Source: Escherichia coli (GTDB lineage Bacteria; Pseudomonadota; Gammaproteobacteria; Enterobacterales; Enterobacteriaceae). Taken from it: a DNA stretch of 64,000 nt. Within the stretch, counting starts at the first letter, position 1. Each line of letters starts with the position of its first letter. The position numbers and the translations under genes are program-made. Under the pieces are notes generated by a model, which was given only the letters and a program-made list of their open reading frames with translations, was not told where the DNA came from and did no database searches. Positions 1 through 64,000 of the stretch are shown here, piece by piece. Where the stretch lies: NCBI RefSeq assembly GCF_022846255.1, contig NZ_AP025682.1; one strand, given 5' to 3'.

Positions 1-219
1 TTTTCGATCATTCGTGAGGCTGGAAGACGTGCAGGATTAGCTGTAAAAGCACATCCTCATATGTTACGTCATGCCTGTGGTTTTGCTCTGGCTGACAATG
101 GTGTCGATACCCGACTACTTCAGGATTATCTGGGTCATCGAAATATTCAGCATACTGTCAGATACACAGCCAGTAATGCTGCTCGATTTAAAGGGGTGTG
201 GAAAAAAAAGCCTCGTTAA
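1..219 (+). CDS. Tyrosine site-specific recombinase, FimB/FimE family, C-terminal 72 codons only (5' end outside window)
   Basis: Frame-1 translation ...HPHMLRHACGFALADNGVDTRLLQDYLGHRNIQHTVRYTASNAARFKGVWKKKPR* has the conserved catalytic tail of FimB/FimE-type invertases; stop TAA 217-219. Track ORF 71-277 is the overlapping other frame. Confidence 0.8.
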   Translation, partial: FSIIREAGRRAGLAVKAHPHMLRHACGFALADNGVDTRLLQDYLGHRNIQHTVRYTASNAARFKGVWKKKPR

Positions 220-231
220 AACAGTACCTTC

Positions 232-247
232 TGATTCAAAATGTCAG
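232..247. repeat. Left inverted repeat TGATTCAAAATGTCAG
   Basis: Perfect 16-bp reverse-complement match to 494-509; starts 13 bp after recombinase stop. Confidence 0.7.
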
Positions 248-493
248 ATTCCTACGTTTTCCTCAATTCTTCCATAAAAAAACAGCTCATTCAATTAAAT
301 AAAACACATAACATGTTGATATTTCTCGCTAAAGTAAAATAACCCCATGATTTGAAATGATTAACCATAAAGGTCATACCAGTGATCAGTTTTCACTCGC
401 GTTGTTAAATAACACAAAATTAAAAACAATAAAAATCAAACAAATTAGATTTATATTCCAAGAAAATTAAATATTCAGGCTATTAAACCAAAC

Positions 494-509
494 CTGACAT
501 TTTGAATCA
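494..509. repeat. Right inverted repeat CTGACATTTTGAATCA
   Basis: Perfect reverse complement of 232-247; lies inside a perfect 33-bp palindrome (490-522) that ends 27 bp before the LuxR start codon. Confidence 0.7.
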
Positions 510-548
510 AAATGTCAGGTTTTGTAGCAATGGCGTGGACGAGTCTGA

Positions 549-1343
549 ATGAAGAAGCCTCTGGTTATTATCAGTGCCTGTCAGTTCACCAGGCTGGCAC
601 TGGAGTCTCTCATCCCAACGGACAGGTATCTCGTGCGGGTGTACAGCAACGTCACTACAGAGGTTGAATTCGTTTTAAAGACCTCCTGTGGCTACCTGTT
701 AGCTGATATCCCATCGCTTCCTTCGGGGGAGTTGGTTCTTCTGGCTTGTCTTGTCCGCTTGCGGAGTGATGCCGGGCAATGGCAGGTCTGCCTGACCGGT
801 GACTCCGACTGGTTCGATAATGCTCCTGCTGCAAGTCTGTATAACGGCTTCCCACGCATCGGCACCATGCTGACAGCGAGTCGTTATCAGAATCAAATTA
901 TCCGCTGGTTACTACGTCCTTTGCCCGGCGATATGAGCGATTTCTGGCTCCTGACTGCACGGGAGTTGAGCGTGCTTAAGATTCTGATGCAGGGTATGAG
1001 TTTCAGTGAGATTGCCCGTTATGAACAACGCAGTTCAAAGACCCTGCATGCGATTGCCACACGGGCTTTAATGAAACTTGGACTGGGAACACTGAGCGAT
1101 TTCAGGCTGCTCTATACGGGATGCGGTGACAGCAGAGTGAAACGGAATATACGGCTACATGCAAAATATATCGGACAACATTCCGCTCATCGACTCACTC
1201 AGTATGTGCAGAACATGGTATCCGGAATTCTTTATCCAGAGAAAGTTGCCGTTGGTGAATCAATAAATTCTGACGCCATATCCGGAAAAGTACTTTCCGG
1301 ACAAAGAAAAAATATGTCTAAAAAAAGACCAGGATTGTTATGA
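549..1343 (+). CDS. LuxR-family transcriptional regulator (264 aa), atypical N-terminal domain
   Basis: ATG at 549; LuxR-type HTH ...LTARELSVLKILMQGMSFSEIARYEQRSSKTLHAIATRALMKLGLGT...; N-terminus receiver-like but lacks the acidic DD pocket. Confidence 0.75.
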   Translation: MKKPLVIISACQFTRLALESLIPTDRYLVRVYSNVTTEVEFVLKTSCGYLLADIPSLPSGELVLLACLVRLRSDAGQWQVCLTGDSDWFDNAPAASLYNGFPRIGTMLTASRYQNQIIRWLLRPLPGDMSDFWLLTARELSVLKILMQGMSFSEIARYEQRSSKTLHAIATRALMKLGLGTLSDFRLLYTGCGDSRVKRNIRLHAKYIGQHSAHRLTQYVQNMVSGILYPEKVAVGESINSDAISGKVLSGQRKNMSKKRPGLL

Positions 1344-1496
1344 CACAGCAGCGTTGTTACTACCCCCCACTGCGGCGCATACGGACTCGCTACAGTGTAG
1401 GAGCCAAAATATTTCTACTGCTCTGGGCTGCAGGATTGGGAGGCACGCTGTACAGCCTGTACAGCGTGCTGGCGTACTGACATCTGTGAGGGAAGG

Positions 1497-2258
1497 ATGC
1501 GTTTCGTTCTTTTCTGTCCCTCAGGAATTGTACCAGCGCAGTTCGCAGCTCTATCAACCGGTTCTGTCGGCAATGTTACCTGCATCAGAACAGAAGAGGA
1601 GTTACGCAATAAATTGCGGCACAGGCCACAGAGTGTCGTGATATCGGCAGGGCGACCTGCCGAATGCGCTGAAATGTGGTTCCGATTTTATCGGGATCAC
1701 TCATTCGTGGTGGTGTTGTGCGTCGCACCCTTTTTTCTGCCACCAGATGTGAGTATTTCTGGCGTTCTCAAAAACCTGAGGTTACTGAAACCAGGAATGT
1801 CAGTAGAGCGTGTCATCAGTATTGCAAATGCCTCTGGTGGGTTTTCAGGGCTGAAACATGCAGAAATTTTGCCAGTTATGGACAGTTACTCTGTCTTTAT
1901 GAAAGAGGTGAATAACCGCACAAAGACAATCGTCATGTCAGAACGCTTCCCGGAAAAGCAAAAGAAGGTGTTGTCGTTGCTTCTTGCCGGACACAGCTGG
2001 GAATACAGTGCGCAGTTTCTCAAAACGGGGATAAGACAGATATGGCTTGCCGAGCAGTCGCTAAAAAAGCGTTGGGGAATACCGGACAGCATGTCATTGC
2101 GGGAAGCCCTGCTGCTTGGCAGCAATAAATTTCACGGTGATGGAAACGCATTGGAAACAACGAATGCCATGACATTGCGTGAAAACGGAAATACCAACAG
2201 GTATTCCGTGGTGGTAAATGCAGGGACGCAGGCTTTATCTCTGCATAAATATAAATAA
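1497..2258 (+). CDS. Second LuxR-like regulator (253 aa), degenerate HTH
   Basis: ATG at 1497 with AGGGAAGG SD; C-terminal ...EKQKKVLSLLLAGHSWEYSAQFLKTGIRQIWLAEQSLKKRWGI... resembles a LuxR/GerE HTH. Confidence 0.55.
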   Translation: MRFVLFCPSGIVPAQFAALSTGSVGNVTCIRTEEELRNKLRHRPQSVVISAGRPAECAEMWFRFYRDHSFVVVLCVAPFFLPPDVSISGVLKNLRLLKPGMSVERVISIANASGGFSGLKHAEILPVMDSYSVFMKEVNNRTKTIVMSERFPEKQKKVLSLLLAGHSWEYSAQFLKTGIRQIWLAEQSLKKRWGIPDSMSLREALLLGSNKFHGDGNALETTNAMTLRENGNTNRYSVVVNAGTQALSLHKYK

Positions 2259-2299
2259 GTGGGAAATTGAAATTAGTTACCAGAATGGAGAATTTCTTC

Positions 2300-4762
2300 A
2301 TGAAAAACAGTAAGGCATTTTACCGCAGCGCATTAGCAACAGCTATTGTTATGGCTCTTTCTGCACCAGCATTCGCTGCTGATAAAGCGGTATCAACTGA
2401 TTCGGTTACGCTGAATAAAGATAAGACAACTCTGGATCAAGATGTTGTTATTAACGGTGATAACAAGATTACAGCCGTAACAATTGAAACGTCAGATTCA
2501 GATAAAGACCTTAATGTTACTTTTGGCGGTCACGATATTACCGCCGCATCAACGGTAAACCAAGGTTTCGTTGAAGGTGTAAAAGTTAGCGGTGACAAAA
2601 ATGTTGTGATTAATGCTACAGGCTCCACCATCACAGCTCAAGGTGAAGGCACCTATGTCCGGTCTGCAATGGTCATTTCTTCAACTGGCGATGTTGTTGT
2701 TAATGGCGGTAATTTCGTTGCAAAAAATGAAAAAGGTAGTGCGACAGGGATATCTCTGGAAGGGCCCCAGGGAAATAATGTCACGCTCAATGGCACAACC
2801 ATAAATGCTCAAGGCAATAAGAACTCCAGCAACGGCTCCAGGGCAATTTTTGCTCAAAAGGTTAGCGGATTGGATGGTTTTAACGGTGATGCAACAGACA
2901 ACATTACCCTTGCTGGCTCAAATATTATTAATGGTCGGATTGAAACAATACTTATTGCCAAGGAGAATAAGGGAACTCATACAGTCAACCTGAATATTAA
3001 GGATGGCTCAGTAATTGGGGCGGCTAATAATAAACAAACAATTTATGCCTCAGCTTCGGCACAAGGAACAGGTTCAGCAACGCAAAATTTAAATTTGTCT
3101 GTTGCTGATTCAGCCATCTACTCTGATATCAAGGCCCTTTCTGTAAGCAATAGTTCAGTCGGTACCACAACAAATGTAAACATGAACGTTGCCCGCTCTT
3201 ACTGGGAAGGTAATGCTTATGCTGATGCTTATGGCGATAAAGCGAGTAGTAATCTGAATATAAATCTTTCCGATGGCTCAGTCTGGAAAGGTAACGTAGG
3301 TAAAGGTCTGGATGGTAGTGCACGTGTCACACTGAAAAACTCCAGCTGGGATGGTGATGTCAACAACGCCAAAACTGCTGTTTTTCTGACGGATGGTTCT
3401 GTGTGGAATGGTGCTGTTTCCATTAACGCGCCAGTGGACCGCGCATCAGTACCAATGGGCTCGGTTCAACCAAATAAAAGCAGTGTATCTCTGCAAAACG
3501 GGTCTGTCTGGAATGTTACGGGAGCCTCAACTGTTGATGCTCTGGCAGTAAAAGACAGTACGGTTAATATCACGAAGGCTACAGTCAATACTGGCACGTT
3601 TGCTTCTCAAAACGGCACTCTGATTGTTGATGCCTCTTCTGAAAACACTCTGGATATCAGCGGAAAAGCGAGCGGTGACTTGCGTGTTTACAGTGCGGGT
3701 TCATTGGATCTTATCAATGAACAAACGGCATTTATTTCTACCGGCAAAGACAGCACTCTAAAAGCCACAGGCACAACGGAAGGTGGTCTGTATCAATATG
3801 ACCTGACACAGGGAGCTGATGGTAACTTTTATTTCGTAAAAAACACGCATAAAGCATCCAACGCCAGCTCCGTGATTCAGGCAATGGCAGCTGCTCCGGC
3901 TAACGTTGCTAATCTGCAGGCTGACACGCTCTCCGCCCGTCAGGATGCTGTCCGTCTGAGCGAAAATGACAAGGGCGGCGTATGGATTCAGTACTTTGGC
4001 GGTAAACAGAAACATACCACCGCGGGAAATGCATCCTATGACCTGGATGTAAATGGTGTAATGCTGGGTGGTGATACCCGCTTCATAACTGAAGATGGTA
4101 GCTGGCTGGCCGGTGTGGCGATGTCTTCTGCGAAAGGTGACATGACTACCATGCAGAGCAAAGGTGACACTGAAGGTTACAGCTTCCACGCTTACCTGAG
4201 CCGCCAGTATAACAACGGTATCTTCATTGATACTGCTGCACAGTTTGGTCACTACAGCAACACGGCAGATGTTCGCCTGATGAATGGTGGCGGTACCTTT
4301 AAAGCTGACTTTAACACCAATGGTTTCGGTGCGATGGTTAAAGGTGGTTACACCTGGGAAGACGGTAATGGCCTGTTTATTCAGCCATATGCCAAACTGT
4401 CTGCTCTGACGCTGGAAGGTGTGGATTATCAGCTCAACGGCGTGGACGTTCATTCTGACAGCTATAACTCTGTGCTGGGTGAGGCCGGTACGCGCGTGGG
4501 TTATGACTTCGCTGTGGGCAACTCGACCGTTAAACCTTATCTGAATCTGGCCGCACTGAACGAATTCTCTGATGGCAACAAAGTCCGTCTGGGTGATGAG
4601 TCTGTCAATGCCAGCATTGACGGTGCAGCATTCCGCGTGGGTGCAGGTGTACAGGCTGATATCACCAAAAACATGGGAGCATATGCTAGCCTTGACTACA
4701 CCAAAGGTGACGACATTGAGAACCCGCTACAGGGTGTAGTTGGTATCAATGTGACCTGGTAA
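2300..4762 (+). CDS. Autotransporter (type Va) adhesin, pertactin/AIDA-like passenger plus C-terminal beta-barrel
   Basis: Signal peptide MKNSKAFYRSALATAIVMALSAPAFA; passenger repeats (NGTTINAQG, DGSVWKGNV, DGSVWNGAV, NGSVWNVTG); C-terminal translocator ending ...GVVGINVTW. Track ORF starts at TTG 2267; ATG 2300 has GGAG SD. Confidence 0.85.
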   Translation: MKNSKAFYRSALATAIVMALSAPAFAADKAVSTDSVTLNKDKTTLDQDVVINGDNKITAVTIETSDSDKDLNVTFGGHDITAASTVNQGFVEGVKVSGDKNVVINATGSTITAQGEGTYVRSAMVISSTGDVVVNGGNFVAKNEKGSATGISLEGPQGNNVTLNGTTINAQGNKNSSNGSRAIFAQKVSGLDGFNGDATDNITLAGSNIINGRIETILIAKENKGTHTVNLNIKDGSVIGAANNKQTIYASASAQGTGSATQNLNLSVADSAIYSDIKALSVSNSSVGTTTNVNMNVARSYWEGNAYADAYGDKASSNLNINLSDGSVWKGNVGKGLDGSARVTLKNSSWDGDVNNAKTAVFLTDGSVWNGAVSINAPVDRASVPMGSVQPNKSSVSLQNGSVWNVTGASTVDALAVKDSTVNITKATVNTGTFASQNGTLIVDASSENTLDISGKASGDLRVYSAGSLDLINEQTAFISTGKDSTLKATGTTEGGLYQYDLTQGADGNFYFVKNTHKASNASSVIQAMAAAPANVANLQADTLSARQDAVRLSENDKGGVWIQYFGGKQKHTTAGNASYDLDVNGVMLGGDTRFITEDGSWLAGVAMSSAKGDMTTMQSKGDTEGYSFHAYLSRQYNNGIFIDTAAQFGHYSNTADVRLMNGGGTFKADFNTNGFGAMVKGGYTWEDGNGLFIQPYAKLSALTLEGVDYQLNGVDVHSDSYNSVLGEAGTRVGYDFAVGNSTVKPYLNLAALNEFSDGNKVRLGDESVNASIDGAAFRVGAGVQADITKNMGAYASLDYTKGDDIENPLQGVVGINVTW

Positions 4763-4801
4763 GAATAAAGCAGTCGGTTCCCCTGTCGACTGTTATACCC
4801 C

Positions 4802-4830
4802 CCTGCAGGCAGCAGTATGCTGCCTGCAGG
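4802..4830 (+). terminator. Perfect 13-bp stem / 3-nt loop hairpin downstream of autotransporter (no U-tract)
   Basis: CCTGCAGGCAGCA-GTA-TGCTGCCTGCAGG, 40 bp after stop. Confidence 0.35.
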
Positions 4831-4946
4831 CTATAAATATCCAGTATTCATGATGCTGGCTTTTTGCTGATATTTACCCTGAACATTCCTGATACAGACT
4901 ATTAATACAATCTTATCTGCGACAGATTTCATTTTCTGGATATATT

Positions 4947-5615
4947 ATGAATGAACAAATCAAACAGGATATCGATCTGATTGAGATTTTATTTTATCTG
5001 AAGAAAAAGATTCGTGTTATCCTTTTTATTATAGCTATCTGTATGGCAATGGTGCTGTTGTTTCTGTATATCAATAAAGATAATATAAAAGTGAGTTACA
5101 GCCTAAAAATAAATCAGACAACACCAGGCATACTTGTTAGCTGTGATAGCAATAATAACTTTGTCTGTCAGACCACAATGACTGAAGATGTTATTCAGCG
5201 AATTACTACATTTTTTCAGACCAGCCCAGATGTCAAGAACAGAGAAATAAAGCTGGAATGGTCAGGAGATAAGAGAGATTTACCAACTGCTGAAGCGGAA
5301 ATATCTCGCGTGCAGGCGTCTATCATCAAATGGTATGCGTCAGAATACCATAATGGCAGGCAAGTTCTCGATGAGATACAAACGCCTTCAGCAATTAACA
5401 GTGAGCTTTATACAAAAATGATATACCTGACCAGGAACTGGTCACTATATCCGAACGGTGATGGCTGTGTCACTATAAGCTCACCAGAAATAAAAAATAA
5501 ATACCCTGCTGCCATTTGCCTGGCTCTGGGATTTTTTCTAAGTATTGTGATTTCTGTAATGTTTTGCCTTGTCAAAAAAATGGTAGATGAATACCAACAA
5601 AACTCTGGGCAGTAA
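4947..5615 (+). CDS. ykgH: Predicted inner-membrane protein YkgH
   Basis: 222 aa, N-terminal TM segment (ILFIIAICMAMVLLFLYI) and C-terminal TM; position next to ykgG matches ykgH. Confidence 0.6.
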   Translation: MNEQIKQDIDLIEILFYLKKKIRVILFIIAICMAMVLLFLYINKDNIKVSYSLKINQTTPGILVSCDSNNNFVCQTTMTEDVIQRITTFFQTSPDVKNREIKLEWSGDKRDLPTAEAEISRVQASIIKWYASEYHNGRQVLDEIQTPSAINSELYTKMIYLTRNWSLYPNGDGCVTISSPEIKNKYPAAICLALGFFLSIVISVMFCLVKKMVDEYQQNSGQ

Positions 5616-5685
5616 TAAACAGCATTCTGACAGAGAGTGCCTGTATAAAACTATAGTGACAGTGACCGGGAAGGGAGCCCGTCTT

Positions 5686-5708
5686 CAGGAATGGATTCCT
5701 GTCTTTTT
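5686..5708 (+). terminator. Intrinsic terminator after ykgH
   Basis: CAGGAAT-GG-ATTCCTG hairpin followed by TCTTTTT. Confidence 0.5.
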
Positions 5709-5857
5709 AACTGTAAATATCCTGGCATTATTAATGTCAGGATATTTACAGAAGAGCAGCATAACCATGACGGAACGGGGTTAAGTCAGGTTGTCCTTAA
5801 CGTTATTCACAACCTCGTATACCGCCTTCAGGTTTATGTCCAGACTACATATCTCTC

Positions 5858-6553
5858 TCAGCAATCCTCAATAATCAGATACACCGCTTTCACCGGACCA
5901 TGAACCCCGACGACTTTGATAAGCTCAATGTCCGCCGTTGAACTGGGACCACTGATGATGTTAATACATGACGGCATTCGTTCACCGGCCTGCGCTTTCT
6001 GATGCAATTTTTCTGCGAGTTGCGCTACACGCGGCAGGATTGTGCTTTTACGCAGGATAAAAAGAGAAGATTCCGGGAGCAGGCTCAATGAACGCCCGCG
6101 CCCGGCGGCGGAAAAAAGAACCACGCCTCCCGATTCGGTTAAACCATATTCAGCATATACGACGCCCACTTTAGCCTGCTCTGCTTGTGATATGTTCTCA
6201 ATACCTTTCGCCGGATCCCAAACAACGGCATTGCATTCCTGCTGCAAACGTTCGCTAATCCCCAATTCCTCCAGCCTCGTGTCACCACTAATCACGACCG
6301 ACTGATCTCCCAGCTCTTTACACAGACGTATTGCAGCTTCTGCCGCCTTCGCCTCGCTGGTCAGTTCACAGCGCGTCAACATAACATCGCTGGCAAACTG
6401 GATAAACGCGTCACAGCGCTGCTGTTGGGTAAGTTGGGTAAGCCGCTCGTTAGCATAGTTGTTAAGCGGCGCATCTTCTGCTTGCGGTTCAAGTCGCAGC
6501 GGGCGACCCAGTGCCTGAGCAACGTTATTCAAAAATTCGCTCCGATTATCCAT
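5858..6553 (-). CDS. ykgG: LutC-like protein YkgG (LUD domain)
   Basis: 231 aa from internal ATG (MDNRSEFLNNVAQALG...) with AGGAG SD; start overlaps ykgF stop (ATGGATAA). Confidence 0.8.
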   Translation of the reverse strand: MDNRSEFLNNVAQALGRPLRLEPQAEDAPLNNYANERLTQLTQQQRCDAFIQFASDVMLTRCELTSEAKAAEAAIRLCKELGDQSVVISGDTRLEELGISERLQQECNAVVWDPAKGIENISQAEQAKVGVVYAEYGLTESGGVVLFSAAGRGRSLSLLPESSLFILRKSTILPRVAQLAEKLHQKAQAGERMPSCINIISGPSSTADIELIKVVGVHGPVKAVYLIIEDC

Positions 6554-7973
6554 TCTTTTTCTCCTGCGCCTGATGTTTCTTAAACCAACTACGGAAACTC
6601 TCTCCGTCAGCTTCAGGAAGATCGCGTGCTTCCATCCAGTCGCTAATCGCGCCAAATTTGAGTGGTGTTTTGCCGCCATTGATAAACCAGCTTGCCGCAT
6701 GAGCACCAGCCATCATCCCAACTTTCCACAATCCTGGATGACTATTGGCATAAGCGAACATTTTTATCGCCCGTTGCTCTGCTTTTGCGGTGATCCCTTT
6801 TTCAGCCATCACCCGACGATGACGCAAAATCAGTTTTGACAGCGGAATACGCACCGGACACACGCTGTCACAAGCGGTGCATAAAGAGCAGGCGTAGGGT
6901 AAATCTTTAAAATCTTTATAGCCGCCAAGTAACGGGGAAATCACCGCACCAATTGGCCCTGGATAAATAGAGCCATATCCATGACCGCCAATATGGCGAT
7001 ATGCCGGACAAGTATTCATACAAGCCCCGCAGCGAATACAGCGCAGCACATCCCGAAATTCAGAGGCCAGCACCTCAGAACGCCCGTTATCGACAATAAC
7101 CAGATGAAACTCTTCAGGACCATCAACGTGCCCCGCTTCGCGCGGTCCTGTCAGCCAGGTGTTGTATCCCGTCAAACGTGCACCAACGGCACTGCGCGCC
7201 AGCATGGTGATCAATACATCTACCTCTGCAAACGTGGGGGCAATACGCTCCATTCCCATCACTGCAATATGCGTTTTAGGCAGCGTGGTACACATTCGCG
7301 CATTACCTTCATTGGTCACCAGGCATACCGAACCGGTCTCTGCCACCGCGAAATTACAGCCGGTAATACCTATTTCAGCACTGAGGAAATCTTCGCGGAT
7401 TTTTTGCCGAATGAATAAGGTCATCGCTTCAGGCGTTTCCGGCCCCTCATAGCCCAGACGTTCGTGTAGCACTCGACGGATCTGATGGCGATCTTTATGA
7501 ATTGCCGGGACCACAACATGAGAGGGCGGATCTTGATCCAGCTGGAGAATGTATTCACCCAGATCGGTTTCAATCACCTGAATGCCAGCATCCTGCAACA
7601 CATGATTGACACCAATCTCTTCGGTCACCATCGATTTAGATTTCACCACCTTCCGGGCATTTTTGCGTTGGGCAACCTGTAAAATGTAGCGGGTAGCGTC
7701 TTCTTTGGTTTTTGCAAAATAGACGTGACCGCCGTTTTGCGTCACTTTTTCTGAGAGCTGGTACAGATAAGCGTCGAGATTACTCAGAACATGATCACGT
7801 ATCTGGGCGGCCCGATCGCGCCACTCCTCCCAGTGCCCCAATTCATCGACCATTTTTTGCCGATTTGCCCCAATACGCTGCTGCGCGTTTGCCACCGCTT
7901 TGCGCATGATCGGATCTTCAATTTGCTGACGGATGCGTGTCTTAAAATCTGTATTACTGGTTTTGATCGACAT
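6546..7973 (-). CDS. ykgF: LutB-like iron-sulfur oxidoreductase YkgF
   Basis: 475 aa; two 4Fe-4S ferredoxin Cys clusters (CIRCGACMNTCP, CSLCTACDSVCP). Confidence 0.85.
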   Translation of the reverse strand: MSIKTSNTDFKTRIRQQIEDPIMRKAVANAQQRIGANRQKMVDELGHWEEWRDRAAQIRDHVLSNLDAYLYQLSEKVTQNGGHVYFAKTKEDATRYILQVAQRKNARKVVKSKSMVTEEIGVNHVLQDAGIQVIETDLGEYILQLDQDPPSHVVVPAIHKDRHQIRRVLHERLGYEGPETPEAMTLFIRQKIREDFLSAEIGITGCNFAVAETGSVCLVTNEGNARMCTTLPKTHIAVMGMERIAPTFAEVDVLITMLARSAVGARLTGYNTWLTGPREAGHVDGPEEFHLVIVDNGRSEVLASEFRDVLRCIRCGACMNTCPAYRHIGGHGYGSIYPGPIGAVISPLLGGYKDFKDLPYACSLCTACDSVCPVRIPLSKLILRHRRVMAEKGITAKAEQRAIKMFAYANSHPGLWKVGMMAGAHAASWFINGGKTPLKFGAISDWMEARDLPEADGESFRSWFKKHQAQEKKNG

Positions 7974-7983
7974 CTTTATATCC

Positions 7984-8703
7984 TCAGCGGCTCATCAGCA
8001 CTTCAGCAATATGCATCACTTTGACTTTCTGCCCTTCCCGTTGTAATCGTCCACTGATGTTCAGCAGGCAACTCACGTCAGCACCAATTAAATACTCAGG
8101 GCGGACTTCCATCAGGTGCACAACCTTTTCTTTCACCATCTCGCCGGATATTTCGGCCATTTTGACCGAGAACGTGCCGCCAAATCCGCAGCAGGTATCC
8201 TGTTCAGCAAAGGTCAACAGCTCCAGTCCACGCACATTTTTCAGCAGCGTAAGTGGTTCGTCCTTCACCCCCAGCTTACGGGCCAGGCTACAAGATGGGT
8301 GATACACCGCTCTCCCTTGCAAACTGGCACCTACATCGACTACCCCTAATGTATTAACAATAAAAGAGGTGAGATCCTGCATACGCGCGGCAACCTTTTC
8401 GGCACGTGATGCCCATTCAGGTTCATCCGCCAGATACGTCGGGTAACTTTTTACGGCATAGGTGCAAGAGCCAGCCGGTGAAATAATGGGATCGTCGTTA
8501 TCCTCCAGTGCGGCGATCAGATTTTTCATCCCTGGAATCGCTTCTTTGATATAACCACTATTGATCGCAGGCTGACCGCAGCATCCCTGTTTCTCCGGGA
8601 AATTTACGCGACAGCCGAGTTTTTCCAGTAGCAGCACGGAGTCTCGTGCCATTCTTGATTTCAGGGCGTCACCAATACAGGTGACAAAAAAATTGACATT
8701 CAC
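7984..8703 (-). CDS. ykgE: LutA-like Fe-S oxidoreductase YkgE (Cys-rich CCG domains)
   Basis: 239 aa, GTG start, CCG motifs (CCGQPAINSG, CCGFGGTF); first gene of ykgEFG. Confidence 0.85.
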   Translation of the reverse strand: MNVNFFVTCIGDALKSRMARDSVLLLEKLGCRVNFPEKQGCCGQPAINSGYIKEAIPGMKNLIAALEDNDDPIISPAGSCTYAVKSYPTYLADEPEWASRAEKVAARMQDLTSFIVNTLGVVDVGASLQGRAVYHPSCSLARKLGVKDEPLTLLKNVRGLELLTFAEQDTCCGFGGTFSVKMAEISGEMVKEKVVHLMEVRPEYLIGADVSCLLNISGRLQREGQKVKVMHIAEVLMSR

Positions 8704-9231
8704 AACTAATACTCCATTACTTCATGCCCATTTATGCCCGATGGTTCCCCCCTTCCGGGGGATCAATCATCAATAAATATGGCGTTCTTTTTTAATTGGC
8801 TAGCAACATACCACCCCTCATTTGTATGACAAATGATAATCTTTCATCTAAACTTCAAATGCAATAACTAATTTTATTTCTTTCGGCATCGCTCACATTT
8901 TATAGGGAAATCGACGATCATTTTTGGCATAAGAAATCCATTTAAAAAGGCTACATCCCTTATACCTATTCAGTGCTACTTATTCAGGGGTTATTGAGAT
9001 ATACACTGATGGTGTACAAACAAAATCACCAACAATAATTACGTATCAAGTAATAGTCGGCATTTTATTTAATTAAAGCAATTTAGTTTGCGTTTTTATT
9101 TAAAAACTGAGCTAGAGTCCATCAAAAAAAAATATATAAAGCCCAAAACCACCGTTGGAAATAGAAATAGTTGAAAGGCTCACAACTCCCGGAATGCGGA
9201 TTATCTTTACCCTGATTTCTGGCGGTTTTAT

Positions 9232-10086
9232 TCAGGGTGCAAGCTGTCTGACCCTTTCCCGATATTCTCCCGGAGTACAACCAAACTCGCGGACAAACGC
9301 CTTGTGAAAAGATGATTCACTGGCATAGCCTACTGACTCAGCGATCACCACAACAGGGAGCATTTCCCGGGAAAACATCTGGGCCGCTATTTGTAGACGC
9401 AACTTTGTTAATACAGCCAGCGGCGTGGTTCCGGAAACATCACGGAAAAGCTGGGCAAAACTTGCCCGGGACATGTGGGCGATGCTGGCCAGCGATTCGA
9501 CGGTCCAGGCGTGTCCTGGCATTTCCAGCATTTGCTGTATTACCGCACCAAGACGTGGATGCAGAAGCAAACTGAGAATGTTTTTCTCTGTATTAACCTG
9601 TGCAATCCACTCACGCACCGCGAGGGTAAAGAATGTAGCGCAGATCTGGCTACACAGAGCATCCACTCCCGGCATTGCCGATCTGGATTCCTGTTGTAAA
9701 AACGGGATCGCCTCCCTCAGCCAGTTATATTCCACGCTATGGTTCACTGGTGCTACAAACAGCGTTTCCGGCAAAGATGTTAAAAAATAACGCGCCGAAT
9801 GTTGCAGCCGAAGAGTGCCACAGACAATACAGGTCGATTCATTATCGACATGACTCAGGCGATGAGCTGAATTTTGTGGTAGCAGGACCACATTTCCCGG
9901 GCGTAATCTAAAAATCTCCCCCGTCGGCATTTCCAGCTTCGCCGCTCCTTGCGTTAACGCATGCCAACGAATAACCGACAATTCCCCGGCACCATGTGGA
10001 AGTTGCCAGTCACTTCCTAACACGCAATTCTTATCGATCGTTCCTTGTGGAGCGTTAAGCATCAACAAACGGCTAAGGGCATCCAT
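9232..10086 (-). CDS. rclR: AraC-family regulator RclR (reactive chlorine response)
   Basis: 284 aa from MDALSRLLMLNAPQG with AGGAG SD; C-terminal AraC HTH; divergent from rclA. Confidence 0.85.
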   Translation of the reverse strand: MDALSRLLMLNAPQGTIDKNCVLGSDWQLPHGAGELSVIRWHALTQGAAKLEMPTGEIFRLRPGNVVLLPQNSAHRLSHVDNESTCIVCGTLRLQHSARYFLTSLPETLFVAPVNHSVEYNWLREAIPFLQQESRSAMPGVDALCSQICATFFTLAVREWIAQVNTEKNILSLLLHPRLGAVIQQMLEMPGHAWTVESLASIAHMSRASFAQLFRDVSGTTPLAVLTKLRLQIAAQMFSREMLPVVVIAESVGYASESSFHKAFVREFGCTPGEYRERVRQLAP

Positions 10087-10312
10087 ATCAGACTCCTGAG
10101 TGGTTTTTTGATTACAAACACCAACAATCTTAGCCAATAATTAATCTAATACCATCAAATAGTTAATCATGATTTTTGTTTTGTGATTCTGATTAAGAAA
10201 AAGAAAATACCAGACGATAAGACAAAATATCAAGCGTTGTGAAGAAATGTTATTTGCTCTTTTGCGTCTATAGTCATGATGTCAAATGAACGCGTTTCGA
10301 CAGGAAATCATC

Positions 10313-11638
10313 ATGAATAAATATCAGGCAGTTATTATTGGTTTTGGCAAGGCTGGAAAAACATTAGCCGTCACGCTGGCAAAAGCAGGTTGGCGTGTGG
10401 CTCTCATCGAACAATCAAATGCAATGTATGGCGGGACCTGTATTAATATCGGCTGTATCCCAACCAAAACATTGGTTCATGACGCACAGCAGCACACAGA
10501 TTTTGTCCGTGCCATACAGCGTAAAAATGAAGTGGTTAATTTTTTACGTAATAAGAATTTTCATAATCTTGCGGATATGCCCAATATCGACGTGATCGAC
10601 GGCCAGGCGGAGTTTATCAATAATCATAGCCTGCGTGTTCATCGGCCTGGGGGAAATCTGGAGATTCATGGCGAGAAAATTTTTATTAATACCGGTGCAC
10701 AAGCCGTGGTTCCGCCAATTCCTGGAATTACCACCACGCCTGGTGTATATGACAGCACCGGATTACTTAATCTAAAAGAATTGCCTGGGCATTTAGGTAT
10801 TTTGGGCGGCGGATATATTGGCGTTGAGTTCGCCTCTATGTTCGCTAATTTTGGCAGCAAAGTAACCATTTTAGAGGCAGCTTCGCTGTTTTTGCCTCGG
10901 GAAGATCGGGATATTGCTGATAATATCGCGACGATTTTACGCGATCAGGGCGTCGATATAATCCTCAATGCCCATGTGGAGCGAATCAGTCACCATGAAA
11001 ATCAAGTGCAAGTGCATAGCGAGCACGCCCAACTGGCGGTGGATGCACTGTTAATAGCTTCCGGTCGTCAACCGGCTACCGCTTCGTTACATCCAGAAAA
11101 TGCAGGTATCGCAGTAAACGAGCGCGGGGCAATTGTCGTTGACAAGCAATTACATACCACCGCAAACAATATTTGGGCGATGGGAGATGTTACCGGCGGG
11201 CTGCAATTTACTTACATTTCACTGGATGATTACCGCATTGTGCGTGATGAGTTGCTGGGAGAAGGCAGACGTAGTACTGATGATCGGAAAAATGTGCCTT
11301 ATTCCGTATTCATGACACCGCCACTGTCCAGGGTTGGTATGACAGAAGAACAGGCCAGAGAGAGTGGTGCTGATATTCAGGTGGTGACATTGCCTGTAGC
11401 TGCAATTCCGCGTGCCAGAGTGATGAATGATACTCGTGGGGTATTAAAAGCGATTGTTGATAATAAAACCCAACGTATATTAGGGGCATCACTGCTGTGT
11501 GTTGACTCCCACGAGATGATCAATATAGTGAAAATGGTGATGGATGCCGGGCTGCCTTATAGCATATTACGCGATCAGATATTTACTCATCCGTCGATGA
11601 GCGAATCACTCAATGATCTATTTTCATTAGTCAAATAA
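10313..11638 (+). CDS. rclA: Pyridine nucleotide-disulfide oxidoreductase RclA
   Basis: 441 aa; FAD motif GFGKAGK and redox-active CINIGCIPTK. Confidence 0.85.
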   Translation: MNKYQAVIIGFGKAGKTLAVTLAKAGWRVALIEQSNAMYGGTCINIGCIPTKTLVHDAQQHTDFVRAIQRKNEVVNFLRNKNFHNLADMPNIDVIDGQAEFINNHSLRVHRPGGNLEIHGEKIFINTGAQAVVPPIPGITTTPGVYDSTGLLNLKELPGHLGILGGGYIGVEFASMFANFGSKVTILEAASLFLPREDRDIADNIATILRDQGVDIILNAHVERISHHENQVQVHSEHAQLAVDALLIASGRQPATASLHPENAGIAVNERGAIVVDKQLHTTANNIWAMGDVTGGLQFTYISLDDYRIVRDELLGEGRRSTDDRKNVPYSVFMTPPLSRVGMTEEQARESGADIQVVTLPVAAIPRARVMNDTRGVLKAIVDNKTQRILGASLLCVDSHEMINIVKMVMDAGLPYSILRDQIFTHPSMSESLNDLFSLVK

Positions 11639-11746
11639 ACTCAAAATCAGACGCCAGAACAAATATTCTGGCGTCTCAGAGAAAAGAATCTTATTAATTC
11701 CCTGTTACTTTATAACTTCTTAATCACTTCATTGATGGTATTTTAT

Positions 11747-11983
11747 ATGTTTAAAAAATCTGTTTTATTTGCAACACTATTATCTGGCGTTATGGCATTT
11801 TCCACCAATGCAGATGATAAAATAATTCTGAAACATATCAGCGTCTCATCAGTATCAGCATCACCGACAGTTCTTGAGAATGCCATTGCTGATATGGCCA
11901 GAAAATATAATGCTTCATCCTGGAAAGTTACATCGATGCGAATTGATAATAATTCAACCGCAACAGCAGTATTGTATAAATAA
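11747..11983 (+). CDS. rclB: Small periplasmic protein RclB
   Basis: 78 aa with signal peptide MFKKSVLFATLLSGVMAFSTNA (track ORF extends upstream to TTG 11732). Confidence 0.7.
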   Translation: MFKKSVLFATLLSGVMAFSTNADDKIILKHISVSSVSASPTVLENAIADMARKYNASSWKVTSMRIDNNSTATAVLYK

Positions 11984-11994
11984 GGATGTTTACA

Positions 11995-12588
11995 ATGGAA
12001 AGATACCTGCACCTGTTAAGTCGGGGAGATAAAATTGGCCTGACATTGATTCGTCTGAGTATTGCGATTGTTTTTATGTGGATTGGGTTATTAAAGTTTG
12101 TCCCTTACGAGGCAGACAGCATTACACCATTCGTCGCAAACAGTCCACTAATGTCGTTCTTTTATGAACACCCGGAAGACTATAAACAGCATCTGACTCA
12201 CGAAGGCGAATACAAACCAGAAGCAAGAGCATGGCAAACGGCTAATAATACCTATGGTTTTTCCAACGGTCTTGGCGTCGTGGAGGTGATTATTGCTCTG
12301 CTGGTTTTGGCTAATCCTGTCAATCGCTGGTTAGGTTTATTGGGTGGGCTGATGGCATTTACCACGCCGCTGGTAACACTCTCATTTTTAATCACCACCC
12401 CGGAGGCATGGGTACCCGCATTGGGTGACGCTCATCATGGTTTCCCTTATTTATCCGGTGCTGGTCGTCTGGTATTGAAAGATACTCTGATGCTGGCAGG
12501 TGCTGTCATGATAATGGCAGATTCGGCGCGGGATATTCTTAAACAACGCAGTAATGAATCCAGTTCAACGTTAAAAACTGAATATTGA
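11995..12588 (+). CDS. rclC: Inner-membrane protein RclC
   Basis: 197 aa from MERYLHLLSRGDK; AAGGA SD 8 nt upstream; multiple TM segments. Confidence 0.8.
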   Translation: MERYLHLLSRGDKIGLTLIRLSIAIVFMWIGLLKFVPYEADSITPFVANSPLMSFFYEHPEDYKQHLTHEGEYKPEARAWQTANNTYGFSNGLGVVEVIIALLVLANPVNRWLGLLGGLMAFTTPLVTLSFLITTPEAWVPALGDAHHGFPYLSGAGRLVLKDTLMLAGAVMIMADSARDILKQRSNESSSTLKTEY

Positions 12589-12747
12589 TAATCCGAACAC
12601 TGTCTGTTGTTCACTTTTTCAGGCGTCAGGCCCCCTTTCTGTTGATGAAGCCTGACGCCATATTACCGGAGATATGACAGAGTGAAGATCAATATCACTC
12701 CCCTGTTAAAAAATTTTTGTCGTCTCAGGTAAAATAAGTGATTAATA

Positions 12748-13632
12748 TCAATCATGTATTTTTACAGCAAGACAACCACGAACAAACTCAGGATTAAAAT
12801 GTTTTACCGATTCCCCAACATAACCTAAATCTAGCGAACTAATTTGCGCCATTTCTTTCTCTGTCAGTGAGAAATCCCAGATAGCAAAATTTTCTTCGAT
12901 ACGCTGTTGATGTGTTGATTTCGGAATAACGACCACTCCCCGTTGAATATTCCAACGCAGAATGACCTGAGAAATCGATTTTTGATGGGCATCTGCAATA
13001 CTCTGAAGCAGATTATTTTCAAAGGGTTTATGTCGTCCACCACCTAACGGAGCCCATGCTTCAGGCTGCACGTTATAATACTTCATGGTTGCCAGCGCCT
13101 CTGGTTGGGCAAAATAGGGATGCAACTCGACCTGGTTGACCATCGGTTTAACTCTTACCGTTTCACAAAAGTTCGCCAGAACATGAGGGTAGAAATTGGA
13201 AACCCCAATCGCTTTTAATTTGCCCTCTTCATAGGCATCTTCGAGTGCACGCCACGCACTAAAATAATCGCGCATGGCCTGGTGCAATAAATAGAGATCG
13301 AAGTATTCTAGCCCCGATTTTTTTAATGATGCTTCAATACCTGCTGCTGCAATATCCTGATTCAACATATCCTGCACCCACAATTTAGACGTTATAAATA
13401 ACTCTTCTCGGGTACATAAACCTTCAGATATGGCTTCACGAACGGCTTCACCGACGGCATCTTCATTACCGTATACCGCTGCAGTGTCGATGAGTCGATA
13501 ACCCGTGCGGATAGCATTCAACACTGACTGTTTGCACACGTCTTTATCGGTAACCTGAAAAACACCAAATCCCATCATCGGCATTTTCAGATTGTTACTT
13601 AATACGGAAAATTCCACTGTCAGTCCCTCCAT
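12748..13632 (-). CDS. Aldo-keto reductase (intact counterpart of the K-12 ykgQ fragment by position)
   Basis: AKR family (PMMGFGVFQ..., LIDTAAVYGNE, ...IPKS...); start uncertain (ATG 13632, or GTG/ATG a few codons in). Confidence 0.75.
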   Translation of the reverse strand: MEGLTVEFSVLSNNLKMPMMGFGVFQVTDKDVCKQSVLNAIRTGYRLIDTAAVYGNEDAVGEAVREAISEGLCTREELFITSKLWVQDMLNQDIAAAGIEASLKKSGLEYFDLYLLHQAMRDYFSAWRALEDAYEEGKLKAIGVSNFYPHVLANFCETVRVKPMVNQVELHPYFAQPEALATMKYYNVQPEAWAPLGGGRHKPFENNLLQSIADAHQKSISQVILRWNIQRGVVVIPKSTHQQRIEENFAIWDFSLTEKEMAQISSLDLGYVGESVKHFNPEFVRGCLAVKIHD

Positions 13633-13864
13633 TAGGTATGAACAATGAGTCTACGTTAAAACGTAACCTCAAATTAGTATGTGGATTTTGATATCACTTA
13701 TGCAAAAAATTCATTAATAATGTAGGACTGAAACCTCTCTATTTTTGGGGCAATGAAGCAGACGCTATCAGTGCTTTTGCCTTGGGACTTGCTGTTTTTG
13801 ATACACTTAGGGCCCAGGACATAACGAAAATGTGCGATATGACAAAGAATTAACGGAGTATGTG

Positions 13865-14722
13865 ATGATCAGGCAGAAGATTCTACAGCAGCTCCTGGAG
13901 TGGATTGAGTGCAATCTTGAGCACCCTATTTCAATCGAAGATATCGCACAGAAATCTGGCTACAGCAGACGCAACATCCAGCTTCTGTTCCGAAATTTCA
14001 TGCATGTGCCTTTGGGAGAATACATTCGCAAACGAAGGCTTTGTCGTGCCGCCATTCTTGTCCGGCTCTCCGCGAAATCTATGCTTGATATTGCACTCTC
14101 TTTGCATTTTGATTCACAGCAGTCATTCAGCCGCGAATTTAAAAAGTTATTCGGCTGCTCTCCCCGTGAATACCGCCACCGTGATTATTGGGATCTCGCA
14201 AATATCTTCCCTTCTTTTTTAATACGTCAACAGCAAAAGACGGAGTGTAGATTAGTCAACTTTCCTGAGACACCTATTTTTGGCAATTCATTTAAATATG
14301 ATATTGAAGTGTCGAATAAATTACCGGATGAAGAAGTCAAACTGCGACGTCATCATTTAGTCAGATGTATGAAGAATTTTAAGACGGATATCTATTTCGT
14401 CTCCACGTTCGAACCATCAACAAAATCGGTCGATTTGCTCACAGTTGAAACTTTTGCCGGTACGGTATGCAAACAAACCGATTCAGAGATGCCGAAAGAG
14501 TGGACAATTAACCGAGGACTGTATGCCTCTTTCCGCTATGAAGGTGAGTGGGAGCACTACCCTGAATGGGCGCGAAACCTCTATCTGATGGAATTACCTG
14601 CCAGGGGGTTAGCCAGAGTGAACGGCAGTGATATTGAGCGATTTTATTACAATGAAAACTTCGTCGAAATTGATAGCAATAACATTGTTTGCGAAATTTT
14701 TATCCCCGTTCGCCCGGTTTAG
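13865..14722 (+). CDS. ykgA: AraC/Rob-like regulator: N-terminal AraC HTH plus C-terminal GyrI-like domain
   Basis: 285 aa from MIRQKILQQLLEWIECNLEHPISIEDIAQKSGYSRRNIQLLFRNF... (Rob/SoxS-like); GGAG SD. Confidence 0.7.
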   Translation: MIRQKILQQLLEWIECNLEHPISIEDIAQKSGYSRRNIQLLFRNFMHVPLGEYIRKRRLCRAAILVRLSAKSMLDIALSLHFDSQQSFSREFKKLFGCSPREYRHRDYWDLANIFPSFLIRQQQKTECRLVNFPETPIFGNSFKYDIEVSNKLPDEEVKLRRHHLVRCMKNFKTDIYFVSTFEPSTKSVDLLTVETFAGTVCKQTDSEMPKEWTINRGLYASFRYEGEWEHYPEWARNLYLMELPARGLARVNGSDIERFYYNENFVEIDSNNIVCEIFIPVRPV

Positions 14723-14846
14723 CCTGTAACTCCATCACATAAGATTTACCCTACCCTGCCACCGTCTAATCGGTACCAGGGTAGGTATTCAGTAAATAAT
14801 GGCGCTGCGCATGTCAACGCCATTATTATTTATTACATCGTCGTTT

Positions 14847-17800
14847 TTATTTCTCCTCAGCGCCTTCAGTATCTGCAGGAACGGCGTTAATTGTCACAGT
14901 CACTGGTTTCATTTCATACCCTCCATATGTCAAAGAGTTGAATGTGAATGTGTATGTACCTGGCTTGTTGGTACTAAATGTACGCGTGATTTTCCCGCTC
15001 GCGAAATGGTCATTTTTCGACGGCAGGAACTGATAATCCGCCTCTGTCACCCCTTCCGGAGCCTCAATGTCGACCCACATGGTTCCTCCTACGGGGTTGA
15101 CACCCGACATCAGAGTAACCGTCAGTGTTGCAGTAGTCTTCCCGTCCGCCACCAGAGAATCTACACGCTCTGGAGATGCAGCGAGCACCGCGTTTTTATC
15201 ATCCGCGACGAATTTAGATTCGGCAGTTTTCGTCGATTCCTGACCGTCGGCCTGTTCCACTTTCGCCGTGAGTGTATATGTCGCTGCGACAGTGGTCGTG
15301 GCGGTGAAAATAGCCTGCCCTTGCTCATTCGTTGTCGCCGTCCCATTGGGAGTCAGAACTAAATTTTCCGGGCTGGCAGTCAGCGTCACTTCGCTATCTT
15401 TCAGCAGGTTGTTATTGGCATCAGTCACCGTAACTTTATACGTCTGTTTGGTTTTGCCGTCCGCCACTGCACGGTTGCCAATCACCTCAATACTGGAGAT
15501 GGTCGCCGTAGTCTTATCAGCCACAAACGTTACAGACTGCGCATTCGAAGGCTGGTCATTTCCTGCTGACGCCGTGATCTCATAGGTTCCGGCAGTCACG
15601 GAAACCACTTTCAGTTCCGCTTTACCCTCCTTGTCGGCGTTCACCATGATATTACCGTCTGCAAGCGGTTTGACGCCCCGAGGCAGATTAAAGACGACCA
15701 CAGCGCCAGGAAGAAGGTTGCCGTATTGATCCTTAACCGTTGCCGTCAGCGTAAAGGCATCTTTGCCGTTTGCCACTTTTTGAGCAGCGGCGTCTACCTC
15801 CAGGCTCGCCTGACCGGTACTGAAATCCGCCTTGAATTTCACCTTGACCGTCTTCTGAGAGTTTTTCACCGAGGCCTCGATCTCAAGTTCCCCTGCAACC
15901 GTTGACATAAGCTCAATGTCCACTTTCCCTGCCGCATTGGTTGTTACTGTATTCCCCGTCTTGCTGGTCACACCCTGCGGTAAAGTCAGCGTAACTTCTT
16001 GCCCCTGCAACGGGTTACCATAGCTGTCCACGACGGTCAGGGTTATCTGGTTAGCAGACTGTCCATTAGCCAGTTGGTTATTAACCTTCACTGTCATATC
16101 ACGAATCTCAGCCTTAGATGCGTCACCTGCAACATTCAGCACCAGTGGCTGAGCAACGGCATTTTGGCCGTTCACTCGCGGCATCACAGACAACTGACCC
16201 GCGGCAGATCCCAGCGTTAAGGTCGACACGTAGACCCCATTACCTTTCTCTGTCCAGTTTCCTGCTGAAGGACGCTCACTCCCCGTGCTGGCGGCACCAC
16301 TAAACACTGGTGCATCTGGCTTCAGCCCGGTGACCGGATTCCCGTACGCATCCTTCACGGTGAAGGTGAGTTCCGTCGTCGTTTTAACCGTTGGAGTTTT
16401 ATTGTCCGCAACAAGCGTAGAGTTCGCTGATGACATCTCTCCGGCAATAACAGTCAGCTGCGCGGCTTCGGTGGCTGCAGGCTGGCCGTTGAAGAGCGGC
16501 ATGACACGAAGCTCGCCCGTCTTTCCGCCTGTAGTTAACGTAGCAACATAGGAACCGTCACCTTTTTCGGTCCAACTGGAAACGGTCGCCCCTTCAGAGG
16601 CGGTCCCCGTCAAACTTGCCGACAACGAAAGACCACTGATAGCGTTGCCATGCGCATCTTTCGCCACCAGCGTTACGGTTGTGCTTTCACCGGCTTTTAC
16701 GTGATCTTCTGCGACAGAGACTTTCGACTGGTTTGAAGATAATGCATCAGCCACCACGGTTACTTTTGCCGCATTTGCTGCCGCGTCCTGCCCATTGAGC
16801 TTCGGCATAACGTCTAATTCACCCGCCGTAGTGCCGAGAGAAATCTGCGCAGTCCAGGTCCCGTCGCCATTATCCGTCCAGCCTGATGCCGTAGAACCAG
16901 CAGCAGCTGCGCCCGATAATGACGGTGCATCCGGATTGAGGCTGGTCACAGGGTTGTCATAGGCATCTTTTGCCGTCCAGATTGCCGTAACTGTACCGCC
17001 AACCACCGGTTTATCAGGATTCAGTGTGATGGACGAATGTGCTGCATCAAGCGGCCCGGCAACAAACTTCAGCGTTTGTTGTAACGTGCCCAGCTGATAC
17101 TGCTCGCTGAAGGCACGCACAACAACGTTCCCGGCACGGGTCGAAGAAACCGTGGCGCTGTAACCCCCTGGTTTTATTTCCGAAATGGCACCAACGGTTA
17201 CACCATTAGCGTCTTGCGGAACAAGTCGCAGGCGGCTGGCTTCTCCCGTCACCGGATTACCCTCGGAGTCCACCGCTGTCAGTGTCAGCGTGTAGGCTTG
17301 CTGACCATCAGCAACCACATCACCTGACGGCTCGTTAGCGCTCAGGGTGGAGTTTGCCACATCCATCATCGTGGCCCGCAGTTCTGCAGTGACAGTTTTG
17401 CTCATGTCATCAACGCTAACAGTAATCGTTGCCTCACCTGACTGCGTTCCGGTAGTAAAGACAGACTGATACACCCCTGCTTCAGTTTCGGTGAACTCAC
17501 CCAGTGTTGGCTTTGCCTGTGATTTAGTGGCCTTCAGGGTACGAGTCACAATATTTCCAGCCGGTTTGAAGGTTAGTTCAGTCTTGATCTGATCTTTCAT
17601 GCCCGTGACTGGCTGGCCCTCGGCGTCGCGCAGAGACAGCACCAGCGGCTTTTGCTCATTACCGTTAGCAAGCATTTGAATACGGCTCTGACCGTCAAGC
17701 GTTAACGCCGTACGATCGGCGCTCATACCAGCTCCGCTAATAACTACTTCTGTCTGCACACGTTTCGAGGCATTGCCTTTGTTATCGTAGGCAATCGCTG

Positions 17801-19097
17801 AAATCGCATAATAATTGTCTTTGCCTGCCTGATAAGCCGGGAGCGTCACTTGCCACTGGTTGCCCTGCCCCGTAATTTTTCCGCCTGCGGCCAGCAAAGA
17901 CGGCGCTTCCCATTGCACATTTTTCAGACCGTGAGTTGCTTTGCTGACCACAAGCCCCAGGGAAACCGTCTGGCCGCCCTTGCCTTCAATACGCTCAGGC
18001 AGAGCAATACGGATCACTTCAGATTTGCGATACTCAAGAACGATATTGTTATTACGCTCAACCAGGTCATAGCGGCTGCCTGCCAGCATTCGACGCTCGC
18101 GAATGCTGTCTGTATCGAGTTGTTTTTCCAGAGGTTCGCCAATCCGATAATTAACTTCCAGGCCAAAGCGAGTGTCATTCTCACCACTCTTGCCCTGCTT
18201 ATGCCCGGCACTCAGGGTCAGAAGAGGCACTGGCGTGTAATTCACTTCAGCGGTAATCGCATGTGGATCTTTCTGGCGTTTATCTTTACCAAACAGCCCG
18301 ACTTCATCGCCATAATACTGTTCATACATCAGGCTTGCGCCAAGCTGCGGCCAGGCGGGTAAATAGCCCTCAGCACGAATATCCCAGCCATTCGCCGGGC
18401 GTTCCTGATAATCCTCAACATCCGGCGATTTTTTCCAGCCAGAAGCCCGGATATAACCATTGGCGCTCAGTTTCAAATAATCACGCCAGTATTCCGCACC
18501 AACACCAATGCGGGTATGACTACGGGATAAATCATGATCGATAAAAGTATTCACCCCCGCCATCCAGTCATTTTCTGAAAAATGACGCCAGCCAAAACCA
18601 ATATTTGACTGAGTACGATCGTCGGTACGATGTATTGCCCCCTGAGTGAACAACATATTTGTCGGTGTATCATAAATCGGATAAAGCATTTCCAGCGAAG
18701 AGTCCTTCAGCGAGAAATTTTTATCGACATTCAGTTTGACGCGCGCAGTACCGTATTTCCCGAGCCACTCCTGAATTTCCTGGTTAGCTTTAGCGGTGGC
18801 CATTCCGGTAATAAAGTTACGTGTCGCATCGCTATCTGGCTGACTGCTTAAAAATGTCCCGGCATTAGCGGCAAGCGACGCGACATTTTTCTCCACGTTA
18901 TTATCAGCAGTTACCGTAGTATTTTCCATGCTCAACCGTGGCTGAACCGCATGCTGCGCACGTGCCGCCATTACTGGGGTAAAGGTGACAGCGAGTGGAA
19001 AAAGAACCTGAACAGAGATATTTGCCCACGCCACGCAGCGGGCCAGAACTGAATAACGAAATTGTGGTTGTTTATGACCTATTTTATAACGTGACAT
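14847..19097 (-). CDS. eaeH: Intimin/invasin-family outer-membrane adhesin EaeH/FdeC, full length (1416 aa)
   Basis: N-terminal signal plus inverse-autotransporter beta-barrel, then many tandem bacterial Ig-like domains; uninterrupted here. Confidence 0.85.
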   Translation of the reverse strand: MSRYKIGHKQPQFRYSVLARCVAWANISVQVLFPLAVTFTPVMAARAQHAVQPRLSMENTTVTADNNVEKNVASLAANAGTFLSSQPDSDATRNFITGMATAKANQEIQEWLGKYGTARVKLNVDKNFSLKDSSLEMLYPIYDTPTNMLFTQGAIHRTDDRTQSNIGFGWRHFSENDWMAGVNTFIDHDLSRSHTRIGVGAEYWRDYLKLSANGYIRASGWKKSPDVEDYQERPANGWDIRAEGYLPAWPQLGASLMYEQYYGDEVGLFGKDKRQKDPHAITAEVNYTPVPLLTLSAGHKQGKSGENDTRFGLEVNYRIGEPLEKQLDTDSIRERRMLAGSRYDLVERNNNIVLEYRKSEVIRIALPERIEGKGGQTVSLGLVVSKATHGLKNVQWEAPSLLAAGGKITGQGNQWQVTLPAYQAGKDNYYAISAIAYDNKGNASKRVQTEVVISGAGMSADRTALTLDGQSRIQMLANGNEQKPLVLSLRDAEGQPVTGMKDQIKTELTFKPAGNIVTRTLKATKSQAKPTLGEFTETEAGVYQSVFTTGTQSGEATITVSVDDMSKTVTAELRATMMDVANSTLSANEPSGDVVADGQQAYTLTLTAVDSEGNPVTGEASRLRLVPQDANGVTVGAISEIKPGGYSATVSSTRAGNVVVRAFSEQYQLGTLQQTLKFVAGPLDAAHSSITLNPDKPVVGGTVTAIWTAKDAYDNPVTSLNPDAPSLSGAAAAGSTASGWTDNGDGTWTAQISLGTTAGELDVMPKLNGQDAAANAAKVTVVADALSSNQSKVSVAEDHVKAGESTTVTLVAKDAHGNAISGLSLSASLTGTASEGATVSSWTEKGDGSYVATLTTGGKTGELRVMPLFNGQPAATEAAQLTVIAGEMSSANSTLVADNKTPTVKTTTELTFTVKDAYGNPVTGLKPDAPVFSGAASTGSERPSAGNWTEKGNGVYVSTLTLGSAAGQLSVMPRVNGQNAVAQPLVLNVAGDASKAEIRDMTVKVNNQLANGQSANQITLTVVDSYGNPLQGQEVTLTLPQGVTSKTGNTVTTNAAGKVDIELMSTVAGELEIEASVKNSQKTVKVKFKADFSTGQASLEVDAAAQKVANGKDAFTLTATVKDQYGNLLPGAVVVFNLPRGVKPLADGNIMVNADKEGKAELKVVSVTAGTYEITASAGNDQPSNAQSVTFVADKTTATISSIEVIGNRAVADGKTKQTYKVTVTDANNNLLKDSEVTLTASPENLVLTPNGTATTNEQGQAIFTATTTVAATYTLTAKVEQADGQESTKTAESKFVADDKNAVLAASPERVDSLVADGKTTATLTVTLMSGVNPVGGTMWVDIEAPEGVTEADYQFLPSKNDHFASGKITRTFSTNKPGTYTFTFNSLTYGGYEMKPVTVTINAVPADTEGAEEK

Positions 19098-19647
19098 TGA
19101 GATAATTTCCTGATGAACGAATTAACGAACATAGGCAGACACAAATAATGGCGTCTGCTTGTCAGAAAAACCGGGGATTTCCCGGTTTCCTTTTCCGCAG
19201 AAAAGGAAATACCTTTATGTAAGAAAGTACACCGCCACCTAATATATCCAGTGCCTGTAGCCACTCATCAGGTGGTTGGGCGCGGGATTATATTTTTATT
19301 TATGGGTGAAAATTTAGCTTTTTGTGCAAGTCATTAAATAGATACCTAAGTTATATTTCTTACTCTGCGGACAGTGAATAATTCATTATTCAGAGTGAAT
19401 AATAATGACCTGCCTTTAATTAGCAACTATTGGAAATACGTCGAAGTAGGTATATACGCCAGGATAAACCGATATATTTTTTATGGATATTCATTTTCCT
19501 TCATCAGACTGTGAATTGCAGGGATATCGAACTTGCACGACTCATCGCAACACTCAAACAGATTTATGAATTTCGTTCATAACCCCTGACAAATCCTGCC
19601 GTCTAATCGAGCTTTTCCCTTTACGTTATGCTTCTCATGAACGATAA

Positions 19648-22571
<2,924 letters not shown>

Positions 22572-22653
22572 CTAAACTTTCAGGAGATTTATTATGAATA
22601 AACGTATCCTCACGATTGCGCCATTCTTCTTACCGATATTCTGACACACATCA

Positions 22654-23580
22654 TTAACTTTCTATTTTTACTCTTTTCTCCACCATAAAATCAATAAAAG
22701 CACGAACTTTAGAGGGCATTCTCACCCGTGATGAAACATATATATAAAATCCAGGAAATGAAACGGCCCAATCCTCAAGAATCGGCTGTAACTTGCCCGC
22801 ATTGATATGTTCAGCGATTGCAAAATCCAGATGTTGAATGATACCCGTTCCATTCAGCGCCATTCGTATCATGCTTTCGTCATCATTAGAAATATACTTA
22901 CCTGACACCTCTATTTCGAACTCTTCATTACCCCCCACAACATTCGAAAACTCCCATGCTGAGAGTGCACCGCTACTTTTATGCCGCAACCGAAGACAAT
23001 TATGGTTACTCAATTCCTGAGGAGTTTCAGGAATACCGTGTTCTTTTAAATAATCTGGCGATGCCACAGTAACCAGTTTAATAAGCGGAGAAACAGGAAC
23101 GGCAGTCATATGCTCATCCAGTCCTTGCTCAAGACGTATGCCCACATCACAGCCGTCCGCAATAATGTTAGATAAACCGTCATCCATAATGAGTTCTATC
23201 TTTGTTTTAGGGTAACGAGTAAGAAACTCGCCAATATGAGGCTCAACAAGCATCCTTGCTGCAACACGGGAGGAATTTATTCTCAACAGTCCTGTAGGTT
23301 CAAGTTGGGTATCACCGACATCTTTCAACGCATCATCAATTTGCCCCAAAGCCGACACCAGCACTTCATACAGATGCTGTCCTTCCTCAGTAAGCGACAT
23401 ATTGCGGGTCGTACGGTATATCAGCTTGGTGTTAAGACGTTCCTCAAGAGATTTTAAATTCTGGGACAATGCGGCCCGCGTAATACCCATTTCAGAGGCT
23501 GCTCTGGAAAAACTGCCGGCACGAACAATCAGCGCAAACCAGGCAAGAGAAGGCAAAATTGAAGGCTCTATTTTCATCAT
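22654..23580 (-). CDS. LysR-family transcriptional regulator, divergent from hydrolase/OYE genes
   Basis: 308 aa from MMKIEPSILPSLAWFALIVRAGSFSRAASEMGITRAALSQNLKSLEERL. Confidence 0.8.
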   Translation of the reverse strand: MMKIEPSILPSLAWFALIVRAGSFSRAASEMGITRAALSQNLKSLEERLNTKLIYRTTRNMSLTEEGQHLYEVLVSALGQIDDALKDVGDTQLEPTGLLRINSSRVAARMLVEPHIGEFLTRYPKTKIELIMDDGLSNIIADGCDVGIRLEQGLDEHMTAVPVSPLIKLVTVASPDYLKEHGIPETPQELSNHNCLRLRHKSSGALSAWEFSNVVGGNEEFEIEVSGKYISNDDESMIRMALNGTGIIQHLDFAIAEHINAGKLQPILEDWAVSFPGFYIYVSSRVRMPSKVRAFIDFMVEKRVKIES

Positions 23581-23736
23581 TGTAAACCTTAACTTAACAC
23601 TGTGATAGATATTAGACCATTGATGATAACCAATACAAGTCATACTATTACGCCGTTCGCGATATGAACACGAATGCCAGTTGCGGATAATAGAAATGAT
23701 ATTTAAATCTGTTTAGGCAAATCCCTGGAGCTTGAA

Positions 23737-24657
23737 ATGAAAACTGTTTCGATAAAACACACTTACTGGGATATAGCTGCTGATATCTATTTCCCTGACG
23801 ATTTTAATAGTGAAAAAAAGTATCCTGCCATTATCAGTGCCCATCCAATTGGAAGCTGCAAAGAACAGACATCGGGTAGTGTGTATGGTGCCGCCCTGGC
23901 AAAAGCTGGCTTTATCGTCATTGCTTTTGATGCCAGTTTTCAGGGAAGCAGCGGTGGAGAACCGCGTTATCTGGAAGATCCAACAATGCGAGTAAAAGAC
24001 TTCAGCATTGTCGTTGATTACCTTACCACCTTACCTTACGTTGATGCCGGGCGTATTGGTGTACTGGGTATTTGTGGTGGAGGTGGATATGCCATTAATG
24101 CCGCAATGACAGAACGTCGGATTAAAGCCATTGGTACTGTCACGGGTGCAAACTACGGGCGTCTTATGCGTGAGGGATTTACAGCGTTTAATCCTATCGG
24201 AGCACTCGAAGCAATGGCGCAACAAAGAACAGACGAAGCTAACGGCGCAAAACTTCGCGTAGATGATTTGCTCCCTTCTTCTCCGGAAGCAGCTCTTGAA
24301 GCGGGATTAACAGAAATAGACCTTTTTGAAGCAACAGAATATTATCGTTCGCCACGAGGCTGTGCGCCTAATGGGGTAAATCGTTCGCTATTTTCACATC
24401 AGACTGTTGCCGTGGGCTGGGATGCTTTTCATCTTGCAGAAGTCCTGTTAACTCAACCACTAATGGTTGTAGTGGGCGATAGAGTGGGCGCTTTTGGTGC
24501 CTATCGTGACGGCTGCGAAATTATTGGTCGTGCAGCCTCAAAACATAAAGAACTGGTCGTGGTTGAAGGTTATTCACATTACGACCTGTATGATAAGCCA
24601 GAATCTGTGAAACAGGCGCTCGATAAATTAATTCCTTTTTACAAAACACATTTGTAA
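23737..24657 (+). CDS. Alpha/beta hydrolase, dienelactone-hydrolase-like with Cys nucleophile motif
   Basis: 306 aa; G-x-C-x-G nucleophile elbow (GVLGICGGGGYA); GGAG SD. Confidence 0.7.
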   Translation: MKTVSIKHTYWDIAADIYFPDDFNSEKKYPAIISAHPIGSCKEQTSGSVYGAALAKAGFIVIAFDASFQGSSGGEPRYLEDPTMRVKDFSIVVDYLTTLPYVDAGRIGVLGICGGGGYAINAAMTERRIKAIGTVTGANYGRLMREGFTAFNPIGALEAMAQQRTDEANGAKLRVDDLLPSSPEAALEAGLTEIDLFEATEYYRSPRGCAPNGVNRSLFSHQTVAVGWDAFHLAEVLLTQPLMVVVGDRVGAFGAYRDGCEIIGRAASKHKELVVVEGYSHYDLYDKPESVKQALDKLIPFYKTHL

Positions 24658-24828
24658 TAACTTTGCAGGGAGATTCATTATCTCCCTGACATTTATCCTT
24701 TATTGACTACACGACAATAATGAAATTACTCAAAAAGAATTCTATTAAAGAAAAAAGCATCAAAAAGTAGCAACTCAACTTATTAAGATTATACGCATTA
24801 AAATCAGATAAACATTTGAGGTATTGTT

Positions 24829-25971
24829 ATGACAAATAAACACCCATCATTGTTTTCTCCTTTTATGCTGACAGAAAAAATAAAGCTACGTAATCGTATC
24901 GTTATGGCTCCTATGACAACCTGGTCAGCTAATCCTGATGGAACCATCTCTGAGCAAGAACTCGAATTTTATAAACGTCGCTCACAAAATGTTGGTTTAG
25001 TAATAACAGGATGTACCTATGTCACGCCAAGCGGCATTGGGTTTACTCATGAATTTGCCGCGTATGACGACCGTTTCATTAACAGCCTTGAAAAGTTAGC
25101 AGCTGCAGCCAAAAGTGGCGGTGCTCCGGCTATTTTACAGATTTTCCACGCCGGTAATAAAGCTATCCCGGAGCTTGTGCCAAATAACGATGTTATTAGT
25201 GCCAGCGCATCAAGCGTAAAATCTGGTGACTTTATGAAGAGAGTGGTACAAAGCAGGGAAATGACTGAAAACGAAATTCAGGAAACCATTAGAGCATTCG
25301 GAGATGTCACAAAAAGGGCGATTAAAGCAGGTTTTGATGGCGTTGAACTTCATGGTGCGCACGGATTCCTTCTGCAGAATTTCTTCTCCCCTCTATTTAA
25401 CCAGCGTAATGACCGATGGGGAGGAGATCTTGAAGGACGTATGCGCTTCCCGCTGGCCGTATTACAGGAAGTAAAAAATGTAGTCTATGAATATGCGACA
25501 AAGCCCTTTGCTATCGGTTACAGAATATCTCCTGAAGAATCTGTAACAGGGGGGCTGCGGATAGAGGATACTTATAAACTCCTTGATCGACTCATTTCAT
25601 CCGGTATTTCGTATATACATACCTCGCTGGTCAGTATTAACGATAGCTACCCTGTTGAGTCGCCAAATGGCCCCCGAACTATTGAATTGATTTTAAATCA
25701 TATTGCAGGCAGAGTGCCGGTAATCGCCGCAGGTAAAATACGCACACCGTCTCAGGCTCAAGAAGCAATTTCCGCTGGCCTGCCACTTGTTGCGATCGGT
25801 AAAGGGCTGGTGATAAATCCAGAATGGGTGACTTTAGCTGAATCAGGTAGAAGTCATGAAATTCAAACAGCCCTTAATCCACAACGCGTTCCTGAATTAA
25901 CCATTCCGGATAAACTATGGGATCAAATTCAGGCATCGAAAGGAACTGGCTGGTTTCCGTTAATGGATTAA
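24829..25971 (+). CDS. NADH:flavin oxidoreductase, Old Yellow Enzyme family
   Basis: 380 aa; OYE TIM-barrel motifs (...RIVMAPMTT..., HGAHGFLLQNFFSPLFNQRND...); GAGG SD. Confidence 0.8.
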   Translation: MTNKHPSLFSPFMLTEKIKLRNRIVMAPMTTWSANPDGTISEQELEFYKRRSQNVGLVITGCTYVTPSGIGFTHEFAAYDDRFINSLEKLAAAAKSGGAPAILQIFHAGNKAIPELVPNNDVISASASSVKSGDFMKRVVQSREMTENEIQETIRAFGDVTKRAIKAGFDGVELHGAHGFLLQNFFSPLFNQRNDRWGGDLEGRMRFPLAVLQEVKNVVYEYATKPFAIGYRISPEESVTGGLRIEDTYKLLDRLISSGISYIHTSLVSINDSYPVESPNGPRTIELILNHIAGRVPVIAAGKIRTPSQAQEAISAGLPLVAIGKGLVINPEWVTLAESGRSHEIQTALNPQRVPELTIPDKLWDQIQASKGTGWFPLMD

Positions 25972-26443
25972 ATATCGATTACTCTCCCGAGAGTAAAACT
26001 ATCAAATCAATGAGTAACCGATACAGCCTCGCAAATTCTTTCAGATAATTAACCCGTCACTGCGGCACGTTCTCTCGTAAGGCGTGCCTGCAGTGTAATC
26101 CAGTATGTATCCGGCATAGTTGACGGTTTAATAGACTCAATTCCTCTCCCTGGTTACCTACAACGATATCTTGTATAACACCCCAGGAGATACGACGTTA
26201 CGATGAGATGCGATATGCTCCTCAGCGCCAATCAACGCCAGGACTGGGCCAGTCTTGAGATCAGACTCATTCCCGTAACTGATTTCAGGCGACATATATC
26301 AATGACGTTGGGGCAATAAAAGATAGCCGATGTAATACATCTATTCAAATTTGTGATACATGTCAAAAAATTGGTTGACCAAACTCGTTATTTATATAAG
26401 GGCACTTACGAAGTGCACTCTTTTTTAAAGCGAGGAAGTACCA

Positions 26444-26545
26444 ATGAAAGAGAATAAAGTACAGCAAATCAGTCATAAACTGATTAATATCGTTGTTTTT
26501 GTCGCAATTGTAGAATACGCCTATTTATTTCTCCATTTCTATTAA
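26444..26545 (+). CDS. ykgR: Small membrane protein, YkgR-like (33 aa)
   Basis: GAGGAAG SD then MKENKVQQISHKLINIVVFVAIVEYAYLFLHFY*; single TM helix; below track size cutoff. Confidence 0.5.
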   Translation: MKENKVQQISHKLINIVVFVAIVEYAYLFLHFY

Positions 26546-26880
26546 TAACGGCAATAAACTGTTCACTTCAGTGATATTTAAAATATGCATCCTCTCCCTT
26601 TTTTGTAAGTAATTATTATATCCGTGGGAGAGGAATACACATTGTCAGGTAATCAATCATGCTGCAATAAATCATCGGCCAGTAAAGTGGAGATAGCCTC
26701 CATTCTCGAAAAATCCATACTCTCAGCGAAACCATCATCAATCACTCATCCAGGCGTTTATGGGAGCGTCGCCAATGGCTGCTAACAATGCCAGACTTCC
26801 CCGTTGCGGAAATTCCACATCCCACAAATAGTCACAGTGATTGGGTGTTGAAATGATCCGGATGAGTATGTATCTTTACG

Positions 26881-26898
26881 GTTATGTTATAACATAAC
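26881..26898. promoter_or_regulatory. Zur box upstream of ykgM-ykgO
   Basis: Perfect 18-bp palindrome GTTATGTTATAACATAAC matching the Zur TGTTATA..TATAACA core, 9-12 bp upstream of the start codon. Confidence 0.6.
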
Positions 26899-26906
26899 AG
26901 GTAAAA

Positions 26907-27173
26907 ATGATGAAACCCAATATCCATCCTGAGTATCGTACTGTGGTGTTCCACGACACCAGCGTTGATGAGTACTTTAAAATCGGCTCGACTATCAAAA
27001 CAGACCGTGAGATTGAGCTGGATGGCGTAACGTATCCGTACGTAACAATTGATGTCTCTTCGAAATCGCACCCGTTCTATACAGGGAAGCTGAGAACAGT
27101 GGCATCAGAAGGAAATGTTGCACGGTTCACCCAACGTTTTGGTCGTTTTGTTAGCACGAAAAAGGGGGCATGA
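26907..27173 (+). CDS. ykgM: Ribosomal protein L31 paralog (type B, zinc-independent)
   Basis: M(M)[25 protein letters not shown]... lacking the CxxC zinc ribbon; ATG at 26907 or 26910. Confidence 0.9.
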
Positions 27174-27313
27174 TGAAAGTCCTTAACTCTCTGCGTACCG
27201 CAAAAGAACGCCATCCAGACTGTCAGATTGTGAAGCGAAAAGGACGGCTGTATGTGATTTGTAAATCTAATCCACGTTTTAAGGCCGTTCAGGGTCGTAA
27301 GAAAAAACGTTGA
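27173..27313 (+). CDS. ykgO: Ribosomal protein L36 paralog (46 aa)
   Basis: [46 protein letters not shown]; ATG overlaps ykgM stop (TGATG); below track size cutoff. Confidence 0.9.
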
Positions 27314-27363
27314 TTCAAAATTCGACGAATTAACGATATTTGTCTGATTAATAATCAGACCGG

Positions 27364-27402
27364 ATTAATGTTGGTGTATTTATTACACCAGCATTAATTT
27401 TC
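27364..27402 (+). terminator. Intrinsic terminator after ykgM-ykgO
   Basis: 15-bp stem (1 mismatch) ATTAATGTTGGTGTA/TACACCAGCATTAAT then TTTT. Confidence 0.6.
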
Positions 27403-28327
27403 CTGGGGATGTATCTTCCTGTTCATTTAAGGTCAACTGCCTGACGTTTCTCTCCGAATATTCCATTATATTAATGTTGACTTGTTGACCAGTTTCGCCC
27501 TGTATGCTGGCATCAACTCTATTTTAGACTGAACACGCCACTCAGTTTCCTCCCTTTGCGACGCAGCCTGCATTTACACTCAAACTGTTAAGATGATAAA
27601 TGTGGTAAATCTGTTGGTACTGACATAAAAACGTTTACGCCACAGGAACGGCCAGATCCATCGGTAACCCCATCGCCGACGTTCGAGTGCCAGTTAGAGT
27701 AACACGCACAGATGACTGAATGCAGTGCCCTGGCAAAGAGGCCATCGTTCCTGTGACAACTGGCAGTCTTCGTTTAACTTCACTTAATTTGGCTCTTGGG
27801 GGGCTTACCGGACAGATGACGTACTTACACCTGTTTAATTTTTCATCACTTATTGGGATGAACACCCATAACCATTTTGTGCGGCATGTTAATCCATTAA
27901 AACACCTTACCGATTGGCAAATCATCTTTAATTATGACTTATGATAGTTTTATATTCTATTTCTTATCATTTAAACTTGTTTTTTTACTAGTCCATTACA
28001 CAACACATTAAGACTATTCCTAACACCTCAGGGCAAAGTTCCTGGCTAATATAAAATGCAAGTAAGAATTGAACGTTATATTGCCAATAACCTTATGAAA
28101 CTGAATGTCTTTTTCTTCTTATCAAAAAAGCAATATTTTCATTTTTTGTAAATATTGACTTAACCATGGAATTCATTTTCTGTTCACATATTGACACTCA
28201 TCAGGAAAAAAACATAAATTTAAACCTAATCGAAATAATTAAAACTTAATCTCGTTTAACCTATATTGATATGTGCTACGTATCTTATTTACTTCCGATT
28301 TACTAAAGAAACTGAATGTACCTGTAA

Positions 28328-28939
<612 letters not shown>

Positions 28940-29013
28940 ACTCCAGGCAAGTTAGTTTTAAAAAATGACTCACCGGGACTTCATGTCCTCAATTCAACTC
29001 GGGAAGAAAAGCA

Positions 29014-29601
29014 ATGAAAAAAAAGGTTCTGGCAATAGCTCTGGTAACGGTGTTTACCGGTACAGGTGTAGCGCAGGCTGCTGACGTAACAGCTCAGGCT
29101 GTAGCGACCTGGTCAGCAACAGCCAAAAAAGACACCACCAGTAAGCTGGTTGTGACGCCACTCGGTAGCCTGGCGTTCCAGTATGCCGAAGGCATTAAAG
29201 GTTTTAACTCACAAAAAGGTCTATTTGACGTGGCTATCGAGGGTGACTCAACGGCTACCGCCTTTAAACTGACCTCACGCCTTATCACCAACACCTTAAC
29301 CCAGTTGGATACCTCAGGTTCCACACTGAATGTGGGCGTGGATTATAACGGCGCGGCAGTCGAAAAAACTGGCGATACCGTGATGATCGATACCGCCAAC
29401 GGCGTACTGGGCGGCAACCTTAGCCCACTGGCTAACGGTTACAATGCCAGCAATCGTACCACCGCACAGGATGGTTTCACTTTCTCCATCATCAGCGGCA
29501 CCACCAATGGTACCACCGCAGTAACCGATTACAGCACTCTACCGGAAGGCATCTGGAGCGGCGACGTTAGCGTACAGTTCGACGCTACCTGGACCAGTTA
29601 A
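29014..29601 (+). CDS. ecpA: E. coli common pilus major subunit EcpA (MatB)
   Basis: 195 aa; signal peptide [22 protein letters not shown]; T/S/G-rich pilin. Confidence 0.9.
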
Positions 29602-29616
29602 TCTCTCTGATGTACC

Positions 29617-29636
29617 AGCAGGGGTACCCCCCTGCT
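29617..29636 (+). terminator. Hairpin after ecpA (possible attenuator)
   Basis: AGCAGGGG-TACC-CCCCTGCT followed by TTATT, between ecpA stop and ecpB start. Confidence 0.35.
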
Positions 29637-29657
29637 TTATTCCTGGACGGAATTGTT

Positions 29658-30326
29658 ATGAAAAAGCACCTTCTGCCTCTCGCTCTGCTGTTTTCCGGAA
29701 TATCACCGGCCCAGGCGCTGGATGTCGGCGATATATCATCGTTTATGAACAGTGACAGCAGCACGCTAAGCAAAACGATCCAAAACAGTACCGACAGTGG
29801 CCGCCTCATCAATATCCGTCTCGAACGGCTCTCTTCACCGCTTGACGACGGGCAGGTTATCGCAATGGACAAGCCGGATGAGTTGCTACTCACTCCCGCC
29901 AGCTTGCTGCTACCCGCCCAAGCCAGCGAAGTGATCCGCTTCTTCTATAAGGGACCAGCAGATGAAAAAGAGCGCTACTACCGCATTGTCTGGTTTGATC
30001 AGGCCCTCAGTGATGCGCAGCGCGATAATGCCAACCGTAGCGCTGTGGCCACTGCTTCCGCCCGCATCGGCACCATTCTGGTCGTCGCACCCCGCCAGGC
30101 GAACTACCACTTTCAGTACGCCAACGGCTCCCTGACAAATACAGGAAATGCGACGTTGCGGATCCTCGCCTACGGCCCCTGCCTGAAAGCCGCCAATGGT
30201 AAGGAGTGTAAAGAGAATTACTACCTGATGCCGGGCAAGTCGCGTCGTTTTACCCGCGTGGACACGGCGGATAACAAAGGACGGGTTGCACTTTGGCAGG
30301 GTGATAAGTTCATTCCCGTGAAATAG
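29658..30326 (+). CDS. ecpB: Periplasmic pilus chaperone EcpB
   Basis: 222 aa from [20 protein letters not shown] (track ORF extends 16 codons upstream). Confidence 0.85.
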
Positions 30327-30351
30327 ATAGCTGTGCAGATGGATAACGACA

Positions 30352-32877
30352 ATGCCTTTACGACGGTTCTCCCCAGGACTGAAAGCCCAGTTTGCCTTCG
30401 GCATGGTCTTTTTGTTCGTTCAGCCCGATGCCAGCGCTGCTGACATAAGTGCGCAGCAAATAGGTGGGGTGATTATTCCGCAGGCCTTCAGTCAGGCGCT
30501 TCAGGACGGCATGAGCGTCCCGCTCTATATTCATCTCGCCGGTAGCCAGGGTCGCCAGGACGATCAGCGAATCGGCAGCGCTTTTATCTGGTTGGATGAT
30601 GGACAGTTACGCATCCGGAAAATACAGCTGGAAGAGAGTGAAGATAACGCCAGTGTCAGCGAACAAACTCGACAGCAACTGATGACTCTGGCCAACGCCC
30701 CGTTCAATGAGGCCCTTACCATCCCCCTGACTGACAACGCGCAGTTGGATCTCAGCTTGCGCCAACTGCTGCTGCAGCTGGTGGTCAAGCGCGAAGCGCT
30801 GGGCACCGTACTACGCTCACGTAGCGAAGACATCGGGCAGTCCAGTGTTAACACCCTCAGCAGTAATCTGAGCTATAACTTCGGCGTCTATAACAACCAG
30901 TTGCGTAACGGCGGGAGCAACACCTCCAGCTATCTGTCGCTGAATAACGTTACTGCGCTGCGCGAACATCACGTGGTGCTCGACGGCTCACTGTACGGGA
31001 TTGGTAGCGGTCAACAGGACAGTGAATTATATAAAGCGATGTATGAACGCGATTTTGCTGGTCACCGATTTGCCGGTGGAATGCTCGACACCTGGAACTT
31101 GCAGTCCTTAGGGCCGATGACCGCCATTTCAGCAGGGAAGATTTACGGCCTTTCCTGGGGAAACCAGGCCAGCTCCACCATCTTCGACAGCAGCCAGTCG
31201 GCCACGCCAGTGATCGCCTTTTTACCGGCGGCGGGCGAAGTACATCTCACCCGTGATGGGCGGCTACTAAGCGTTCAGAACTTCACCATGGGCAATCATG
31301 AAGTGGATACCCGGGGTCTACCGTACGGTATTTACGATGTGGAAGTTGAGGTAATCGTTAACGGTCGCGTGATCAGCAAACGCACCCAGCGGGTCAATAA
31401 GCTGTTTAGCCGGGGGCGTGGCGTCGGTGCACCGCTGGCGTGGCAGATATGGGGCGGTAGCTTTCATATGGATCGCTGGTCGGAAAACGGGAAAAAGACG
31501 CGACCAGCCAAAGAGAGTTGGCTGGCAGGTGCCTCGACCTCCGGCTCACTGAGTACGCTTAGCTGGGCGGCAACGGGATATGGATACGATAATCAGGCGG
31601 TGGGTGAAACCCGTCTGACGCTGCCGCTTGGGGGGGCGATCAACGTTAACCTGCAAAACATGCTGGCCAGTGACAGCTCATGGAGCAACATCGCCAGCAT
31701 CAGCGCCACTCTACCTGGAGGCTTCAGTTCGCTGTGGGTTAACCAGGAAAAAACCCGCATTGGCAATCAATTGCGACGTAGCGATGCCGACAACCGTGCA
31801 ATCGGCGGCACACTCAACCTGAACTCACTGTGGTCGAAGCTGGGTACGTTCAGCATCAGCTACAATGATGACCGCCGCTACAACAGCCATTATTACACGG
31901 CAGATTACTATCAAAGTGTCTACAGCGGTACCTTTGGTTCGCTTGGCCTGCGGGCCGGTATTCAGCGCTATAACAACGGCGACAGCAGCGCCAATACAGG
32001 GAAATATATCGCTCTCGATCTCTCGCTACCACTGGGCAACTGGTTTAGCGCAGGGATGACCCATCAAAACGGCTACACCATGGCAAACCTGTCAGCACGC
32101 AAACAGTTTGATGAAGGAACCATTCGCACTGTTGGTGCCAATCTGTCACGAGCCATCTCCGGCGATACCGGTGATGACAAAACCCTCAGCGGTGGGGCGT
32201 ATGCACAGTTCGACGCTCGTTACGCCAGCGGAACGCTGAACGTCAATAGCGCGGCGGACGGCTACATCAATACCAATTTGACCGCCAACGGCAGCGTCGG
32301 CTGGCAGGGTAAAAACATCGCTGCCAGCGGGCGGACCGATGGCAACGCTGGGGTGATATTCGACACTGGCCTGGAGAACGATGGTCAGATCAGCGCCAAA
32401 ATCAACGGGCGGATTTTCCCGCTTAACGGCAAGCGTAACTATCTCCCGCTCTCTCCCTATGGAAGATATGAGGTGGAGTTGCAGAACAGCAAAAACTCAC
32501 TCGACAGTTACGATATCGTCAGCGGTCGCAAAAGTCATCTGACTCTCTATCCAGGCAATGTCGCTGTCATTGAGCCAGAGGTGAAGCAGATGGTTACCGT
32601 CTCCGGTCGTATCCGTGCGGAAGACGGCACACTGCTGGCTAACGCACGGATTAACAACCATATCGGCCGAACCCGAACCGATGAAAACGGCGAGTTTGTC
32701 ATGGACGTGGATAAGAAATACCCCACTATCGATTTTCGCTACAGTGGCAATAAAACCTGCGAAGTGGCACTGGAACTCAACCAGGCGCGCGGTGCCGTCT
32801 GGGTCGGTGATGTGGTCTGCAGCGGCCTCTCATCGTGGGCGGCGGTGACGCAGACAGGAGAAGAGAATGAGAGTTAA
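30352..32877 (+). CDS. ecpC: Outer-membrane usher EcpC
   Basis: 841 aa with signal peptide; position in ecp operon. Confidence 0.9.
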
Positions 32878-34510
32878 CCTACTGATAGCGATGATAATCT
32901 TTGCGCTAATCTGGCCTGCAACCGCGCTCAGAGCGGCAGTGAGCAAAACAACCTGGGCGGATGCTCCGGCACGCGAGTTTGTGTTTGTCGAAAACAACTC
33001 AGACGACAACTTTTTCGTCACTCCTGGCGGGGCGCTGGATCCGCGCCTGACCGGTGCCAACCGCTGGACCGGTTTAAAATACAATGGTTCAGGAACCATC
33101 TATCAGCAAAGCCTCGGCTACATTGATAACGGTTACAACACCGGCCTTTATACCAACTGGAAGTTTGATATGTGGCTGGAAAATTCACCAGTTTCATCTC
33201 CTTTAACTGGCTTGCGCTGCATCAACTGGTACGCAGGGTGTAATATGACCACCAGTCTTATCCTGCCGCAAACCACCGACGCCAGTGGATTTTATGGCGC
33301 GACGGTGACCAGCGGCGGCGCGAAATGGATGCACGGCATGTTGTCAGACGCGTTTTACCAGTATCTGCAACAAATGCCCGTCGGCAGCAGCTTTACAATG
33401 ACCATCAATGCCTGCCAGACCTCTGTGAACTATGACGCCAGCAGCGGCGCACGCTGTAAGGATCAGGCCTCCGGCAACTGGTATGTTCGCAACGTCACCC
33501 ATACGAAAGCAGCAAATCTGCGGTTGATAAATACCCACTCGCTGGCGGAAGTATTTATCAACAGCGACGGAGTTCCGACTCTGGGCGAAGGGAACGCCGA
33601 CTGCCGGACGCAAACCATCGGCAGTCGTTCAGGATTAAGTTGTAAGATGGTTAACTATACCCTGCAAACAAACGGACTCAGCAACACCTCAATCCATATA
33701 TTCCCGGCGATCGCCAACTCGTCGTTAGCCTCGGCCGTCGGGGCGTACGATATGCAGTTCAGTCTGAATGGCAGTTCATGGAAACCGGTGAGCAATACTG
33801 CCTATTACTACACCTTCAACGAGATGAAGAGCGCAGACTCGATCTATGTTTTCTTCTCGAGCAACTTCTTTAAACAGATGGTGAACCTCGGGATCAGCGA
33901 TATCAACACCAAAGATCTATTCAACTTTCGCTTTCAGAACACCACATCACCGGAGTCTGGCTGGTATGAATTTTCTACCTCCAACACGCTGATTATCAAA
34001 CCCCGTGATTTCAGCATCAGTATTATCTCCGATGAATATACTCAGACACCGTCGCGGGAGGGATATGTCGGCAGCGGCGAGTCGGCACTCGATTTCGGCT
34101 ATATCGTAACCACCAGCGGTAAAACAGCTGCCGACGAAGTGCTGATCAAGGTGACCGGACCCGCGCAGGTGATTGGCGGGCGCTCCTATTGTGTCTTCAG
34201 CTCCGATGACGGTAAGGCTAAAGTACCGTTCCCGGCGACGCTTTCCTTTATTACCCGCAACGGAGCTACAAAAACCTACGATGCCGGGTGCGATGATAGC
34301 TGGCGGGATATGACCGATGCGCTGTGGTTGACCACACCGTGGACTGATATCTCTGGCGAAGTGGGGCAGATGGATAAGACCACAGTCAAATTTTCGATTC
34401 CAATGGATAACGCCATTTCTCTGCGTACGGTAGATGATAACGGCTGGTTTGGCGAAGTCAGCGCTTCAGGAGAGATTCATGTTCAGGCGACGTGGCGTAA
34501 CATTAACTAA
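32867..34510 (+). CDS. ecpD: Pilus tip adhesin EcpD
   Basis: 547 aa with signal peptide [23 protein letters not shown]; overlaps ecpC by 11 nt. Confidence 0.9.
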
Positions 34511-35189
34511 GGCCCTGCTGACAGTGGTCTGTATGCTGGCGGCACCTTTGACACAGGCGATTTCGGTCGGCAATCTGACTTTTTCACTGCCGTCCGAGAC
34601 TGACTTTGTCAGCAAACGTGTCGTGAATAACAACAAAAGCGCGCGGATATACCGTATTGCCATCAGTGCTATTGATAGCCCGGGCAGCAGTGAATTGCGC
34701 ACCCGACCGGTGGATGGTGAACTACTTTTCGCCCCCCGCCAGCTGGCGTTGCAGGCTGGTGAGAGCGAGTATTTTAAATTTTACTATCATGGTCCACGGG
34801 ATAACCGCGAGCGCTACTACCGGGTCTCATTTCGCGAGGTCCCCACTCGTAACCTGACAAAACGCAGCCCAACCGGCGGTGAGGTCAGCACGGAGCCGGT
34901 GGTGGTGATGGATACCATTCTGGTAGTACGACCACGTCAGGTTCAGTTTAAATGGTCCTTCGATCAGGTGACCGGAACGGTAAGTAACACCGGCAACACG
35001 TGGTTTAAGCTACTGATTAAACCAGGATGTGATTCGACCGAAGAGGAAGGCGATGCCTGGTATCTACGTCCGGGAGACGTGGTTCATCAGCCTGAGTTAC
35101 GTCAGCCGGGGAATCATTATCTGGTCTATAACGACAAATTCATTAAGATTAGCGATTCCTGTCCGGCTAAGCCCCCTTCGGCGGACTAA
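34479..35189 (+). CDS. ecpE: Second chaperone EcpE
   Basis: 236 aa from [27 protein letters not shown] with AGGAG SD; overlaps ecpD 3' end. Confidence 0.85.
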
Positions 35190-35501
35190 GACTTATCCAT
35201 CAGACGAGGGAAGAATTCCACCTCAGAGACTCAAAAATCGTTTAAATGATGTGGAAGCGATCGTCAATGTCACCTGTAACGATGAGCTTTCTCATATGCA
35301 CACCACAGTGTTCAGGAGACACGGAAAGGTACCAGGCGGCCTGCTAACGAGTGGTTTCTTCACTAATTAGGACGTAAAATCGGTAACGGCTGGAAATCAT
35401 TCAATACTCACACTATCGAAAGTACACCAGCCAACCGAGATACGTCCCTGCATACGACGTACCGCAGTTATCTTTACGATTTATAGCTGTACTGGTGAAT
35501 T

Positions 35502-35831
35502 ATGAGCAATCTGAATCCATGCATGACGTGTGGTGCCTGTTGTGCATTTTTCCGCGTCTCTTTTTACTGGGCCGAAGCCGACGATGCTGGCGGTACCATT
35601 CCCGCCAGGCTCACTGAACAAATATCCCCTTTTCACCGATGCATGAGCGGTACTAATCAGAAAAATCCCCGATGTATTGCCCTTGCAGGAACACCGGGCA
35701 AAAATGCCTGCTGCACGATATATGAAAATCGATCGTCCACATGCAGAGAATTCGCCATGTCTGGTGAGAACGGAGAAGTCAATGAGGCTTGCAATCGTGC
35801 AAGAGCTAAATACGGGCTAACACCGTTATAA
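35502..35831 (+). CDS. ykgJ: YkgJ-family cysteine-cluster (putative zinc/iron-binding) protein
   Basis: 109 aa, [11 protein letters not shown] and C-x-T-x-Y-x(n)-C motifs. Confidence 0.8.
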
Positions 35832-35853
35832 ATATACAATAATTAATTGCATT

Positions 35854-35888
35854 GCCCCGCCAGCTGTAATAGCGGGGCTTCGTTTTTC
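35854..35888 (+). terminator. Intrinsic terminator after ykgJ
   Basis: GCCCCGC...GCGGGGC stem followed by TTCGTTTTTC. Confidence 0.6.
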
Positions 35889-36038
35889 AGGGACAACAAA
35901 ACCTGAAACTTCTTCCATTTTCCAGCAACAATGCCTCTTCTTCTGTAGCGTTCTCCGGATCTACATCATCCTGAAGTAGCGCGATATGATCACTGACTGT
36001 CCGCATCAGAATATGAAAAGCAACGTTTTTAACCTATA

Positions 36039-36065
36039 AAAATGGCGCTATATTTGCGCCATTTT
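36039..36065 (-). terminator. Intrinsic (bidirectional) terminator after yagU
   Basis: AAAATGGCGC-TATATTT-GCGCCATTTT perfect 10-bp stem flanked by A/T runs. Confidence 0.6.
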
Positions 36066-36079
36066 TATCATTCAAAGCA

Positions 36080-36694
36080 TTATCTATTTGAGCCTAAAGG
36101 GATCTCAGGATCTGGCTCATGGGTAATTCTGTTTCGTAAATCTCTGCGAATAATTTCAATAGACCAGAACCAGACTAAATGTCCAAAAATTTCAGAGACA
36201 TTCTCATACCACGGAAGCTCAAAGAGAGGTGGCGTAAGTCCCATGAGAGGGAATGAAATCATATGAACAAAAAGTTGCGCTAAAGCACCTGCCAGTAAGC
36301 CCTGCCAAAGTTTAATTTTCGGAAATACTTCGGCGACCACACAGTAACCAACGGCAAAAACTATCGAAAAGATTATGTGCGTTACACCAACCCAGTTAAA
36401 GACATGCCCGGCGAAGGTATAAACAGCCGAATTTGGATCTGTCAGTCCCAACCAATCCCGAAGAAAAATGTACGGAGGATTGAGAAAGTTACGGGAGCAA
36501 TCAATTTGGCCTGCAGCCCTGATTAATGATTCCGGACCACACGCTGCATTAAACATATCAACCGGACTACGTGGTGGCAATGGAACTTCTGCCCCCCACT
36601 TAACAAATGCGGAAACAACGCCAGCAATCAGCCCAATGAATGCAGCAAGACCATAACGTCTGCGGTTTGGTGGAGTTTGTTCAAATATATTCAT
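36080..36694 (-). CDS. yagU: Inner-membrane protein YagU (DUF1440)
   Basis: 204 aa, multi-[36 protein letters not shown]... Confidence 0.85.
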
Positions 36695-36901
36695 ATCTAC
36701 CCTGCTTGTACCATTATGTTATACACCTCTTTAGGAGTATTCATAAAACAAGGCAAATGTAAAGAACTGTATTGTTTTGTATAACCACATGGTTACCTAA
36801 TCGCCAATTAATATAAGCTCCATTATTTCTCCATATTTTTATGTTAGAAGTGACAAGGAGAAATGTAATGTTTCTCTCAGAGAATATAAATCATTCCTTT
36901 T

Positions 36902-36926
36902 GCCCACCTTAATGGTGGGCTTTTTT
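36902..36926 (+). terminator. Intrinsic terminator in the yagU-thrW spacer
   Basis: GCCCACC-TTAAT-GGTGGGC then TTTTTT; overlaps the stop of a 14-codon mini-ORF. Confidence 0.5.
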
Positions 36927-37151
36927 ATGCAAAACCTGAACGTCCTGTGGTATTCCTCTGGCATAATGATTTTCGCGATTAACCAACAACCAGACCAGCA
37001 AAGACGCCACCACAAGCACAGCAACATCCATCAGGCTTGCCACACCCCATGCGTGCGGCTCAAAGCCGCCATGGCATATTAATCCGCTTGCCATTTTCGA
37101 ACAGCTGATTGGTTTAGTCCGGTGTTTCCCTGCTTGCACTTAAAAATGAGC

Positions 37152-37226
37152 GGATGGGAAACTCTCGAAATGGTTCGTCGATATGCTCACCTCGCACCTA
37201 ATCACCTTACCGAACACGCACGGTAA
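37152..37226 (+). pseudogene. Remnant: last about 25 codons of a phage-type tyrosine integrase
   Basis: ...[24 protein letters not shown] (RYAHL catalytic-Tyr tail); upstream frame is not integrase-like; lies 89 bp from the tRNA-Thr 3' end. Confidence 0.45.
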
Positions 37227-37314
37227 ATAGATTCGATCCTGAACCCATCGGTCCCAAATCTGTCCCAATAAAAAATAAGGAAGGTATTAGTGATGTGTAA
37301 CTTATTGATTTAAA

Positions 37315-37390
37315 TGGTGCCGATAAGAGGAGTCGAACCTCCGACCTTCGCATTACGAATGCGCTGCTCTACCAACTGAGCTATATCGGC
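37315..37390 (-). tRNA. thrW: tRNA-Thr (anticodon CGU)
   Basis: 76-nt cloverleaf read on minus strand: acceptor GCCGATA/TATCGGC, D-arm GCTC-AGTTGGTA-GAGC, anticodon loop TTCGTAA, T-arm GGAGG-TTCGACT-CCTCT, encoded CCA. Confidence 0.95.
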
Positions 37391-37504
37391 CCTGAAAGGA
37401 CATGTTCACGAACGTGAATCACGGTGGACAAGGTTAAAACTAACCGGGCGATGCGTCAATGGCCTTGTGAATCAAATGGCTACTTTTGCATCACCCGGTT
37501 TTAT

Positions 37505-38758
37505 TTACGCACGAATGGTGTAATCACCAATGCCGATCCACTTGTAAGTGGTCAGTGCTTCCAGCCCCATTGGGCCACGCGCGTGGAGTTTTTGTGTGCT
37601 TACCGCCACTTCCGCACCCAGTCCAAACTGGCCGCCGTCGGTAAACCGCGTAGAGGCGTTAACGTAAACAGCGGACGAATCCACTTCGTTAACAAAACGC
37701 TGGGCGTTGCGCATATCGCGGGTCAGGATCGCATCGGAGTGTTGTGTGCCGTGTTCACGAATATGGGCGATGGCATCGTCAAGATCGCTGACGATTTTGA
37801 CGTTCAAATCTAATGACAGAAACTCATCGTCATACTCTTCCGCTTTAACAGCCACCACCTTCGCGGGGCCTGTCTGCAACTGCGCCAGCGCAGCTGCATC
37901 TGCGTGTAATGTCACGCCGCTTTCCGCCATTTGTTTGCTTAATGCGGGCAGGAAGCTATCGGCGATGTTTTTATTTACCAGCAACGTTTCTACCGTATTA
38001 CATGTGCTCGGACGCTGAGTTTTCGCGTTGACAATTACTTTCAGGGCTTCAGCGATCTCTGCACTTTCATCAACGTAAATATGGCATACGCCTATACCGC
38101 CTGTGATCACCGGGATTGTCGACTGTTCGCGGCACAGCTTATGCAGCCCAGCGCCACCACGCGGGATCAGCATGTCGATGTATTTATCCATACGCAGCAT
38201 TTCACTGACCAGCGCGCGGTCAGGATTATCAATCGCCTGCACGGCACCCGCCGGTAAGCCACAGGATTTCAGGGCGTCCTGAATCACCGCCACCGTTGCA
38301 GCGTTAGTGCGACAGGTTTCTTTGCCGCCGCGCAGGATCACCGCGTTACCCGTTTTCAGGCACAGCGAAGCGACATCAACCGTCACGTTCGGGCGAGCTT
38401 CATAAATCACGCCAATCACCCCCAGCGGCACGCGACGGCGCTCCAGACGCAGACCACTGTCCAGTACGCCGCCATCGATTACCTGCCCCACCGGATCGGC
38501 GAGATTGCACACCTGGCGCACATCGTCGGCAATGCCTTTCAGCCGTGCGGGCGTCAGTGCCAGACGGTCAAGCATCGCTTCGCTAAGGCCATTGGCACGC
38601 GCGTCTGCAACATCCTGCGCGTTAGCGTTGAGGATACTTTCGCTTTGTGCTTCCAGTTCATCGGCGATTTTTTCCAGCACACGATTTTTTTCGCGGCTGG
38701 AGAGTTGCGCTAATTTATACGAGGCTTGCTTCGCGGCAATGCCCATTTGTTCCAGCAT
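37505..38758 (-). CDS. proA: Gamma-glutamyl phosphate reductase
   Basis: 417 aa, [38 protein letters not shown]... Confidence 0.95.
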
Positions 38759-38769
38759 CGGCCAGCTCC

Positions 38770-39873
38770 TTAACGGGTAATCATGTCATCACGGTGAACG
38801 GCAACCGGGCCGTATTCATATCCCAGTATTGCATCAATTTCTTGCGAGTGGTGTCCGGCAATACGGCGTAATGCATCGCTGTTGTAACGACTGACGCCGT
38901 GGGCGATATCGCGACCTTCGAGGTTGCAAATACGGATGACTTCACCACGCGAGAAATTGCCAGTCACGCTTTTAATGCCTTTCGGCAACAGGGAGCTGCC
39001 GCGTTCAAGAATGGCGGCAGTTGCCCCTTCATCTACCGTGATTTCACCCGCTGGCGGCGCACCGAAAATCCAGCGTTTACGGTTTTCAAGCGGAGTTGCC
39101 TGGGCATGGAACAGCGTACCCACGGAAATGCCTTCCATCACATCACCAATAACGCCCGGCTTGCTGCCCGCGGCAATAATGGTGTCGATACCCGCACGGC
39201 AAGCCACGTCCGCGGCCTGCAATTTGGTACTCATGCCGCCAGTTCCGAGGCCTGAAACGCTATCACCGGCAATCGCGCGCAGTGCGTCATCAATGCCGTA
39301 CACATCTTTAATCAGTTCTGCCTGCGGATTGCTGCGCGGGTCAGCGGTATACAAACCTTTTTGATCGGTCAGCAGCAACAGTTTATCGGCACCCGCCAGA
39401 ATCGCCGCCAGCGCAGAAAGGTTATCGTTATCACCGACCTTAATCTCTGCCGTAGCGACAGCATCGTTCTCATTAATTACCGGAACGATATTGTTATCGA
39501 GCAACGCACGCAGGGTATCGCGGGCGTTCAGGAAGCGTTCACGATCTTCCATATCAGCACGGGTCAGCAACATCTGCCCGACATGAATGCCGTAAATTGA
39601 AAACAGCTGTTCCCACAGTTGAATCAGTCGACTCTGCCCTACCGCCGCCAGCAATTGTTTCGAGGCGATAGTCGCAGGTAGTTCCGGGTAACCCAGGTGC
39701 TCACGTCCGGCGGCAATCGCGCCCGACGTCACAATAACAATCCGATGCCCGGCGGCATGTAACTGCGCGCACTGGCGAACGAGTTCAACAATATGGGCAC
39801 GGTTCAGGCGGCGCGATCCGCCTGTTAGCACACTGGTGCCGAGTTTTACCACCAGCGTCTGGCTGTCACTCAT
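38770..39873 (-). CDS. proB: Glutamate 5-kinase
   Basis: 367 aa from [32 protein letters not shown]...; C-terminal PUA domain. Confidence 0.95.
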
Positions 39874-40160
39874 GATTCTCTGCCATTCAATTTTAGGAAA
39901 AATGATATCAAACGAACGTTTTAGCAGGACTGTCGTCGGTTGCCAACCATCTGCGAGCAAAGCATGGCGTTTTGTTGCGCGGGATCAGCAAGCGTAGCGG
40001 CAGTTGTTTACGCTTTTATTACAGATTTAATAAATTACCACATTTTAAGAATATTATTAATCTGTAATATATCTTTAACAATCTCAGGTTAAAAACTTTC
40101 CTGTTTTCAACGGGACTCTCCCGCTGAATATTCGCGCGTTAATTAAAATCAGGAATGAAA

Positions 40161-41216
40161 ATGAAAAAGAGCACTCTGGCATTAGTGGTGATGGGCATTG
40201 TGGCATCTGCATCCGTACAGGCCGCAGAAATATATAACAAAGACGGTAATAAACTGGATGTCTATGGCAAAGTTAAAGCCATGCATTATATGAGTGATAA
40301 CGACAGTAAAGATGGCGACCAGAGTTATATCCGTTTTGGTTTTAAAGGCGAAACACAAATTAACGATCAACTGACTGGTTATGGTCGTTGGGAAGCAGAG
40401 TTTGCCGGTAATAAAGCGGAGAGTGATACTGCACAGCAAAAAACACGTCTCGCTTTTGCCGGGTTGAAATATAAAGATTTGGGTTCTTTCGATTATGGTC
40501 GTAACCTGGGCGCGCTGTATGACGTGGAAGCCTGGACCGATATGTTCCCGGAATTTGGTGGCGACTCCTCCGCACAGACCGACAACTTTATGACCAAACG
40601 CGCCAGCGGTCTGGCGACGTATCGGAACACCGAATTCTTCGGCGTTATCGATGGCCTGAACTTAACCCTGCAATATCAAGGGAAAAACGAAAACCGCGAC
40701 GTTAAAAAGCAAAACGGCGATGGCTTCGGCACGTCATTGACATATGACTTTGGTGGCAGCGATTTCGCCATCAGTGGAGCCTATACCAACTCTGATCGCA
40801 CCAACGAGCAGAACCTGCAAAGCCGTGGCACAGGCAAGCGTGCAGAAGCATGGGCAACAGGTCTGAAATACGATGCCAATAATATTTATCTGGCAACTTT
40901 CTATTCTGAAACACGCAAAATGACGCCAATAACTGGCGGCTTTGCCAATAAGACACAGAACTTTGAAGCGGTCGCCCAATACCAGTTTGACTTTGGTCTG
41001 CGTCCGTCGCTGGGTTATGTCTTATCGAAAGGGAAAGATATTGAAGGAATCGGTGATGAAGATCTGGTCAATTATATCGATGTTGGTGCTACGTATTATT
41101 TCAACAAAAATATGTCGGCATTTGTTGATTATAAAATAAACCAACTGGATAGCGATAATAAGCTGAACATCAATAATGATGATATTGTCGCGGTTGGCAT
41201 GACCTATCAGTTTTAA
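40161..41216 (+). CDS. phoE: Outer-membrane phosphoporin PhoE
   Basis: 351 aa from [21 protein letters not shown]; porin ending ...VAVGMTYQF. Confidence 0.9.
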
Positions 41217-41224
41217 TGGATATT

Positions 41225-41245
41225 GCCGGATGTGATGCATCCGGC
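41225..41245. terminator. Hairpin between convergent phoE and crl
   Basis: GCCGGATG-TGATG-CATCCGGC, 8-bp perfect stem. Confidence 0.45.
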
Positions 41246-41254
41246 ACATTTCAC

Positions 41255-41713
<459 letters not shown>

Positions 41714-42958
41714 TTAACACAACCGTTTTTCGATCCAGTCTGTGATTTCCTGAAGGCCTTTGTCAAAATTCCGATACACCGGGTTAAATGGGATCTCTAA
41801 TAATTTACCGTCAGCAGATGACGACGTGATTAAGCGTGAGTCCTCTTCCGGGCTGAACGGATCGTTCTTCCAGTAGCCTGATAACATTGGCGTTGGGCAG
41901 CGACGTCCCAGCAATCCTTGCACTTTTAATGAATAGCGATTCAACTCCACGCGCAACGCTTCATCGGAAGCATCATGCATCCCTAAACGACTGGCCAGAA
42001 CGTCAAGATACATTTCCGGCACCTGTTGCTGGCACTTAAAATCACTCAACAGGGTATGAACTACCGGACCAAGACAGGCAACCACTTTCAGACGCGGCGA
42101 TTCAAGGTATGCCAGACGCACGGCAACGTTAGCGCCGAAACGGAAACCAAAGGCCGCGACGCGAGTGTGATCCACCCACGGTACGTTAGGCAGCGCCTTT
42201 AAAACGTGCTGATGCAACAGGCTGGAGTCCTGGGTGAGCTTCCATTTTGAAGAAAAGCCCACCGACGGCATATCAATAGTCAGCATAGCAATGCCGCGCG
42301 GCGCAAAATAACGTTCATACAGGCTGTAATAGTCCGTCTGCATCGCATCCAGACCACCACACATTAATACTGTCGGGAACGGGCCATCGCCTTTCGGCAT
42401 ATGCAAAAAGCCGGTGATGGGCGCACCGCCGGGTACGGTAAACTCCATCTGCCGCATCGTGCCCGGCAGACGCTGAGCGGCCTCTTCATAGGCGCGGTTT
42501 GACAAAGCCTGCGCTTGCTCGGCCAGGTCATCTCCTTTCAGATGAGGATAGGCAGCAATGTTGTACAACGTAGCCGCATGCAGCCAGTGTCGACCGCTGA
42601 GTTGCGGATCTTCTTCCGCACAGGCTTTTTGTTGCCACACCATCGCCTGGGTAGCCCACTCATAAATCCAGTTGCCGCCGCGGTAGCCAATCACCGTATC
42701 GTATAAATCATCGTCGGTACGTTCGGCATCGCTCATCACAATACGCGCCTGGACATCGAGGATTTCACGTGGGTCAATGCCGCGCCAGATCCACATCAGA
42801 CGGTTAATCATGCGATACCAGTGAGGGATGGTTTTACCATCAAGGGCCGACTGCACAGGCAGTTGTGCGCCGTGACTAAAGCGGCGGACTAGCGTCGAGG
42901 TTTCAGGATGTTTAAAGCGGGGTTTGAACAGGGTTTCGCTCAGGTTTGCCTGTGTCAT
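41714..42958 (-). CDS. frsA: Alpha/beta-hydrolase esterase FrsA
   Basis: 414 aa, [21 protein letters not shown]... Confidence 0.9.
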
Positions 42959-43049
42959 GGATGCAGCCTCCAGAATACTTACTGGAAACTATTGTAACCC
43001 GCCTGAAGTTAAAAAGAACAACGCCCGGCAGTGCCAGGCGTTGAAAAGA

Positions 43050-43508
43050 TTAGCGACCGGAGATTGGCGGGACGAATACGACGCCCATATCCCACGGCTG
43101 TTCGATCCAGGTATTTTGCGGAATATCAACAACATAATCATCAACCAGCGGACGACCGGCCGGTTTTGCGAAGATGGTGACAAAGTGCGCTTTTGGATAC
43201 ATTTCACGAATCGCAACCGCAGTACCACCGGTATCTACCAGGTCATCAATAACGATGAAGCCTTCGCCATCGCCTTCTGCGCGTTTCAGCACTTTAAGCT
43301 CGCGCTGGTTGTCGTGATCGTAGCTGGAAATACAAACGGTATCGACATGACGAATACCCAGTTCACGCGCCAGTAACGCACCCGGTACCAGACCGCCACG
43401 GCTTACGGCAATAATGCCTTTCCATTGTTCAGAAGGCATCAGTCGGCTTGCGAGTTTACGTGCATGGATCTGCAACATGTCCCAGGTGACGATGTATTTT
43501 TCGCTCAT
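43050..43508 (-). CDS. gpt: Xanthine-guanine phosphoribosyltransferase
   Basis: 152 aa, [23 protein letters not shown]... with PRPP motif [11 protein letters not shown]. Confidence 0.95.
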
Positions 43509-43768
43509 GTGAAGTGTCCCAGCCTGTTTATCTACGGCTTAAAAAGTGTTCGAGGGGAAAATAGGTTGCGCGAGATTATAGAGATCTGGCGCACTAAAAA
43601 CCAGTATTTCACATGAGTCCGCGTCTTTTTACGCACTGCCTCTCCCTGACGCGGGATAAAGTGGTATTCTCAAACATATCTCGCAAGCCTGTCTTGTGTT
43701 GACAACATTTTCTGCTAACCCTGTGACCTGCAATACTGTTTTGCGGGTGATCGACAAGGAGACTTAAC

Positions 43769-45226
43769 GTGTCTGAACTGTCTCAATTATCTCCACAGCC
43801 GCTGTGGGATATTTTTGCCAAAATCTGTTCTATTCCTCACCCGTCCTATCATGAAGAGCAACTCGCTGAATACATTGTTGGTTGGGCAAAAGAGAAAGGT
43901 TTCCATGTCGAACGCGATCAGGTAGGTAATATCCTGATTCGTAAACCTGCTACCGCAGGTATGGAAAATCGTAAACCGGTCGTCTTGCAGGCCCACCTCG
44001 ATATGGTGCCGCAAAAAAATAACGACACCGTGCATGACTTCACCAAAGATCCTATCCAGCCTTATATTGATGGCGAATGGGTTAAAGCACGCGGCACCAC
44101 GCTGGGTGCGGATAACGGCATTGGTATGGCCTCTGCACTGGCGGTTCTGGCTGACGAAAACGTGGTTCACGGCCCGCTGGAAGTGCTGCTGACCATGACC
44201 GAAGAAGCCGGTATGGACGGTGCTTTTGGCTTACAGAGCAACTGGTTGCAGGCTGATATTCTGATTAACACCGACTCCGAAGAAGAAGGTGAAATCTACA
44301 TGGGTTGTGCGGGAGGTATCGACTTCACCTCCAACCTGCATTTAGATCGTGAAGCGGTTCCAGCTGGTTTTGAAACCTTCAAGTTAACCTTAAAAGGTCT
44401 GAAAGGCGGTCACTCCGGCGGTGAAATCCACGTTGGCCTGGGTAATGCCAACAAACTGTTGGTGCGCTTCCTGGCGGGTCATGCAGAAGAACTGGACCTG
44501 CGTCTTATTGATTTCAACGGCGGCACACTGCGTAACGCCATCCCGCGTGAAGCCTTTGCGACCATTGCTGTCGCAGCTGATAAAGTCGACACCCTGAAAT
44601 CTCTGGTGGATACCTATCAGGAGATCCTGAAAAACGAACTGGCAGAGAAAGAGAAAAATCTGGCATTGCTGCTGGACTCTGTTGCGAACGATAAAGCTGC
44701 CCTGATTGCGAAATCTCGCGATACCTTTATTCGTCTGCTGAACGCCACCCCGAACGGTGTGATCCGCAACTCCGACGTGGCAAAAGGTGTGGTCGAAACC
44801 TCCCTGAACGTCGGTGTGGTGACCATGACCGACAATAACGTAGAAATTCACTGCCTGATCCGTTCTCTGATCGACAGCGGTAAAGACTACGTAGTGAGCA
44901 TGCTGGATTCGCTGGGTAAACTGGCAGGTGCGAAAACCGAAGCAAAAGGCGCATATCCTGGCTGGCAGCCGGACGCTAACTCTCCGGTAATGCATCTGGT
45001 ACGTGAAACCTATCAGCGTCTGTTCAACAAAACGCCGAACATCCAGATTATCCACGCGGGCCTCGAATGTGGTCTGTTCAAAAAACCGTATCCGGAAATG
45101 GACATGGTGTCTATCGGGCCAACCATCACCGGTCCACACTCCCCGGATGAGCAAGTTCATATCGAAAGCGTTGGTCATTACTGGACGCTTCTGACTGAAC
45201 TGCTGAAAGAAATTCCGGCGAAGTAA
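43769..45226 (+). CDS. pepD: Cytosol non-specific dipeptidase (aminoacyl-histidine dipeptidase)
   Basis: 485 aa, GTG start after AAGGAG SD, MSELSQLSPQPLWDIFAKICSIPHPSYHEEQL... Confidence 0.95.
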   Translation: MSELSQLSPQPLWDIFAKICSIPHPSYHEEQLAEYIVGWAKEKGFHVERDQVGNILIRKPATAGMENRKPVVLQAHLDMVPQKNNDTVHDFTKDPIQPYIDGEWVKARGTTLGADNGIGMASALAVLADENVVHGPLEVLLTMTEEAGMDGAFGLQSNWLQADILINTDSEEEGEIYMGCAGGIDFTSNLHLDREAVPAGFETFKLTLKGLKGGHSGGEIHVGLGNANKLLVRFLAGHAEELDLRLIDFNGGTLRNAIPREAFATIAVAADKVDTLKSLVDTYQEILKNELAEKEKNLALLLDSVANDKAALIAKSRDTFIRLLNATPNGVIRNSDVAKGVVETSLNVGVVTMTDNNVEIHCLIRSLIDSGKDYVVSMLDSLGKLAGAKTEAKGAYPGWQPDANSPVMHLVRETYQRLFNKTPNIQIIHAGLECGLFKKPYPEMDMVSIGPTITGPHSPDEQVHIESVGHYWTLLTELLKEIPAK

Positions 45227-45238
45227 TTATTTGATTTG

Positions 45239-45270
45239 CTGCCGGATGGCGTTTAATCGCCTTCCGGCAG
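45239..45270. repeat. REP-like palindromic unit / terminator after pepD
   Basis: CTGCCGGATGGCG...CGCCTTCCGGCAG imperfect palindrome between convergent pepD and prfH. Confidence 0.55.
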
Positions 45271-45282
45271 TTTCATCCTTCA

Positions 45283-45897
45283 TTATCCTTCGATAAAAGC
45301 CATCCCTGTGAACGTTCGTCGCGGGTTGCCACGTTCAATCTGGTGATGGAACATTCGCCGCTGCGATTTCAGCGCCGCGCTATTTTCCTGTTGCTGTTGT
45401 TCCAGCTTCCAGGCAATCAGTAATCGCGCCAGCCGCTTGTTAGCATGCTGACTGCGCTCTGACTGAACCTTCACGCTAATACCGGATGCCAGATGCGTGG
45501 CGCGTACCGCCGAGTCGGTTTTATTGACATGTTGACCGCCCGGCCCCGACGAACGCAGCGTCTCATAACGGATCGCGTCGGATTGTTCCTGCTCATCAGC
45601 GGTAAAACGCCCAATGCCCAGAAACCAGTTTTTGCGCCCATGATGAGGCCGATACGGACTCGGACAAATCCACTGGATAGTGCCACACCAGCTTTCGCTT
45701 AGAGCCCATGCGTTATCGCCATCCAGAGAAATCAGCGCCGAACGCAGTGTGTCAGAGTAGCGACCCGTTTCTGTTTCCAGCACCGTTACCGCGACGTCCT
45801 GTCGGGTAGCTTCTTTAATCAGCCTGTCCAGTGCTTTTCTCACTGCGAGACAACATTCTTCCGGCCCCTGAGCAGAGGAGAGTTGTAGCAAGATCAT
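45283..45897 (-). CDS. prfH: Peptide chain release factor homolog PrfH (RF-H)
   Basis: 204 aa from [14 protein letters not shown]...; RF domain with [13 protein letters not shown]; ATG overlaps rtcB stop (ATGA). Confidence 0.85.
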
Positions 45898-47045
45898 CCT
45901 TTTTTCCCTCCACTGTTTTTGAGCGTCAGCACCGGGCGCAGTCGCGCGACAGGAATAATTAACCCAGCCAGCACCAGACATTGCACCACGCTTTCAGCCG
46001 ATTTATAGGCTTGTGGCGCTTCTTCAAAGATGAGTTGTTTATCGCGACAAATTACCCGACTGCCAAGTTCAGTCCGCGAGAGTTGCGTCGCCGTGTATTT
46101 CGCTGCCAGACGCCCTTTACACTCGGTGCGCCCCCATTTACGCCCCGCCCCATGCGCCAGCGAGTGGAGCGTTTTTTCGTTCGCAACAGGTTTAACCAGC
46201 CAGGAGTAATCGCCGCGTGAACCGGGAATAATCACCAGACCGTTGTCATCCGGCGTGGCGCCTTTACGATGCAACCAGCCCTGTTGATCGCCGATTTGGC
46301 ACGCGCTAACAAAGTTATGCGCCACATCCAGAACCGGACTTCCGGTGGCCTTAACTTGTTGCATTATGCGCAAAGCGATCAGCTGGCGATTAATACGCGC
46401 AAACGCCAGCGCATCGTCATGTTCCGCAATATACCGTAGCGCGTCGTCACTGCCTTCAGGCAAACCATGATGCGAAAACGAGGCAATATGCCGCTGTAAA
46501 ATAGACTGCCCCAATCCCCTCGAGCCGCTATGAACCAGCAGTTGCAGATGCTGCGCATCCAGACCAGCCAGTGCAAACAGTTCCGCGTCGATAATTTGAT
46601 CAATCTGTTGCAGTTCTGCGAAGTGGTTACCGCCACCGATGGAGCCAAGCGAGTTGTGCCACGGATGCTGTGCAAATGCTGACGGCAGGTTTTCCTCCAG
46701 CCAGCTTTCTTCAGCAACGTCATCCAGATCTGATAATCGCTTTTCAAACTTATCGGCGTTGTATTTGCGAGCGAGAATATCTGTTTGCCATAGCGCCATG
46801 CCGCAGCCGATATCATTGCCGACCAGTGCCGGGTAAAAACGGCCTACGGAGAAGAACGCTGCGCCAATCGGGTAGCCGCGTCCGGGATGTAAATCTGGCA
46901 TCCCCACAACGCGCTGCATGTTGGGTAAATTTGCCGTGGTGTGTAATTGTTGGATCGCTAAACTCTCGATCCACAGGTCATCAGATGCGATGGTAAATAC
47001 CGCATCGGATAAGGGACGAATATATTTGCCCATGTACCATTCCAT
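45894..47045 (-). CDS. RtcB-family RNA ligase paralog coupled to prfH
   Basis: 383 aa; RtcB metal-binding motifs (...GGNHFAELQ..., ...HGAGR...); translationally coupled upstream of prfH. Confidence 0.85.
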
Positions 47046-47222
47046 TTATGAATAAAAATCAGGAAATGGCAGACGAATCCAGGGCAAGAAAAAAGAATTA
47101 ATCCTGGAAAGGTCTGCAAAGAGTCATTGATAAAGGATTTGTCATGATTTACCTCCTTGCAGTTTGTGGAATAAGAAAACGCGCACATACTAGACGGGCG
47201 TTATTTTCATTGCAAGCTGGAT

Positions 47223-47675
47223 TTAATGTTGCGGTTTATATCGCATATAAAAATTAGTAAACCACGTTCCCCGGCATTCAACGCGCTGCTGCTTAACTGT
47301 CTGAAAACCATAACGTTCAAAAAAGGGTTTTGCGGTTATGCTGGCGTCCACCGTAAGTTCGGATTCAGACTTAATCAATGGTTTTAACAAAGCGCTGGCA
47401 ACTCCGCGTCGGGTGTATTCCGGTTCAACAAATAACATATCGATATAATGTCCAATGCGGGTAATAAAACCAACCGGTTGTGCATTAATAACTGCAACCC
47501 GCACTTGTGATTTCGCGAGTTTCTCCTTCCAGCGAGATTCGTCAATCTGCGCCCAGGCGGCAATTTGCTGTGGAGAATAGTGCTGACTCGCCGTCATCGT
47601 AACAGCTCGAAGGAAAATAGCGCATAGTTGCTGAAAATCACCAGGCTGATAGTTTCTTATTTGTATGTTATTCAT
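47223..47675 (-). CDS. yafP: GNAT-family N-acetyltransferase YafP
   Basis: 150 aa; last gene of dinB-yafN-yafO-yafP. Confidence 0.85.
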   Translation of the reverse strand: MNNIQIRNYQPGDFQQLCAIFLRAVTMTASQHYSPQQIAAWAQIDESRWKEKLAKSQVRVAVINAQPVGFITRIGHYIDMLFVEPEYTRRGVASALLKPLIKSESELTVDASITAKPFFERYGFQTVKQQRVECRGTWFTNFYMRYKPQH

Positions 47676-47684
47676 AATATAAAT

Positions 47685-48083
47685 TCAAAAACGCATGCGA
47701 AACGCTTCTGCCATTTTCCCAATTTTATGCATTTGGTTGTTATCTCGAGCCAGTTTATGAGGTTCAGGTTTCAGAATGGCAATGAGCAACCATGCTTGCT
47801 CATCAAACGCACCCTGACAATATACCAAATGCGCTGCGTCATTCGTTCTGCTGAATTGGCGCAACTGTGGCGGAAATGGATTATTCACATTTGCCAGATG
47901 AATATGAGCAACTCGCTCAAATTTGATTAATGGCCAGGTAAACGAGTCGTCGTAGAGTGCATCGCGACCAAATATATCTGGCAAAACACCGTCACGCTTA
48001 TAGGAAATAAAATCCGCCGTTAACGCATCAAGTTCCTCTGCTGTAAGTTGCAGGCGAATAAGTTTTGTTTTGAATACCCGCAT
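47685..48083 (-). CDS. yafO: Ribosome-dependent mRNA interferase toxin YafO
   Basis: 132 aa, immediately downstream of yafN. Confidence 0.85.
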   Translation of the reverse strand: MRVFKTKLIRLQLTAEELDALTADFISYKRDGVLPDIFGRDALYDDSFTWPLIKFERVAHIHLANVNNPFPPQLRQFSRTNDAAHLVYCQGAFDEQAWLLIAILKPEPHKLARDNNQMHKIGKMAEAFRMRF

Positions 48084-48085
48084 CC

Positions 48086-48379
48086 TTATTCCTTAAAGTC
48101 ATTGAAATCATCATCCGTCATATCATTAAGATATTGTTCAGCGCGGCGTGTAATTTCCTCTAATCTTGCGGCACTCGGACGGAAGCGCGCCTTAACCAGT
48201 TTTTTCTCCTCTTGTTCAGCAAGCATGTCCATTAACGCTTCAAATGCGCTGGCACTTAAGAGATATCCTGCGGGGCGATTATTAGAAAGAACCGCAACCG
48301 GTTGATCAATAAAGTATTTAGCTGGGTTTTTACGTAACTCAGTGATATTGACCGATTTTTCAGCGAGAATTCGATGCAT
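48086..48379 (-). CDS. yafN: Antitoxin YafN (Phd/YefM fold)
   Basis: 97 aa, MHRILAEKSVNITELRKNPAKYF... Confidence 0.85.
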   Translation of the reverse strand: MHRILAEKSVNITELRKNPAKYFIDQPVAVLSNNRPAGYLLSASAFEALMDMLAEQEEKKLVKARFRPSAARLEEITRRAEQYLNDMTDDDFNDFKE

Positions 48380-48430
48380 ACAGTGATCCCCTCATAATAA
48401 TGCACATCAGAATATACATAATAGTATACA

Positions 48431-49486
48431 TCATAATCCCAGCACCAGTTGTCTTTCCATTTGAGGGTCAAGTAACGTCACATGCAGCCCCACCAGACGC
48501 ACACCGCGCCCGCCACGGCGTTCATCCCAGGTTTTACGCGCGGTGGCGATTAAGTCAGCTTTATTCAGCCGCGGCCAGACGTGCTCCTGAGTGGTTTGCT
48601 GAAAATCATCAAACTTTAATTTCACCCCCTGGCGAGCAATCAGTAAATCAGGTTTTACCTTTGCCAGACGGCGTTCAAGTTCAGGATACAGCCGCTCGAT
48701 AATCGCTTCACATTCAGACCAGTGATGAATATCTTCCGCCATCGTGCGTTCCACGCCGACGGATTTTCGCAACCGTTCACTGTTAACGTCGCGCTCGTCA
48801 ATCCCCTGACTACGCTCCCACAAAATGCGGCCAAATTTGCCAAAACGTTTGAGCAGAGTCACCAGATCACACTTTTGCACATCACCGCAGGTCCGCAGCC
48901 CCATCGCTTCCAGTTTTGCCGCCGAGACTTTGCCGACGCCGGGAATTTTTGCCAGCGGTAAGGTTTGCAGAAATGCCGGAACTTCTGCCGGCGTAATCAC
49001 AAACTGGCCGTTGGGTTTATTCATGTCGGAGGCGATTTTGGCGAGAAACTTGACCGGCGCAACGCCCGCAGACGCCGTCAGTTGCAGCTCGTTGAAGATC
49101 GTCTGGCGGATTTCCTGGGCGATGAGGGTCGCAGAACCGTGGCAATGGACGCTATCGGTGACATCGAGATAGGCTTCATCCAGTGATAACGGTTCAATGC
49201 GCGAGGTATAGCGCGAGAAAATTTCGCGGATATGATTTGAGGCTTCTTTGTAGGCGTCAAAGCGCCCTGGAAGCAAGGTGAGATGCGGGCATAATTTGAG
49301 CGCCATCCCTGTCGGCATAGCGCTACGTACGCCAAATTTACGCGCGGGATAATTGGCGGTGCTGATTACCCCCCGTCGTTCGCGGCTGCCGCCAATAGCA
49401 ATAGGGATATCGCGCAGGGCGGGATTGTCGCGCATCTCCACCGCTGCGAAAAAGCAGTCCATATCCACATGAATGATTTTACGCAT
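48431..49486 (-). CDS. dinB: DNA polymerase IV
   Basis: 351 aa, [33 protein letters not shown]... (Y-family polymerase). Confidence 0.95.
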
Positions 49487-49502
49487 TGCTCACCTCTCAA
49501 CA

Positions 49503-49518
49503 CTGGTAAAGTATACAG
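49503..49518 (-). promoter_or_regulatory. LexA (SOS) box upstream of dinB
   Basis: Minus strand reads CTGTATACTTTACCAG (CTGT-N8-ACAG class), 17 bp upstream of dinB ATG. Confidence 0.75.
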
Positions 49519-49556
49519 TGATTTCAGGGTTTGAGAAATGCGTAAAGATTCAGCAT

Positions 49557-50480
49557 TTAACGCGTTCGCTGCGAAAGCACCTGCTGCTTATCCAGCTTTT
49601 GCACCAGCGGCTGCACCACTTTATCCCCATGCTGACCAAAGTATTGATACAGCGTATCGGACGCGCTTTTAGTCAGCACCATAATCTCAATGCGCCGGTT
49701 GCCCGCGCTTTGCGGATTTTTCGCGTCCAGCAGCATCTGGTCCGCCATTGCGCTCACCTGCATCACTTTATCTTCCGGCATTCCTGCCTCTTCCAGCACC
49801 CGACGAGCCGAAAGCGCGCGGTCACCCGAAAGGTTCCAGTTGTTGTAGATATTGTTTTTGTAGGCCATCGCATCGGTATGCCCGGTAATAATAATTTTGT
49901 TATCGAGCGAGTCGAACACTGGCGCGAGCTCCACCAGCAGCGTTTTAAAGAACGGCATAATCTGCGCGCTGCCGCGTTCGAACATATTGCGATTCTGGTC
50001 GTCTTTAATCAGCACGCGTAATCCCTGCGGGACAATCTCCATCTCCAGATTCGCTTCCATATGCGCATCACGGGCAATGGTGTTGATGCTGGTTGCCAGC
50101 TCACCAAGCTCGGTGGCGGATTTCTTCTTCAGCAGCGCCGTTTTCTCGTTGACGTCGCGCGCTTTTTTCTCCGTCTCTTCCGGCACCGCCACGGTGGCAG
50201 GTTTTGACGGATGAGACGGGCTGATTTTATTTAACGGCGACAGCCCACCACCGTTAAAAATCGACTGCCCGTGCAGCGCGGCGATAATGCTTTCACGCTC
50301 GGATTTACTGACGCTATTGACAATCCACAGCGTCATAAATAGCGCCATCATCGCCAGGGTAAAGTCGGCGAACGCTACCTTCCACGCCCCGCCGTGGTGC
50401 CCGGCATGATTCTTTTTGATCTGCCGCCGGACGATGGTGGTTTTTGCCCCACGCTCGCGGCGGTTGCCCGTCTTTCTCAT
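49557..50480 (-). CDS. lafU: Lateral-flagellar stator protein, MotB-like
   Basis: 307 aa from MRKTGNRRERG...; TM segment then C-terminal OmpA-like peptidoglycan-binding domain. Confidence 0.85.
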   Translation of the reverse strand: MRKTGNRRERGAKTTIVRRQIKKNHAGHHGGAWKVAFADFTLAMMALFMTLWIVNSVSKSERESIIAALHGQSIFNGGGLSPLNKISPSHPSKPATVAVPEETEKKARDVNEKTALLKKKSATELGELATSINTIARDAHMEANLEMEIVPQGLRVLIKDDQNRNMFERGSAQIMPFFKTLLVELAPVFDSLDNKIIITGHTDAMAYKNNIYNNWNLSGDRALSARRVLEEAGMPEDKVMQVSAMADQMLLDAKNPQSAGNRRIEIMVLTKSASDTLYQYFGQHGDKVVQPLVQKLDKQQVLSQRTR

Positions 50481-50482
50481 GC

Positions 50483-51346
50483 TTATTCTTGCTCCAGCAT
50501 CGCATTCACCCATGCATCGAGGTTGGCGAAGGTCGGTTTGGACGCCAGATGCAGCAGCTTACGCCCGGCGTCCACCGCCAGCAGCGTCGGTTTGCCGCCC
50601 GCCTGGGCCACCAGCACGGTACGCACACACTCCAGCAGCGAATGTTCCGCCCGCGCCTGCTGTTCCATGGCGTTGGCGAGCGGGTCCATCAGGCAGTAGC
50701 AAATAAACACGCCTAAAAATGTCCCCACCAGCGCTGCCGCCACTTTCAGGCCAATCAGGGCGATAGAACCGTCAATTGACTGCATGGTGATGATGATGCC
50801 CAGCACTGCCGCGCAAATACCAAATCCCGGCATCGCTTCGGCGGTCCGTTGCAGCGAGCGTGACGGCGTTAACAGCGACTCTTCAGCGGTGTCCAGCTCC
50901 TGATCGAGAATGCCTTCCAGTTCATGGGCGTCGATTTTACCCATCGCCATCAGGCGAAAGTTATCGGCAATAAAAGTCACCAGCCGCTTCTGGGTTAACA
51001 CCAGCGGGTATTTCTGGAAAACGGTACTCTCTTCCGGCTGCTCAATATGCTGATCCAACATCCGCAGACCGCCGTTTTGTACCATTTCAAGCAACTCATA
51101 CAGGCACATTAATAGCTGGCGCTGAAACTCCGGCCCGAGCTGTTTTTTACTGATCACGCCTTTAATTTGATGGGCAATCTCTTTCAGCACATGTTTCGGG
51201 TTCCCAATAATCATCGCCCCGAAACCCGCACCCAAAATAATGATCATTTCCGCCGGTTGCCAGATAGCCACTAATTGGCCGCCCGCTTCAAAATAACCGC
51301 CAAATACGCAGCCGAGCACCACCAGTAAACCTAATATTTTTTGCAT
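50483..51346 (-). CDS. lafT: Lateral-flagellar stator protein, MotA-like
   Basis: 287 aa, four TM segments, MotA/TolQ/ExbB family. Confidence 0.85.
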   Translation of the reverse strand: MQKILGLLVVLGCVFGGYFEAGGQLVAIWQPAEMIIILGAGFGAMIIGNPKHVLKEIAHQIKGVISKKQLGPEFQRQLLMCLYELLEMVQNGGLRMLDQHIEQPEESTVFQKYPLVLTQKRLVTFIADNFRLMAMGKIDAHELEGILDQELDTAEESLLTPSRSLQRTAEAMPGFGICAAVLGIIITMQSIDGSIALIGLKVAAALVGTFLGVFICYCLMDPLANAMEQQARAEHSLLECVRTVLVAQAGGKPTLLAVDAGRKLLHLASKPTFANLDAWVNAMLEQE

Positions 51347-51358
51347 GATTTCTTCACT

Positions 51359-52078
51359 TTAATTCGGATAGACAAAATCACGAATTTTCTGCGCGATCTG
51401 TTTATTCAGTTGACAAATTCGGGCCTCGGTTAGCCCTAATACCAGCGCAATCTCTTTGAGATTCATCTCATGCTGGTAATACATGGAGAGGATCAGTTGC
51501 TCTTTTTCGCTTAATTGTGAAAGCGCGTGTTGCAGCATTTTCTGCGTGACAAACTGATCTTCCAGGTCTCTGCCAGCAAGCGGAATACCCGGTCCTTCGC
51601 CGTTCAGCAGTTCGTCCAGGCTGGCGAGCGTTTCCGCCCCTTCCAGTTGCTGATATTCGAGATAATCTTCATGCGAGATCCCTTCCTCAGCCAGCTCCTG
51701 CCACTCCGGTTCGTGCCCCAGTTTTTTACGCGTTTCGCGAATCAGGTCTTTCATCTGATGATATTTCTGTCGCAGCTGGCGCGGTCGCCAGTCGAGAGCG
51801 CGCAGCTCATCCAGGATCGCACCGCGAATACGGTGCACGGCATAGCCCGCAAAACCTTCGTCCGGCAGCCCATAGCGACGAATGGCCTTCAACAGCCCCA
51901 TTAACGCCGTTTGTTCCATATCCTGACGGTCAATAATGCAATTACACTGCGGGGCAAGGTGCCGCACCACTTTACGCACCAACGGTAAATAGGCCTGCAA
52001 GTAGTGGCTCTCCTGCTGCGGGGTTAATACCGGCGCGGCAGCAAATTCTTCTGACTCGAATAATACGTCCTGTAGCAT
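51359..52078 (-). CDS. lafS: Sigma-28 (FliA)-type sigma factor of the lateral system
   Basis: 239 aa; region 2 and region 4 HTH (...LKEIALVLGLTEARICQLNKQIAQKIR...). Confidence 0.85.
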   Translation of the reverse strand: MLQDVLFESEEFAAAPVLTPQQESHYLQAYLPLVRKVVRHLAPQCNCIIDRQDMEQTALMGLLKAIRRYGLPDEGFAGYAVHRIRGAILDELRALDWRPRQLRQKYHQMKDLIRETRKKLGHEPEWQELAEEGISHEDYLEYQQLEGAETLASLDELLNGEGPGIPLAGRDLEDQFVTQKMLQHALSQLSEKEQLILSMYYQHEMNLKEIALVLGLTEARICQLNKQIAQKIRDFVYPN

Positions 52079-52097
52079 GTTTATATCCGCCTGGTGA

Positions 52098-52565
52098 TTA
52101 CTGGAAGACCACTTTTTTCACCAGTAAATCCTTATACGGTGCGCTCATTTTGCGACGCTGAAGATCTTTCTTTAACGCATCCGAAATCAGTTTGCGGATG
52201 GCAGATATTTTCATGCCGCGCAAATCTTCAAATTTCATTTCCGTCAGGCATTCAACTGCAATACTTTGATACAGAGGCTCCTGATGTTTTATTTTTTCCG
52301 CCTCTTTGTCACTGGCGACCACCATCACTAATTCCGCCGACAAATAATGATCCGCGCCGTTGTTGTCATGCAAAGTGACAATGGTTTCCGGCAGCGTCAC
52401 AAATACGCTCTTGCTCTCATCCAGAGCTTCCACCGATTCCGTTTGCGCGGCGGTAGTCGGTTTTCCTTTTCCGGCATAATGATGCCAGACACTCCATCCT
52501 GCTCCAGCGCCGACCACCAACGCCAGAACGGCGCTGACCACGCCTGCCACCACGATTTTCTTCAT
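52098..52565 (-). CDS. lafF: FliL-like flagellar basal-body-associated protein
   Basis: 155 aa, single N-terminal TM segment. Confidence 0.75.
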   Translation of the reverse strand: MKKIVVAGVVSAVLALVVGAGAGWSVWHHYAGKGKPTTAAQTESVEALDESKSVFVTLPETIVTLHDNNGADHYLSAELVMVVASDKEAEKIKHQEPLYQSIAVECLTEMKFEDLRGMKISAIRKLISDALKKDLQRRKMSAPYKDLLVKKVVFQ

Positions 52566-52572
52566 ATTGCCT

Positions 52573-53634
52573 TTACACTTTGATCAAAACGGATTCGTTC
52601 TGTTGAAATTGAGGCGCATCATCAAGCTGTAAGGCGGCACTCACCTCTTCCTGCTGATGGCCCGACTGTTGTTGCTGCTGCGACTGCCCTTCGGAGGAGA
52701 CCTGTACGTTCACCTCCATAAAATTTTGCGCCGTCAGATGCTGGCGGAGATCGTCGCTAAACTGCTGTAACGCGCGGCAAACTTCACTTTGGTTCGCGCC
52801 GATGTGCACCATCAGTTTGCCGTTGTCGAGTTGTACGGCGATCTCGAGCTTGCCAAGCGACGGTGGATCGAGACGGATGGTGGAGATCTGCTGTTGTTTG
52901 TTGAGCTGAAAGTGGATCTGATCTTTCAACAGCGTCGTCAGTTTTTCGCCCAGTTCGTCGATCGAAAGCGTGGCTGGTTTGGCGACAATCTCCTGATGAT
53001 CGCTGACCAGCTCCGGCGTCTTAACCTGCAACACCGCACGCGCAATAACCAGTTCGCTGTCCGACACTTTTTCCGTTTTACGCTCGACCTGCGGGCGCGC
53101 GTTCACACGGGTTAGTTCAGGTTTCGGGCGAGCTGGCTGTGTTGAGACGCGCGGCTGCGTCGGTGCAATGGCATGTAAATCTTCACTGGCGTAAGTCGCC
53201 AGTCTGGCCTGCTGTTCGGGTTTCGCCTGCGGCAACTGACCGATCAGCTCCTGCAACTGCGGCGGCAACGGCGTGAGTTCCTGCTGCTGCGTCGGGCGTT
53301 GCGCCGCGTTTTGCACCACCGCTTTCGTCAATTGCTGGATAACCGGCGATGTTGCGACGTTTCGCGGCTGCGGCGTGTCCTGATGCGGCGCGGCAGGTTG
53401 CGGAAGTAACAGCGCCATTAGCGCCTGCATCGCCACCGGATCGTTCTCCTGCGGGCGCGTCGCCTGTTGCTGACTGGTTTTTGCGCTATGAACGCGCTCC
53501 GCCACCGCCGCGACCGCCATTTTCGGCAGGGTAAACGCGGGCGCGTTTTCACTACTCACCGGCGGTAAAATATCCGCTTTCAGCGACGCCGTTTCCGCAA
53601 GTGTTCCGAGCGTGGCAAGCAATGCCGGATTCAT
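52573..53634 (-). CDS. lafE: Hook-length control protein, FliK-like
   Basis: 353 aa, Pro/Gln-rich middle, C-terminal FliK domain (...RLDPPSLGKLEIAVQLDNGKLMVHIGANQ...). Confidence 0.75.
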   Translation of the reverse strand: MNPALLATLGTLAETASLKADILPPVSSENAPAFTLPKMAVAAVAERVHSAKTSQQQATRPQENDPVAMQALMALLLPQPAAPHQDTPQPRNVATSPVIQQLTKAVVQNAAQRPTQQQELTPLPPQLQELIGQLPQAKPEQQARLATYASEDLHAIAPTQPRVSTQPARPKPELTRVNARPQVERKTEKVSDSELVIARAVLQVKTPELVSDHQEIVAKPATLSIDELGEKLTTLLKDQIHFQLNKQQQISTIRLDPPSLGKLEIAVQLDNGKLMVHIGANQSEVCRALQQFSDDLRQHLTAQNFMEVNVQVSSEGQSQQQQQSGHQQEEVSAALQLDDAPQFQQNESVLIKV

Positions 53635-53942
53635 GACTTCTCCGAAAGTAAATTAACAATTGAGTAGGCCAGTACGCCTTCCTGATGCCGCTGATGCTGT
53701 TCCATACGCGCCTTCAACACTTCTGCACGCTGCTCGCGCCGTTTAATCAGGGCATTAAACGCGCCGTACAGCTGCGCCTTCACCGCACACAACTGCGCCG
53801 CGTCGGTTTCCGCCGCCACGTAATCGTGAAACTGGCGCATCAACTGCTGATGCAGTGCCGGAAGGCGTCGCCAGCGTTGCTTGTCGAGGGCTTCGTTCAT
53901 CGCTTCAACCAGCGCGAAAAGTTGCCTGCGTTGTTTTTCCAT
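53631..53942 (-). CDS. lafD: FliT-like flagellar export chaperone (by position after fliS homolog)
   Basis: Helical 103 aa from MEKQRRQLFALVEAMNEALDK; alternative GTG start at 53984 would overlap lafC. Confidence 0.5.
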   Translation of the reverse strand: MEKQRRQLFALVEAMNEALDKQRWRRLPALHQQLMRQFHDYVAAETDAAQLCAVKAQLYGAFNALIKRREQRAEVLKARMEQHQRHQEGVLAYSIVNLLSEKS

Positions 53943-53946
53943 CGTC

Positions 53947-54339
53947 TTAACCCAGCTTGCCCGAAAGCCCTTCCCAGCCTTCACGCAGGTTGCTTAAGAT
54001 CAGCATCACTTCATCGATTTTCTCTGCCGACAGTTCGCCGCTGGCCTCATACAAGCGATACACACAGTGGTCATAGAGGCGCGAAAGGTTGACCACCAGC
54101 TCGCCGCCAGTTTCAAACTCCAGCGAACTGGTGAGCGCATTGAGAATGTCGATGCATTTATTGATGCTCTGGGCTTTCTTCTCGAAACGCCGCCCTTCAA
54201 TATGGCTTTTGGCGCGTTCCAGCTCGTCCATCAGACCAGAAAACAGCACCAGCACCAGTTCCAGAGGCGATGCCGCCGCAGTACGCGCCGCGAGATCGAT
54301 CTCTTTATATTGCGAATAGCCGTCCTGTACTTGGTACAT
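53947..54339 (-). CDS. lafC: FliS-like flagellin-specific chaperone
   Basis: 130 aa, MYQVQDGYSQYKEIDLAARTAAASPLELVLVLFSGLMDELERAK... Confidence 0.8.
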   Translation of the reverse strand: MYQVQDGYSQYKEIDLAARTAAASPLELVLVLFSGLMDELERAKSHIEGRRFEKKAQSINKCIDILNALTSSLEFETGGELVVNLSRLYDHCVYRLYEASGELSAEKIDEVMLILSNLREGWEGLSGKLG

Positions 54340-54361
54340 CTTTAGGGATATTCCTTCTGAG

Positions 54362-55678
54362 TTACGCGAATGCCGCCATGCTGGCTTTCATGGTGTACAC
54401 CTCGACCAGCGTGTTGGTGTACTCCTCGAGATAACGGTCGTAGTTGGCGTTATAGGTATCAGTAAGCTGATCGCCTTCGTCCTGAATTTTGCTCATCTGA
54501 TCGTCAATGTTCTGCTGGCGCAGGGTGATGATGCCGTTGCTGGAGTCCGTGTAGGTGTTAATCAGGTCGTCCATCTGTGCCACCATGCTGTTGTCGCCAA
54601 CGAAAATAGAGGTCAGACCGTCAGGATTTTTCGCCATTTCGTCGTTGAACTGGTCGGAGTCAATCTGTAAGTGGCCGTGAGAATCAAGCGTGATGCCATA
54701 GTCAACAATCGACACCCCGTTGTAGCTGGCATGGGCGATATCATCGAGCTGGTTCGCCAGTGAGCTGAGTCCGGCGTCACCCGCAAATACCCCGGCGCTG
54801 GTACTGTCATCACCGTGGGTGGTCAACGAATCAACCGTATCAATCAAGGTGTTATAAGCATCAACAAAGGTCTGTACTTTCTCCTGGCTGGCGCTGGAAT
54901 CTTCGCTGATGTTAAAGGTAGTGAGATCGCTGTCAGAATCGCTGACTTCGGTGAAAGTCATGGTGACGCCGGGGATCACATCATCAAAGGTATTGCTGCT
55001 ATTAGTGATCTCTGGCCCCGTGGCGCTGCCGAGATGAATAATCGCGTCCTGGGCGGAGGAAACATCCGTAGCAACAGGCGCGCTGGCGCTGTCGTTGCTG
55101 GCGTCATGCCCCGTTACGCTCACCGAAAATGCGCTCTGCGCCCCGGTGCTATCGGAGGTGAGCATAATCGTGGTGGTGCCGTCGGTTTTTACCAGTGCCG
55201 CCGACACGCCCGGATTGTCATCAGAGTCGTTAATCGCATTCACCAGTTCACTGGCGTCGATAAAACCGTCGCCGTCACCGTTCTGATCTGCCGCCGACAG
55301 ATCAATATCCATGGTGCTGTCGCCCATCGTCAGTTCGAAGGTGCCGGTAGCGGAAAAGGCGTCGTCGCCCATACTGAACGTGGTTTGCTGCCCCTGTGCC
55401 AGTTGCTCAACGAAAAATGAGTAGCTTCCCGCCTGCACCTGCGAGTTAGCGGAAACGGTCGCCGAGTCATTATTGCTGGTGGCGGCAAACGTCACCGGGC
55501 CGTCAGTATCGCTGTTCAGCGCGTCAACGGCGCTCTGAAAATCGCTCAACGCTGAGCTGAGCGAGTCCAGGCCGCTGCTTTCAGCATCCAGCTCGCTCTG
55601 CTTCTCCTGCAAATTGGCTGCCTGAGTGGCAACATCCGCATAAGCGATTTCTTGCGCAATGGTTCTTGGGTTGATCAT
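54362..55678 (-). CDS. lafB: Flagellar filament cap (HAP2), FliD-like
   Basis: 438 aa, N- and C-terminal heptad regions typical of FliD. Confidence 0.8.
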   Translation of the reverse strand: MINPRTIAQEIAYADVATQAANLQEKQSELDAESSGLDSLSSALSDFQSAVDALNSDTDGPVTFAATSNNDSATVSANSQVQAGSYSFFVEQLAQGQQTTFSMGDDAFSATGTFELTMGDSTMDIDLSAADQNGDGDGFIDASELVNAINDSDDNPGVSAALVKTDGTTTIMLTSDSTGAQSAFSVSVTGHDASNDSASAPVATDVSSAQDAIIHLGSATGPEITNSSNTFDDVIPGVTMTFTEVSDSDSDLTTFNISEDSSASQEKVQTFVDAYNTLIDTVDSLTTHGDDSTSAGVFAGDAGLSSLANQLDDIAHASYNGVSIVDYGITLDSHGHLQIDSDQFNDEMAKNPDGLTSIFVGDNSMVAQMDDLINTYTDSSNGIITLRQQNIDDQMSKIQDEGDQLTDTYNANYDRYLEEYTNTLVEVYTMKASMAAFA

Positions 55679-55812
55679 TGATGACTCCGGATAACGATGT
55701 CAGGTTATTGGCAAAAGGCGTGCCAATAATTTTTATGTGAATAATCAATAAATTGAAAAAGGGGCGGAAATGGTGTTTCCGGTCTGGCGGAAAAAAGCCT
55801 GCCGCTGAAAGC

Positions 55813-55873
<61 letters not shown>

Positions 55874-55883
55874 AAGTCCGCCA

Positions 55884-56798
55884 TTACTGCAGCAGGCTGG
55901 AAACCATGCTGGACATGCTGTTGGACTGTTTCAGCATGGTGATGCCGGTCTGCATCAGCACCTGCTGTTTAGTCATGTTGGACGCTTCCGTCGCGTAGTC
56001 GGTATCCATAATGTTACCGATAGCGACTTCGGTGTTGTCCTGCATACTGGTCAGGTTATTAGCGGTGTCGTTCAGACGGTTGATAGACGCCCCCAGCTTG
56101 GACTGGATCTGCGAAACATCATCCATCGCGGTAGAAATGCTGGTGATCATCTGGTTAGCCGAGCCAGACGCAGTCAGCTCAGTACCGCCAGAAACGCCTG
56201 CGGTGCCAGTGGTGTCAGCCTGATCCGCACTGAAGGAGTTGCTGATAGCAGAAAGATCCGTCACCAGGGTATTCAGCTGGCTTGAAATATTCACGGTCAT
56301 GGTGTCGGAAGATTCCGCGCCCACCTGGAAAGTTACTGCGCTCTGGAACAGACCGTCAGTACCGGTGTTGCTGGTACCGGAAACACCGAACAGGTTGGTG
56401 CCGCCGTAAGTGGTGTTTTGCAGCATGTCAGACATCTGCTGACCCAGTTCATCGTATTCGTCCTGCATCGCCTGCAGATCGTCGTCGCTGTAGGTGCCGT
56501 TCGCTGCCTGAGTTGACAGGTCTTTCATACGACCCAGCACATCAGACATTTCGTCGAACATGCTGTCAGCGGTTTGCAGCATCGCGGTGGCATCATTGAT
56601 GTTGCTCAGCGCCACACCCATACCGCTGGACTGTGCTGTCAGACGGTTAGCAATTTGTTTGCCTGCGGCGTCATCGGCAGAAGAGTTAATCCGGTTACCC
56701 GTTGCCAGGCGTTCCATAGATGTAGACAGAGAAGAGCTGCTTTTACTGATTGCATTAACGGCGGCCATTGAGGCGTTATTGGTGTTAATAGATAACAT
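55884..56798 (-). CDS. lafA: Lateral flagellin
   Basis: 304 aa from MLSINTNNASMAAVNAISKSSSSL... to ...MLKQSNSMSSMVSSLLQ with AAGGAG SD (track ORF extends 22 codons upstream). Confidence 0.85.
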   Translation of the reverse strand: MLSINTNNASMAAVNAISKSSSSLSTSMERLATGNRINSSADDAAGKQIANRLTAQSSGMGVALSNINDATAMLQTADSMFDEMSDVLGRMKDLSTQAANGTYSDDDLQAMQDEYDELGQQMSDMLQNTTYGGTNLFGVSGTSNTGTDGLFQSAVTFQVGAESSDTMTVNISSQLNTLVTDLSAISNSFSADQADTTGTAGVSGGTELTASGSANQMITSISTAMDDVSQIQSKLGASINRLNDTANNLTSMQDNTEVAIGNIMDTDYATEASNMTKQQVLMQTGITMLKQSNSMSSMVSSLLQ

Positions 56799-57232
56799 GA
56801 TACTGCTCCTTGGGATTAATCGTTTTCGTTTCGATACCCTGTAAAAACGACACCTCAGGAGCAAACTTAAAATCGCCGTTAAAATTTTTTCGCCACGTAT
56901 TATCCGATGCCACTTTTAGCTAAAAAAAGCAGAGGTTAAATTCAGATAAAAAGATTATTAGCAATATCTGCCACATGGCCAGGAATCAAAATATGTCTTT
57001 ATCAAATGCTTGATATAGTTAAGATTGTCATCAATTAACGCGTTTTCTTCTCAATGTACTGATGCCAAAATTTACATTGCGTTGCAAATAGTACACGTTT
57101 AGCTATTGTGCCTGTCCTGTCATTTCGTTACATTTCCACGCCATATAGTGATTAAGAATAATCCTATTACCATAAAATATTAATTATCACGCAGAAAAAT
57201 CATCTTCTCAGGGACGTATAAGACTGTGCTTT

Positions 57233-58126
57233 ATGCAAAGCACTATCAGGAAACATTTATCCCTTGCTAAGGTAAACTCAACTATGAGTATTATTATCAA
57301 CAACTGGCGGATGGACCCGTCGCTTAATGCCTTAATACATTGCGAAACGGGTGAAACACGTCGTCTCGGCGAATACCATTTTATTTTGCTGGAAACATTA
57401 GCAAAAAATGCCGATGTGGTTTTATCGCGATCTTATTTATGTGCCGAAGTATGGAAGAACCGCATTGTCGGCGGTAACAGCCTGCCGACGGCGATCCACG
57501 CTCTGCGCGTTGCCATTGATGATGACGGCAAGCAACAGAACATTATTAAAACCATCCCGAAAAAAGGGTACCTGTGCAATAAAGAGTATGTGTCTTTGCC
57601 GGAGTCATCGCCTGCAGAAGCGCTGATTATTACCGACCAGATACAAGATACAGCCCCAGAAGAGATATCTTCGACAACACCGCCTGTACCTGTTAGAAAA
57701 AAACATAAAGGACTGATGGGGTTAGCGTTGGCCGCAGCTGTTATATTTATTGGCTCGACCGTGGGGTATTCACACTTGAAAAGTACACCTGACGCCCCGC
57801 AACTGGTAAAAGAGTCAATTAACAGTCCAAGAATAAAAATATTTCATTTAACTTCTGCTGGAGAAAATAATTCCGTACCGTTACTATCACAAACCCTCGC
57901 ACCAGGAAAAGACAAACTCGATAATTTATTGTCAGCGCATAATATGACAATGACAACCTATTATAAATATGTTCGTAACCGACTGGAGAGTGATATTGTT
58001 CTGCGCAACCAGTGCAATGGTAGCTGGCAATTAACCTTTAATGTGGAAGGTTGGCAGAACAGCGATATTAATAGCGCGATGTATCAGAATTTAGAGAAGT
58101 TGTTAAATACTGTGCAGAAATGCTGA
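57233..58126 (+). CDS. lafZ: ToxR/CadC-like membrane-anchored transcriptional regulator
   Basis: 297 aa; N-terminal OmpR/PhoB-type winged helix, one TM segment (GLMGLALAAAVIFIGSTV), periplasmic C-terminus; divergent from lafA. Confidence 0.65.
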   Translation: MQSTIRKHLSLAKVNSTMSIIINNWRMDPSLNALIHCETGETRRLGEYHFILLETLAKNADVVLSRSYLCAEVWKNRIVGGNSLPTAIHALRVAIDDDGKQQNIIKTIPKKGYLCNKEYVSLPESSPAEALIITDQIQDTAPEEISSTTPPVPVRKKHKGLMGLALAAAVIFIGSTVGYSHLKSTPDAPQLVKESINSPRIKIFHLTSAGENNSVPLLSQTLAPGKDKLDNLLSAHNMTMTTYYKYVRNRLESDIVLRNQCNGSWQLTFNVEGWQNSDINSAMYQNLEKLLNTVQKC

Positions 58127-58141
58127 TGAGTGCCAATATAT

Positions 58142-58178
58142 GCCGGATGCGACGCTAAACGCGTCTTATCCGGCCTAC
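58142..58178. repeat. REP (palindromic unit)
   Basis: GCCGGATGCGACGCTAAACGCGTCTTATCCGGCCTAC, canonical REP between lafZ and lafW. Confidence 0.7.
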
Positions 58179-58184
58179 CGATAA

Positions 58185-59162
58185 TTACCCCAATAAATTC
58201 CTCACCGTCTGGCTGGAAATTCGCGCCTGACCGTTCACAGCCTGCAATAAAACCTGATAGTTATGATTGGCGCTATCAAGCACACCGCCGAGATTTTCCG
58301 ATGCCTGCACCGCGTTTTCCGTTTGCGGGAAGCGCGACATGCCGTCGATCAGCTGCCGCGCTTTTTCCTGCTGCACCGCCATCTTCGCGCGCTGCTGATT
58401 AATGTTTTCTAACGTCTGAGAAATCCCCGCCCCACCCTGTTGCAGGCTTTGCGCTAAGCGGTCCGCCTGTGACGGTTCGGCAAAGGTTTTTAGCGGCATA
58501 AACGCTGATTTATCACCATCGGTACGCACGCTTAAGGTTCGTTCGATATGGGGCCACTGTTTTTCAGTGGTGGAGAAGCTGATGCCATCGGCGTGTTGAT
58601 GCATCTGAACGCCCACGCGGCGCAGAGCGTTGGTCAGCCGCGTCTGATACTGCGCGGCGCTGTCATCCTCAGACAGCATCACCGCCGAAAGCTGAGTCTG
58701 CCGCCCGTCAGAGACGCTGAACATGCGCGTTCCCGGCGTGGGATTGTGTACCAGATTCGTCAGATCCGGCGAGTGAAAAGTCACCCGCGCTTCCCCCTGC
58801 AACACTGGCTGCAACTGGCGGTCCACCGCGCCGCCGGAAAGCGCGGTGCGTTTGTCCAGCATCTGCATCAGCGCTGAACTCTGCGCCTGCCCGCCCTTAC
58901 GCTGGCTGTGACGGTAATCGAGCAACTGCTGTTCCAGTTGCCCGAGATAGTGATCCGCCTGCTGCAACGTGGTGAGCTGATCGTTAAGCTGCACACTGTA
59001 ACGCTGCGGGCGAGTGGTAATCAGCGGCGAGGCCGGATATTCACTCGCCGTCGCCGGGAGTTTTTGCCGCACCGCCTGAGTGGGCGCAACGGTTGACGAC
59101 GATACCGCAGCGCTATGCGCGCCGCCGGTGGCGAGTGATGAAGATGTAAGTCCGACCTGCAT
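58185..59162 (-). CDS. lafW: Flag-2 protein of unknown function
   Basis: 325 aa, Ser/Gln-rich, no recognisable domain; placed by synteny between lfgL and lafZ. Confidence 0.5.
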   Translation of the reverse strand: MQVGLTSSSLATGGAHSAAVSSSTVAPTQAVRQKLPATASEYPASPLITTRPQRYSVQLNDQLTTLQQADHYLGQLEQQLLDYRHSQRKGGQAQSSALMQMLDKRTALSGGAVDRQLQPVLQGEARVTFHSPDLTNLVHNPTPGTRMFSVSDGRQTQLSAVMLSEDDSAAQYQTRLTNALRRVGVQMHQHADGISFSTTEKQWPHIERTLSVRTDGDKSAFMPLKTFAEPSQADRLAQSLQQGGAGISQTLENINQQRAKMAVQQEKARQLIDGMSRFPQTENAVQASENLGGVLDSANHNYQVLLQAVNGQARISSQTVRNLLG

Positions 59163-59178
59163 ACGGTTCCTGAAAGAG

Positions 59179-60108
59179 TTAGAGAACGCTGAATAAATTC
59201 AACTCACTCACTTTCGAGTAAGTCTTGAGGGTAGCTTCCATTGCCACTTCCAGTCCGGTAAAGGTGATCGACGCCGGGCCGTAATCGAGATCCTGTAAAG
59301 AACCAATCAACTCATCATTAGAGGTAGAAATATCGGTCTGCGCATCGCTCAGCATCGACATGGTGTTCTGCGTCTCGCCAAGCGACGCAATCGAGGCGTT
59401 GAGATCGTCCGAAGCGGTATCCACCACATCAACGGCGTTCTGAAGATCGCTCTGCACCTGCGGATCTGCCGGGTCAACATCCGGGTTTTGCAGCTCCTGC
59501 GACAGGGAATTAAGGGTGTTGAGCACGTCTAAATTACTGCCGAAGAAATCGCTCGCCGCCACGTTGGTATCCACTTCCACGCCGTTCGACACCGTAGTCT
59601 GACGATGGTCACTGTTACCCTGATAGCTATAGCTGTCGGTCACACCATCACCGTCATCATCCACAGCCACAATCGGCGGCTGATCGTTGATGGTGCCGCC
59701 AAAGACGTAATGCCCGTCTTCATCCTGATAGTTCAGCGCCGCGACCATTGATTCGGTGAGCGACTCAATATCCTGGCCGAGGCTTGCCAGCGAATCGGCG
59801 GTATTGGTGCCGTTCGCTGCTTCCAGCAGGTCGTCACGCACCGCCAGCAGGCTGTTGTTGACGCCATCAAGAATAGACTCCTGCTGGCTTAAGCCCGCCG
59901 ACGCGGAGTCGATATTGCTCTGATACTGTTCAATCGCCGACTGCTGGCGGTTTAACTGGGTGATGCGCGTGGCGGCGATTGGGTCATCCGACGGCTGCAA
60001 AATTTCCTTGCCGGTTGCCATCTGCTCGACCACATGCGCCAGAGAGCCGGAGAGATTATTAAAACTTTGCGTCATCGAGACGTAGGTTTGTTGGGTGGTT
60101 ACTCGCAT
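59179..60108 (-). CDS. lfgL: Hook-filament junction protein (HAP3), FlgL-like
   Basis: 309 aa from MRVTTQQTYVSMTQSFN with GGGAG SD; flagellin-like terminal helices. Confidence 0.8.
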   Translation of the reverse strand: MRVTTQQTYVSMTQSFNNLSGSLAHVVEQMATGKEILQPSDDPIAATRITQLNRQQSAIEQYQSNIDSASAGLSQQESILDGVNNSLLAVRDDLLEAANGTNTADSLASLGQDIESLTESMVAALNYQDEDGHYVFGGTINDQPPIVAVDDDGDGVTDSYSYQGNSDHRQTTVSNGVEVDTNVAASDFFGSNLDVLNTLNSLSQELQNPDVDPADPQVQSDLQNAVDVVDTASDDLNASIASLGETQNTMSMLSDAQTDISTSNDELIGSLQDLDYGPASITFTGLEVAMEATLKTYSKVSELNLFSVL

Positions 60109-60122
60109 TTTCGCGCTCCCGC

Positions 60123-61499
60123 TTAGCTGCACATTTCCAGCACCGAATCGAAAATCTCGGCCCCGGCGGAAATGACTTTCAGATTGGCTTCATAAATTTG
60201 TTGATAGGTGATCAGGTTCACCGCCTCTTCGTCCATGCTGACGCCGCTGACGCTACTCTGCTGGTTTTGCGCTTCGGAATAGACATTGGACGCGGCATCG
60301 ACTTCCGTCTGGTTTTGCTGACTGTAAATGCCGATATTGCTGATGATTGACGAGCACGCCTGCCCGACCGTCACACTGCCGAGGTTGGCTATCTCCAGCG
60401 GTTCGGTGGAGATATTGATCAGCGCCTGCAGGTTGTCGCTGTTGCCGCTTTCGTCCGGTGAACTGGAAAACGCCAGCTCATCGGCAGTGATATCCGGGTT
60501 AACGGTCAGTGGGCCGTCGGCATTGCTGGCATCGTAAATAAACAGTGGCTCGCCGGGGTTACCGTTGAGATCGTAGCCCTGCGCCAGCTGGTTGTTGACC
60601 GCATCGGCGAACTGCGACGCCATGCTGTTGATGGTGTCGGTCAGCGGCGTCAGCACATCGTTTTGATAATCAAACAGTGCGCCTAATGAACCGCCAGTGT
60701 CGGTGGTCATCGTCGAGATGGTTCCGGCGAAGGTCAGCGTCATACTTGCTGTACCATCGGCGTTGGTTTCCAGCGCGATGGTCGAGCTTTGCTGCCCGCT
60801 CACCAGCGGCTGACCGTTTTTCAGGGTGACGTTGTAGTTGCCCTGGTCGTCAACATTGACCTGCACGTCCATCATTCCGCTCAGTTCTTCCACCATCTGA
60901 TCGCGGGCGTCGTACAGCGCGGAGGCGTTATCGCCGTTGGCTTCGGCCTGAGCGATTTGCTGGTTATAGCTGGCGATGCCGCTGGTCAGCGTATTGATTT
61001 GCGATACCATCGCCTGCTGCTGACTGATGATTTCCGTGCTTTGCGAGTCGATGTAATCCAGCGTGTTGTCGATGCGCAAGGACAGCGCCCCGGCTTCGCT
61101 GATCACCTGCTCGCGCAGGGCGGAATCATCGGGGCTGGTGGTCGCTTCGTTAAGGGCAGCGAAAAAGTTATCGAAGCCGCCGCTCAGACTGCTGTTATCG
61201 TCGCTCAGTACCGCTTCCAGTTGTGTGAGATACCCTTGTTGGGTGCTGTAATAGCCGTAATCGCTGGCGGCATACCATACCTGATTAACCTGATACTGGT
61301 TGGAGACGCGGCGAATACTGTCGACCTGCACGCCGTTACCGGCGCTGTTCGGCGAACCACCGCTGGCACCGATGGTGCTGATCTCCGCCACCTGGCGGGT
61401 GTAGCCCGTGGTCATGGCGTTAGCGGTGTTTTGCGCCGTGACGTTCAGCTCCACCTGCGCGGTTGATGCGCCGCTGTAGCCGATGTTAATCATGTCCAT
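60123..61499 (-). CDS. lfgK: Hook-associated protein 1, FlgK-like
   Basis: 458 aa, MDMINIGYSGASTAQVELNVTAQNTANAMTTGYTRQ... Confidence 0.85.
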   Translation of the reverse strand: MDMINIGYSGASTAQVELNVTAQNTANAMTTGYTRQVAEISTIGASGGSPNSAGNGVQVDSIRRVSNQYQVNQVWYAASDYGYYSTQQGYLTQLEAVLSDDNSSLSGGFDNFFAALNEATTSPDDSALREQVISEAGALSLRIDNTLDYIDSQSTEIISQQQAMVSQINTLTSGIASYNQQIAQAEANGDNASALYDARDQMVEELSGMMDVQVNVDDQGNYNVTLKNGQPLVSGQQSSTIALETNADGTASMTLTFAGTISTMTTDTGGSLGALFDYQNDVLTPLTDTINSMASQFADAVNNQLAQGYDLNGNPGEPLFIYDASNADGPLTVNPDITADELAFSSSPDESGNSDNLQALINISTEPLEIANLGSVTVGQACSSIISNIGIYSQQNQTEVDAASNVYSEAQNQQSSVSGVSMDEEAVNLITYQQIYEANLKVISAGAEIFDSVLEMCS

Positions 61500-61582
61500 G
61501 TTGGGTCCTTACCGGTAAATCGTGCCGGTTAAAAGCGGCGTGAAGTTGGGGATTCTTAAGTGGATAATGGTGCGCGCTGATG

Positions 61583-61690
61583 CCCTCACCCCGGCCCTCT
61601 CCCACAGGGAGAGGGCGAAAACCTGCGCCATATTCACCTCCGCGCTCAATCGGTCCCCTCGCCCCTTTGGGGAGAGGGTTAGGGTGAGGG
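61583..61690. repeat. Composite GC-rich inverted-repeat element in the lfgJ-lfgK spacer
   Basis: CCCTCACCCCGGCCCTCTCCC (61583-61603) versus inverted GGGAGAGGGTTAGGGTGAGGG (61670-61690), plus local perfect hairpin GCCCTCTCCC-ACA-GGGAGAGGGC (61594-61616). Confidence 0.6.
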
Positions 61691-61704
61691 GCAAAGCGCG
61701 CCCC

Positions 61705-62004
61705 TCATTTCCCCTTCGGCGACAACTGCTTCACAATCATCGCCGCAATCCCAATCCCGTGCTGCTGCGCCAGGGTGTTACACAACTCATCGTCATAAAA
61801 CCCCTGCATCATGCGCACCGAATCGCTGTTAAATGGGTTATCTTTCGAATCGAACAACTCGTTGGTTTTACGCATCTCTTTCAGCATGTTGCGTAAAAAA
61901 ATCGCCTCAAACTGTTCCGCGGCCTGCCTGATATCATTGGCCTGAACCTTCGGCCCCATTAACGCATCGCTGCCGTCAATCCCGCCGCTGCCGTTGATTT
62001 TCAT
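61705..62004 (-). CDS. lfgJ: FlgJ-like rod-binding protein (N-terminal domain only, no muramidase)
   Basis: 99 aa, ...AAEQFEAIFLRNMLKEMRK... Confidence 0.75.
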   Translation of the reverse strand: MKINGSGGIDGSDALMGPKVQANDIRQAAEQFEAIFLRNMLKEMRKTNELFDSKDNPFNSDSVRMMQGFYDDELCNTLAQQHGIGIAAMIVKQLSPKGK

Positions 62005-63119
62005 CAGATCACCTCCAGGTCGGCATCCAGCGCGCCCGCCTCATGCAGCGCCTGCAAAATCGACATAATGTCATCCGGCGTCGCGCCTAAACTGTTCAAC
62101 GCATTAACCAACGTTTTCAGGCTGCTCGACTCCGGCAAACTCACCACGCCCGGACGGGCATGATTCACCGCGATATTGCTCTGTGGCGTTACTGCCGTAC
62201 GCCCGCCCGCAAAGGCATTCGGTTGGCTGACGTTGCTGGTTTCGTTAATTGAGACAGTCAGGCTGCCATGCGACACCGCCGCCGCGTGCAGCGCGATGCC
62301 ATCGCCCATCACCACCGTACCGGTACGCGAGTTAAACACCACGCGGGCGCGGATTTTCTCCGCCTGCACCTGCACATCATCCAGTTGCGACATAAACGCC
62401 ACCCGCGCGCCGGGGCTGGTGGGCGCACGCACAGTGACGTTGGTGGAACTCTGCGCCGTGGCAATGCCGCCAAACGAGGCGTTGATCGCCGCCGCAATGT
62501 TGTTGGCGTCTTTAAACGACGGGCGTTTCAGGTTGAGCGTGATGGTGTCGCCCATCTGAAAATCGCTGGGGATCTCGCGCTCCACCGTCGCGCCGTTGGG
62601 AATTAACCCGGCGGTTGGCGTATTAACCGTTACGCTCGAACCGCTGGCCCCGGTGGCATTCATCCCGCCCACCACCACGCTGCCCTGCGCCAGCGCATAA
62701 ACTTCGCCATCCGCGCCGTGCAACTGGGTCAGCAACAAAGTGCCGCCACGAATACTTTTGGCATCGCCAATCGACGAAACGGTGACATCAATGGTCTGCC
62801 CGCGCGAGTACATCGGCGGCAGCGTGGCGCTCACCGCCACCGCGGCGACGTTTTTCACCTTCGGGTCGATTTTATTCGGCAGTTGCACGCCAAACTGGCG
62901 CAGCATATTGGTGATGGTCTGGTTGGTGAATTTGACCTGGTTTTTATCGCCCGTGCCGTCGAGGCCGACCACCAGGCTGTAGCCGACCAGTTGGTTTTCA
63001 CGCACGCCCTGTACGTTGACCAGCGATTCCAGCGATTGCGCCAGCGCCACGCCAGGTAGCGCCAGGCTCACGGTGATTACTGCGGCCTTTATCCAGTTTT
63101 GCATTGCACTCTCCGGCAT
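62004..63119 (-). CDS. lfgI: Flagellar P-ring protein, FlgI-like
   Basis: 371 aa with signal peptide; start overlaps lfgH stop. Confidence 0.9.
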
Positions 63120-63784
63120 TAAATCGGGAACAGAGGATGGTTAAACAGTCGCGTCAACCAGCCTGCGGCGTTGGCGTCGCTTAACGCGCCGCGTCCGGCA
63201 TAGGAGATGCGGGCATCGGCGATCCGCTGCGAGGAAACCGAGTTGTCGTTCTGGATGTCGTCGGCGCGCACCAGGCCGCTTAAGCGGATGTACTCATCGC
63301 CCTGGTTGAGGGTCAGCCATTTTTCGCCGCGAATTTCCAGGATGCCGTTAGGCTGCACCGCATGGACGGAAACGGTGATCTCCCCGCGCAGGCTGTTCTG
63401 CTGCTGGGAAGTGGCGCTGCCGTCAAAGTCGCGGTTGGCATCAATGGAGCCGGAAAGCTTATCTTTGGTGTGTCCAAAAATGGTCGGCGCGCCGATATCG
63501 ACGGTGTTGCTTTTGCCGAAGTTGGTTTTCGCCTGTTTGCTCGACTGGGTGGATTCTTCGAGGATCACCGTCAGGATATCGCCCACGCGGTAAGCCCGCC
63601 GGTCGGCAGTTAGCGACCAGTTGTAGCCGGTTTCAAACACGCCCCCGGCACGCCCGTCTGCCGGAGGCGGCGCTTCGGTGGTTGGTGGCGCAAAGTATGC
63701 GTCGTCTTTTTTGACCAGAATGGCCTGCGATTCACACCCGCTAAGCAGGGGAAGCAGCGCCACCAGCCAGAGATAATTTTTCAC
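63119..63784 (-). CDS. lfgH: Flagellar L-ring lipoprotein, FlgH-like
   Basis: Called from GTG ([19 protein letters not shown], lipobox LLSGC); the 25 codons the track adds upstream are read through a REP unit. Confidence 0.8.
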
Positions 63785-63821
63785 GTTCTGCCTGTTTAAA
63801 TACAGTGAGTTATGTGCTCTT

Positions 63822-63858
63822 GTAGGTCGGATAAGACGCCTCAGCGTCGCATCCGACA
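63822..63858. repeat. REP (palindromic unit) between lfgG and lfgH
   Basis: GTAGGTCGGATAAGACGCCTCAGCGTCGCATCCGACA. Confidence 0.7.
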
Positions 63859-63865
63859 TTTCGCC

Positions 63866-64000
63866 TTACAGCGTCTGGCTGATGTACTGCAACATATCGT
63901 CCGCTGCTGACACCATTTTGGCGTTCATCTCGTACGCGCGTTGCACCGTAATCATCGCCACCATTTCGTTGACGATATCCACGTTCGAGCCTTCGAGCGC
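63866..64000 (-). CDS. lfgG: Distal rod protein, FlgG-like, C-terminal 44 codons (gene continues beyond window)
   Basis: Minus-strand translation ...ALEGSNVDIVNEMVAMITVQRAYEMNAKMVSAADDMLQYISQTL* is the conserved FlgG C-terminus. Confidence 0.8.
   Translation of the reverse strand, partial: ALEGSNVDIVNEMVAMITVQRAYEMNAKMVSAADDMLQYISQTL

Follow-up and report, generated by a model that had tools for sequence, protein, structure and literature searches.

The DNA between fimX and hyxR in Escherichia coli as the likely hyxS promoter switch of PAI-X: recombination sites, natural forms and orientation

Identity of the locus and its genes

Does the DNA between a Fim-type recombinase gene and a LuxR-type regulator gene form a phase-variable promoter switch, and if so, which of the switches known from E. 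coli is it, and in which state was it sequenced? The question is raised by the left end of the window, i.e., the whole stretch of 64,000 nucleotides of E. coli DNA that was analysed. The initial annotation described here the end of a recombinase gene at 219, a perfect pair of 16-bp inverted repeats around an AT-rich segment and the start of a LuxR gene at 549, and read them as a fim-type switch upstream of a LuxR/autotransporter operon. These positions are exact, and the architecture is borne out by the natural inversion at these repeats that is described below and by the published record of the locus. Frame 1 is open over 1–219 on the plus strand (72 codons, with the stop codon TAA at 217–219), and the translated fragment, which is the C-terminus only of the protein, carries the HxLRH, LGH and RY catalytic motifs of the FimB/FimE family of tyrosine DNA invertases. 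It matches the NCBIfam models NF007371 and NF007370 with E-values of 1e-33 to 1e-35 (7.5e-35 for NF007371, 'tyrosine-type DNA invertase'). The gene is fimX, also named ipbA or hbiF, and its 5' two-thirds lie outside the window. Over its visible part, FimX does not differ from the C-terminus of the intact IpbA WP_001362381.1, and it has one K-to-R difference from FimX of strain UTI89.

The left inverted repeat (IRL), TGATTCAAAATGTCAG at 232–247 on the plus strand, starts 12 nt past the fimX stop codon. The right repeat (IRR) lies at 494–509 on the minus strand, reads CTGACATTTTGAATCA on the plus strand and is the exact reverse complement of IRL. The two repeats enclose the invertible segment of hyxS, 246 bp (248–493) with a GC content of 26.8%, compared with 49.2% for the window. 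Chance would yield about 0.009 perfect inverted pairs of 16 nt, no more than 600 bp apart, in 64 kb, and none of 1,000 shuffles of 220–548 reached a 16-nt pair (the maximum, 15 nt, occurred once); on these shuffles a chance origin of the repeats was rejected.

Positions 1–2300 have matches that cover at least 80% of the query in 1,850 of 5,426 complete E. coli genomes, with 95–99.4% identity. Among the matches listed, RefSeq names ipbA, hyxR, hyxA and then hyxB or an unnamed autotransporter in 25 of 25 cases, and its product text for ipbA reads 'also known as HbiF and FimX'. In the near-identical RefSeq locus that was examined, betA and ykgH flank these genes, and in the window ykgH, ykgG and ykgF come next, 3' of hyxRAB. 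The betA-fimX-hyxS-hyxRAB-ykgH locus is the pathogenicity island PAI-X, which is reported to be enriched in uropathogenic E. coli. Its switch, hyxS, has been characterised in the uropathogenic strains UTI89 and CFT073 (Bateman and Seed, 2012, as cited in PMC6083910 and PMC6458436). It adjoins fimX, has 16-bp inverted repeats, is inverted by FimX as the sole recombinase and controls hyxR (PMC6083910), and its inversion in UTI89 and CFT073 was detected by whole-genome sequencing solely under FimX overexpression (PMC6458436). The element of the window occupies the same locus as hyxS of these two strains, with identical 16-bp repeats, the same 246-bp spacing and the same orientation, and the differences are allelic only: the 246-bp segment has 13 differences from UTI89 and 15 from CFT073, or ~94–95% identity as converted from alignment scores. 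We identify the stretch, with a probability of about 0.93, as the published hyxS promoter switch of PAI-X, inverted by FimX and controlling hyxR; its dependence on FimX and its control of hyxR are taken from the literature. Because the existence, repeats, recombinase and first target gene of this switch have been published, the finding itself is already known, as is the general mechanism.

The first gene under the switch is hyxR (549–1343, plus strand), which encodes a LuxR-family regulator of 264 aa according to RefSeq annotation and the literature. The same sources give hyxA (1497–2258, plus strand; 253 aa), for whose product a family search returned no match. The third gene, hyxB or upaB (2300–4762, plus strand), encodes an autotransporter adhesin with an autotransporter beta-barrel (TIGR01414, E = 1.8e-68); its product is 820 aa long from the RefSeq-type ATG at 2300, where the initial annotation had 821 aa, and its passenger domain has a 55-aa insertion in alignment with UTI89. 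From the gene order, and from later papers that name a hyxRAB operon, hyxA and hyxB are assumed to be co-transcribed with hyxR. Published work links hyxR, hyxA or hyxRAB to nitrosative-stress tolerance and macrophage survival, to O-antigen chain length and serum resistance (HyxA being reported as a minor chain-length regulator), and to UpaB-mediated adhesion. Inversion has also been linked to transient phage resistance, 'hyxR invertase inversion' being among the mutations of transiently phage-resistant clones (PMC12361893).

In the mechanism proposed for this element, FimX would bind both ends and exchange strands within the 16-bp inverted repeats, probably in a 7-bp core, TGATTCA, so that the segment 248–493 flips. 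In the ON state, transcription from the promoter of the segment would cross IRR and enter hyxR, and would probably extend to hyxA and hyxB/upaB; in the OFF state it would run back toward fimX. Since the segment that flips would carry the promoter, individual cells would switch hyxR and the genes behind it heritably and reversibly.

Recombination sites and natural forms of the element

The states of the element were counted among the 5,426 complete E. coli genomes with two queries, window 98–643 (546 bp) and the same sequence with 248–493 reverse-complemented. The window orientation is present end to end in 1,780 genomes, and the inverted version, end to end and in one piece, in 15, where 248–493 is exactly reverse-complemented. 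A base-by-base check of two inverted genomes (L002 and L003) found the repeats unchanged and everything between them flipped. In one of the two, GPEC1035, ipbA is intact and hyxR-hyxA differs by 0 SNPs from that of 2014C-3338, which carries the forward form. Together with 88 genomes in which the element is excised, as described below, 1,883 genomes were classifiable out of 1,891 with any match. Six of the 15 inverted genomes, at ~94–95% identity, are annotated with only a partial 'DNA recombinase', and in the one examined, L003, fimX is down to 37 codons beside an IS66-family element. These genomes look like naturally locked inverted alleles. That all six are inverted is consistent with inversion by FimX alone, itself known from the literature.

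The right end of the element is part of a larger symmetry, missed by the initial annotation. A perfect palindrome spans 490–522, with 16-bp arms at 490–505 and 507–522 around a 1-nt centre, and comprises IRR and an outer arm. Since IRR is half of this palindrome, a third copy of the repeat, likewise overlooked, stands in direct orientation to IRL at 503–518 on the plus strand (TGAATCAAAATGTCAG, 15 of 16 positions), where it forms the outer arm of the right site. Its one mismatch with IRL, A506 vs T235, falls in the middle of the proposed core. Judging from the sequence, the 7-bp near-palindrome TGATTCA at 232–238 would be the crossover core. Next to the core, hyxS has the arm AAATGTCAG, which flanks the right site on both sides, whereas the left site has another sequence as its outer flank. 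The outer flank of the left site, AACAGTACCTTC at 220–231 on the plus strand, is unlike the other three arms and is conserved in related switches. In its aligned context it reads ACAGTACCTTC in the window, ACAGTTCATTC in a rare E. coli paralogue (L018) whose recombinase is 81% identical to FimX, and ACCGTACGTTC in the switch of the Salmonella T1 antigen (L014); we propose that this flank may serve as a recombinase half-site. The part of the repeat common to hyxS, the paralogue and the Salmonella switch is TG(A/G)TTCA, with AAA in addition in two of the three: the Salmonella switch shares the core TGATTCAAAA, and the core of the paralogue is TGGTTCA. A scan of the genome contig collection with the pattern CAAAATGTCAG-N(240–270)-CTGACATTTTG matched no Escherichia or Salmonella contig. 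Its sole match, in a metagenome-assembled genome of Saprospiraceae, is an unrelated tandem array of palindromic repeats and was set aside as a chance hit.

As RNA, the palindrome of the right end is predicted to form a strong hairpin with UUUUGU after it. The computed folding energy is -25.8 kcal/mol (z = -6.9) for the orientation of the window, and the inverted allele reaches -19.3 kcal/mol, so that a strong hairpin sits between the element and hyxR in both orientations; in the excised allele the value is -10.6 kcal/mol and not significant. The hairpin could attenuate read-through from fimX, or it could merely mirror the symmetry of a protein-binding site.

Excised alleles were found with a 60-nt probe across the predicted deletion junction. 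In 88 of ~1,890 locus-bearing complete E. coli genomes, 271 bp, from 248 to 518, are precisely missing, and the distance from the fimX stop to the hyxR start is 58 bp, compared with 329 bp normally. The central base at the junction is A in 69 of these genomes and T in 19. The excised alleles occur on at least four haplotypes: that of clone D i14, with 0 SNPs from CFT073; that of 2009C-3133 and APEC E12049, which a forward genome and an inverted one share with 0 SNPs; that of SA186 and BCE-1; and that of Trh52.

How could such alleles arise? The dyad symmetry of the right site makes its outer half, at 503–518, a direct repeat of IRL, and FimX may therefore occasionally join the two and excise the promoter element irreversibly. 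Endpoints that recur unchanged, with two variants of the junction, would be in keeping with a recombinase that from time to time excises the element across a mismatched core, and strand exchange over the mismatched base should leave both central bases at the junctions, as is seen. Replication slippage between direct repeats of 12–16 nt would also yield the same alleles. That hyxS is more than a reversible switch, with FimX now and then excising the whole promoter element by recombination of IRL with the outer arm, is thus offered tentatively, as a possibility that we hold to be rather doubtful. If true, hyxS would be a three-state locus (OFF, ON and permanently fixed), and the junctions would indicate where a Fim-family recombinase crosses over. 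No description of the excision alleles was found in two papers that discuss hyxS, and they may already have been reported elsewhere. The new material is modest and consists of the census of states in complete genomes (1,780 in the reference orientation, 15 inverted and 88 excised), the apparently locked alleles and the site model; only the excised forms, the lineage locked in the inverted orientation and the shared layout of core and promoter might be additions to the literature.

Promoter, orientation and competing readings

The initial annotation placed a sigma70-like promoter that points at hyxR on the plus strand at 445–473. Its hexamers, TTAGAT (445–450) and TAAATA (468–473), are indeed present at these positions with a 17-nt spacer, but just 2/6 and 3/6 of their positions agree with the sigma-70 consensus, and the T at -7 is lacking. 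A promoter scan of 150–620 on both strands with a threshold of 9/12 found no promoter-like site, and the pair is absent from a relaxed scan too; its fit to the consensus is weak, and it is unlikely to be the switch promoter. The best candidate lies on the other strand, at 294–266, with a -35 element TTGAAT (294–289), a 17-nt spacer and an extended -10 element TGgAAGAAT (274–266). In the relaxed scan it has the top score on either strand, 8/12 plus the extended -10, and several other 8/12 sites occur on the plus strand at 392–457. The layout TTGnnn-17-TGn-nAGnAT is kept at the same place in the E. coli paralogue and in the Salmonella T1 switch. From the sequence, the minus-strand site is the most likely candidate for the switch promoter. 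It faces fimX in the window, and after inversion it would face hyxR with an estimated 5' UTR of ~67 nt.

This arrangement suggests that the window orientation is OFF, an assignment that we regard as quite probable. The orientation is shared with the UTI89 and CFT073 reference genomes and with 1,780 of the 1,883 classifiable genomes. CFT073 showed no hyxS variation from its reference in cultures without FimX overexpression (PMC6458436), and CFT073 strains that lack all five recombinases are described as hyxS OFF (PMC6083910). Alignments of the segment interiors were also compared in both orientations. The hyxS interior is colinear with that of the paralogue (z = 4.6 vs 1.2 when reversed), and the paralogue is colinear with the Salmonella assemblies examined (z = 3.6 vs 0.7); a direct alignment of the hyxS and Salmonella segments gives near-equal values for the two orientations (z = 1.2 vs 0.9). 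Since almost every GenBank isolate is reported to be OFF (PMC11294581), this state is assumed for the Salmonella assemblies as well.

The opposite assignment, in which hyxS stands in the ON orientation and is read toward hyxR from the plus-strand pair TTAGAT/TAAATA, was implied by the initial annotation. It can draw on the presence of both hexamers at a 17-nt spacing and on the other 8/12 sites of the same strand at 392–457. The abstract of Bateman and Seed reportedly describes a transition 'from high to low HyxR expression', and this wording would be compatible with a high starting state. However, the pair reaches only 5/12 of the consensus without the conserved T at -7, and a better site, conserved in related switches, stands on the other strand. 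The window orientation is also that of the CFT073 reference, from which cultures without FimX overexpression do not depart, and by inference that of the recombinase-null strains described as OFF; it is held by 1,780 genomes against 15, and for the homologous Salmonella switch the OFF state is reported in nearly all database genomes. An ON state in the window is for these reasons unlikely, and the literature implies OFF for the orientation of the UTI89 and CFT073 references. A different objection to the OFF-state switch would be that nothing switches at all, the repeats being purely structural (a terminator or hairpin after fimX, or a relic) in a strain where the segment no longer inverts. The very stable RNA hairpin with its U-run at the right end (-25.8 kcal/mol) would suit such a role, 94% of the locus-bearing genomes have one orientation, lineages with an IS-truncated fimX exist, and the 5' part of fimX, outside the window, may carry an inactivating lesion in this strain. 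Yet the two repeats are perfect and do not differ from those of strains with demonstrated inversion, a terminator role leaves the matching repeat 246 bp away unexplained, and a terminator scan of 150–620 found none at threshold. Moreover, one haplotype carries forward, inverted and excised switches next to a FimX allele to which the visible part is identical, a sign of recent activity. A loss of inversion is therefore very unlikely, and hyxS is probably a working switch in this strain.

The last competing reading concerns identity. A resemblance to the ipuA-ipuS-ipuR-upaE locus of uropathogenic E. coli had been noted in the initial annotation, and the architecture is indeed the same: a Fim-like tyrosine recombinase (ipuA/ipuB), an invertible promoter element of ~260 bp, a LuxR-type regulator and an autotransporter. 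Some similarity has been reported between the half-sites of ipuS and hyxS, and a 19-nt patch at window 497–515 has a weak match (E = 0.024) at the 3' end of ipuA. In a direct comparison with the ipu locus of CFT073, however, the recombinase core alone is similar (78% of nucleotides over 129 nt; 70% of amino acids between IpuA and the FimX fragment), the intergenic switch DNA does not align apart from the 19-nt patch, and HyxR and IpuR share 33% identity over 51 aa only, in the HTH. The ipuS element has 7-bp repeats, one of them inside ipuA, around 260 bp, lies in the argW island (PAI-CFT073-argW) and precedes two genes (PMC6083910), whereas the window has 16-bp repeats, with IRL 12 nt past the stop codon, the betA-ykgH site and three genes 3' of the element. 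FimX can invert ipuS as well (PMC6083910); ipuS is inverted by four recombinases, or five according to a later study, and hyxS by FimX alone. That the stretch is ipuS is thus extremely improbable, and the identity with the ipu locus was rejected: the locus is fimX/ipbA-hyxS-hyxRAB, and ipu is a paralogous system. Two further candidates were discarded in the course of this comparison. The pheU island of CFT073 is not the site of ipuA, which a review table places in the argW island, and P0056, considered as a possible IpuA, is the recombinase of an unrelated fimbrial switch.

Relation to other Fim-type switches

The hyxS element belongs to a class of switches, with fimS, ipuS and the Salmonella T1 switch, that are inverted by Fim-family tyrosine recombinases. 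Its founding member is fimS, the switch of type 1 fimbriae, in which a tyrosine recombinase (FimB or FimE) inverts a promoter segment between short inverted repeats. Inversion of fimS needs IHF and Lrp, and that of hyxS is reported to be independent of IHF. The repeats of fimS are 9 bp long and enclose 314 bp upstream of fimA, and the element drives fimbrial genes; the window, in contrast, has 16-bp repeats of another sequence with 246 bp between them and no fimbrial genes downstream. The half-sites of fimS are reported to align poorly with those of hyxS. FimX acts at fimS too (PMC6083910; PMC6458436). How Fim-family recombinases recognise such dissimilar sites has been named an open question (PMC6458436), and the census, the apparently locked alleles and the site model outlined above, with its putative 7-bp core, dyad right site and promoter layout common to hyxS, the Salmonella T1-antigen switch and the rare E. 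coli paralogue, could guide work on it.

The Salmonella switch (PMC11294581) has a recombinase, STM0716, that is 72% identical to FimX, and a homologue of HyxA, STM0718 (39%), is encoded downstream. It shares with hyxS the core, the left outer flank and the minus-strand promoter layout, and, like hyxS, it is found in nearly all database genomes in one orientation, which is OFF in all but one GenBank isolate (PMC11294581). Its interior, on the other hand, has diverged from hyxS beyond reliable alignment, and what it controls is a cluster for an O-antigen-like polysaccharide, in place of a LuxR regulator and an autotransporter. In the Salmonella locus analysed here, its repeats are 10 bp long (9 bp in the paper; PMC11294581) and enclose 269 bp.

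Excised and inverted alleles of the hyxS switch

The 271 bp lying between the left 16-bp inverted repeat (IRL) of the invertible promoter switch hyxS and a direct copy of this repeat are precisely missing in 88 of 5,426 complete E. coli genomes. The direct repeat pair bounding the deletion, as seen in six deletion loci (L008-L013), corresponds to positions 232-247 and 503-518 of the window. The copy at 503-518 matches IRL at 15 of 16 positions and constitutes the outer arm of the right inverted repeat (IRR); the single mismatched position is occupied by A in 69 of the deletion genomes and by T in 19. The 271-bp deletion is found in at least four haplotype backgrounds. It is an allele of hyxRAB without the switch, in which the spacing between the recombinase gene fimX and hyxR is only 58 bp.

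In six genomes matching the inverted-orientation query (H35-H40, ~94-95% identity), from dogs (four), a human (one) and the environment (one), the recombinase is listed as partial only, and hyxS is inverted relative to the window in all six. In the one of these that was inspected, E. coli 2018-10-2CC, 37 codons of fimX are left, adjoining an IS66-family element (L003:2408-3114). The six genomes probably carry naturally locked, putatively ON alleles of hyxS.

A palindrome at the right end of the switch

IRR is one half of a perfect palindrome with 16-bp arms (window 490-522). RNA of this region forms a hairpin followed by UUUUGU, with a folding energy of -25.8 kcal/mol in the window orientation versus -19.3 kcal/mol in the inverted allele; the excised allele lacks the hairpin. 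The structure may serve as a terminator or attenuator; alternatively, it may reflect the mere symmetry of the recombinase site.

The hyxB/upaB allele and other features of the window

HyxB/UpaB of the window (2300-4762) comprises 820 aa, compared with 765 and 763 aa in UTI89 and strain 2014C-3338, respectively; relative to both, its passenger domain carries an insertion of 55 aa, around residues 334-393. Identity to these two proteins outside the insertion is ~92%, with variation greatest in the N-terminal passenger region.

The hyxR-hyxA gap (1340-1480) harbors a 46-codon ORF overlapping the hyxR stop codon (ATGA), which is not annotated in RefSeq relatives. Besides IRL and IRR, the window has just one perfect inverted pair of 16 nt whose copies are within 600 bp of each other, TGCTGACGCCGCTGAC (60236-60251 / 60640-60655), situated in GC-rich sequence.

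A paralogous module and other recombinase loci

Three draft assemblies labelled E. coli (L017-L019) possess a PAI-X-like paralogous module at another site, adjoining genes for LysR, acetolactate decarboxylase and acetolactate synthase; it was found in none of the 5,426 complete RefSeq E. coli genomes searched. Its recombinase (4001-4567) shows 81% identity to FimX, and is accompanied by a segment of 200-241 bp between 18-bp inverted repeats, TGGTTCAAAATGTCAGAT, with genes for HyxR-like (51%), HyxA-like (45%) and autotransporter (33%) proteins coming next. The invertible segments of two assemblies differ by a 41-bp insertion (L017:4780-4800 versus L018:4780-4840), which contains a small inverted repeat of its own, TTTGCGGGATATTATGCCGCAAA.

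A pattern scan of genome contigs for the hyxS-type repeat pair gave a single match, in a Saprospiraceae MAG (L007:1780-2210). This locus is unrelated to hyxS, being instead an array of ~56-62-bp units, each with CAAAATGTCAGCCCTATGGGC, that face both orientations about a centre. On a 9-kb E. coli contig, two divergent Fim-like recombinase genes (L020:417-1831) are situated upstream of a chaperone-usher fimbrial operon, a candidate for another fim-type switch.

Follow-up and report, generated by a model that had tools for sequence, protein, structure and literature searches.

Genes and control elements of the locus

The stretch of Escherichia coli DNA analysed here (64,000 nucleotides, hereafter the window) carries at positions 1-4870 what is very probably PAI-X, a pathogenicity island found in extraintestinal and avian pathogenic E. 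coli, with its hyx/UpaB phase-switch system operating as set out below. The order in the island is fimX/ipbA, hyxS, hyxR (autA), a 46-codon ORF, hyxA (autR), and hyxB (upaB), with the following features:

1..219, + strand: 3´ end (72 codons and stop) of ipbA (= fimX = hbiF), a Fim-type tyrosine DNA invertase gene cut by the window start
232..509, no strand: hyxS invertible element, 278 bp, with perfect 16-bp inverted repeats
232-247: left 16-bp repeat of hyxS, TGATTCAAAATGTCAG
248-493: invertible core of hyxS, 246 bp, ~33% G+C
494-509: right 16-bp repeat of hyxS, CTGACATTTTGAATCA
266..294, - strand: best sigma-70-like site in hyxS (TTGAAT, 17-nt spacer, TG-extended AAGAAT; 8/12 match in a relaxed hexamer scan)
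487..525, no strand: palindrome of 19 bp taking in the right repeat and one more, direct copy of its motif
549..1343, + strand: hyxR (= autA), LuxR/GerE-type regulator with a receiver-like N-terminal domain, 264 aa
1340..1480, + strand: unnamed 46-codon ORF (MTQQRCYYPPLRRIRTRYSVGAKIFLLLWAAGLGGTLYSLYSVLAY), basic N-terminus and hydrophobic C-terminal helix
1497..2258, + strand: hyxA (= autR), cryptic receiver and helix-turn-helix protein, 253 aa
2130..2329, + strand: published PupaB probe, from -170 to +30 counted from the upaB ATG (placed by the ATG at 2300 and the methods of PMC4844996)
2300..4762, + strand: hyxB (= upaB), type Va autotransporter adhesin, 820 aa, with signal peptide, beta-helix passenger, and beta-barrel
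4841..4869, + strand: terminator-like hairpin with T-rich tail, after hyxB

The three ORFs at 549-1343, 1497-2258, and 2300-4762 are already named and studied, and the whole system is known. RefSeq uses the gene names ipbA, hyxR, hyxA, hyxB, and ykgH at this locus; the best match has 99.0% DNA identity to the window and most other matching genomes are 95-99% identical. An initial annotation had reported three co-oriented ORFs separated by 153 bp and 41 bp. Coordinates and arithmetic agree, with all three ORFs on the + strand, and this observation is confirmed; the interpretation placed upon it is partly supported. The block had also been taken to be accessory, as is borne out by an island-free strain in which betA directly adjoins ykgH, the order in the island-bearing strains PSUO2 and GN04979 being betA-ipbA-hyxR-hyxA-hyxB-ykgH. 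The island was found in ~1,540-1,890 of 5,426 complete genomes. The initial coordinates omitted the control element at 1-548, comprising the FimX invertase and the hyxS invertible promoter, and the existing naming of the system had also been missed.

The 3´ end of ipbA matches the NCBIfam tyrosine-type DNA invertase NF007371 (E 7.5e-35), and RefSeq has ipbA in the same place in both PSUO2 and GN04979. HyxB, counted from the ATG at 2300 (a TTG lies upstream at 2267), matches the UpaB crystal structure (PDB 6bea, E 5.7e-233) and an autotransporter beta-barrel family (TIGR01414, E 1.8e-68). HyxR is 99% identical to proteins of that name. The aut and hyx names denote the same genes: published cloning and deletion primers, mapped onto the ORFs, place AutA on HyxR and AutR on HyxA, with the autA cloning primers at 549-572 and 1314-1340 (Zhuge et al., 2016; PMC4844996). 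No paper using both nomenclatures was found in the literature searched.

The invertible element hyxS

The left repeat of hyxS begins 13 nt past the ipbA stop codon, and the repeat length agrees with the published 16 bp (PMC6083910). The segment inverts exactly at these repeats, and natural variants occur in both orientations. Inverting 248-493 in silico gives a sequence that 16 complete genomes match over its full length, compared with 1,780 for the window orientation. The flanks in GPEC1035 run in direct orientation at 100% identity, and its core matches at 243 of 246 positions once reverse-complemented. The primary description of hyxS in fimX(ipbA/hbiF)-hyxS-hyxRAB is reportedly that of Bateman and Seed from 2012. 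Catalysis of the inversion by FimX is published; the specificity of FimX and the definition of ON and OFF are used here as given in papers citing the original work. Phase variation of HyxR and its effects on hmpA and O-antigen have been described (PMC3789825; PMC6083910; PMC8777976).

A strict promoter scan of hyxS gave no site on either strand. The relaxed-scan site at 266..294 is directed towards ipbA in the window and after inversion would lie ~65 nt upstream of the hyxR ATG. The window orientation, found in ~99% of assemblies, is probably OFF, as suggested by this weak 8/12 match and by the comparable switches ipuS and Salmonella T1. The repeat motif occurs a third time, in direct orientation, at 503-518 with one mismatch, making three matches in 64 kb against 0.05 expected, and two recombinase half-sites probably make up the palindrome at 487..525. 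In the divergent locus L005, the Salmonella-type switch also has a palindrome, a weaker one (14 nt, 79%), at its inverted repeat on the hyxA side. The switch is kept in divergent loci, with a 21-bp repeat in L007 and a 16-bp repeat sharing TGATTCAAAA in L005.

Two regulators and a small ORF between them

Residues 135-181 of HyxR match the Pfam GerE/LuxR helix-turn-helix (E 3.9e-6); the protein has weak NCBIfam matches to FimZ, RcsB, BglJ, and EcpR, and its AlphaFold model matches FixJ in Foldseek (E 7.5e-8). HyxA gave no Pfam, NCBIfam, or PDB sequence match. Predicted structures support a receiver-like plus LuxR helix-turn-helix layout in both, the best fold matches being FixJ, RcsB, NarL, VraR, and EvgA. 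The initial description of both proteins as LuxR-like stands for HyxR on its Pfam match, and for HyxA on predicted fold only; the suspected degeneracy of the second helix-turn-helix agrees with the missing Pfam match. A relationship as tandem divergent paralogs was not recovered by BLASTP (E 0.27) or by profile-profile comparison (probability 0.35%).

HyxR and HyxA have their two-domain layout, a receiver fold and then a four-helix GerE-type DNA-binding domain, in common with the NarL/FixJ family of response regulators, which has atypical, phosphorylation-independent relatives (RcsA, BglJ, and EcpR/MatA). They differ from this family in having an incomplete phosphoacceptor pocket, as had been proposed, and no partner kinase gene, HyxA also being without detectable sequence similarity. 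With pocket residues assigned from predicted strand positions and not by residue-level structural alignment, the Mg2+-binding acidic pair of HyxR is replaced by S9-A10 (S9 and C11 are invariant) and the lysine after strand 5 is absent; HyxA has C7-P8 and S50-A51 at the pocket positions and keeps K98-P99. Both regulators most likely work without phosphorylation, since the pocket is incomplete in both and the island holds no kinase gene, and their dosage would be set by the switch. Another reading, quite improbable, makes HyxR a genuine orphan response regulator that receives phosphate on Asp53 from a kinase with its gene at some other site. D53 and T83 do not vary within the family and are placed at the ends of strands 3 and 4 as predicted, and the N-terminus of the HyxR family profile weakly matches the TorR receiver domain (E 0.072), but the substituted acidic pair, the missing lysine, the lack of a Pfam Response_reg match in HyxR, and the lack of a kinase gene between betA and ykgH all speak against it.

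The initial guess of an activator and an anti-activator coincides with a published result on these two ORFs: the upaB promoter is activated by AutA, and AutR prevents this (Zhuge et al., 2016; PMC4844996). The PupaB fragment, which spans the 3´ end of hyxA and the 41-bp gap, is bound by MBP-AutA as well as by MBP-AutR, and its transcription in vitro is AutA-dependent (PMC4844996). HyxR/AutA is also published as an hmpA repressor, and HyxA/AutR has been reported to modulate the length of O-antigen chains jointly with HyxR. A possible reading, though not the one we prefer, is that HyxA is a pseudo-response-regulator that sequesters HyxR into an inactive heteromer through receiver-receiver or helix-turn-helix contacts, and is not mainly a DNA-binding repressor. 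Its helix-turn-helix is too degenerate for detection by Pfam or PDB profiles, and AutR on its own leaves upaB transcription unchanged both in vitro and in an autA autR double mutant, and only cancels AutA (PMC4844996). Capsule and acid-resistance targets need AutA and AutR together, the double mutant not being complemented by either alone (PMC4844996), which fits a HyxR-HyxA complex. Against this, MBP-AutR by itself shifted the PupaB fragment in EMSA (PMC4844996), and the motif TG(I/V)RQ(V/I)W is conserved in the HyxA family within the predicted C-terminal helical, HTH-like domain, its placement on a particular helix being inferred.

Far from being empty, the 153-bp gap holds a conserved ORF and encodes a small membrane protein that appears undescribed. 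Its ATG overlaps the hyxR stop codon by 4 nt (ATGA), and its end is 16 nt short of hyxA; translational coupling to hyxR is probable. The product is carried in databases only as "hypothetical protein", the RefSeq records of PSUO2 and GN04979 do not annotate the ORF, and no family match was obtained. By tblastn, the peptide is found directly upstream of HyxA homologues in L004, L007, L008, L005, and L006 (E 8e-16 to 0.04). The published autA deletion (549-1343) removes the ATG of this ORF, and the autR complementation clone (1327-2285) carries the ORF.

We consider it unlikely that 1340-1480 is not a gene and is conserved as a cis-acting RNA or DNA element. Such a role, e.g. as attenuator or regulator site, could be imagined for a perfect 13+13 palindrome (27 nt) at 1443-1469, unique in the window, and the lack of a RefSeq call or family match and the modest synonymous excess (16 synonymous against 19 non-synonymous codon changes) would agree with it. 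However, the divergent locus L004 does not preserve the palindrome in its nucleotides but keeps the peptide LYSLY, the ORF aligns there without indels, and differences by codon position number 12/11/25, the third position changing about twice as often as the first or second. The open frame, RYSxGA(K/R)(I/L)F, and the hydrophobic tail are kept in five further lineages in which HyxA is 35-53% identical, the RNA fold of the gap is no stabler than shuffled sequence (z = -0.79), and the gap has no Rfam match.

Expression of upaB and comparison with known systems

Whether hyxR, the 46-codon ORF, hyxA, and hyxB form a single operon is contested. The expression "hyxRAB operon" is in use (PMC11294581), and a single transcription unit was also proposed initially. 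In its strong form, with the only significant promoter in hyxS and UpaB phase-variable like UpaE under ipuS, we regard this as doubtful. In its favour, neither gap has a terminator-like site, the hairpin at 4841..4869 being the only one outside coding sequence between hyxR and ykgH; the genes are tightly packed, with only the 4-nt overlap and spacings of 16 nt and 41 nt; gene order is unchanged in the divergent loci L004 and L007; and ipuS drives ipuR-upaE as an operon in the sister system. No sigma-70-like site scoring at least 8/12 was found in 1250-1500 or 2100-2300, which for the latter region is expected of an activator-dependent promoter. On the other side, RT-PCR in the APEC strain DE205B gave no signal over any of the three intergenic regions, the -170 to +30 fragment alone gives AutA-dependent transcription in vitro, and deletion of autR raises upaB mRNA ~37-fold with the switch untouched (PMC4844996). 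All four cluster genes are transcribed at dnaE-like levels with no read-through between them (Zhuge et al., 2016; PMC4844996), and a simple picture in which the switch drives an operon therefore does not fit. Since autA and autR mutants show phenotypes in cultures (PMC4844996) whose switch presumably lies for the most part in the majority orientation, hyxR cannot be entirely silent when so oriented.

In the mechanism we propose, FimX flips the 278-bp hyxS between its 16-bp repeats, and one orientation points the internal promoter at hyxR (ON), making HyxR phase-variable, as published; the prevalent orientation is probably OFF. HyxR/AutA binds and activates the upaB promoter within the 3´ end of hyxA, and HyxA/AutR binds the same fragment and cancels activation, a step based on published genetics, EMSA, and in vitro transcription (PMC4844996). 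Both proteins would act as response-regulator look-alikes, most likely phosphorylation-free and at a switch-set dosage. UpaB is exported through its own beta-barrel and binds fibronectin and glycosaminoglycans, as reported (PMC6488583). HyxR and HyxA have further published targets at a distance, namely hmpA, the genes of the K1 capsule, the acid fitness island, and the length of O-antigen chains. The small membrane protein encoded between the two, which is new here, may be a further component.

Several characterized systems resemble this arrangement. The Salmonella T1-antigen locus STM0716-STM0726 (PMC11294581) has an invertase 72% identical to FimX, a switch of ~270-290 bp whose repeat shares TGATTCAAAA with hyxS, and, where STM0717 lies, a small ORF that matches the 46-aa peptide in its C-terminal half, followed by the HyxA homologue STM0718 (~39-40% identity). 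Both switch orientations occur there, with deposited genomes strongly biased to OFF. The locus differs in having no HyxR homologue and in its cargo, a polysaccharide synthesis and ABC export cluster rather than an autotransporter; STM0717 and STM0718 have no detectable role in T1 production (PMC11294581). The ipuA/ipuB-ipuS-ipuR-upaE system of UPEC CFT073 (Battaglioli et al., 2018; PMC6083910), on a different island, shares a Fim-type recombinase, a 260-280 bp invertible promoter, a LuxR-type regulator, and an autotransporter adhesin, and the recombinases cross-react in that FimX also flips ipuS (PMC6083910). Its published description has a single regulator and an autotransporter of 271 kDa, and its repeats are 7 bp long, the distal one inside the ipuA coding sequence, so that inversion truncates IpuA, whereas the left repeat in the window lies beyond the ipbA stop. 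The AutA/AutR/UpaB cluster of avian pathogenic E. coli comprises the same genes, with autA at 549-1343 and autR at 1497-2258; FimX, the switch, and the hyx nomenclature do not appear in the paper describing it (Zhuge et al., 2016; PMC4844996). PAI-X fimX(ipbA/hbiF)-hyxS-hyxRAB (Phan et al., 2013; PMC3789825) has the same betA/ykgH site, gene order, and products, with 97-99% protein identity, agreeing 16-bp inverted repeats, and an element found in nature in both orientations. There is no essential difference from the window, whose HyxB allele, aligned to that of GN04979, has 55-56 extra residues (339-394) relative to the 765-aa allele.

The PAI-X island between betA and ykgH

The arrangement of two LuxR-like genes followed by an autotransporter gene is real, and its initial interpretation was for the most part correct. 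The system has already been characterised in detail, and its key control element falls immediately outside the stretch first described (549-4762). The elements of the locus are:

1-219, C-terminal end of the invertase gene ipbA (fimX, hbiF), cut by the window start
232-509, hyxS, invertible element
549-1343, hyxR (autA), 264 aa
1340-1480, plus strand, unnamed 46-codon ORF that fills most of the hyxR-hyxA gap
1497-2258, hyxA (autR), 253 aa
2300-4762, hyxB (upaB), 820 aa from the ATG
4947-5615, ykgH

The three genes of the initial annotation are genuine, co-oriented ORFs. All are full-length, encode products 97-99% identical to named proteins, and are found intact and in PAI-X order. RefSeq labels the locus as ipbA ("also known as HbiF and FimX"), hyxR, hyxA, hyxB and ykgH with betA upstream, and the same island has been described both as PAI-X (PMC3789825) and as the "UpaB cluster" (PMC4844996). 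Downstream of the three ORFs, ykgH is followed by ykgG, ykgF and ykgE on the opposite strand. The insertion site is between betA and ykgH, the latter within the window and the former, outside it, placed from near-identical genomes. The proposal that the block is accessory is borne out: betA directly adjoins ykgH in an island-free strain and is found upstream of the island in near-identical genomes. In a megablast search of 1-5700 over 5,426 complete E. coli genomes, 1,538 carried the entire block; in all others the match was confined to the ykgH end. The ipu locus of CFT073 (ipuA-ipuS-ipuR-upaE) was considered as an alternative identity and rejected; RefSeq uses the hyx names, and ipuS has 7-bp repeats and is accompanied by a 271-kDa autotransporter, whereas the repeats at hyxS are 16 bp.

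HyxB has the layout of a type Va autotransporter, with a signal-like N-terminus (MKNSKAFYRSALATAIVMALSAPAFA, read from the ORF translation), a passenger matching the UpaB structure (6bea), and a beta-barrel at residues 421-820 (TIGR01414, E 1.8e-68) matching BrkA (3qq2). UpaB, the passenger of which was solved as 6bea, binds fibronectin and glycosaminoglycans (PMC6488583). The present allele carries 55-56 extra passenger residues (339-394) relative to the 765-aa allele of E. coli GN04979, probably a few additional beta-helix rungs, and megablast matches therefore come in two pieces at 97% coverage.

The island is not intact everywhere. In the O157-type strain PNUSAE008406 (2657-6560 of its locus), three genes (ipbA, hyxR and hyxB) are pseudogenes and an internal stop interrupts ykgH; hyxA is intact, as is the 46-codon ORF (98% identical). 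The content of the window from ~9000 to 64000 was judged from E. coli PSUO2 (99% identical); the direct comparison covered 1-5700. In PSUO2, the downstream region holds rclRABC, the inverse autotransporter gene fdeC, ykgM/ykgO, the ecpRABCDE pilus operon (the EcpR of which is likewise an atypical LuxR-type regulator), a vat autotransporter island and prophage tail genes.

The hyxS switch and its orientation

The window opens inside a gene for a Fim-type tyrosine invertase, the C-terminal 72 codons of which remain (NF007371, E 7.5e-35); RefSeq annotates ipbA at this position, directly upstream of the switch. In the AT-rich spacer between ipbA and hyxR, TGATTCAAAATGTCAG (232-247) pairs with its complement (494-509) as a perfect 16-bp inverted repeat; the published hyxS likewise has 16-bp repeats (PMC6083910). 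According to three reports, hyxS is flipped by FimX only and its orientation sets hyxR expression (PMC6083910; bioRxiv 10.1101/494401; PMC8777976). We searched genomes with the sequence as it stands and with an in silico inversion of 248-493. End-to-end matches were found in 1,780 assemblies for the window orientation and in 16 for the inverted one. Strain GPEC1035 shows full (100%) identity over the flanks and both repeats in direct orientation, and its 246-bp core matches (243/246) only as the reverse complement. From these exact breakpoints and the 16 inverted genomes, we conclude that hyxS inverts in nature exactly at the 16-bp repeats.

The switch design is kept in divergent relatives, with repeats of 21 bp in one (L007) and of 16 bp in the Salmonella-type T1-antigen locus (L005), the latter sharing TGATTCAAAA with the window. 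The hyxR-proximal repeat sits in a 19-bp palindrome (95%) at 487-525, which brings the copies of the motif to three (232-247, 494-509 and 503-518). The Salmonella-type switch has a weaker palindrome of 14 nt (79%; 5485-5513 of L005). Both palindromes are possibly paired recombinase half-sites.

A strict promoter scan returned no site in hyxS and fewer hits than in shuffled sequence. The best site in a relaxed scan, weak and the sole candidate, is a TG-extended TTGAAT-17-AAGAAT on the minus strand (294-266). This candidate promoter now faces ipbA; upon inversion, it would lie ~65 nt before the hyxR ATG, a placement that mirrors the mapped layout of ipuS. The window orientation is the 99% majority in E. 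coli, and deposited genomes with the homologous Salmonella switch are nearly all OFF. Because of the direction of the candidate promoter, the ipuS layout, the majority orientation and the OFF bias in Salmonella, we assign the window's hyxS to the OFF state with moderate confidence.

Two receiver-like regulators with two names each

HyxR has a GerE/LuxR helix-turn-helix at residues 135-181 (Pfam, E 3.9e-6) and PDB matches to PdeL and RcsB. HyxA gave no sequence match in Pfam, NCBIfam or PDB, whether the query was the single sequence or the family profile, in keeping with the degenerate helix-turn-helix ascribed to it at the outset; its helix-turn-helix is recognised by predicted fold only, and the published assignment came from Phyre2 modelling at 24% identity (PMC4844996). 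Both N-terminal domains adopt a (beta-alpha)5 receiver fold in the predicted models, and the pocket residues listed below were assigned by the register of predicted strand ends rather than by residue-level superposition.

Phosphorylation-pocket positions in the predicted receiver domains
Position; HyxR; HyxA
Acidic pair after strand 1; S9-A10; C7-P8
Phospho-acceptor Asp after strand 3; D53 (kept); S50-A51
Thr/Ser after strand 4; T83 (kept); C75-V76
Lys after strand 5; none; K98-P99 (kept)

Neither protein appears to have a complete phosphorylation pocket, and D53 and T83 are invariant across the HyxR family. These models, built from shallow alignments, support the description of receiver-like domains without the full phosphoacceptor pocket. 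No kinase ORF that might encode a partner histidine kinase was found from ipbA to ykgH, an absence likewise remarked by Zhuge et al. (PMC4844996). The further suggestion that the two genes are tandem divergent paralogues finds no support in their sequences; BLASTP of HyxR against HyxA gave E 0.27, and hhalign of the family profiles gave a probability of 0.35%.

The HyxA family is tiny, with 29 cluster representatives among 1.84 billion proteins. A scan of 100,044 species genomes with a five-sequence alignment found homologues only in one Escherichia sp. and in one Salmonella diarizonae locus. Several apparently distant matches were rejected, P0029-P0031 and P0027 because they are the same DNA translated with a frameshift, and P0082 and P0084 as spurious repeat proteins. 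HyxA seems to combine a recognisable receiver and helix-turn-helix fold, as judged from models, with invisibility to sequence methods, in a family found only in Escherichia and Salmonella. On two metagenome contigs (L009/L010, 5001-6207), a HyxA homologue of 42% identity precedes a CaiF/GrlA-family regulator gene, which takes the place of the adhesin; IS fragments flank this locus, and no small ORF or invertase was recognisable nearby.

Published expression primers map onto these ORFs (autA, 549-572 and 1314-1340; autR, 1497-1518 and 2230-2255; PMC4844996), so that AutA is HyxR and AutR is HyxA. The guess of an activator paired with an anti-activator matches what Zhuge et al. reported in 2016. 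Deletion of autR raised upaB mRNA ~37-fold, and autA was needed for the rise; MBP-AutA and MBP-AutR both shifted the -170 to +30 upaB promoter fragment (2130-2329 of the window); and AutA activated transcription ~9-fold in vitro, an effect cancelled by AutR (PMC4844996). AutA and AutR act jointly as repressors of the K1 capsule operons and as activators of the acid fitness island (PMC4844996). Under the other names, hyxA and hyxR mutants show altered O-antigen chain length and serum resistance (Phan et al., PMC3789825), and HyxR represses hmpA (PMC3789825; PMC8777976). YkgH (222 aa, with hydrophobic segments at both ends) has a weak N-terminal match (E 0.0097, falling well short of the curated cutoff) to TIGR01006, a family of polysaccharide chain-length determinants. 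The match may be due to chance; it is curious because of this O-antigen phenotype and the position of ykgH directly downstream of the island.

It was also proposed that the three genes form one transcription unit, and here the evidence is divided. The genes are tightly packed and keep their order in divergent loci, and a terminator-like site lies after hyxB (about 4841-4869), with none in the hyxR-hyxA or hyxA-hyxB gaps. Against a single transcript, Zhuge et al. obtained no RT-PCR product across any intergenic region, and the upaB promoter fragment works by itself (PMC4844996). Most cells in those cultures probably had hyxS in the majority orientation.

The locus, its phase switch, the opposed roles of the regulators and the adhesin structure were all published between 2012 and 2019, and there is nothing new in the finding as first written. 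Two points only are worth passing on, the first being the split between nomenclatures. The hyx papers deal with UPEC, phase variation, nitrosative stress and O-antigen length, and the aut papers with APEC, UpaB, K1 capsule and acid resistance. Within the literature searched, no paper uses both sets of names and neither body of work cites the other, though the genes are the same; the AutA/AutR paper mentions neither FimX nor inversion (PMC4844996). Taken together, the two literatures imply that FimX-driven phase variation may govern capsule, acid resistance and UpaB.

A conserved small ORF between hyxR and hyxA

The second point is an overlooked reading frame. Between 1300 and 1520, the window and a divergent locus (L004, HyxA 42% identical) align without indels at ~65% identity, which suggests that this stretch is coding. 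The 46-codon ORF found here has an ATG overlapping the hyxR stop codon (ATGA) with AGGA 6 nt upstream, and ends 16 nt before hyxA. Differences from L004 within it number 12, 11 and 25 at codon positions 1, 2 and 3. The 46-aa product is basic at its N-terminus, hydrophobic towards its C-terminus and of membrane type. By tblastn, the peptide is found immediately before the HyxA homologue in five divergent loci: L004 (59% identity, E 8e-16), L007 (7e-11), L008 (1e-9), L006 (0.04) and the Salmonella-type T1 locus L005 (9e-7), where it occupies the position of STM0717.

A perfect palindrome at 1443-1469 within the ORF is broken in L004, where the encoded peptide is kept. We rejected it as a terminator, attenuator or lux-box-like operator, given the lack of a T-tract, an unremarkable fold of the gap (z = -0.79), its location in a conserved ORF and the loss of its nucleotide sequence in L004. 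An Rfam scan of 1-6000 gave chance miRNA matches only.

The exact 46-aa sequence is found in public databases only as "hypothetical protein", has no NCBIfam match, and is unannotated in the RefSeq records examined; the island has been counted as four genes without it (PMC3789825; PMC4844996). Mapping of published primers (PMC4844996) places the whole ORF in the autR complementation clone (1327-2285) and shows that the autA deletion (549-1343) takes out its start codon, so that it is disrupted in a published mutant.

One possibility, which we consider rather doubtful, is that the conserved core of this cassette family is not an invertase, a switch and a LuxR regulator but an invertase, a switch, a ~46-aa small membrane protein and a pseudo-response-regulator of the HyxA type, with the small protein as a real partner that might, e.g., tether HyxA to the membrane or feed a signal to it. 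If so, some autA/hyxR phenotypes would stem in part from loss of the small protein, because of the extent of that deletion. HyxR is absent from the Salmonella T1-antigen locus; the elements that this locus shares with E. coli PAI-X are the invertase, the switch, the small protein and the HyxA-type regulator.

Follow-up and report, generated by a model that had tools for sequence, protein, structure and literature searches.

A perfect 13-bp hairpin behind the adhesin gene hyxB at the right end of the Escherichia coli PAI-X island

Stable hairpins in the 3′ untranslated region (3′ UTR) that lack a U-tract can block 3′–5′ exonucleases, as in stabilisers of the REP type and in the trimmed ends of Rho-terminated transcripts. 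The hairpin described here, termed H2, lies behind the adhesin gene hyxB of E. coli and resembles both in being a stable 3′ UTR hairpin without a U-tract, which we use as a working model, but it occurs as a single copy per genome, unlike the repeated extragenic palindromes of the REP/BIME class, to which it shows no similarity. With the intrinsic terminators of E. coli it has in common a G+C-rich stem-loop on the sense strand soon after a stop codon, whereas its tail, CUAUAAAUAU, is devoid of a U-tract, the latter belonging to a weak hairpin 10 nt further on, and its stem of 13 perfect pairs (−25.6 kcal/mol) lies at the long and strong end of the terminator range.

At the DNA level, template switching between the arms of an inverted repeat during replication homogenises the arms and inverts the spacer (PMC8604942), and it has been suggested that perfect inverted repeats in E. 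coli owe their over-abundance and their conservation to this process (PMC5941160). H2 matches this class in its perfect arms, its short spacer and the exact inversion of the spacer between lineages, although at H2 one inversion event suffices and no ongoing flipping is seen. Loops in flip and flop orientations among lineages are likewise known from the small inversions at non-coding chloroplast hairpins (Kim and Lee 2005, as cited in PMC12928735); within that account these inversions are recurrent and homoplasious, whereas H2 exhibits two stable alleles and a loop of only 3 nt. Elements of the IS200/IS605 type, finally, resemble H2 in that a hairpin lies a few bases from one terminus, within an insertion devoid of target duplication and of terminal inverted repeats, but H2 differs from them in the lack of a transposase and of a second copy anywhere, and in its perfect rather than bulged stem. 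H2 is an undescribed instance of an ordinary element, a gene-end stem-loop and template-switch-maintained perfect inverted repeat, in a known island.

Sequence, fold and position of H2

The analysed stretch of DNA, hereafter the window, comprises 64 kb of E. coli DNA, and near-identical genomes annotate hyxB, encoding an outer-membrane autotransporter, upstream of the hairpin and ykgH downstream of it. The hyxB gene is the adhesin gene upaB (PMC12282228), and the gene cluster ipbA(fimX)-hyxR-hyxA-hyxB between the core genes betA and ykgH has been described as PAI-X, UpaB cluster or GI-4, with a G+C content of 43.08% (PMC4844996). The locus belongs to this known island of ~6 kb, as gene order, the betA and ykgH flanks and base composition all fit; the island measures 5,994 bp with 43.0% G+C in the carrier locus L003, in agreement with the published 43.08%. 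The start of hyxB was fixed by comparison with annotated HyxB. The features referred to below are the following, in window coordinates:

549–1343: hyxR (open reading frame and translation)
1497–2258: hyxA (open reading frame and translation)
2300–4762, + strand: hyxB (= upaB), autotransporter adhesin gene, stop codon TAA at 4760–4762 (open reading frame, translation and RefSeq annotation of near-identical genomes)
4769–4794, + strand: H1, first 3′ UTR hairpin, 8–9 bp including two G·U pairs, −10 kcal/mol (folding)
4798–4803, no strand: C-run of varying length, its last two bases inside the H2 stem (genome comparison)
4802–4814, + strand: left arm of H2, CCTGCAGGCAGCA (sequence)
4815–4817, + strand: loop of H2, GTA; its reverse complement TAC in 403 E. 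coli genomes
4818–4830, + strand: right arm of H2, TGCTGCCTGCAGG (sequence)
4836–4838, no strand: right end of the PAI-X / UpaB-cluster island, core DNA common to K-12 from here on (homology and junction sequences)
4841–4866, + strand: H3, weak hairpin (8 bp, three G·U pairs) followed by CTTTTTG, terminator-like, in core DNA (terminator scan)
4947–5615, + strand: ykgH, first core gene downstream

H2 is a 29-base inverted repeat (4802–4830) consisting of two 13-nt arms that are 100% complementary and a 3-nt loop. Nine of the 13 stem pairs are G–C and none is G·U, in comparison to two G·U pairs in H1 and three in H3. The minimum free energy calculated for the RNA was −25.6 kcal/mol (z = −6.1), a stability reached by none of 200 shuffled sequences and identical for both loop versions described below, while the single-stranded DNA fold yielded −16.7 kcal/mol. 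The full H2 pattern had no second copy in the 64-kb window and was absent from all of 100 dinucleotide-preserving shuffles. Scanning the whole window for perfect stems of ≥13 bp with loops of 3–8 nt resulted in three hits (490–522, 4802–4830 and 36036–36068), whereas block shuffles gave none. H2 is thus real and a chance origin is excluded. The initial annotation, which had reported a 13-bp perfect stem with a 3-nt loop, an autotransporter gene upstream and ykgH beginning 117 bp after the hairpin, agrees in its sequence and coordinates with 4802–4830, in the upstream gene with the hyxB coding sequence at 2300–4762, and in the spacing with the ykgH start at 4947 and the hairpin end at 4830.

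Some variation was seen at and near these stems. The C-run reaching into H2 is C6 in the window and in 42 genomes, most others having C5, and strain GPEC1240 (L013, around 6000) has a 4-bp deletion (GTTA) in the stretch separating H1 and H2. The stem at 36036–36068 reads ATAAAAATGGCGC / TATATTT / GCGCCATTTTTAT and is the sole other perfect stem of ≥13 bp past the first 5 kb.

As the final structure within the island, H2 begins 39 nt past the hyxB stop codon and ends 6–8 bp short of the island/core junction. Homology to K-12 and to every other island-free genome starts at window position 4837, and since the dinucleotide AT can be assigned to either side, the right boundary of this uropathogen-associated island is set exactly at 4836–4838. 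K-12 lacks the island, and its betA–ykgH spacer reads ...CTCATGCTTCAT / ATCCAGTATTCATG... (the slash marking the junction), while carriers read ...CTTCAT / CGTGACAATC... at the left and ...CCTGCAGGCTATAAAT / ATCCAGTATTC... at the right junction. Neither K-12 nor any of at least 3,106 further genomes without the island contains H2, and all of them show one identical empty junction, present on several distinct flanking haplotypes. The alignment against island-free strains that the initial annotation had proposed, with a hairpin at the same site as the outcome that would speak against an island signature, therefore found the hairpin missing at the empty site. Two hairpins of the core DNA flank the insertion point, namely an inverted repeat with 10-bp arms after betA, and H3. 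No direct or inverted repeats shared by the two island ends were found above shuffle level: the best direct alignment scored 7 (shuffle mean 8), with AT as the only common sequence, and the best inverted one scored 9 (shuffle mean 8, maximum 14). A target-site duplication at the island junctions was not found either. An island boundary signature, which had been among the initial suggestions, is in this way borne out by position, H2 being island DNA 6–8 bp from the junction, but not as a marker or mediator of that junction, as the ends are without repeats and H2 is single-copy and occurs nowhere else.

A copy of hyxB is also carried by true IncF plasmids of mouse E. coli, and there the homology stops at window position 4767, 5 nt past the stop codon; the plasmid copy has a different, imperfect hairpin 14 nt after its own stop. 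It follows that the 69 bp from 4768 to 4836, comprising H1 and H2, are a module private to the chromosomal island, so that the last 69 bp of the island represent a private 3′ UTR module of the adhesin gene upaB. In the IncFIB conjugative plasmid of mouse E. coli M19 (L020, 427–7300), hyxB sits beside a gene for an S6-family (SPATE-like) peptidase, and both flanks are unlike the chromosomal island.

Two insertions of IS1 were observed at the same spacer. In the island-free strain TW14425 (L019, 2220–2240 and 2990–3010) the 9-bp target duplication CATATCCAG spans the exact PAI-X insertion point, and an independent second IS1 in another genome (L012, 6890–6915) ends about 20 bp further, inside H3. 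The short betA–ykgH spacer seems prone to insertions.

Distribution and loop orientation among E. coli genomes

The 74-bp segment following the hyxB stop codon was present in 1,889 of 5,426 complete E. coli genomes, at a single locus in each. H2 itself likewise occupied one locus per genome, apparent second places corresponding to the same palindrome on the other strand. H2 was found in E. coli only. With the loop left free, the exact pattern matched none of 100,044 species-representative genomes of bacteria and archaea and none of 2.9 million viral contigs, and a 201-bp query around H2 gave no match in phages and, in a plasmid collection, full-length matches in three megabase-sized records only. 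Rfam 15 contained no matching family, merely sub-threshold hits to miRNA-precursor models, the best with 27 bits against a threshold of 87. An unbiased, flank-anchored scan of metagenomes retrieved three contigs only, all with the TAC loop. Relatives of HyxB in other species, which were sought for covariation analysis, were not found, and in an outgroup search with YkgH essentially all source-named matches were E. coli or Escherichia. Matches to YkgH with 79% identity, which could pass for a divergent species, were rejected, as they derive from K-12 contigs in which every G is read as A (Logan SRR27475577 and SRR27475578; L010, L011), which suggests bisulfite-type or otherwise converted libraries.

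Analysis of the carriers revealed two loop forms, which we separated by searches with a word size of 28 centred on the loop. The GTA loop was detected in 1,483 genomes and the TAC loop in a further 403, about a fifth of the carriers, so that the two forms account for 1,886 of the 1,889; exact matches amounted to 1,435 for GTA (and 42 more with the C6 variant of the C-run) and 384 for TAC, and the few non-exact loop matches that were inspected proved to be flank deletions or indels. In L004, L005, L013 and the three metagenome contigs the hairpin reads CCTGCAGGCAGCA-TAC-TGCTGCCTGCAGG, with the same arms and a loop that is the exact reverse complement of that in the window. Across about 1,886 genomes the stems show essentially no variation. 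The orientation of the loop goes with a single-nucleotide polymorphism 7 nt downstream, with aaat accompanying GTA and aaac accompanying TAC, and possible recombinants between loop and polymorphism amount to a handful of genomes at most. This tight linkage indicates that one old inversion event explains the data, and for the same reason recurrent flipping of the loop is unsupported. In practical terms, the loop can be used as a two-allele marker of island lineage.

That three neighbouring substitutions should by coincidence yield the reverse complement, in a segment otherwise 98–99% identical between lineages, would be very improbable, and spacer inversion appears the sensible reading of the GTA/TAC difference. 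H2 displays what characterises a perfect inverted repeat maintained by template switching, that is, complementary arms and a spacer inverted between relatives, and judged from the aligned sequences the perfect arms and the mirror-image loop are best explained at the DNA level by template switching during replication. The two loops are a clean natural bacterial example of spacer inversion at a perfect inverted repeat. Since template switching homogenises the arms, the perfection of the stem alone does not argue for a special function, and the absence of G·U pairs fits DNA-level homogenisation as well as selection on the RNA. This calls for caution more generally, as stems that seem unusually perfect may owe their perfection to homogenisation of the DNA rather than to an unusual function. 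All 13 pairs of H2 were invariant in the sequences compared, with no covariation, and the hyxB 3′ end together with the H1/H2 module was at least 97.6% identical in all listed carriers. Given that carriers differ by at most ~2% and that the stems never vary, conservation and covariation are uninformative either way.

The hyxB 3′ region and the role of H2

Three consecutive structures, H1, H2 and H3, follow the hyxB stop codon, and the whole 151-nt stretch folds with z = −4.5. Because of their G·U pairs, H1 and H3 form in RNA of the + strand only, which is consistent with sense transcription through the region. The tail of H2, CTATAAATAT, has no U-tract and H2 was not called by the terminator scan, the sole terminator-like call between 4600 and 5100 being H3. 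This hairpin starts 10 nt downstream of H2, with a stem at 4841–4859 (−7.9 kcal/mol) and a tract of U5–6, the T-tract reading TTTTTTG in other strains. The initial view that H2 has no downstream U-tract and is not a canonical intrinsic terminator accordingly holds for the immediate tail and for H2 alone, but it overlooked the terminator-like hairpin with a T-tract 10 nt further on, a weak terminator of the canonical type.

Island-free strains also carry H3, including the well-pairing GCTGG allele, while in K-12-type genomes a G weakens the hairpin to −3.2 kcal/mol, this weak allele being specific to them. Co-evolution of H3 with the island was rejected on the ground that the strong GCTGG allele is found in island-free strains as well. 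H3 is weak and would serve betA in these strains, and its pairing with H2 may be fortuitous. As to H1, one ETEC strain (L014, around 2999) has an A-to-G change that retains the pair as G·U, and seemingly compensatory changes in H1 were traced to an alignment artefact from non-homologous L004 sequence.

We propose, with a probability of roughly 0.5, that H2 is a 3′ UTR stem-loop which, together with H3 or Rho, ends and stabilises the hyxB mRNA and insulates ykgH. Once transcribed, H2 would fold into a very stable stem-loop (−25.6 kcal/mol) that, without a U-tract, would not itself act as a canonical terminator. The hyxB transcript would end at or just beyond the weak terminator H3, or via Rho, and H2 would then block 3′–5′ exonucleases, thereby fixing the mature 3′ end of hyxB, and would also act as a brake on read-through, shielding ykgH from transcription of the island. 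Among the functions initially suggested for the hairpin, an RNA-stabilising 3′ structure appears the most plausible. In favour of a role in the RNA, H2 lies 39 nt past the stop codon in a run of hairpins, with a hairpin bearing a U-tract adjoining, and the unrelated plasmid context likewise provides hyxB with a 3′ hairpin. According to RT-PCR in APEC strain DE205B, each of the four island genes is transcribed as a unit of its own, and no joint transcript spans any of the three intergenic regions (PMC4844996). The hyxR–hyxA intergenic region holds another perfect hairpin without a U-tract (1443–1469). If H2 does control the stability of the upaB mRNA or read-through into ykgH, it would offer a lever on the expression of a colonisation factor.

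A serious though less probable alternative is that H2 is a neutral DNA palindrome, which arrived with the island, was kept perfect and once flipped by template switching, and has no role in RNA or in protein binding. The purely Watson–Crick arms, unlike those of H1 and H3, the inverted spacer, the described upkeep of perfect inverted repeats by template switching in E. coli (PMC5941160; PMC8604942), the lack of covariation in the stem and a plasmid hyxB copy that does without H2 all agree with such an origin, whereas functional 3′ structures typically occupy a place like that of H2, 39 nt past a stop codon and in a row of three hairpins on the sense strand. Moreover, the three strongest palindromes near the island are all intergenic there, while the other 59 kb has one perfect stem of ≥13 bp (36036–36068), a distribution that also speaks against neutrality. 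Rho-dependent termination or pausing, in which the C-rich, G-poor stretch UUCCCCUGUCGACUGUUAUACCCCCC would load Rho and H2 would pause RNA polymerase or mark a trimmed 3′ end, we consider unlikely. This post-stop stretch (4763–4801) has 12 C against 8 G and two C-runs, and no U-tract stands behind H2. Trimming of the end to a stable stem-loop is common in transcripts that terminate through Rho, which we also count in favour of Rho. The C-rich stretch is only about 40 nt long, however, and in part folded into H1, and the U-tract hairpin 10 nt downstream could terminate transcription independently of Rho.

That H2 served as a recombination or cleavage signal for the 6-kb insertion, in the manner of an IS200/IS605- or IS91-like subterminal hairpin or of a recombinase site, is very unlikely, even though it is subterminal, at 6–8 bp from the right junction, the island is without target-site duplication or terminal inverted repeats, and all carriers share the junction, the empty site likewise being one and the same in at least 3,106 genomes. 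Against a mobile structure of this kind stand the single copy of H2 in every genome, always at the same locus, and its absence from the 100,044 species-representative genomes, the viral contigs and the phages. The island encodes ipbA, hyxR, hyxA and hyxB only, without any HUH/Y1 transposase, its sole recombinase being the FimB-like invertase IpbA, and the H2 locus is fixed in about 1,886 genomes. A subterminal hairpin is present at the right end, as H2, while the left end exhibits weak, imperfect and non-distinctive pairings without a clearly comparable hairpin or repeat, and H2 is also unlike the hyxR switch repeats. An attachment site of the integrase type was not apparent, with no direct core repeat beyond AT at the two island ends, nor were the integron attC core sites RYYYAAC and GTTRRRY found at H2, where the nearest sequence, GTTATAC, fails at the RRR positions and the palindrome is perfect, without extrahelical bases. 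Hardly any weight is given to the variant in which H2 would be the DNA-level remnant end of a hairpin-dependent integration of the 6-kb PAI-X, of a single-strand/HUH or an undescribed type, with the mirror-image loop as a trace of hairpin or cruciform processing. We are just as sceptical of an operator, that is, of a HyxR/AutA or HyxA/AutR dimer (the island's two regulators of the LuxR/GerE type) occupying the 13+3+13 palindrome. DNA binding by both proteins has been described at the upaB promoter (PMC4844996), and long palindromes do occur in intergenic regions near island genes, but the rest of the window contains no more half-site matches than chance would give (28 against 18.8 expected), none lies in an island promoter region, a site downstream of the regulated gene would be unusual, and the three island palindromes have no clear motif in common.

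Further variation within the island

Three copies of the 13-mer TTCAAAATGTCAG lie upstream of hyxR, in direct orientation at 235–247 and 508–519 and inverted at 495–507. The copies at 495–507 and 508–519 abut and form a 39-bp near-perfect palindrome (487–525; −19.2 kcal/mol). By sequence, the arrangement looks like an IpbA/FimX-invertible promoter switch of hyxR plus an extra, third copy of the repeat. Between hyxR and hyxA, the perfect 27-bp palindrome at 1443–1469 consists of tandem CTGTACAGC units around the self-complementary octamer CTGTACAG and is not followed by a U-tract. Two such units are present in the window and three in strain 90-9281 (L005, 3838–3873), and in some genomes a small hypothetical open reading frame is annotated across the palindrome.

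Several independent internal deletions of the island were observed among the genomes. In O157:H7 (L002, 4919–6179) most of hyxB is missing and homology resumes at window position 4584, in GDSC2227PM (H265) hyxA is joined to 4721, and in 19AR0656-type genomes (L004, 4854–5005) hyxA is joined to 4795–4797 through an ATA microhomology, just left of H2. A deletion hotspot at H2 was considered and rejected, since a single deletion (19AR0656) ends 4–7 nt left of the stem, the others ending at 4584 (O157) and 4721 (GDSC2227PM) without clustering.

The HyxB protein encoded in the window comprises 820 residues, compared to 764–765 in most annotated genomes, and shares only 697 identical residues with the L003 protein. 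The about 55 extra residues are located in the passenger domain (residues about 333–393; window about 3300–3480).

Follow-up and report, generated by a model that had tools for sequence, protein, structure and literature searches.

Among the AraC-type regulators, MarA, SoxS, Rob and RamA share a helix 3 of the form GYSKW(H/Y)LQR, whose Trp and Arg are common to all four, and in the MarA-DNA structure residues W42 and R46 contact the GCAC half of the marbox. Rob combines two N-terminal AraC-type HTHs with a C-terminal GyrI-like domain, and an AraC HTH is also joined to a GyrI-like domain in STM3175, a regulator of albicidin resistance whose E. coli counterpart is YgiV. A different arrangement is represented by YqhC, an AraC-family regulator encoded divergently from the aldehyde reductase genes yqhD-dkgA. 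Related reductases include YvgN and YtbE of B. subtilis, which are glyoxal/methylglyoxal reductases. The adhesin FdeC (EaeH) has been described as broadly conserved and as eliciting protection against infection of the urinary tract. The layout of the locus studied here is already known from publication, as fdeC was placed amid putative regulators and reductases (Nesta et al., 2012), and attachment of ETEC to epithelial cells is reported to upregulate EaeH/FdeC (PMC4810144). YkgA, encoded next to it, has been grouped with MarA, SoxS and Rob, its function and targets being reported as unknown (PMC2064960), while ykgA appears among the superoxide-stress genes upregulated in one adherent-invasive E. 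coli strain on ethanolamine (PMC9220930).

In the 64,000-nucleotide stretch of E. coli contig NZ_AP025682.1 analysed here (referred to as the window), ykgA occupies positions 13865..14722 on the plus strand and encodes a 285 aa Rob paralogue with an altered helix 3 (GYSRRNIQL); translation probably starts at ATG 13865 and not at GTG 13832. Two AraC-type HTHs (approximately residues 1-110) are followed by a GyrI-like domain (approximately residues 127-283), with Pfam matches to HTH_18/HTH_AraC and GyrI-like (E 2.2e-12). A preliminary description of this DNA had called the protein a Rob-like regulator with these two parts, and the comparison bears this out: the architecture is that of Rob, which is also the best match both by sequence (E 7e-38) and by predicted fold, the AF2 model (pLDDT 88.7) giving Foldseek TM values of 0.76-0.78 to the Rob structures 1d5y and 7vwy. 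The full-length identity to Rob is nevertheless just 30-31%, the RobA equivalog cut-offs of NCBIfam are missed (191.7 vs 380 and 168.8 vs 426 bits), and YkgA likewise scores far under the SoxS and MarA cut-offs. The two proteins share a conserved helix 6, where the motif DSQQ(T/S)(F/L)(T/S)R is found in YkgA as DSQQSFSREFKK, whereas helix 3 reads SKWHLQR in Rob and SRRNIQL in YkgA. The Trp and Arg common to MarA, SoxS, Rob and RamA are absent, with MarA W42 and R46 aligning to YkgA R36 and L40, and the S-R-R motif of helix 3 is invariant across 17 members of the YkgA family; YkgA may therefore read another site. In structural alignments its HTH region is 33-45% identical to those of MarA, SoxS and RamA, from which it is set apart by the presence of an effector domain. 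STM3175, the third structural match, has the same domain combination but only 21% identity to YkgA and a domain arrangement that does not superpose (TM 0.36-0.39). YkgA further differs from Rob in its narrow distribution (Escherichia and sporadic occurrences elsewhere) and in its linkage to an adhesin gene.

Upstream of ykgA, on the minus strand, lies an aldo-keto reductase (AKR) gene (12748..13617) that encodes 289 aa and corresponds, in intact form, to the K-12 pseudogene ykgQ. The claim that it is full-length holds: the reading frame is uninterrupted, the match to Aldo_ket_red (PF00248, E 4.9e-43) covers profile positions 10-289 of 291, and the catalytic tetrad D44/Y49/K78/H112 is intact when aligned to the tetrad motifs of 1vp5. 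The start is probably GTG 13617, since a GGAGG Shine-Dalgarno sequence precedes it and it agrees with RefSeq models and with 289-aa orthologues; ATG 13632, chosen in the preliminary description, is less likely. The fold and the tetrad are shared with TM1009 (1vp5, E 2e-84), YtbE (3e-73), YvgN (1e-67) and DkgA (3e-58), as well as with DkgB, but the protein stays under the NCBIfam equivalog cut-offs for DkgA (233.9 vs 425) and DkgB (163.5 vs 327). By analogy within the family it is predicted to act, like DkgA and YvgN, as a carbonyl reductase dependent on NAD(P)H. Orthologues with 80-86% identity occur in Klebsiella, S. salamae and Vibrio next to different genes and in the absence of YkgA, and what is known of the family implies that this AKR occurs widely among the Gammaproteobacteria, is preceded by a conserved element of its own and can be dispensed with in E. 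coli. A literature search found no paper treating HOCl, CFT073 and the AKR together.

The presence of both genes in intact form is a common, ancestral state and nothing peculiar to this strain. Of 5426 complete E. coli genomes, 2933 contain at least 80% of the AKR and 4637 at least 80% of the ykgA regulator. In about 39% of E. coli genomes (approximately 2100) the AKR has been lost while the regulator is intact and constrained; dN/dS of ykgA is 0.10-0.24 in all pairs, including those of AKR-deleted strains with outgroups, and no relaxation of selection on ykgA after AKR loss was found.

The positions of rclRABC and ykgEFG are as previously described, but the reading of the whole as a contiguous redox or oxidant-stress neighbourhood stands only in part. 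The locus is indeed rich in oxidoreductases, with two further AKRs and an NADH-dependent flavin oxidoreductase beyond fdeC; that it functions as one unit together with rcl is, however, not supported. Neither E. whittamii nor Escherichia sp. E1V33 has rclRABC between ykgE and the AKR, and both keep the order ykgE-AKR-ykgA-fdeC-AKR2. The AKR and rclC are convergent and belong to separate transcription units. As rcl is absent from the site in these two species, as the contexts of the AKR elsewhere are unrelated and as YkgA remains constrained after AKR loss, the redox reading of the locus is weak, and synteny places YkgA outside any rcl/AKR stress unit. Adjacency to redox genes in a single strain is a poor guide to function.

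On its other side, ykgA faces fdeC (eaeH; 14847..19097, minus strand), which encodes an inverse-autotransporter adhesin of 1416 aa and is its conserved partner. The two genes are arranged tail to tail with a spacer of 124 bp (14723..14846), and in all other instances of the pair this spacing is 117-149 bp. The YkgA homologues in these pairs are 64-86% identical, and the FdeC orthologues beside them 91%, 68.5%, 71% and 81/60%, with one more FdeC, cut off by a contig end, at 47% over its aligned C-terminal part. Five distinct left flanks were found (the AKR, a type II secretion/metallophosphatase region, hipA, a DUF4440 gene and a PrpR-like gene), although just a handful of independent cassettes are available. 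Outside the present locus, the conserved partner of the regulator in the cassettes examined is an FdeC-type adhesin and not the AKR. Synteny thus shows that ykgA and fdeC constitute a two-gene tail-to-tail cassette that is found again, in different genomic surroundings, in Escherichia, Salmonella and further hosts. YkgA-like proteins of at most 47% identity from Klebsiella sp., a Salmonella mobile element and Enterobacter were left out of the orthologous group because their neighbours are unrelated.

Upstream of fdeC, a predicted -10 (TATAAT, 19287..19292, minus strand) is found in all loci examined, and 18 nt upstream of it a marbox, CTTGCACAAAAAGCTAAATT (19311..19330, minus strand), reads toward fdeC. 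It agrees with the consensus at 19/20 positions and with GCAHWWWWTGYYAAA at 14/15 positions (15/15 in the Salmonella copy), and the GCAC half is unchanged. [quoted passage not shown] The predicted fdeC promoter resembles the class II promoters of micF and lpxC in having a forward marbox without a recognisable -35. Four marbox matches were observed in the window against 1.6 expected, so the match alone is not significant. Between cassettes the box is nearly constant, varying only at its first base and at one base in the centre, while the region upstream of it is not alignable. At one locus (L016), where a YkgA homologue of 64% identity adjoins an EAL-domain gene, the upstream region retains the marbox and -10 core unchanged but not the leader. 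A metagenome scan for promoter variants unlike the E. coli type returned two loci only, both of the E69-strain type.

Between the predicted transcription start and fdeC, a predicted leader of about 183 nt (19098..19280, minus strand) contains three conserved hairpins (19186-19209, 19171-19185 and 19135-19158), of which the one at 19171-19185 is followed by a T run and is terminator-like. An Rfam search of 12500-19800, the leader included, gave no match, and no paper connecting eaeH or fdeC with a marbox was found in the literature.

From sequence we infer that YkgA may be a ligand-sensing activator of fdeC. We assign a probability of roughly 55% to the overall reading that the AKR and ykgA are intact ancestral genes, that YkgA belongs to a cassette with fdeC outside any rcl/AKR unit, and that it activates fdeC. 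The more specific proposal, that YkgA is a dedicated small-molecule-sensing activator of FdeC/EaeH and that the two genes, the class II marbox promoter and the structured leader make up a compact cassette that has moved from one genomic context to another in several hosts, Escherichia and Salmonella among them, is tentative and falls somewhat short of even odds. In the overall reading, the GyrI-like domain would bind a small molecule, and monomeric ligand-bound YkgA would activate fdeC from its promoter by way of the conserved marbox overlapping the -35 (class II), so that the usual silence of fdeC is offset; if YkgA acts on the divergent AKR at all, it would do so secondarily and in Escherichia alone. 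H-NS and temperature are reported to control FdeC (Easton 2014, as cited in PMC5595812). If YkgA is the ligand-responsive activator of fdeC, a specific regulator could be named for FdeC, an orphan paralogue of Mar/Sox/Rob would gain a function, the reported induction of fdeC on host-cell contact would be accounted for, and the activation would offer a simple experimental handle. Speaking against such control, the convergent genes ykgA and fdeC have no promoter in common.

The arrangement of ykgA with the AKR would suggest another partner, since the two genes are divergent, like yqhC and yqhD-dkgA, and share a 247-bp spacer conserved across Escherichia species. Together they could form an electrophile or oxidant sensor-target pair extending the rcl/ykgEFG neighbourhood, in keeping with the GyrI-like effector domain of YkgA, the resemblance of the AKR to YvgN, YtbE and DkgA, and the clustering of oxidoreductase genes at the locus. 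We nevertheless consider this unlikely. In contrast to the YqhC system, ykgA and the AKR are paired in Escherichia alone, loss of the AKR with retention of the regulator is frequent (the approximately 2100 genomes described above, without relaxed selection), and no common binding site was found; moreover, the AKR is missing from YkgA cassettes at other loci, and rcl is missing at the site in the two sister species. The spacer itself carries an imperfect inverted repeat with the core ACGTTAAAACGT (13646..13671, 30-55 bp ahead of the AKR start), conserved in other Escherichia species, and an AKR-associated upstream element, ATTATTAATGAATTTTTTGCATAAGTGATATCAAAA in AKR sense (13686..13721, minus strand). 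A related element lies upstream of the AKR orthologues of S. salamae and Klebsiella, both of which are without YkgA. Closer to ykgA, TTTTGATACACTTA (13796..13809, plus strand) is a conserved core promoter element with an extended -10-like TGaTAcAcT; its K-12 allele differs by one base, and the complement of that allele is listed beside a mapped ykgA transcription start (PMC12052159, supplementary table). A direct repeat, TTGATA(T)CACTTA, with two copies in the spacer and none elsewhere in the window, was considered as a YkgA box and rejected, because copy 1 belongs to the AKR-associated element, which also occurs in genera lacking YkgA, copy 2 coincides in part with the core promoter of ykgA next to a mapped start, and neither is found upstream of fdeC. 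No marbox with up to two mismatches was found in the spacer or upstream of ykgA in the other cassettes, ykgA upstream regions outside Escherichia yielded no common motif, and scans of the spacers for sigma-70 promoters and terminators gave nothing above chance.

Two further readings were considered. [quoted passage not shown] It seems quite improbable, given that throughout the family other residues stand at the positions of MarA W42 and R46, that YkgA scores well under the equivalog cut-offs, and that the occurrence of the fdeC cassette in five contexts is hard to credit as coincidence. Conversely, the box itself could belong to others: MarA, SoxS or Rob, which are present in cassette hosts, could be the true users of the fdeC marbox, with YkgA regulating something else or itself alone. 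The helix 3 of YkgA is unlike that of the known marbox binders, and the fdeC box is close to the high-affinity MarA sites GCAC-N5-GCTAAA (PMC5684230, Table 1). We give this reading a small chance of being right. MarA ChIP-seq in ETEC H10407 shows no peak at 184-429 kb, where the position of eaeH is assumed, although its authors state that occluded sites would escape detection, and at L016 the box and -10 core stay beside the YkgA homologue despite a different downstream gene.

In the rclC-AKR spacer, a 10-bp perfect inverted repeat, GGCGTCAGGC / GCCTGACGCC (12622..12659), which received no score in the terminator scan, may separate the two convergent transcription units. The statement in the preliminary description that K-12 carries only a degraded fragment, ykgQ, and ykgA at this position proved correct on comparison: both genes are broken there and survive as remnants, in K-12 and its relatives alike. 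Two internal deletions have removed approximately 687 of the 870 bp from the K-12-type ykgQ allele, the annotated remnant being 129 bp. The first, of 100 bp (12877..12976), is bounded by 9-bp direct repeats TGAGAAATC at 12868-12876 and 12968-12976; the second removes about 587 bp (13013..13600), with a junction that is approximate and not base-exact. Of ykgA, about 220 codons are left before IS3A, and one IS3-associated deletion cut short both ykgA and eaeH/fdeC. The intactness of the AKR and the regulator is in itself ordinary and matters little, saying once more that K-12 is, for this locus, a decayed reference; the lead from YkgA to fdeC is modestly interesting. Both ykgA and ykgQ carry a pseudogene annotation in K-12.

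In this region of the E. coli chromosome the window is closest to the B2-type strains SK1144 and ATCC 25922, and its genes follow the order ykgGFE, rclR, rclABC, an aldo-keto reductase (AKR) gene on the minus strand, ykgA on the plus strand and the adhesin gene fdeC (eaeH; 14847-19097, minus strand). Beyond fdeC, the segment from 19663 to ~26000 adds two AKR genes, two for LysR regulators, and one each for an alpha/beta hydrolase and an NADH-dependent flavin oxidoreductase; ykgR and ykgMO follow. K-12 lacks all the genes listed for that segment, its ykgP being a possible remnant, and the first AKR beyond fdeC is truncated in the O157 strain SS17. Further along, at ~37300-38840, yagU leads directly to tRNA-Thr and proA; the ~25 kb island found at this point in SK1144, with type I restriction-modification, Zorya and an integrase, is absent.

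Both the AKR (12748-13617, minus strand) and the regulator YkgA (13865-14722, plus strand) are uninterrupted reading frames, as the preliminary description had stated. The AKR matches its Pfam family over the full length and contains the catalytic tetrad D44/Y49/K78/H112; translation probably begins at the GTG at 13617, a codon that is preceded by GGAGG and agrees with the RefSeq models and with 289-aa orthologues. The coordinates first assigned to it were 15 nt too long. YkgA features two AraC-type HTHs and a GyrI-like domain (Pfam) and likely starts at the ATG at 13865, giving a product of 285 aa. Its nearest relative by sequence is Rob (E 7e-38), and comparison of an AF2 model (pLDDT 88.7) gives the same result for the fold (TM 0.76-0.78 to 1d5y and 7vwy).

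The preliminary description of K-12 is correct. There, ykgQ is a 129-bp remnant of the AKR, while ykgA is a pseudogene running into an IS3A element that also cuts eaeH/fdeC. Alignment of the K-12-type allele to the window traces ykgQ to two internal deletions, one of 100 bp between 9-bp direct repeats (TGAGAAATC) and one of ~587 bp spanning 13013-13600. This decay is no laboratory artefact. The AKR is at least 80% present in 2933 of 5426 complete E. coli genomes, and a further 2117 contain a partial match only. Among hits sampled at even intervals, nearly all of these partial matches were one identical 20% remnant; the regulator is at least 80% present in 4637. In strains such as 1283 and C2 the AKR is gone with ykgA and fdeC intact, and the IS3 truncation is of the K-12 type and far less frequent than AKR loss. 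In strain ECCTRSRTH03 an IS5 adjoins a truncated rclC, and a deletion takes in the AKR, ykgA and fdeC, on to the lateral-flagella remnant. As written, the finding of an intact locus that is decayed in K-12 is thus accurate and ordinary, but it is not new, because it was published before; Martin, Gillette and Rosner devoted a note to ykgA in 2000. The fdeC locus has been described as holding up to three putative regulators and five putative reductases/hydrolases, and as disrupted in K-12 (Nesta et al., 2012).

The two genes had also been joined with rclRABC, the chlorine-stress operon, into one redox/oxidant-stress neighbourhood, a functional unit that the comparative evidence does not support. 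E. whittamii and Escherichia sp. E1V33 retain ykgE, AKR, ykgA, fdeC and AKR2 at 98, 93, 86, 91 and 98% protein identity to the window, respectively, and rclRABC is missing at this position in both; in place of the ~3.85 kb rclR-rclABC block (8902-12753) they have ~308 bp (4435-4742 in locus L007). The AKR and rclC genes point toward each other, and a perfect 10-bp inverted repeat lies in the spacer. Being next to rcl is thus a lineage-specific feature, with no sign of co-regulation. In the same two species, ~170 bp of DNA containing REP-like sequence (GCCTGATGCGCTA...) are inserted between the AKR and ykgA (L006 and L007, ~5700-5900).

Three tests speak against the AKR and YkgA being an obligate pair. 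AKR orthologues of 80-86% identity occur in Klebsiella, Enterobacter, Kluyvera, S. salamae and Vibrio, and in all three loci examined YkgA is absent beside them and the neighbours are unrelated. The AKR upstream regions of E. coli, Klebsiella and S. salamae have in common the element ATTAATGAA(T)TTTTTGCATAA..ATCA (window 13686-13721; ~3800-3850 in L024 and ~3900-3950 in L019, comparison loci with unrelated neighbours), and the AKR therefore has a regulatory signal of its own. YkgA relatives outside Escherichia are rare, and none of those found lies beside an AKR. Finally, ykgA evolves at a dN/dS of ~0.10-0.24 in all comparisons, and AKR-deleted strains compared with outgroups (0.096-0.135) show no relaxed selection on ykgA relative to AKR-intact strains (0.12-0.155). 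YkgA evidently functions without the AKR; inside Escherichia it may still control the AKR. The common 283-aa ykgA allele of AKR-deleted strains (4179-5030 in L003, from strain 1283) diverges unusually from the window allele (dS 0.16). By dN it is nearer to the other Escherichia species (0.039 against 0.070), and it may thus be old or recombinant.

The more constant partner of ykgA is fdeC. A YkgA homologue and an FdeC orthologue are found tail to tail, 117-149 bp apart, in five left-flank contexts: the AKR in E. whittamii and E1V33, at the same ykg locus as in the window (YkgA 86%, FdeC 91%); type II secretion genes and a metallophosphatase in "E. coli" E69 (82%, 68.5%); hipA in Salmonella CP191473 (67%, 71%); DUF4440 in L012 (65%, 81%/60%); and a PrpR-like gene in L028 (64%, and 47% over the C-terminal part of FdeC, where the contig ends). 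This linkage is very probably real. The two genes have no common promoter.

Between cassettes, the fdeC upstream regions are unalignable past ~19340, and the last ~240 bp before the ATG are well conserved; the 118 nt adjoining the ATG are 81-92% identical, though the proteins of those cassettes differ by ~30%. At the 5' edge of the conserved region lies a candidate marbox, CTTGCACAAAAAGCTAAATT (19311-19330, minus strand), which varies between cassettes only at its first base and, in Salmonella, also at a single central base. Of the 20 positions of the marbox AYnGCACnnWnnRYYAAAYn it matches 19, and of the 15 of GCAHWWWWTGYYAAA it matches 14 (all 15 in Salmonella). Exactly 18 nt separate it from a TATAAT found in all loci; with a start predicted ~7 nt past the -10, the box is centred at ~-40.5, oriented toward the gene, and there is no -35. 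This predicted geometry is the published class II marbox arrangement (PMC10268841, PMC12052159). As the window contains four marbox matches against 1.6 expected by chance, a match by itself means little; the evidence lies in near-constancy between cassettes, fixed spacing and adjacency to a regulator of a marbox-binding family. Box, spacing and -10 core recur with a different leader at L016, where the convergent neighbour of a YkgA homologue (64% identity) is not fdeC but an EAL-domain gene (c-di-GMP phosphodiesterase). The features concerned lie at 7074-7093 and 6016-6774 of this IS-rich contig, with the box region ~300 bp upstream of the EAL-domain gene.

We propose YkgA as a class II activator that would act on fdeC at the candidate marbox and use its GyrI-like domain to sense a ligand, and we put the probability of direct activation at roughly 0.4-0.5. 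The main objection comes from the recognition helix, which reads GYSKW(H/Y)LQR in MarA, SoxS, Rob and RamA, whereas the YkgA family has GYSRR(N/H/Y)I throughout. W42 and R46 of MarA, which touch GCAC in the MarA-DNA structure, are R36 and L40 in YkgA; GCAC is unaltered in the fdeC box, and helix 6 is conserved in YkgA. YkgA may therefore read the box in another way, or the real users of the box may be MarA, SoxS or Rob. In ETEC H10407, eaeH presumably lies between 184 kb and 429 kb. MarA ChIP-seq in that strain lists no peak in this interval (PMC5684230); its authors note that occluded sites escape detection. A published genome-wide scan for MarA sites kept only boxes within 200 bp of a start codon and would thus have left out the fdeC box, 214-233 bp upstream. 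What makes the outcome worthwhile is a lead open to testing: this orphan Rob paralogue may be the specific regulator of the FdeC adhesin.

The predicted fdeC leader (19098-19280, minus strand) is better conserved than the coding sequence and contains three successive hairpins, all of them showing one or more compensatory changes. One hairpin, CCGGGAAATCCCCGG, resembles an intrinsic terminator, since a T run follows. The leader has no Rfam match; it may act as an attenuator or thermosensor, or be a short RNA.

Follow-up and report, generated by a model that had tools for sequence, protein, structure and literature searches.

FdeC is a surface-exposed, host-contact-induced protective antigen of E. 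coli that binds collagens and epithelial cells, and the protein of strain IHE3034, for which alone surface display and ligand binding have been shown, is 1,416 aa long (PMC3324786). Orthologues are recognised by more than 91% amino-acid identity to the characterised FdeC, and the K-12 fdeC is described as an N-terminal pseudogene (PMC3324786), with IS3 located at the eaeH/ykgA junction (PMC11148124). FdeC has its type Ve architecture in common with intimin (Eae) and Yersinia invasin, which have homologous barrels (4E1S and 4E1T) and Ig-like passengers, and belongs to the same secretion class as YeeJ and IatA-D, other inverse autotransporters of E. coli (PMC6714894). It differs from intimin and invasin in having neither LysM nor the C-terminal C-type lectin-like receptor-binding domain (PMC6714894; lectin and LysM absence also PMC3324786), in its longer passenger of 10 Ig-like domains, and in its reported ligands, which are collagens, not Tir or integrin. 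YeeJ, IatC, and IatD, which are encoded at other loci, have LysM and lectin caps.

The window analysed here, a 64,000-nucleotide stretch of an E. coli contig (NZ_AP025682.1), contains on its minus strand a single uninterrupted open reading frame of 1416 codons plus stop (14847..19097; ATG start, TAA at 14847-14849). This ORF is very probably an intact allele of fdeC (eaeH) encoding a type Ve intimin-like adhesin, whose function we infer from near-identity. Residues 595-1008 match chain A of the FdeC fragment in PDB entry 4E9L at 409 of 414 positions (98.8%), and this segment (16074..17315, minus strand) is the equivalent of “region B”, the crystallised protective construct (PMC3324786). Identity to a RefSeq-annotated fdeC is 99.4% at the DNA level, the near-identical gene is labelled “fdeC: inverse autotransporter adhesin FdeC” in RefSeq, and amino-acid identity to eight RefSeq alleles ranges from 91.2 to 99.4%, which, like the 98.8% over the 414 aa of 4E9L, lies above 91%. 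The FdeC of the ExPEC strain IHE3034 (ECOK1_0290) has the same length, domain order, and chromosomal locus and is the same gene; EaeH of ETEC H10407 is likewise counted as the same gene, its differences being allelic only. Both the gene and the exact allele are already known from public databases: the identical sequence is on record under the name FdeC (WP_137501325.1), and its presence in independent records (also BDH34607.1 and GDA39345.1) argues against frameshifts from sequencing error. By our own arithmetic, which assumes a stop-codon frequency of ~0.042 per codon at the base composition of the region, a frame of 1416 codons would stay open by chance with a probability of ~1e-27. None of the NCBIfam models reached its curated cut-off (the best was the IatC N-terminal model, at 643 bits versus 2400, and scores also fell below the cut-offs of the YeeJ, IatC, and IatD models), so that the name FdeC rests on near-identity and synteny, without a family-specific HMM; the analysis turned up no evidence against it. 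The preliminary description, which gave no strand, had proposed a full-length, uninterrupted EaeH/FdeC intimin-like adhesin with a barrel and a long Ig-like array, encoded by one 1416-codon ORF. The ORF stands at exactly these coordinates; the identification agrees with the 4E9L match, the RefSeq annotation, and the published length, both parts of the layout were recovered by Pfam, and the check for premature stops and frameshifts brought up no internal stop in the translation.

The predicted product is laid out as a type Ve inverse autotransporter, with a complete IAT barrel N-terminal to an Ig-like passenger. A putative signal peptide (about aa 1-44; 18966..19097, minus strand) was recognised by inspection only, from a basic n-region, MSRYKIGHKQPQFRYSVLAR, followed by a 24-residue hydrophobic core, CVAWANISVQVLFPLAVTFTPVMA; we infer cleavage near VMA/AR or ARA/QH. 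The 12-stranded β-barrel (aa 76-350; 18048..18872, minus strand) matches PF11924 (IAT_beta) over positions 3-279 of the 279-position profile (Pfam, E=4.9e-110), and its sequence also matches two barrels of known structure, 4E1T from invasin (E=4.6e-85, aa 113-357) and 4E1S from intimin. The passenger begins with a D00-like Ig domain (aa 358-460; 17718..18026, minus strand), identified by a match of aa 358-474 to the intimin structure 6TQD (E=3.2e-11), and continues with nine tandem Ig-like domains of the Big_1/Invasin_D3 kind (aa 462-1411; 14865..17714, minus strand), delimited with a self-built profile and Pfam, the latter reporting Invasin_D3 nine times and Big_1 four times. These nine span aa 462-578, 580-683, 685-786, 788-888, 890-994, 998-1093, 1094-1196, 1200-1301, and 1305-1411. 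The terminal one carries an insertion of ~15 aa and was recovered in iteration 2 (iE=1.2e-05), before it had been added to the profile. Pfam found no LysM or C-type lectin domain at E<=0.01, and the profile search identified the terminal domain as Ig-like.

From the established type Ve pathway and the near-identity to characterised FdeC, a mechanism can be proposed in which the signal peptide would route the protein through Sec, the N-terminal barrel would enter the outer membrane, and the C-terminal passenger would be threaded outward through it. The ten Ig-like domains would then fold in succession into a rod projecting from the cell surface, with a full length of perhaps ~40 nm, as estimated from the 126 Å of the crystallised three-domain piece. 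This rod would have the ligands measured for the FdeC-AB fragment of IHE3034, namely collagens I, III, V, and VI and host epithelial cells, and expression of fdeC, normally low in culture, would be induced upon host-cell contact. The label “adhesin” may miss part of the role of FdeC, given that deletion of fdeC in the avian strain APEC IMT5155 led to higher adhesion to chicken cells and higher motility (PMC11143625). Together with the aggregation of K-12 bacteria expressing FdeC constitutively (PMC3324786), this result would suit an intact gene that in the present strain mainly regulates surface behaviour (motility, aggregation, biofilm) instead of acting as a host-tissue adhesin. We consider that unlikely: recombinant FdeC-AB binds collagens at ~1e-8 M and also binds bladder epithelial cells (PMC3324786), the allele described here is 98.8% identical over the tested region, and one role would not preclude the other. 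An adhesin in the manner of IHE3034 FdeC remains our preferred reading.

The nearest complete-genome allele differs at 8 amino acids, four of which fall at residues 6-12, in the n-region of the signal peptide, and the kilobase upstream of the gene contains 37 differences from the nearest relative, versus ~3 per kb elsewhere. Given these changes, expression of the allele could differ. In this strain, a diverged upstream region might even leave the ORF intact but cryptic, either without transcription or without function, and the reported lack of FdeC expression under standard laboratory conditions (PMC11143625, PMC3324786) fits such a state; we nevertheless regard it as improbable. A second complete genome, AR_0013, has the same upstream allele at 100% identity; the 260 nt adjoining the ATG hardly vary among all the alleles compared; and the ORF is free of decay, with 12 of its 21 nucleotide differences from the nearest relative leaving the residue unchanged.

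Between 31 and 112 nt upstream of the ATG, an inverted-repeat search and RNA folding (z=-4.76) placed three consecutive predicted hairpins (19128..19209, minus strand): A (19186-19209) has a 10-bp stem, B (19168-19188) an 8-bp stem followed by a U-run, and C (~19128-19151) an 8-bp stem. A Shine-Dalgarno (SD) motif, AGGAAA, lies ~9 nt before the ATG. This leader is nearly invariant in 10 alleles, and the changes within its stems are all G·U-compatible, on the sense strand only. It is a candidate for a cis-acting RNA element that has yet to be described, for instance an attenuator, stabiliser, or sensor, though we rate the odds of this as slim. Rfam gave no match in 18900-19800 (E<=1), and a promoter/terminator scan of 14500-19800 returned six promoter-like (5.7 in shuffles) and three terminator-like (4.9 in shuffles) signals; as these counts are not above those in shuffles, no promoter is claimed. 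A fourU-type RNA thermometer, with UUUUCUGA base-paired to the SD region UCAGGAAA in the MFE structure, was considered and found unsupported: warming from 25 to 45 °C raises the predicted chance of an unpaired SD just from 0.26 to 0.41, this chance depends on the assumed 5' end, and it is not below what shuffled upstream sequence gives, 40% of the shuffles falling at or below the observed value. Easton et al. are said to have described, in 2014, regulation of fdeC by H-NS and temperature. The candidate leader element, if real, might play a part in the published response of FdeC expression to temperature and host contact.

The surroundings of the gene are those of the published fdeC cluster, described as including ykgA (PMC3324786), in the same order: ykgA, fdeC, two aldo/keto reductases, two LysR regulators, a hydrolase, and a flavin oxidoreductase. 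The position on the chromosome, between rclABC and ykgR-ecp, is conserved and agrees with the published locus, and colinearity with SCU-387 extends across 22.8 kb, with an identity of 99.36%. A true intimin or invasin binding Tir or β1 integrin, which the common barrel and Ig-like architecture, the matches to intimin and invasin structures, and an NCBIfam intimin_all match of 387.5 bits might bring to mind, is refuted by the lack of C-type lectin and LysM domains (Pfam, profile search; PMC3324786) and has next to no chance of being correct, that score being far under the 1400-bit equivalog cut-off and the neighbours being reductases and regulators, not LEE genes. Convergent with fdeC lies ykgA (13832..14722, plus strand; 858 nt, ~13865-14722, with a RefSeq-style start), predicted by Pfam (HTH_18, HTH_AraC, GyrI-like) and the annotation of a compared locus to encode an AraC-type HTH and GyrI-like regulator. 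The 124-bp spacer between the two genes contains two strong predicted hairpins (14750..14827, minus strand; RNA fold of 14715-14860, z=-5.20), which are likely transcription terminators, although a simple terminator scan did not flag them. Elsewhere, the window contains the hyxB autotransporter gene (2267-4762), a putative adhesin, and ecpRABCDE; the three large adhesin systems previously counted here are thus present, as gene content only.

E. coli K-12 lacks the interval 14526..18221 (3,696 bp) and has IS3 in its place, as established by BLAST against the K-12 locus, the junction sequences, and the K-12 annotation. The missing DNA comprises codons 293-1416 of fdeC, the 124-bp spacer, and the last 197 nt of ykgA. 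What remains beside IS3 is the eaeH pseudogene (b0297), which retains only the 5' 876 nt of fdeC (codons 1-292); these nucleotides and the upstream leader are orthologous to those described here (96.7% identity over 18222-19648). The barrel it encodes is cut at residue 292 of ~350 and so cannot be complete, and no distal fdeC fragment was found elsewhere in K-12. The preliminary description had given the K-12 gene as split by an IS3 insertion and proposed an alignment to K-12 eaeH across the IS3 junction. That comparison, which mapped the junctions at window positions 14526 and 18221, shows that the gene is not split; the earlier statement that no IS sequence is present here was right for IS3, since a BLAST search of the whole window with the K-12 IS3 matched just the 40-50 nt of ykgA and fdeC sequence that flank it. 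The K-12 eaeH remnant results from an IS3-associated 3.7-kb deletion that also truncates ykgA, and not from a simple insertion. Because the loss is a deletion and not an insertion, excision of the IS could not restore the gene.

Of 5426 complete E. coli genomes, 4576 (~84%) carry at least 80% of the query region, and eight further sampled alleles are all intact (1415-1418 aa, 91-99% identity). An intact fdeC is therefore the norm and not a distinguishing trait, and the broken K-12 copy is the exception. The intact gene would represent the common ancestral state, from which K-12 departed when the IS3-associated deletion removed the distal codons. As FdeC has been published as an adhesin and vaccine antigen, its presence in intact form marks the strain as typical of wild, ExPEC-like E. 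coli and not a laboratory derivative. The finding matters little beyond correct annotation; the useful correction that it offers concerns the origin of the K-12 eaeH remnant, which lies in an IS3-associated deletion.

The interval 14847..19097 is occupied, on the minus strand, by a single ORF of 1416 aa that starts with ATG and whose translation contains no internal stop codons. Taking stop codons to arise at a rate of about 0.042 per codon for the local base composition, we calculate the probability of a 1416-codon frame remaining open by chance to be about 1e-27. Residues 595-1008 are identical to the crystallised FdeC fragment (PDB 4E9L) at 409 of 414 positions, and the full-length, uninterrupted EaeH/FdeC adhesin proposed in the preliminary description is thus confirmed. 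Databases hold an identical 1416-aa protein (WP_137501325.1, BDH34607.1, and GDA39345.1) under the name "inverse autotransporter adhesin FdeC", and this sequence is one of 17,949 members of a cluster defined at 90% identity. As no NCBIfam model reached its cut-off on this protein, the name FdeC is based on near-identity and synteny. The window is colinear with SCU-387, the nearest complete-genome relative, across 22.8 kb (99.36% identity), and fdeC lies among ykgA (AraC/GyrI-like), three aldo/keto reductases, two LysR regulators, a hydrolase, and a flavin oxidoreductase, a set that fits the published fdeC cluster of "up to three regulators and five reductases and hydrolases" (PMC3324786). By megablast, the fdeC region was found in 5,121 of 5,426 complete E. 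coli genomes (4,576 with coverage of at least 80%), in which the matching region carries the annotation fdeC. This is therefore an ordinary, fully described, and already known gene in its common intact state.

The predicted protein carries, on inspection of its sequence, a basic n-region followed by a 24-residue hydrophobic core, and then a complete inverse-autotransporter barrel (aa 76-350; PF11924, E=4.9e-110). Sequence searches of the PDB matched the invasin barrel 4E1T over aa 113-357, the intimin barrel 4E1S, and the intimin structure 6TQD over aa 358-474. Pfam placed nine Invasin_D3 and four Big_1 stretches on the protein and found no LysM or lectin domain, while a profile built from FdeC's own repeats delineated nine tandem Ig-like domains (aa 462-1411), the terminal one being detected (iE=1.2e-05) by a profile that did not yet include it. 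Taken together, the Pfam, PDB, and self-repeat results give a passenger of ten Ig-like domains with an Ig-like, rather than lectin-like, tip. G+C content is 0.53-0.55 within fdeC, versus about 0.42 in both flanks.

The preliminary description gave the K-12 copy as split by IS3, which is inaccurate. In the gene region, K-12 matches the window only at 18222-19648. Its annotation lists a pseudogene of 876 nt, named "inverse autotransporter beta domain", with its C-terminus missing; next to it lie IS3 and then a ykgA pseudogene likewise lacking its C-terminus. Since the junction sequences place IS3 against window positions 14525 and 18222, it replaces 3,696 bp, which run from codon 293 to codon 1416 of fdeC and take in the spacer and 197 nt at the 3' end of ykgA, and the remnant barrel ends at residue 292. 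Megablast revealed a single matching place in K-12 (25% coverage) and no second fdeC piece, so the K-12 state is an IS3-associated deletion, in agreement with Nesta et al. K-12 also lacks window positions 12877-13601, most of another aldo/keto reductase gene, and 19649-25879, a 6.2-kb block encoding two aldo/keto reductases, two LysR regulators, an alpha/beta hydrolase, and an NADH flavin oxidoreductase; erosion in K-12 thus covers the whole fdeC cluster. A true IS split, with both gene halves kept, was observed separately in strain ECO2947 (NZ_CP046259.1, 544-6076), where IS621 (IS110 family) lies inside the Ig-like array.

We compared the window's fdeC with eight other alleles, spanning 97.8% down to 90.5% DNA identity; all eight are intact (1415-1418 aa; 91.2-99.4% protein identity). 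Variable columns cluster in the distal domains, with 13-21 per 50 aa past residue 1050 versus 1-3 in the barrel. The SCU-387 gene differs by 21 nt and 8 aa, and four of these eight changes fall at residues 6-12, in the n-region of the putative signal peptide. The adjacent upstream kilobase holds 37 differences from SCU-387, compared with about 3 per kb elsewhere, in a patch (19000-20000) spanning the fdeC/aldo-keto-reductase intergenic region and codons 6-12. This upstream allele is 100% identical in another complete genome, AR_0013, which indicates recombination between lineages, and the locus reads as a mosaic of pre-existing alleles, with nothing new.

Two sets of RNA hairpins flank the gene. 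Three consecutive hairpins (19128-19209, minus strand; fold z=-4.76) precede the ATG in the leader, with a U-run after the middle one; their sequence hardly varies among ten alleles, including K-12, their stem substitutions are G.U-compatible on the sense strand only, and they gave no Rfam match. A fourU-like thermometer model for this leader was tested and was unsupported. At the other end, fdeC and ykgA converge on a spacer of 124 bp that contains two strong hairpins (14750-14827; 13 bp and about 14 bp; z=-5.20). These probably act as bidirectional transcription terminators; a simple terminator scan did not pick them up.

The suggestion that the window carries three large adhesin systems also holds as gene content (the HyxB autotransporter, fdeC, and, downstream, the ecp operon). 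HyxB (2267-4762), with an autotransporter beta-domain, belongs to ipbA-hyxR-hyxA-hyxB-ykgH (1-5600), in which ipbA, a fimX-type tyrosine invertase, is cut off by the window start; the ipbA-hyxR-hyxA-hyxB island, here next to ykgH, reaches a coverage of at least 80% in no more than 1,537 of the 5,426 complete genomes. The thrW site (tRNA-Thr (CGT), 37315-37390) is essentially empty apart from a short neighbouring integrase remnant (36900-37315). In the closest relatives this site is occupied by a 7.2-kb island that encodes vat (vacuolating autotransporter toxin) and a MarR regulator and contains remnants of IS1, and in K-12 by the CP4-6 prophage. From about 49560 to 64000, a relative's annotation and matching ORFs point to a seemingly intact Flag-2 lateral-flagella cluster (lafU, motA-like, fliA-like, fliL, fliK, fliS, fliD, lafA, flgL, and onward), whose lafA segment (55884-60000) is 94.9% identical to the best relative, versus 98% in adjoining sequence.

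By the established type Ve pathway and the characterised orthologue, FdeC would be exported by Sec, its barrel would insert into the outer membrane, and the passenger would travel through the barrel, its Ig domains folding one by one into a rod. As the crystallised three-domain piece spans 126 A (PMC3324786), we extrapolate that a ten-domain rod would measure roughly 40 nm. Published accounts describe regulation by H-NS, temperature, and host contact (PMC11143625, PMC3324786), and in an avian strain FdeC additionally dampens motility (PMC11143625). Given the measured binding of the recombinant fragment FdeC-AB to collagens I, III, V, and VI and to epithelial cells (PMC3324786), the rod would be expected to bind these same targets.

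Follow-up and report, generated by a model that had tools for sequence, protein, structure and literature searches.

The interval studied here is a 935-bp spacer (25972-26906) within a 64-kb stretch of the Escherichia coli chromosome, referred to below as the window. RefSeq gives one gene order for the best match and for K-12 MG1655, namely an NADH:flavin oxidoreductase gene (in K-12 only the ykgP remnant), ykgR, ykgM, ykgO, ykgL, and ecpR, and the succession ykgR-ykgM-ykgO therefore places the finding in the well-studied ykgR-ykgMO region. The upstream neighbour differs between the two strains, being a remnant of 90 bp (ykgP) in K-12 and an intact 380-aa oxidoreductase of the Old Yellow Enzyme family in the strain of the window. 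The G+C content of the spacer is 40%, compared with 49% for the window. RefSeq starts ykgM at the second ATG, at 26910, so that the spacer is 3 bp longer than was first stated. A nucleotide search matched the spacer to 5092 E. coli records, and 5016 of 5426 complete E. coli genomes contain it at a coverage of at least 80%, with identities of 95-100%.

The features recognized are collected in Table 1. Identities, conservation, selection on ORFs, structures, and synteny were computed here; Zur binding and repression, the biochemistry of SRP and RseP, H-NS binding, and stationary-phase induction are taken from the literature. The original prediction held that the spacer is devoid of ORFs of 60 aa or more. 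Inside 25972-26906 this is so, the longest (26624-26785, plus strand) encoding 53 aa; a single qualification concerns the downstream margin, where a 79-aa ORF on the minus strand (26832-27071), antisense to ykgM, overlaps the last 75 bp.

Table 1. Features of the spacer and the adjoining ykgMO genes, in window coordinates
Feature	Position	Strand	Basis or remark
Fast-evolving segment, absent from E. fergusonii-type genomes	25980-26315		336 bp; homology jumps from 25979 to 26316 in L020-L023
Imperfect GC-rich hairpin, 12-bp stem with one bulge	26058-26095	+	87 nt past the stop codon of the NADH:flavin oxidoreductase gene (Old Yellow Enzyme family)
Conserved ykgR upstream block (putative promoter and 5' UTR)	26329-26443	+	Low divergence
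CRP-like site TGTGATACATGTCAAA	26352-26367	+	TGTGA-N6-TCACA with 1 mismatch
Small hairpin GCACTTACGAAGTGC and T-run, just upstream of the ykgR Shine-Dalgarno sequence	26402-26426	+	Terminator-like flag
ykgR Shine-Dalgarno sequence GAGGAAG	26432-26438	+	Read from the sequence; five nt before the ATG
ykgR, 33-aa small membrane protein YkgR (b4671)	26444-26545	+	Identity, family HMM, RefSeq, selection
3' stem-loop, 45 nt after the ykgR stop codon	26590-26634	+	-19.4 kcal/mol, z = -2.9
Most variable part, AT-rich, target zone of insertion sequences	26639-26847		Allele alignment, insertion-sequence events
ykgMO sigma-70 promoter TTGAAA-17-TATCTT	26848-26876	+	Promoter scan
Zur operator GTTATGTTATAACATAAC, perfect 18-bp palindrome	26881-26898	+	Covers the inferred start site and early 5' UTR
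ykgM (L31B) and ykgO (L36B)	26910-27173 and 27173-27313	+	Zinc-independent ribosomal paralogues under operator control; Pfam, RefSeq

The ykgR gene and its product

The short ORF in the middle of the spacer encodes MKENKVQQISHKLINIVVFVAIVEYAYLFLHFY, and its proposed identification as ykgR, made from the sequence of a 33-aa peptide with a single transmembrane segment, is correct. The translation is identical to UniProt YKGR_ECOLI, RefSeq gives the ORF this name in K-12 and in all strains checked, and the NCBIfam equivalog NF041474 recognizes it over its full length (residues 1-33 on profile positions 1-33) with 78.1 bits, where the cut-off is 40. A Pfam scan of the 33-aa ORF gave no match with a copy of Pfam that predates the newer model PF28062, which the protein collection assigns to the ykgR products of the related contigs L006, L007, and L020-L027. 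Compared with K-12, the 33 residues, the Shine-Dalgarno sequence, and the place upstream of ykgMO are the same, and the gene shows no difference. Its annotation dates from 2008-2009.

The layout expected of the YkgR family, which is one of about 33 residues with a short polar N terminus and one hydrophobic helix running to the C terminus, is found here, residues 1-12 being hydrophilic (mean Kyte-Doolittle value -1.6) and residues 13-33 hydrophobic (+1.9). YkgR would be a single-pass membrane protein resembling the tail-anchored type. SRP recognizes it post-translationally (PMC7549839), and the intramembrane protease RseP has it among its class I substrates (PMC10470546); the protein expressed from plasmids has been detected, cross-linked to SRP, and cleaved by RseP (PMC7549839, PMC10470546), and induction in stationary phase is given in a review (PMC10502375). 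With YohP, YshB, and AzuC, small membrane proteins of stress or stationary phase, it has in common a length below 50 aa and a single hydrophobic helix. Recognition by SRP after translation is shared with YohP and cleavage by RseP with YshB (PMC7549839, PMC10470546, PMC10502375), but there is no sequence relationship between YkgR and any of the three.

Conservation of the ORF, the lack of which would have spoken against the original prediction, was assessed in 12 intact E. coli alleles, the window included, whose spacers diverge by 3-5%. All 12 encode the same protein, annotated as WP_000662258.1 in 11 of them and under another accession, with identical translation, in K-12. Just one of the 102 columns of the coding sequence varies, a synonymous exchange of CAG and CAA, compared with 72 of 574 columns (~12%) in the non-conserved spacer segments that served as flanks (binomial P = 1.8e-5). 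More remote comparisons were provided by contigs L020-L023, here called E. fergusonii-type, the probable species being suggested by the UniRef name that protein variant P0003 carries and by the flanking genes, which are 92% identical. Between these genomes and E. coli, ykgR has accumulated six synonymous changes and the single conservative substitution V6I, giving dS = 0.43, dN = 0.013, and dN/dS = 0.03. In L006, which represents a more distant lineage, YkgR carries three substitutions, all in the polar N terminus, with the hydrophobic core unchanged; six of the seven bases of the Shine-Dalgarno sequence are invariant, the final G being A in L006. The low dN/dS, together with the near invariance among alleles, marks the ORF as a genuine gene that is kept under strong purifying selection.

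The family is very small. Among 1.84 billion cluster representatives, nine matches were found, all of them close Escherichia variants or assembly artefacts, and YkgR is, as judged from these collections, confined to Escherichia. When the core KLINIV(V/I)FVAIV was used as a degenerate pattern against genome contigs, in a collection apparently without Escherichia, the only matches were two tiny contigs from unrelated assemblies, with 98% identity to E. coli, which were set aside as contaminants.

The ykgR module and its control region

Homology to the E. fergusonii-type genomes extends up to 25979, within a remnant of the oxidoreductase gene, resumes from 26316 to 26638 at 88% identity, and then stops. 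In these genomes, ykgR is followed by an integrase remnant, the tRNA-Thr gene thrW, and proA, which in the window lie from 37144 onwards. The breaks in synteny at 26316 and 26638 therefore delimit ykgR as an autonomous module of ~323 bp, and, because ykgR is not adjacent to ykgMO in the E. fergusonii-type genomes, the adjacency of the two is specific to E. coli. The module would be made up of a 115-bp upstream block, the Shine-Dalgarno sequence, the ORF of 33 codons, and a conserved 3' stem-loop.

The upstream block differs between E. coli and the E. fergusonii-type genomes by three substitutions and one indel in its 115 bp, and is, in these alignments, far better conserved than the synonymous sites of the coding sequence, for which dS is given above. 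Across the species, an identity of at least 99% is found over 26330-26560 in 4304 of 5075 records, and over the spacer as a whole in 1024 records only. Work on the regulation of YkgR should accordingly look to these 115 bp and not to the zinc regulon.

Several elements within the block might contribute to such regulation. The CRP-like sequence is the only match with at most one mismatch in the window, where 2.2 would be expected by chance, and because about two such sites are expected per window, a CRP-like role for TGTGATACATGTCAAA can be put forward as a hypothesis only. Both half-sites are kept in L006, with TG replaced by CC in the spacer between them. The small hairpin ahead of the Shine-Dalgarno sequence is the one site found by the scan for terminator-like structures, with 1.1 expected. 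It is no more stable than shuffled sequences, and two one-sided changes in L006 keep its pairs as G-U. The promoter scan gave no consensus sigma-70 promoter for ykgR, the hexamer TTGACC at 26375-26380 lying just 12-14 bp from the nearest TATA-like hexamers; literature supplements yielded no data on the promoter or transcript end of ykgR. The exact ykgR promoter, like the roles of the two hairpins that flank the gene, is something that we infer.

At the other end of the module, the 3' stem-loop keeps nine of nine pairs in the E. fergusonii-type genomes, one of them through a compensatory change from C-G to U-A, whereas the sequence of its 27-nt loop has changed and includes an indel. The ykgR unit probably has its 3' end here. 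The bases that directly follow the stem (AATACACA) do not form a U-tract, and the terminator scan flagged nothing at this position; neither of the hairpins flanking ykgR has the U-tract of a canonical terminator immediately 3' of its stem.

The ykgMO promoter and the Zur operator

The Zur operator of ykgMO is among the best-characterised metal-responsive operators of E. coli. The two genes that it controls were confirmed by Pfam matches to Ribosomal_L31 (9e-25, ykgM) and Ribosomal_L36 (5e-19, ykgO). The promoter found by our scan has the same hexamers as that listed for ykgMO by Shimada et al. in 2014 (PMC3946193). An experimentally mapped start site for either this or the ykgR promoter was not found in the literature searched.

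A Zur-type palindrome of 18 bp overlapping the ykgM promoter had been proposed, and the proposal is upheld in each of its parts. The two halves, GTTATGTTA and TAACATAAC, form a perfect palindrome that begins 4 bp after the -10 hexamer (26871-26876) and ends 11 bp before the ykgM start codon. At this distance from the -10 hexamer, it extends over the presumed start site and the first part of the 5' UTR. It fits the 18-bp Zur motif RxxxYRxxR*YxxYRxxxY that was derived from the crystal structure of the Zur-DNA complex by Gilston et al. in 2014 (PMC4219657). The purine/pyrimidine skeleton of this motif does not discriminate, with 235 matches in the window against ~273 expected; such a frequency being that of chance, the identification of the site rests on its full sequence and position. 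Similar reasoning applies to its symmetry. It is the sole perfect palindrome of at least 14 bp in the 64-kb window, and no second site within three mismatches of it was found there (0.03 expected). By our own arithmetic, ~0.24 perfect 18-mer palindromes are expected per 64 kb by chance, and since this is not rare, the meaning of the site comes from its sequence and its place on the ykgM promoter.

None of the operator's columns varies among the 12 alleles. Within the promoter-operator segment 26848-26906, the T at 26867, between the hexamers, occurs in the window only, the other 11 alleles having C. Set against the known ykgMO operator (PMC4219657), an 18-bp inverted repeat on the promoter directly after the -10 hexamer, the site shows no detectable difference. 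Of the four Zur operators of E. coli, that operator, termed L31p, scores highest and is among those bound most tightly; its apparent Kd is 0.025e-18 M^2, and repression in vivo reaches 560-fold (PMC4219657). When zinc is sufficient, zinc-loaded Zur dimers on the palindrome would block transcription of ykgMO, and in zinc starvation, Zur would leave and the zinc-free paralogues L31B and L36B would be made. This agrees with the established regulatory scheme of repression by Zn-Zur and release of L31B and L36B when the metal is scarce (PMC9825181).

Interpretation of the spacer as a whole

The spacer would be a mosaic in which two functional units, the ykgR module and the ykgMO promoter with its Zur operator, are set in weakly constrained DNA. 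We are highly confident of the overall reading, that it consists of the known ykgR, the known Zur operator of ykgMO, and a remainder that is AT-rich and fast-evolving. Both ykgR and the operator are already known from earlier descriptions; the finding is correct but ordinary.

The remainder falls into two parts. In the upstream segment (25980-26315), 0.10-0.12 of the columns vary among the 12 alleles, and the ORFs that it contains are intact in 2-12 of the 12, with five to nine protein versions each. Variation is higher still in the zone between the ykgR module and the ykgMO promoter, reaching 0.17 of the columns in 26701-26847, where one 7-bp and one 1-bp indel also occur. Insertion sequences have entered this zone more than once: ISEc8 (2.4 kb) lies at 26739-26746, with an 8-bp duplication, in the O157:H7 strain Z852, and an IS1 event is present in the clinical isolate JNEC-KY203. 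Another IS1 event between ykgR and the ykgMO promoter has been described for a laboratory evolution line (PMC5818497). Strain Z852 also has a frameshifted ykgR. The intergenic region of ykgM and ykgR has been flagged as bound by H-NS (Shimada 2014, PMC3946193). From the pattern of variation, the DNA outside the ykgR module and the promoter looks weakly constrained.

The imperfect long hairpin reported at 26058-26095 in the original prediction is indeed stable, with a folding energy of -21.7 kcal/mol (z = -3.95), and not one of 200 shuffles folded as well. Since its median is a single copy per genome, with two as the highest number, it is not a repeat of the REP type. It may be a relic or may form a 3' structure on the oxidoreductase mRNA. 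That it serves as a functional terminator or 3' stabiliser of the upstream gene, and is not a neutral relic, is a possibility that we consider doubtful. Consistent with such a role are its location on the same strand as the oxidoreductase gene, at a short distance past the stop codon, its stable GC-rich stem, its retention in 5044 genomes, and the low variability of its sequence, in which 2 of 38 columns vary compared with 0.10-0.12 per base on both sides. However, there is no U-tract directly after the stem on either strand (the next bases are TAATCCAG), and the terminator scan flagged nothing there. Moreover, a polymorphism in the stem (26092 A>T) breaks a pair without compensation in 3 of 12 alleles, the hairpin is unchanged in K-12-type strains whose oxidoreductase gene has been cut down to the 90-bp pseudogene ykgP, and the whole 336-bp segment that contains it is missing from the E. 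fergusonii-type genomes.

A more elaborate arrangement, to which we give very little credence, would make 26329-26443 a multi-input control region and have transcription from ykgR read through the U-less 3' stem-loop towards ykgMO, with Zn-Zur acting as a roadblock. It brings together the CRP-like site and the hairpin with its U-run between promoter and Shine-Dalgarno sequence, which could be an attenuator or a mask of the ribosome-binding site. If true, it would couple a membrane micro-protein to the ribosome switch of zinc starvation in E. coli.

The broader proposal that ykgR takes part in the zinc response, either through co-transcription with ykgMO by read-through of the same stem-loop or because YkgR itself acts in zinc homeostasis, is highly improbable. 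The two loci are close in E. coli, where ykgR precedes ykgM by 364 bp and is read from the same strand; ykgR lacks a canonical terminator, and the genome counts are nearly equal (5071 of 5426 for ykgR and 5060 of 5426 for ykgMO). Nevertheless, the window has no second Zur-like site, and the operator that it does have is downstream of ykgR, so that Zur could block only read-through and not regulate ykgR itself. The DNA between ykgR and the ykgMO promoter is the least conserved of the spacer and is split by the 2.4-kb ISEc8 in the O157 strain. In the E. fergusonii-type genomes, ykgR is under purifying selection and yet stands next to the integrase remnant, thrW, and proA, not beside ykgMO, from which the zinc link gains no support. 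As far as it goes, the gene order speaks against a functional connection of ykgR with zinc regulation.

The original prediction further suggested that so long a spacer might hide an sRNA or further small protein, and here it found no backing. The length of 935 bp, the two stable hairpins, and the presence of the 53-aa ORF and several others of 20-45 aa might be taken to favour an additional unannotated element besides ykgR, but we regard its existence as scarcely credible. The covariance models of Rfam 15 gave no match on either strand of 25000-28500, even at E <= 1. Leaving aside ORFs that merely overlap the ykgR block, no conserved small ORF lying wholly within the spacer was found among the 12 alleles apart from ykgR, the others being disrupted in some alleles or present in five to nine protein versions, and family scans of the four longest of them (38-53 aa) gave no significant match. 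The 53-aa ORF, which is broken by a 7-bp deletion in two alleles, was rejected as a gene on this comparison, as was its possible extension to 26851. The same applies to a 37-aa ORF antisense to the start of ykgR, the ATG of which is lost in L006. Evolution is also fastest in the DNA that belongs neither to the ykgR module nor to the promoter, one of its two parts being absent from the E. fergusonii-type genomes and the other tolerating insertion sequences.

That ykgR might encode a type I toxin, paired with an antisense RNA from a promoter-like site inside the gene, is an idea that draws on the small, hydrophobic, single-pass nature of YkgR, on such a site on the minus strand of the coding sequence (TGGAGA-17-TACAAT, 26535-26507), and on the cleavage by RseP of Hok toxins as well as YkgR (PMC10470546). 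It was rejected, its likelihood being close to nil. Promoter-like sites in the region number two, where 4.5 would arise by chance, and by our own reading of the alignment the antisense site has lost matches in each of its hexamers through synonymous changes in the E. fergusonii-type genomes. Over-expression of YkgR from plasmids has brought no report of toxicity (PMC7549839, PMC10470546), and both RefSeq and NCBIfam place the protein among small membrane proteins and not among toxins.

With the spacer read as the known ykgR and the known Zur operator in otherwise fast-evolving DNA, the useful outcome is a negative one, a long spacer devoid of any further conserved gene or known RNA. The gain is a cleaner anatomy, in which ykgR forms an autonomous module of 323 bp, with a promoter region much more constrained than the DNA around it.

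A number of database matches were discarded along the way. The divergent YkgR variants P0036, P0032, and P0037 have C termini resembling translated sequencing adapter, and contig L007, with its protein P0039, comes from an assembly riddled with indels, where even ykgM is fragmented; all of these were left out of inference. Contig L006 ends in what we take to be the Nextera adapter, CTGTCTCTTATACACATCT. A plasmid match, L005, with the DinQ-like toxin gene dqlB upstream of ykgM, was at first read as an alternative chromosomal haplotype, a reading that was rejected: its dqlB segment is plasmid DNA, with 367 of 369 places located on plasmids, and is joined at ~26809 to a ykgMO-ecp fragment of chromosomal origin. 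The phage search returned nothing. The plasmid search gave matches only from Escherichia, and these are taken to be F-prime plasmids or mislabelled chromosomes.

Arrangement of the ykgR-thrW interval

The neighborhood of ykgR is organized differently in E. coli and in the E. fergusonii-type genomes. In the latter, an integrase remnant, thrW (the gene for tRNA-Thr CGU) and proA come immediately after ykgR, whereas in E. coli the entire ykgMO-ykgL-ecpRABCDE block separates ykgR from the same integrase remnant and thrW. The two arrangements suggest that the thrW integration hot spot was the site where the block was either gained or lost. Within the block, an antisense 3' end lying inside ykgO/ykgM, opposite to the operon, is entered in the supplementary 3'-end table of PMC7815308.

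Features of the ykgR neighborhood and related loci
Feature	Coordinates	Strand (K-12)	Comparison or source
E. coli block between ykgR and integrase remnant/thrW	window 26639-37143		compared with L023 (E. fergusonii-type genome) 2694-2851
Integrase remnant and thrW in E. coli	window 37144-37390		
Antisense 3' end	window 27170-27313 region; K-12 312466	+	PMC7815308, supplementary table
Partial ykgR copy	L019 (plasmid-labelled E. coli record NZ_CP104634.1) 22082-22198		equivalent to window 26477-26593

Upstream of ykgR, the window strain carries an intact gene for an Old Yellow Enzyme-family NADH:flavin oxidoreductase (380 aa, window 24829-25971), whereas in K-12-type strains this gene is reduced to its final 90 bp, the pseudogene ykgP. 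Other strains also retain only a fragment, and the deletions have at least two distinct end-points, at window 25880 and 25925.

Frameshift and partial second copy of ykgR

The annotation of E. coli O157:H7 strain Z852 gives a frameshifted ykgR (L003, the locus from this strain, 3474-3574), so at least one lineage can dispense with the gene. In the same strain an ISEc8 element separates ykgR from ykgM.

The search with ykgR returned some 900 more places than records, with a maximum of four per genome. Some strains have a second, partial copy about 19 kb away from the intact gene; none is present in the 64-kb window. The example in the table is 91% identical, spans the final two-thirds of the coding sequence plus 48 bp downstream and has a disrupted reading frame; RefSeq annotates an 18-aa hypothetical protein at this copy.

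Sequences recorded outside the E. coli chromosome

In the record of plasmid p2 (L005, NZ_CP182373.1, 2560-6098), a chromosomal fragment begins ~98 bp upstream of ykgM and comprises ykgMO, ykgL and ecpRAB together with the promoter and the Zur operator. The plasmid DNA fused to it encodes DqlB, a DinQ-like type I toxin, with IS26 and fosA3 alongside. The fusion could reflect a genuine capture mediated by IS26, or it could be an artefact of assembly.

The E. coli ykgR region is also matched, at 98% identity, by two contigs (L008 and L009, 264-403 bp) in public assemblies of the unrelated Firmicutes Sulfoacidibacillus thermotolerans and Alkalicoccobacillus porphyridii; these contigs are evidently E. 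coli contamination.
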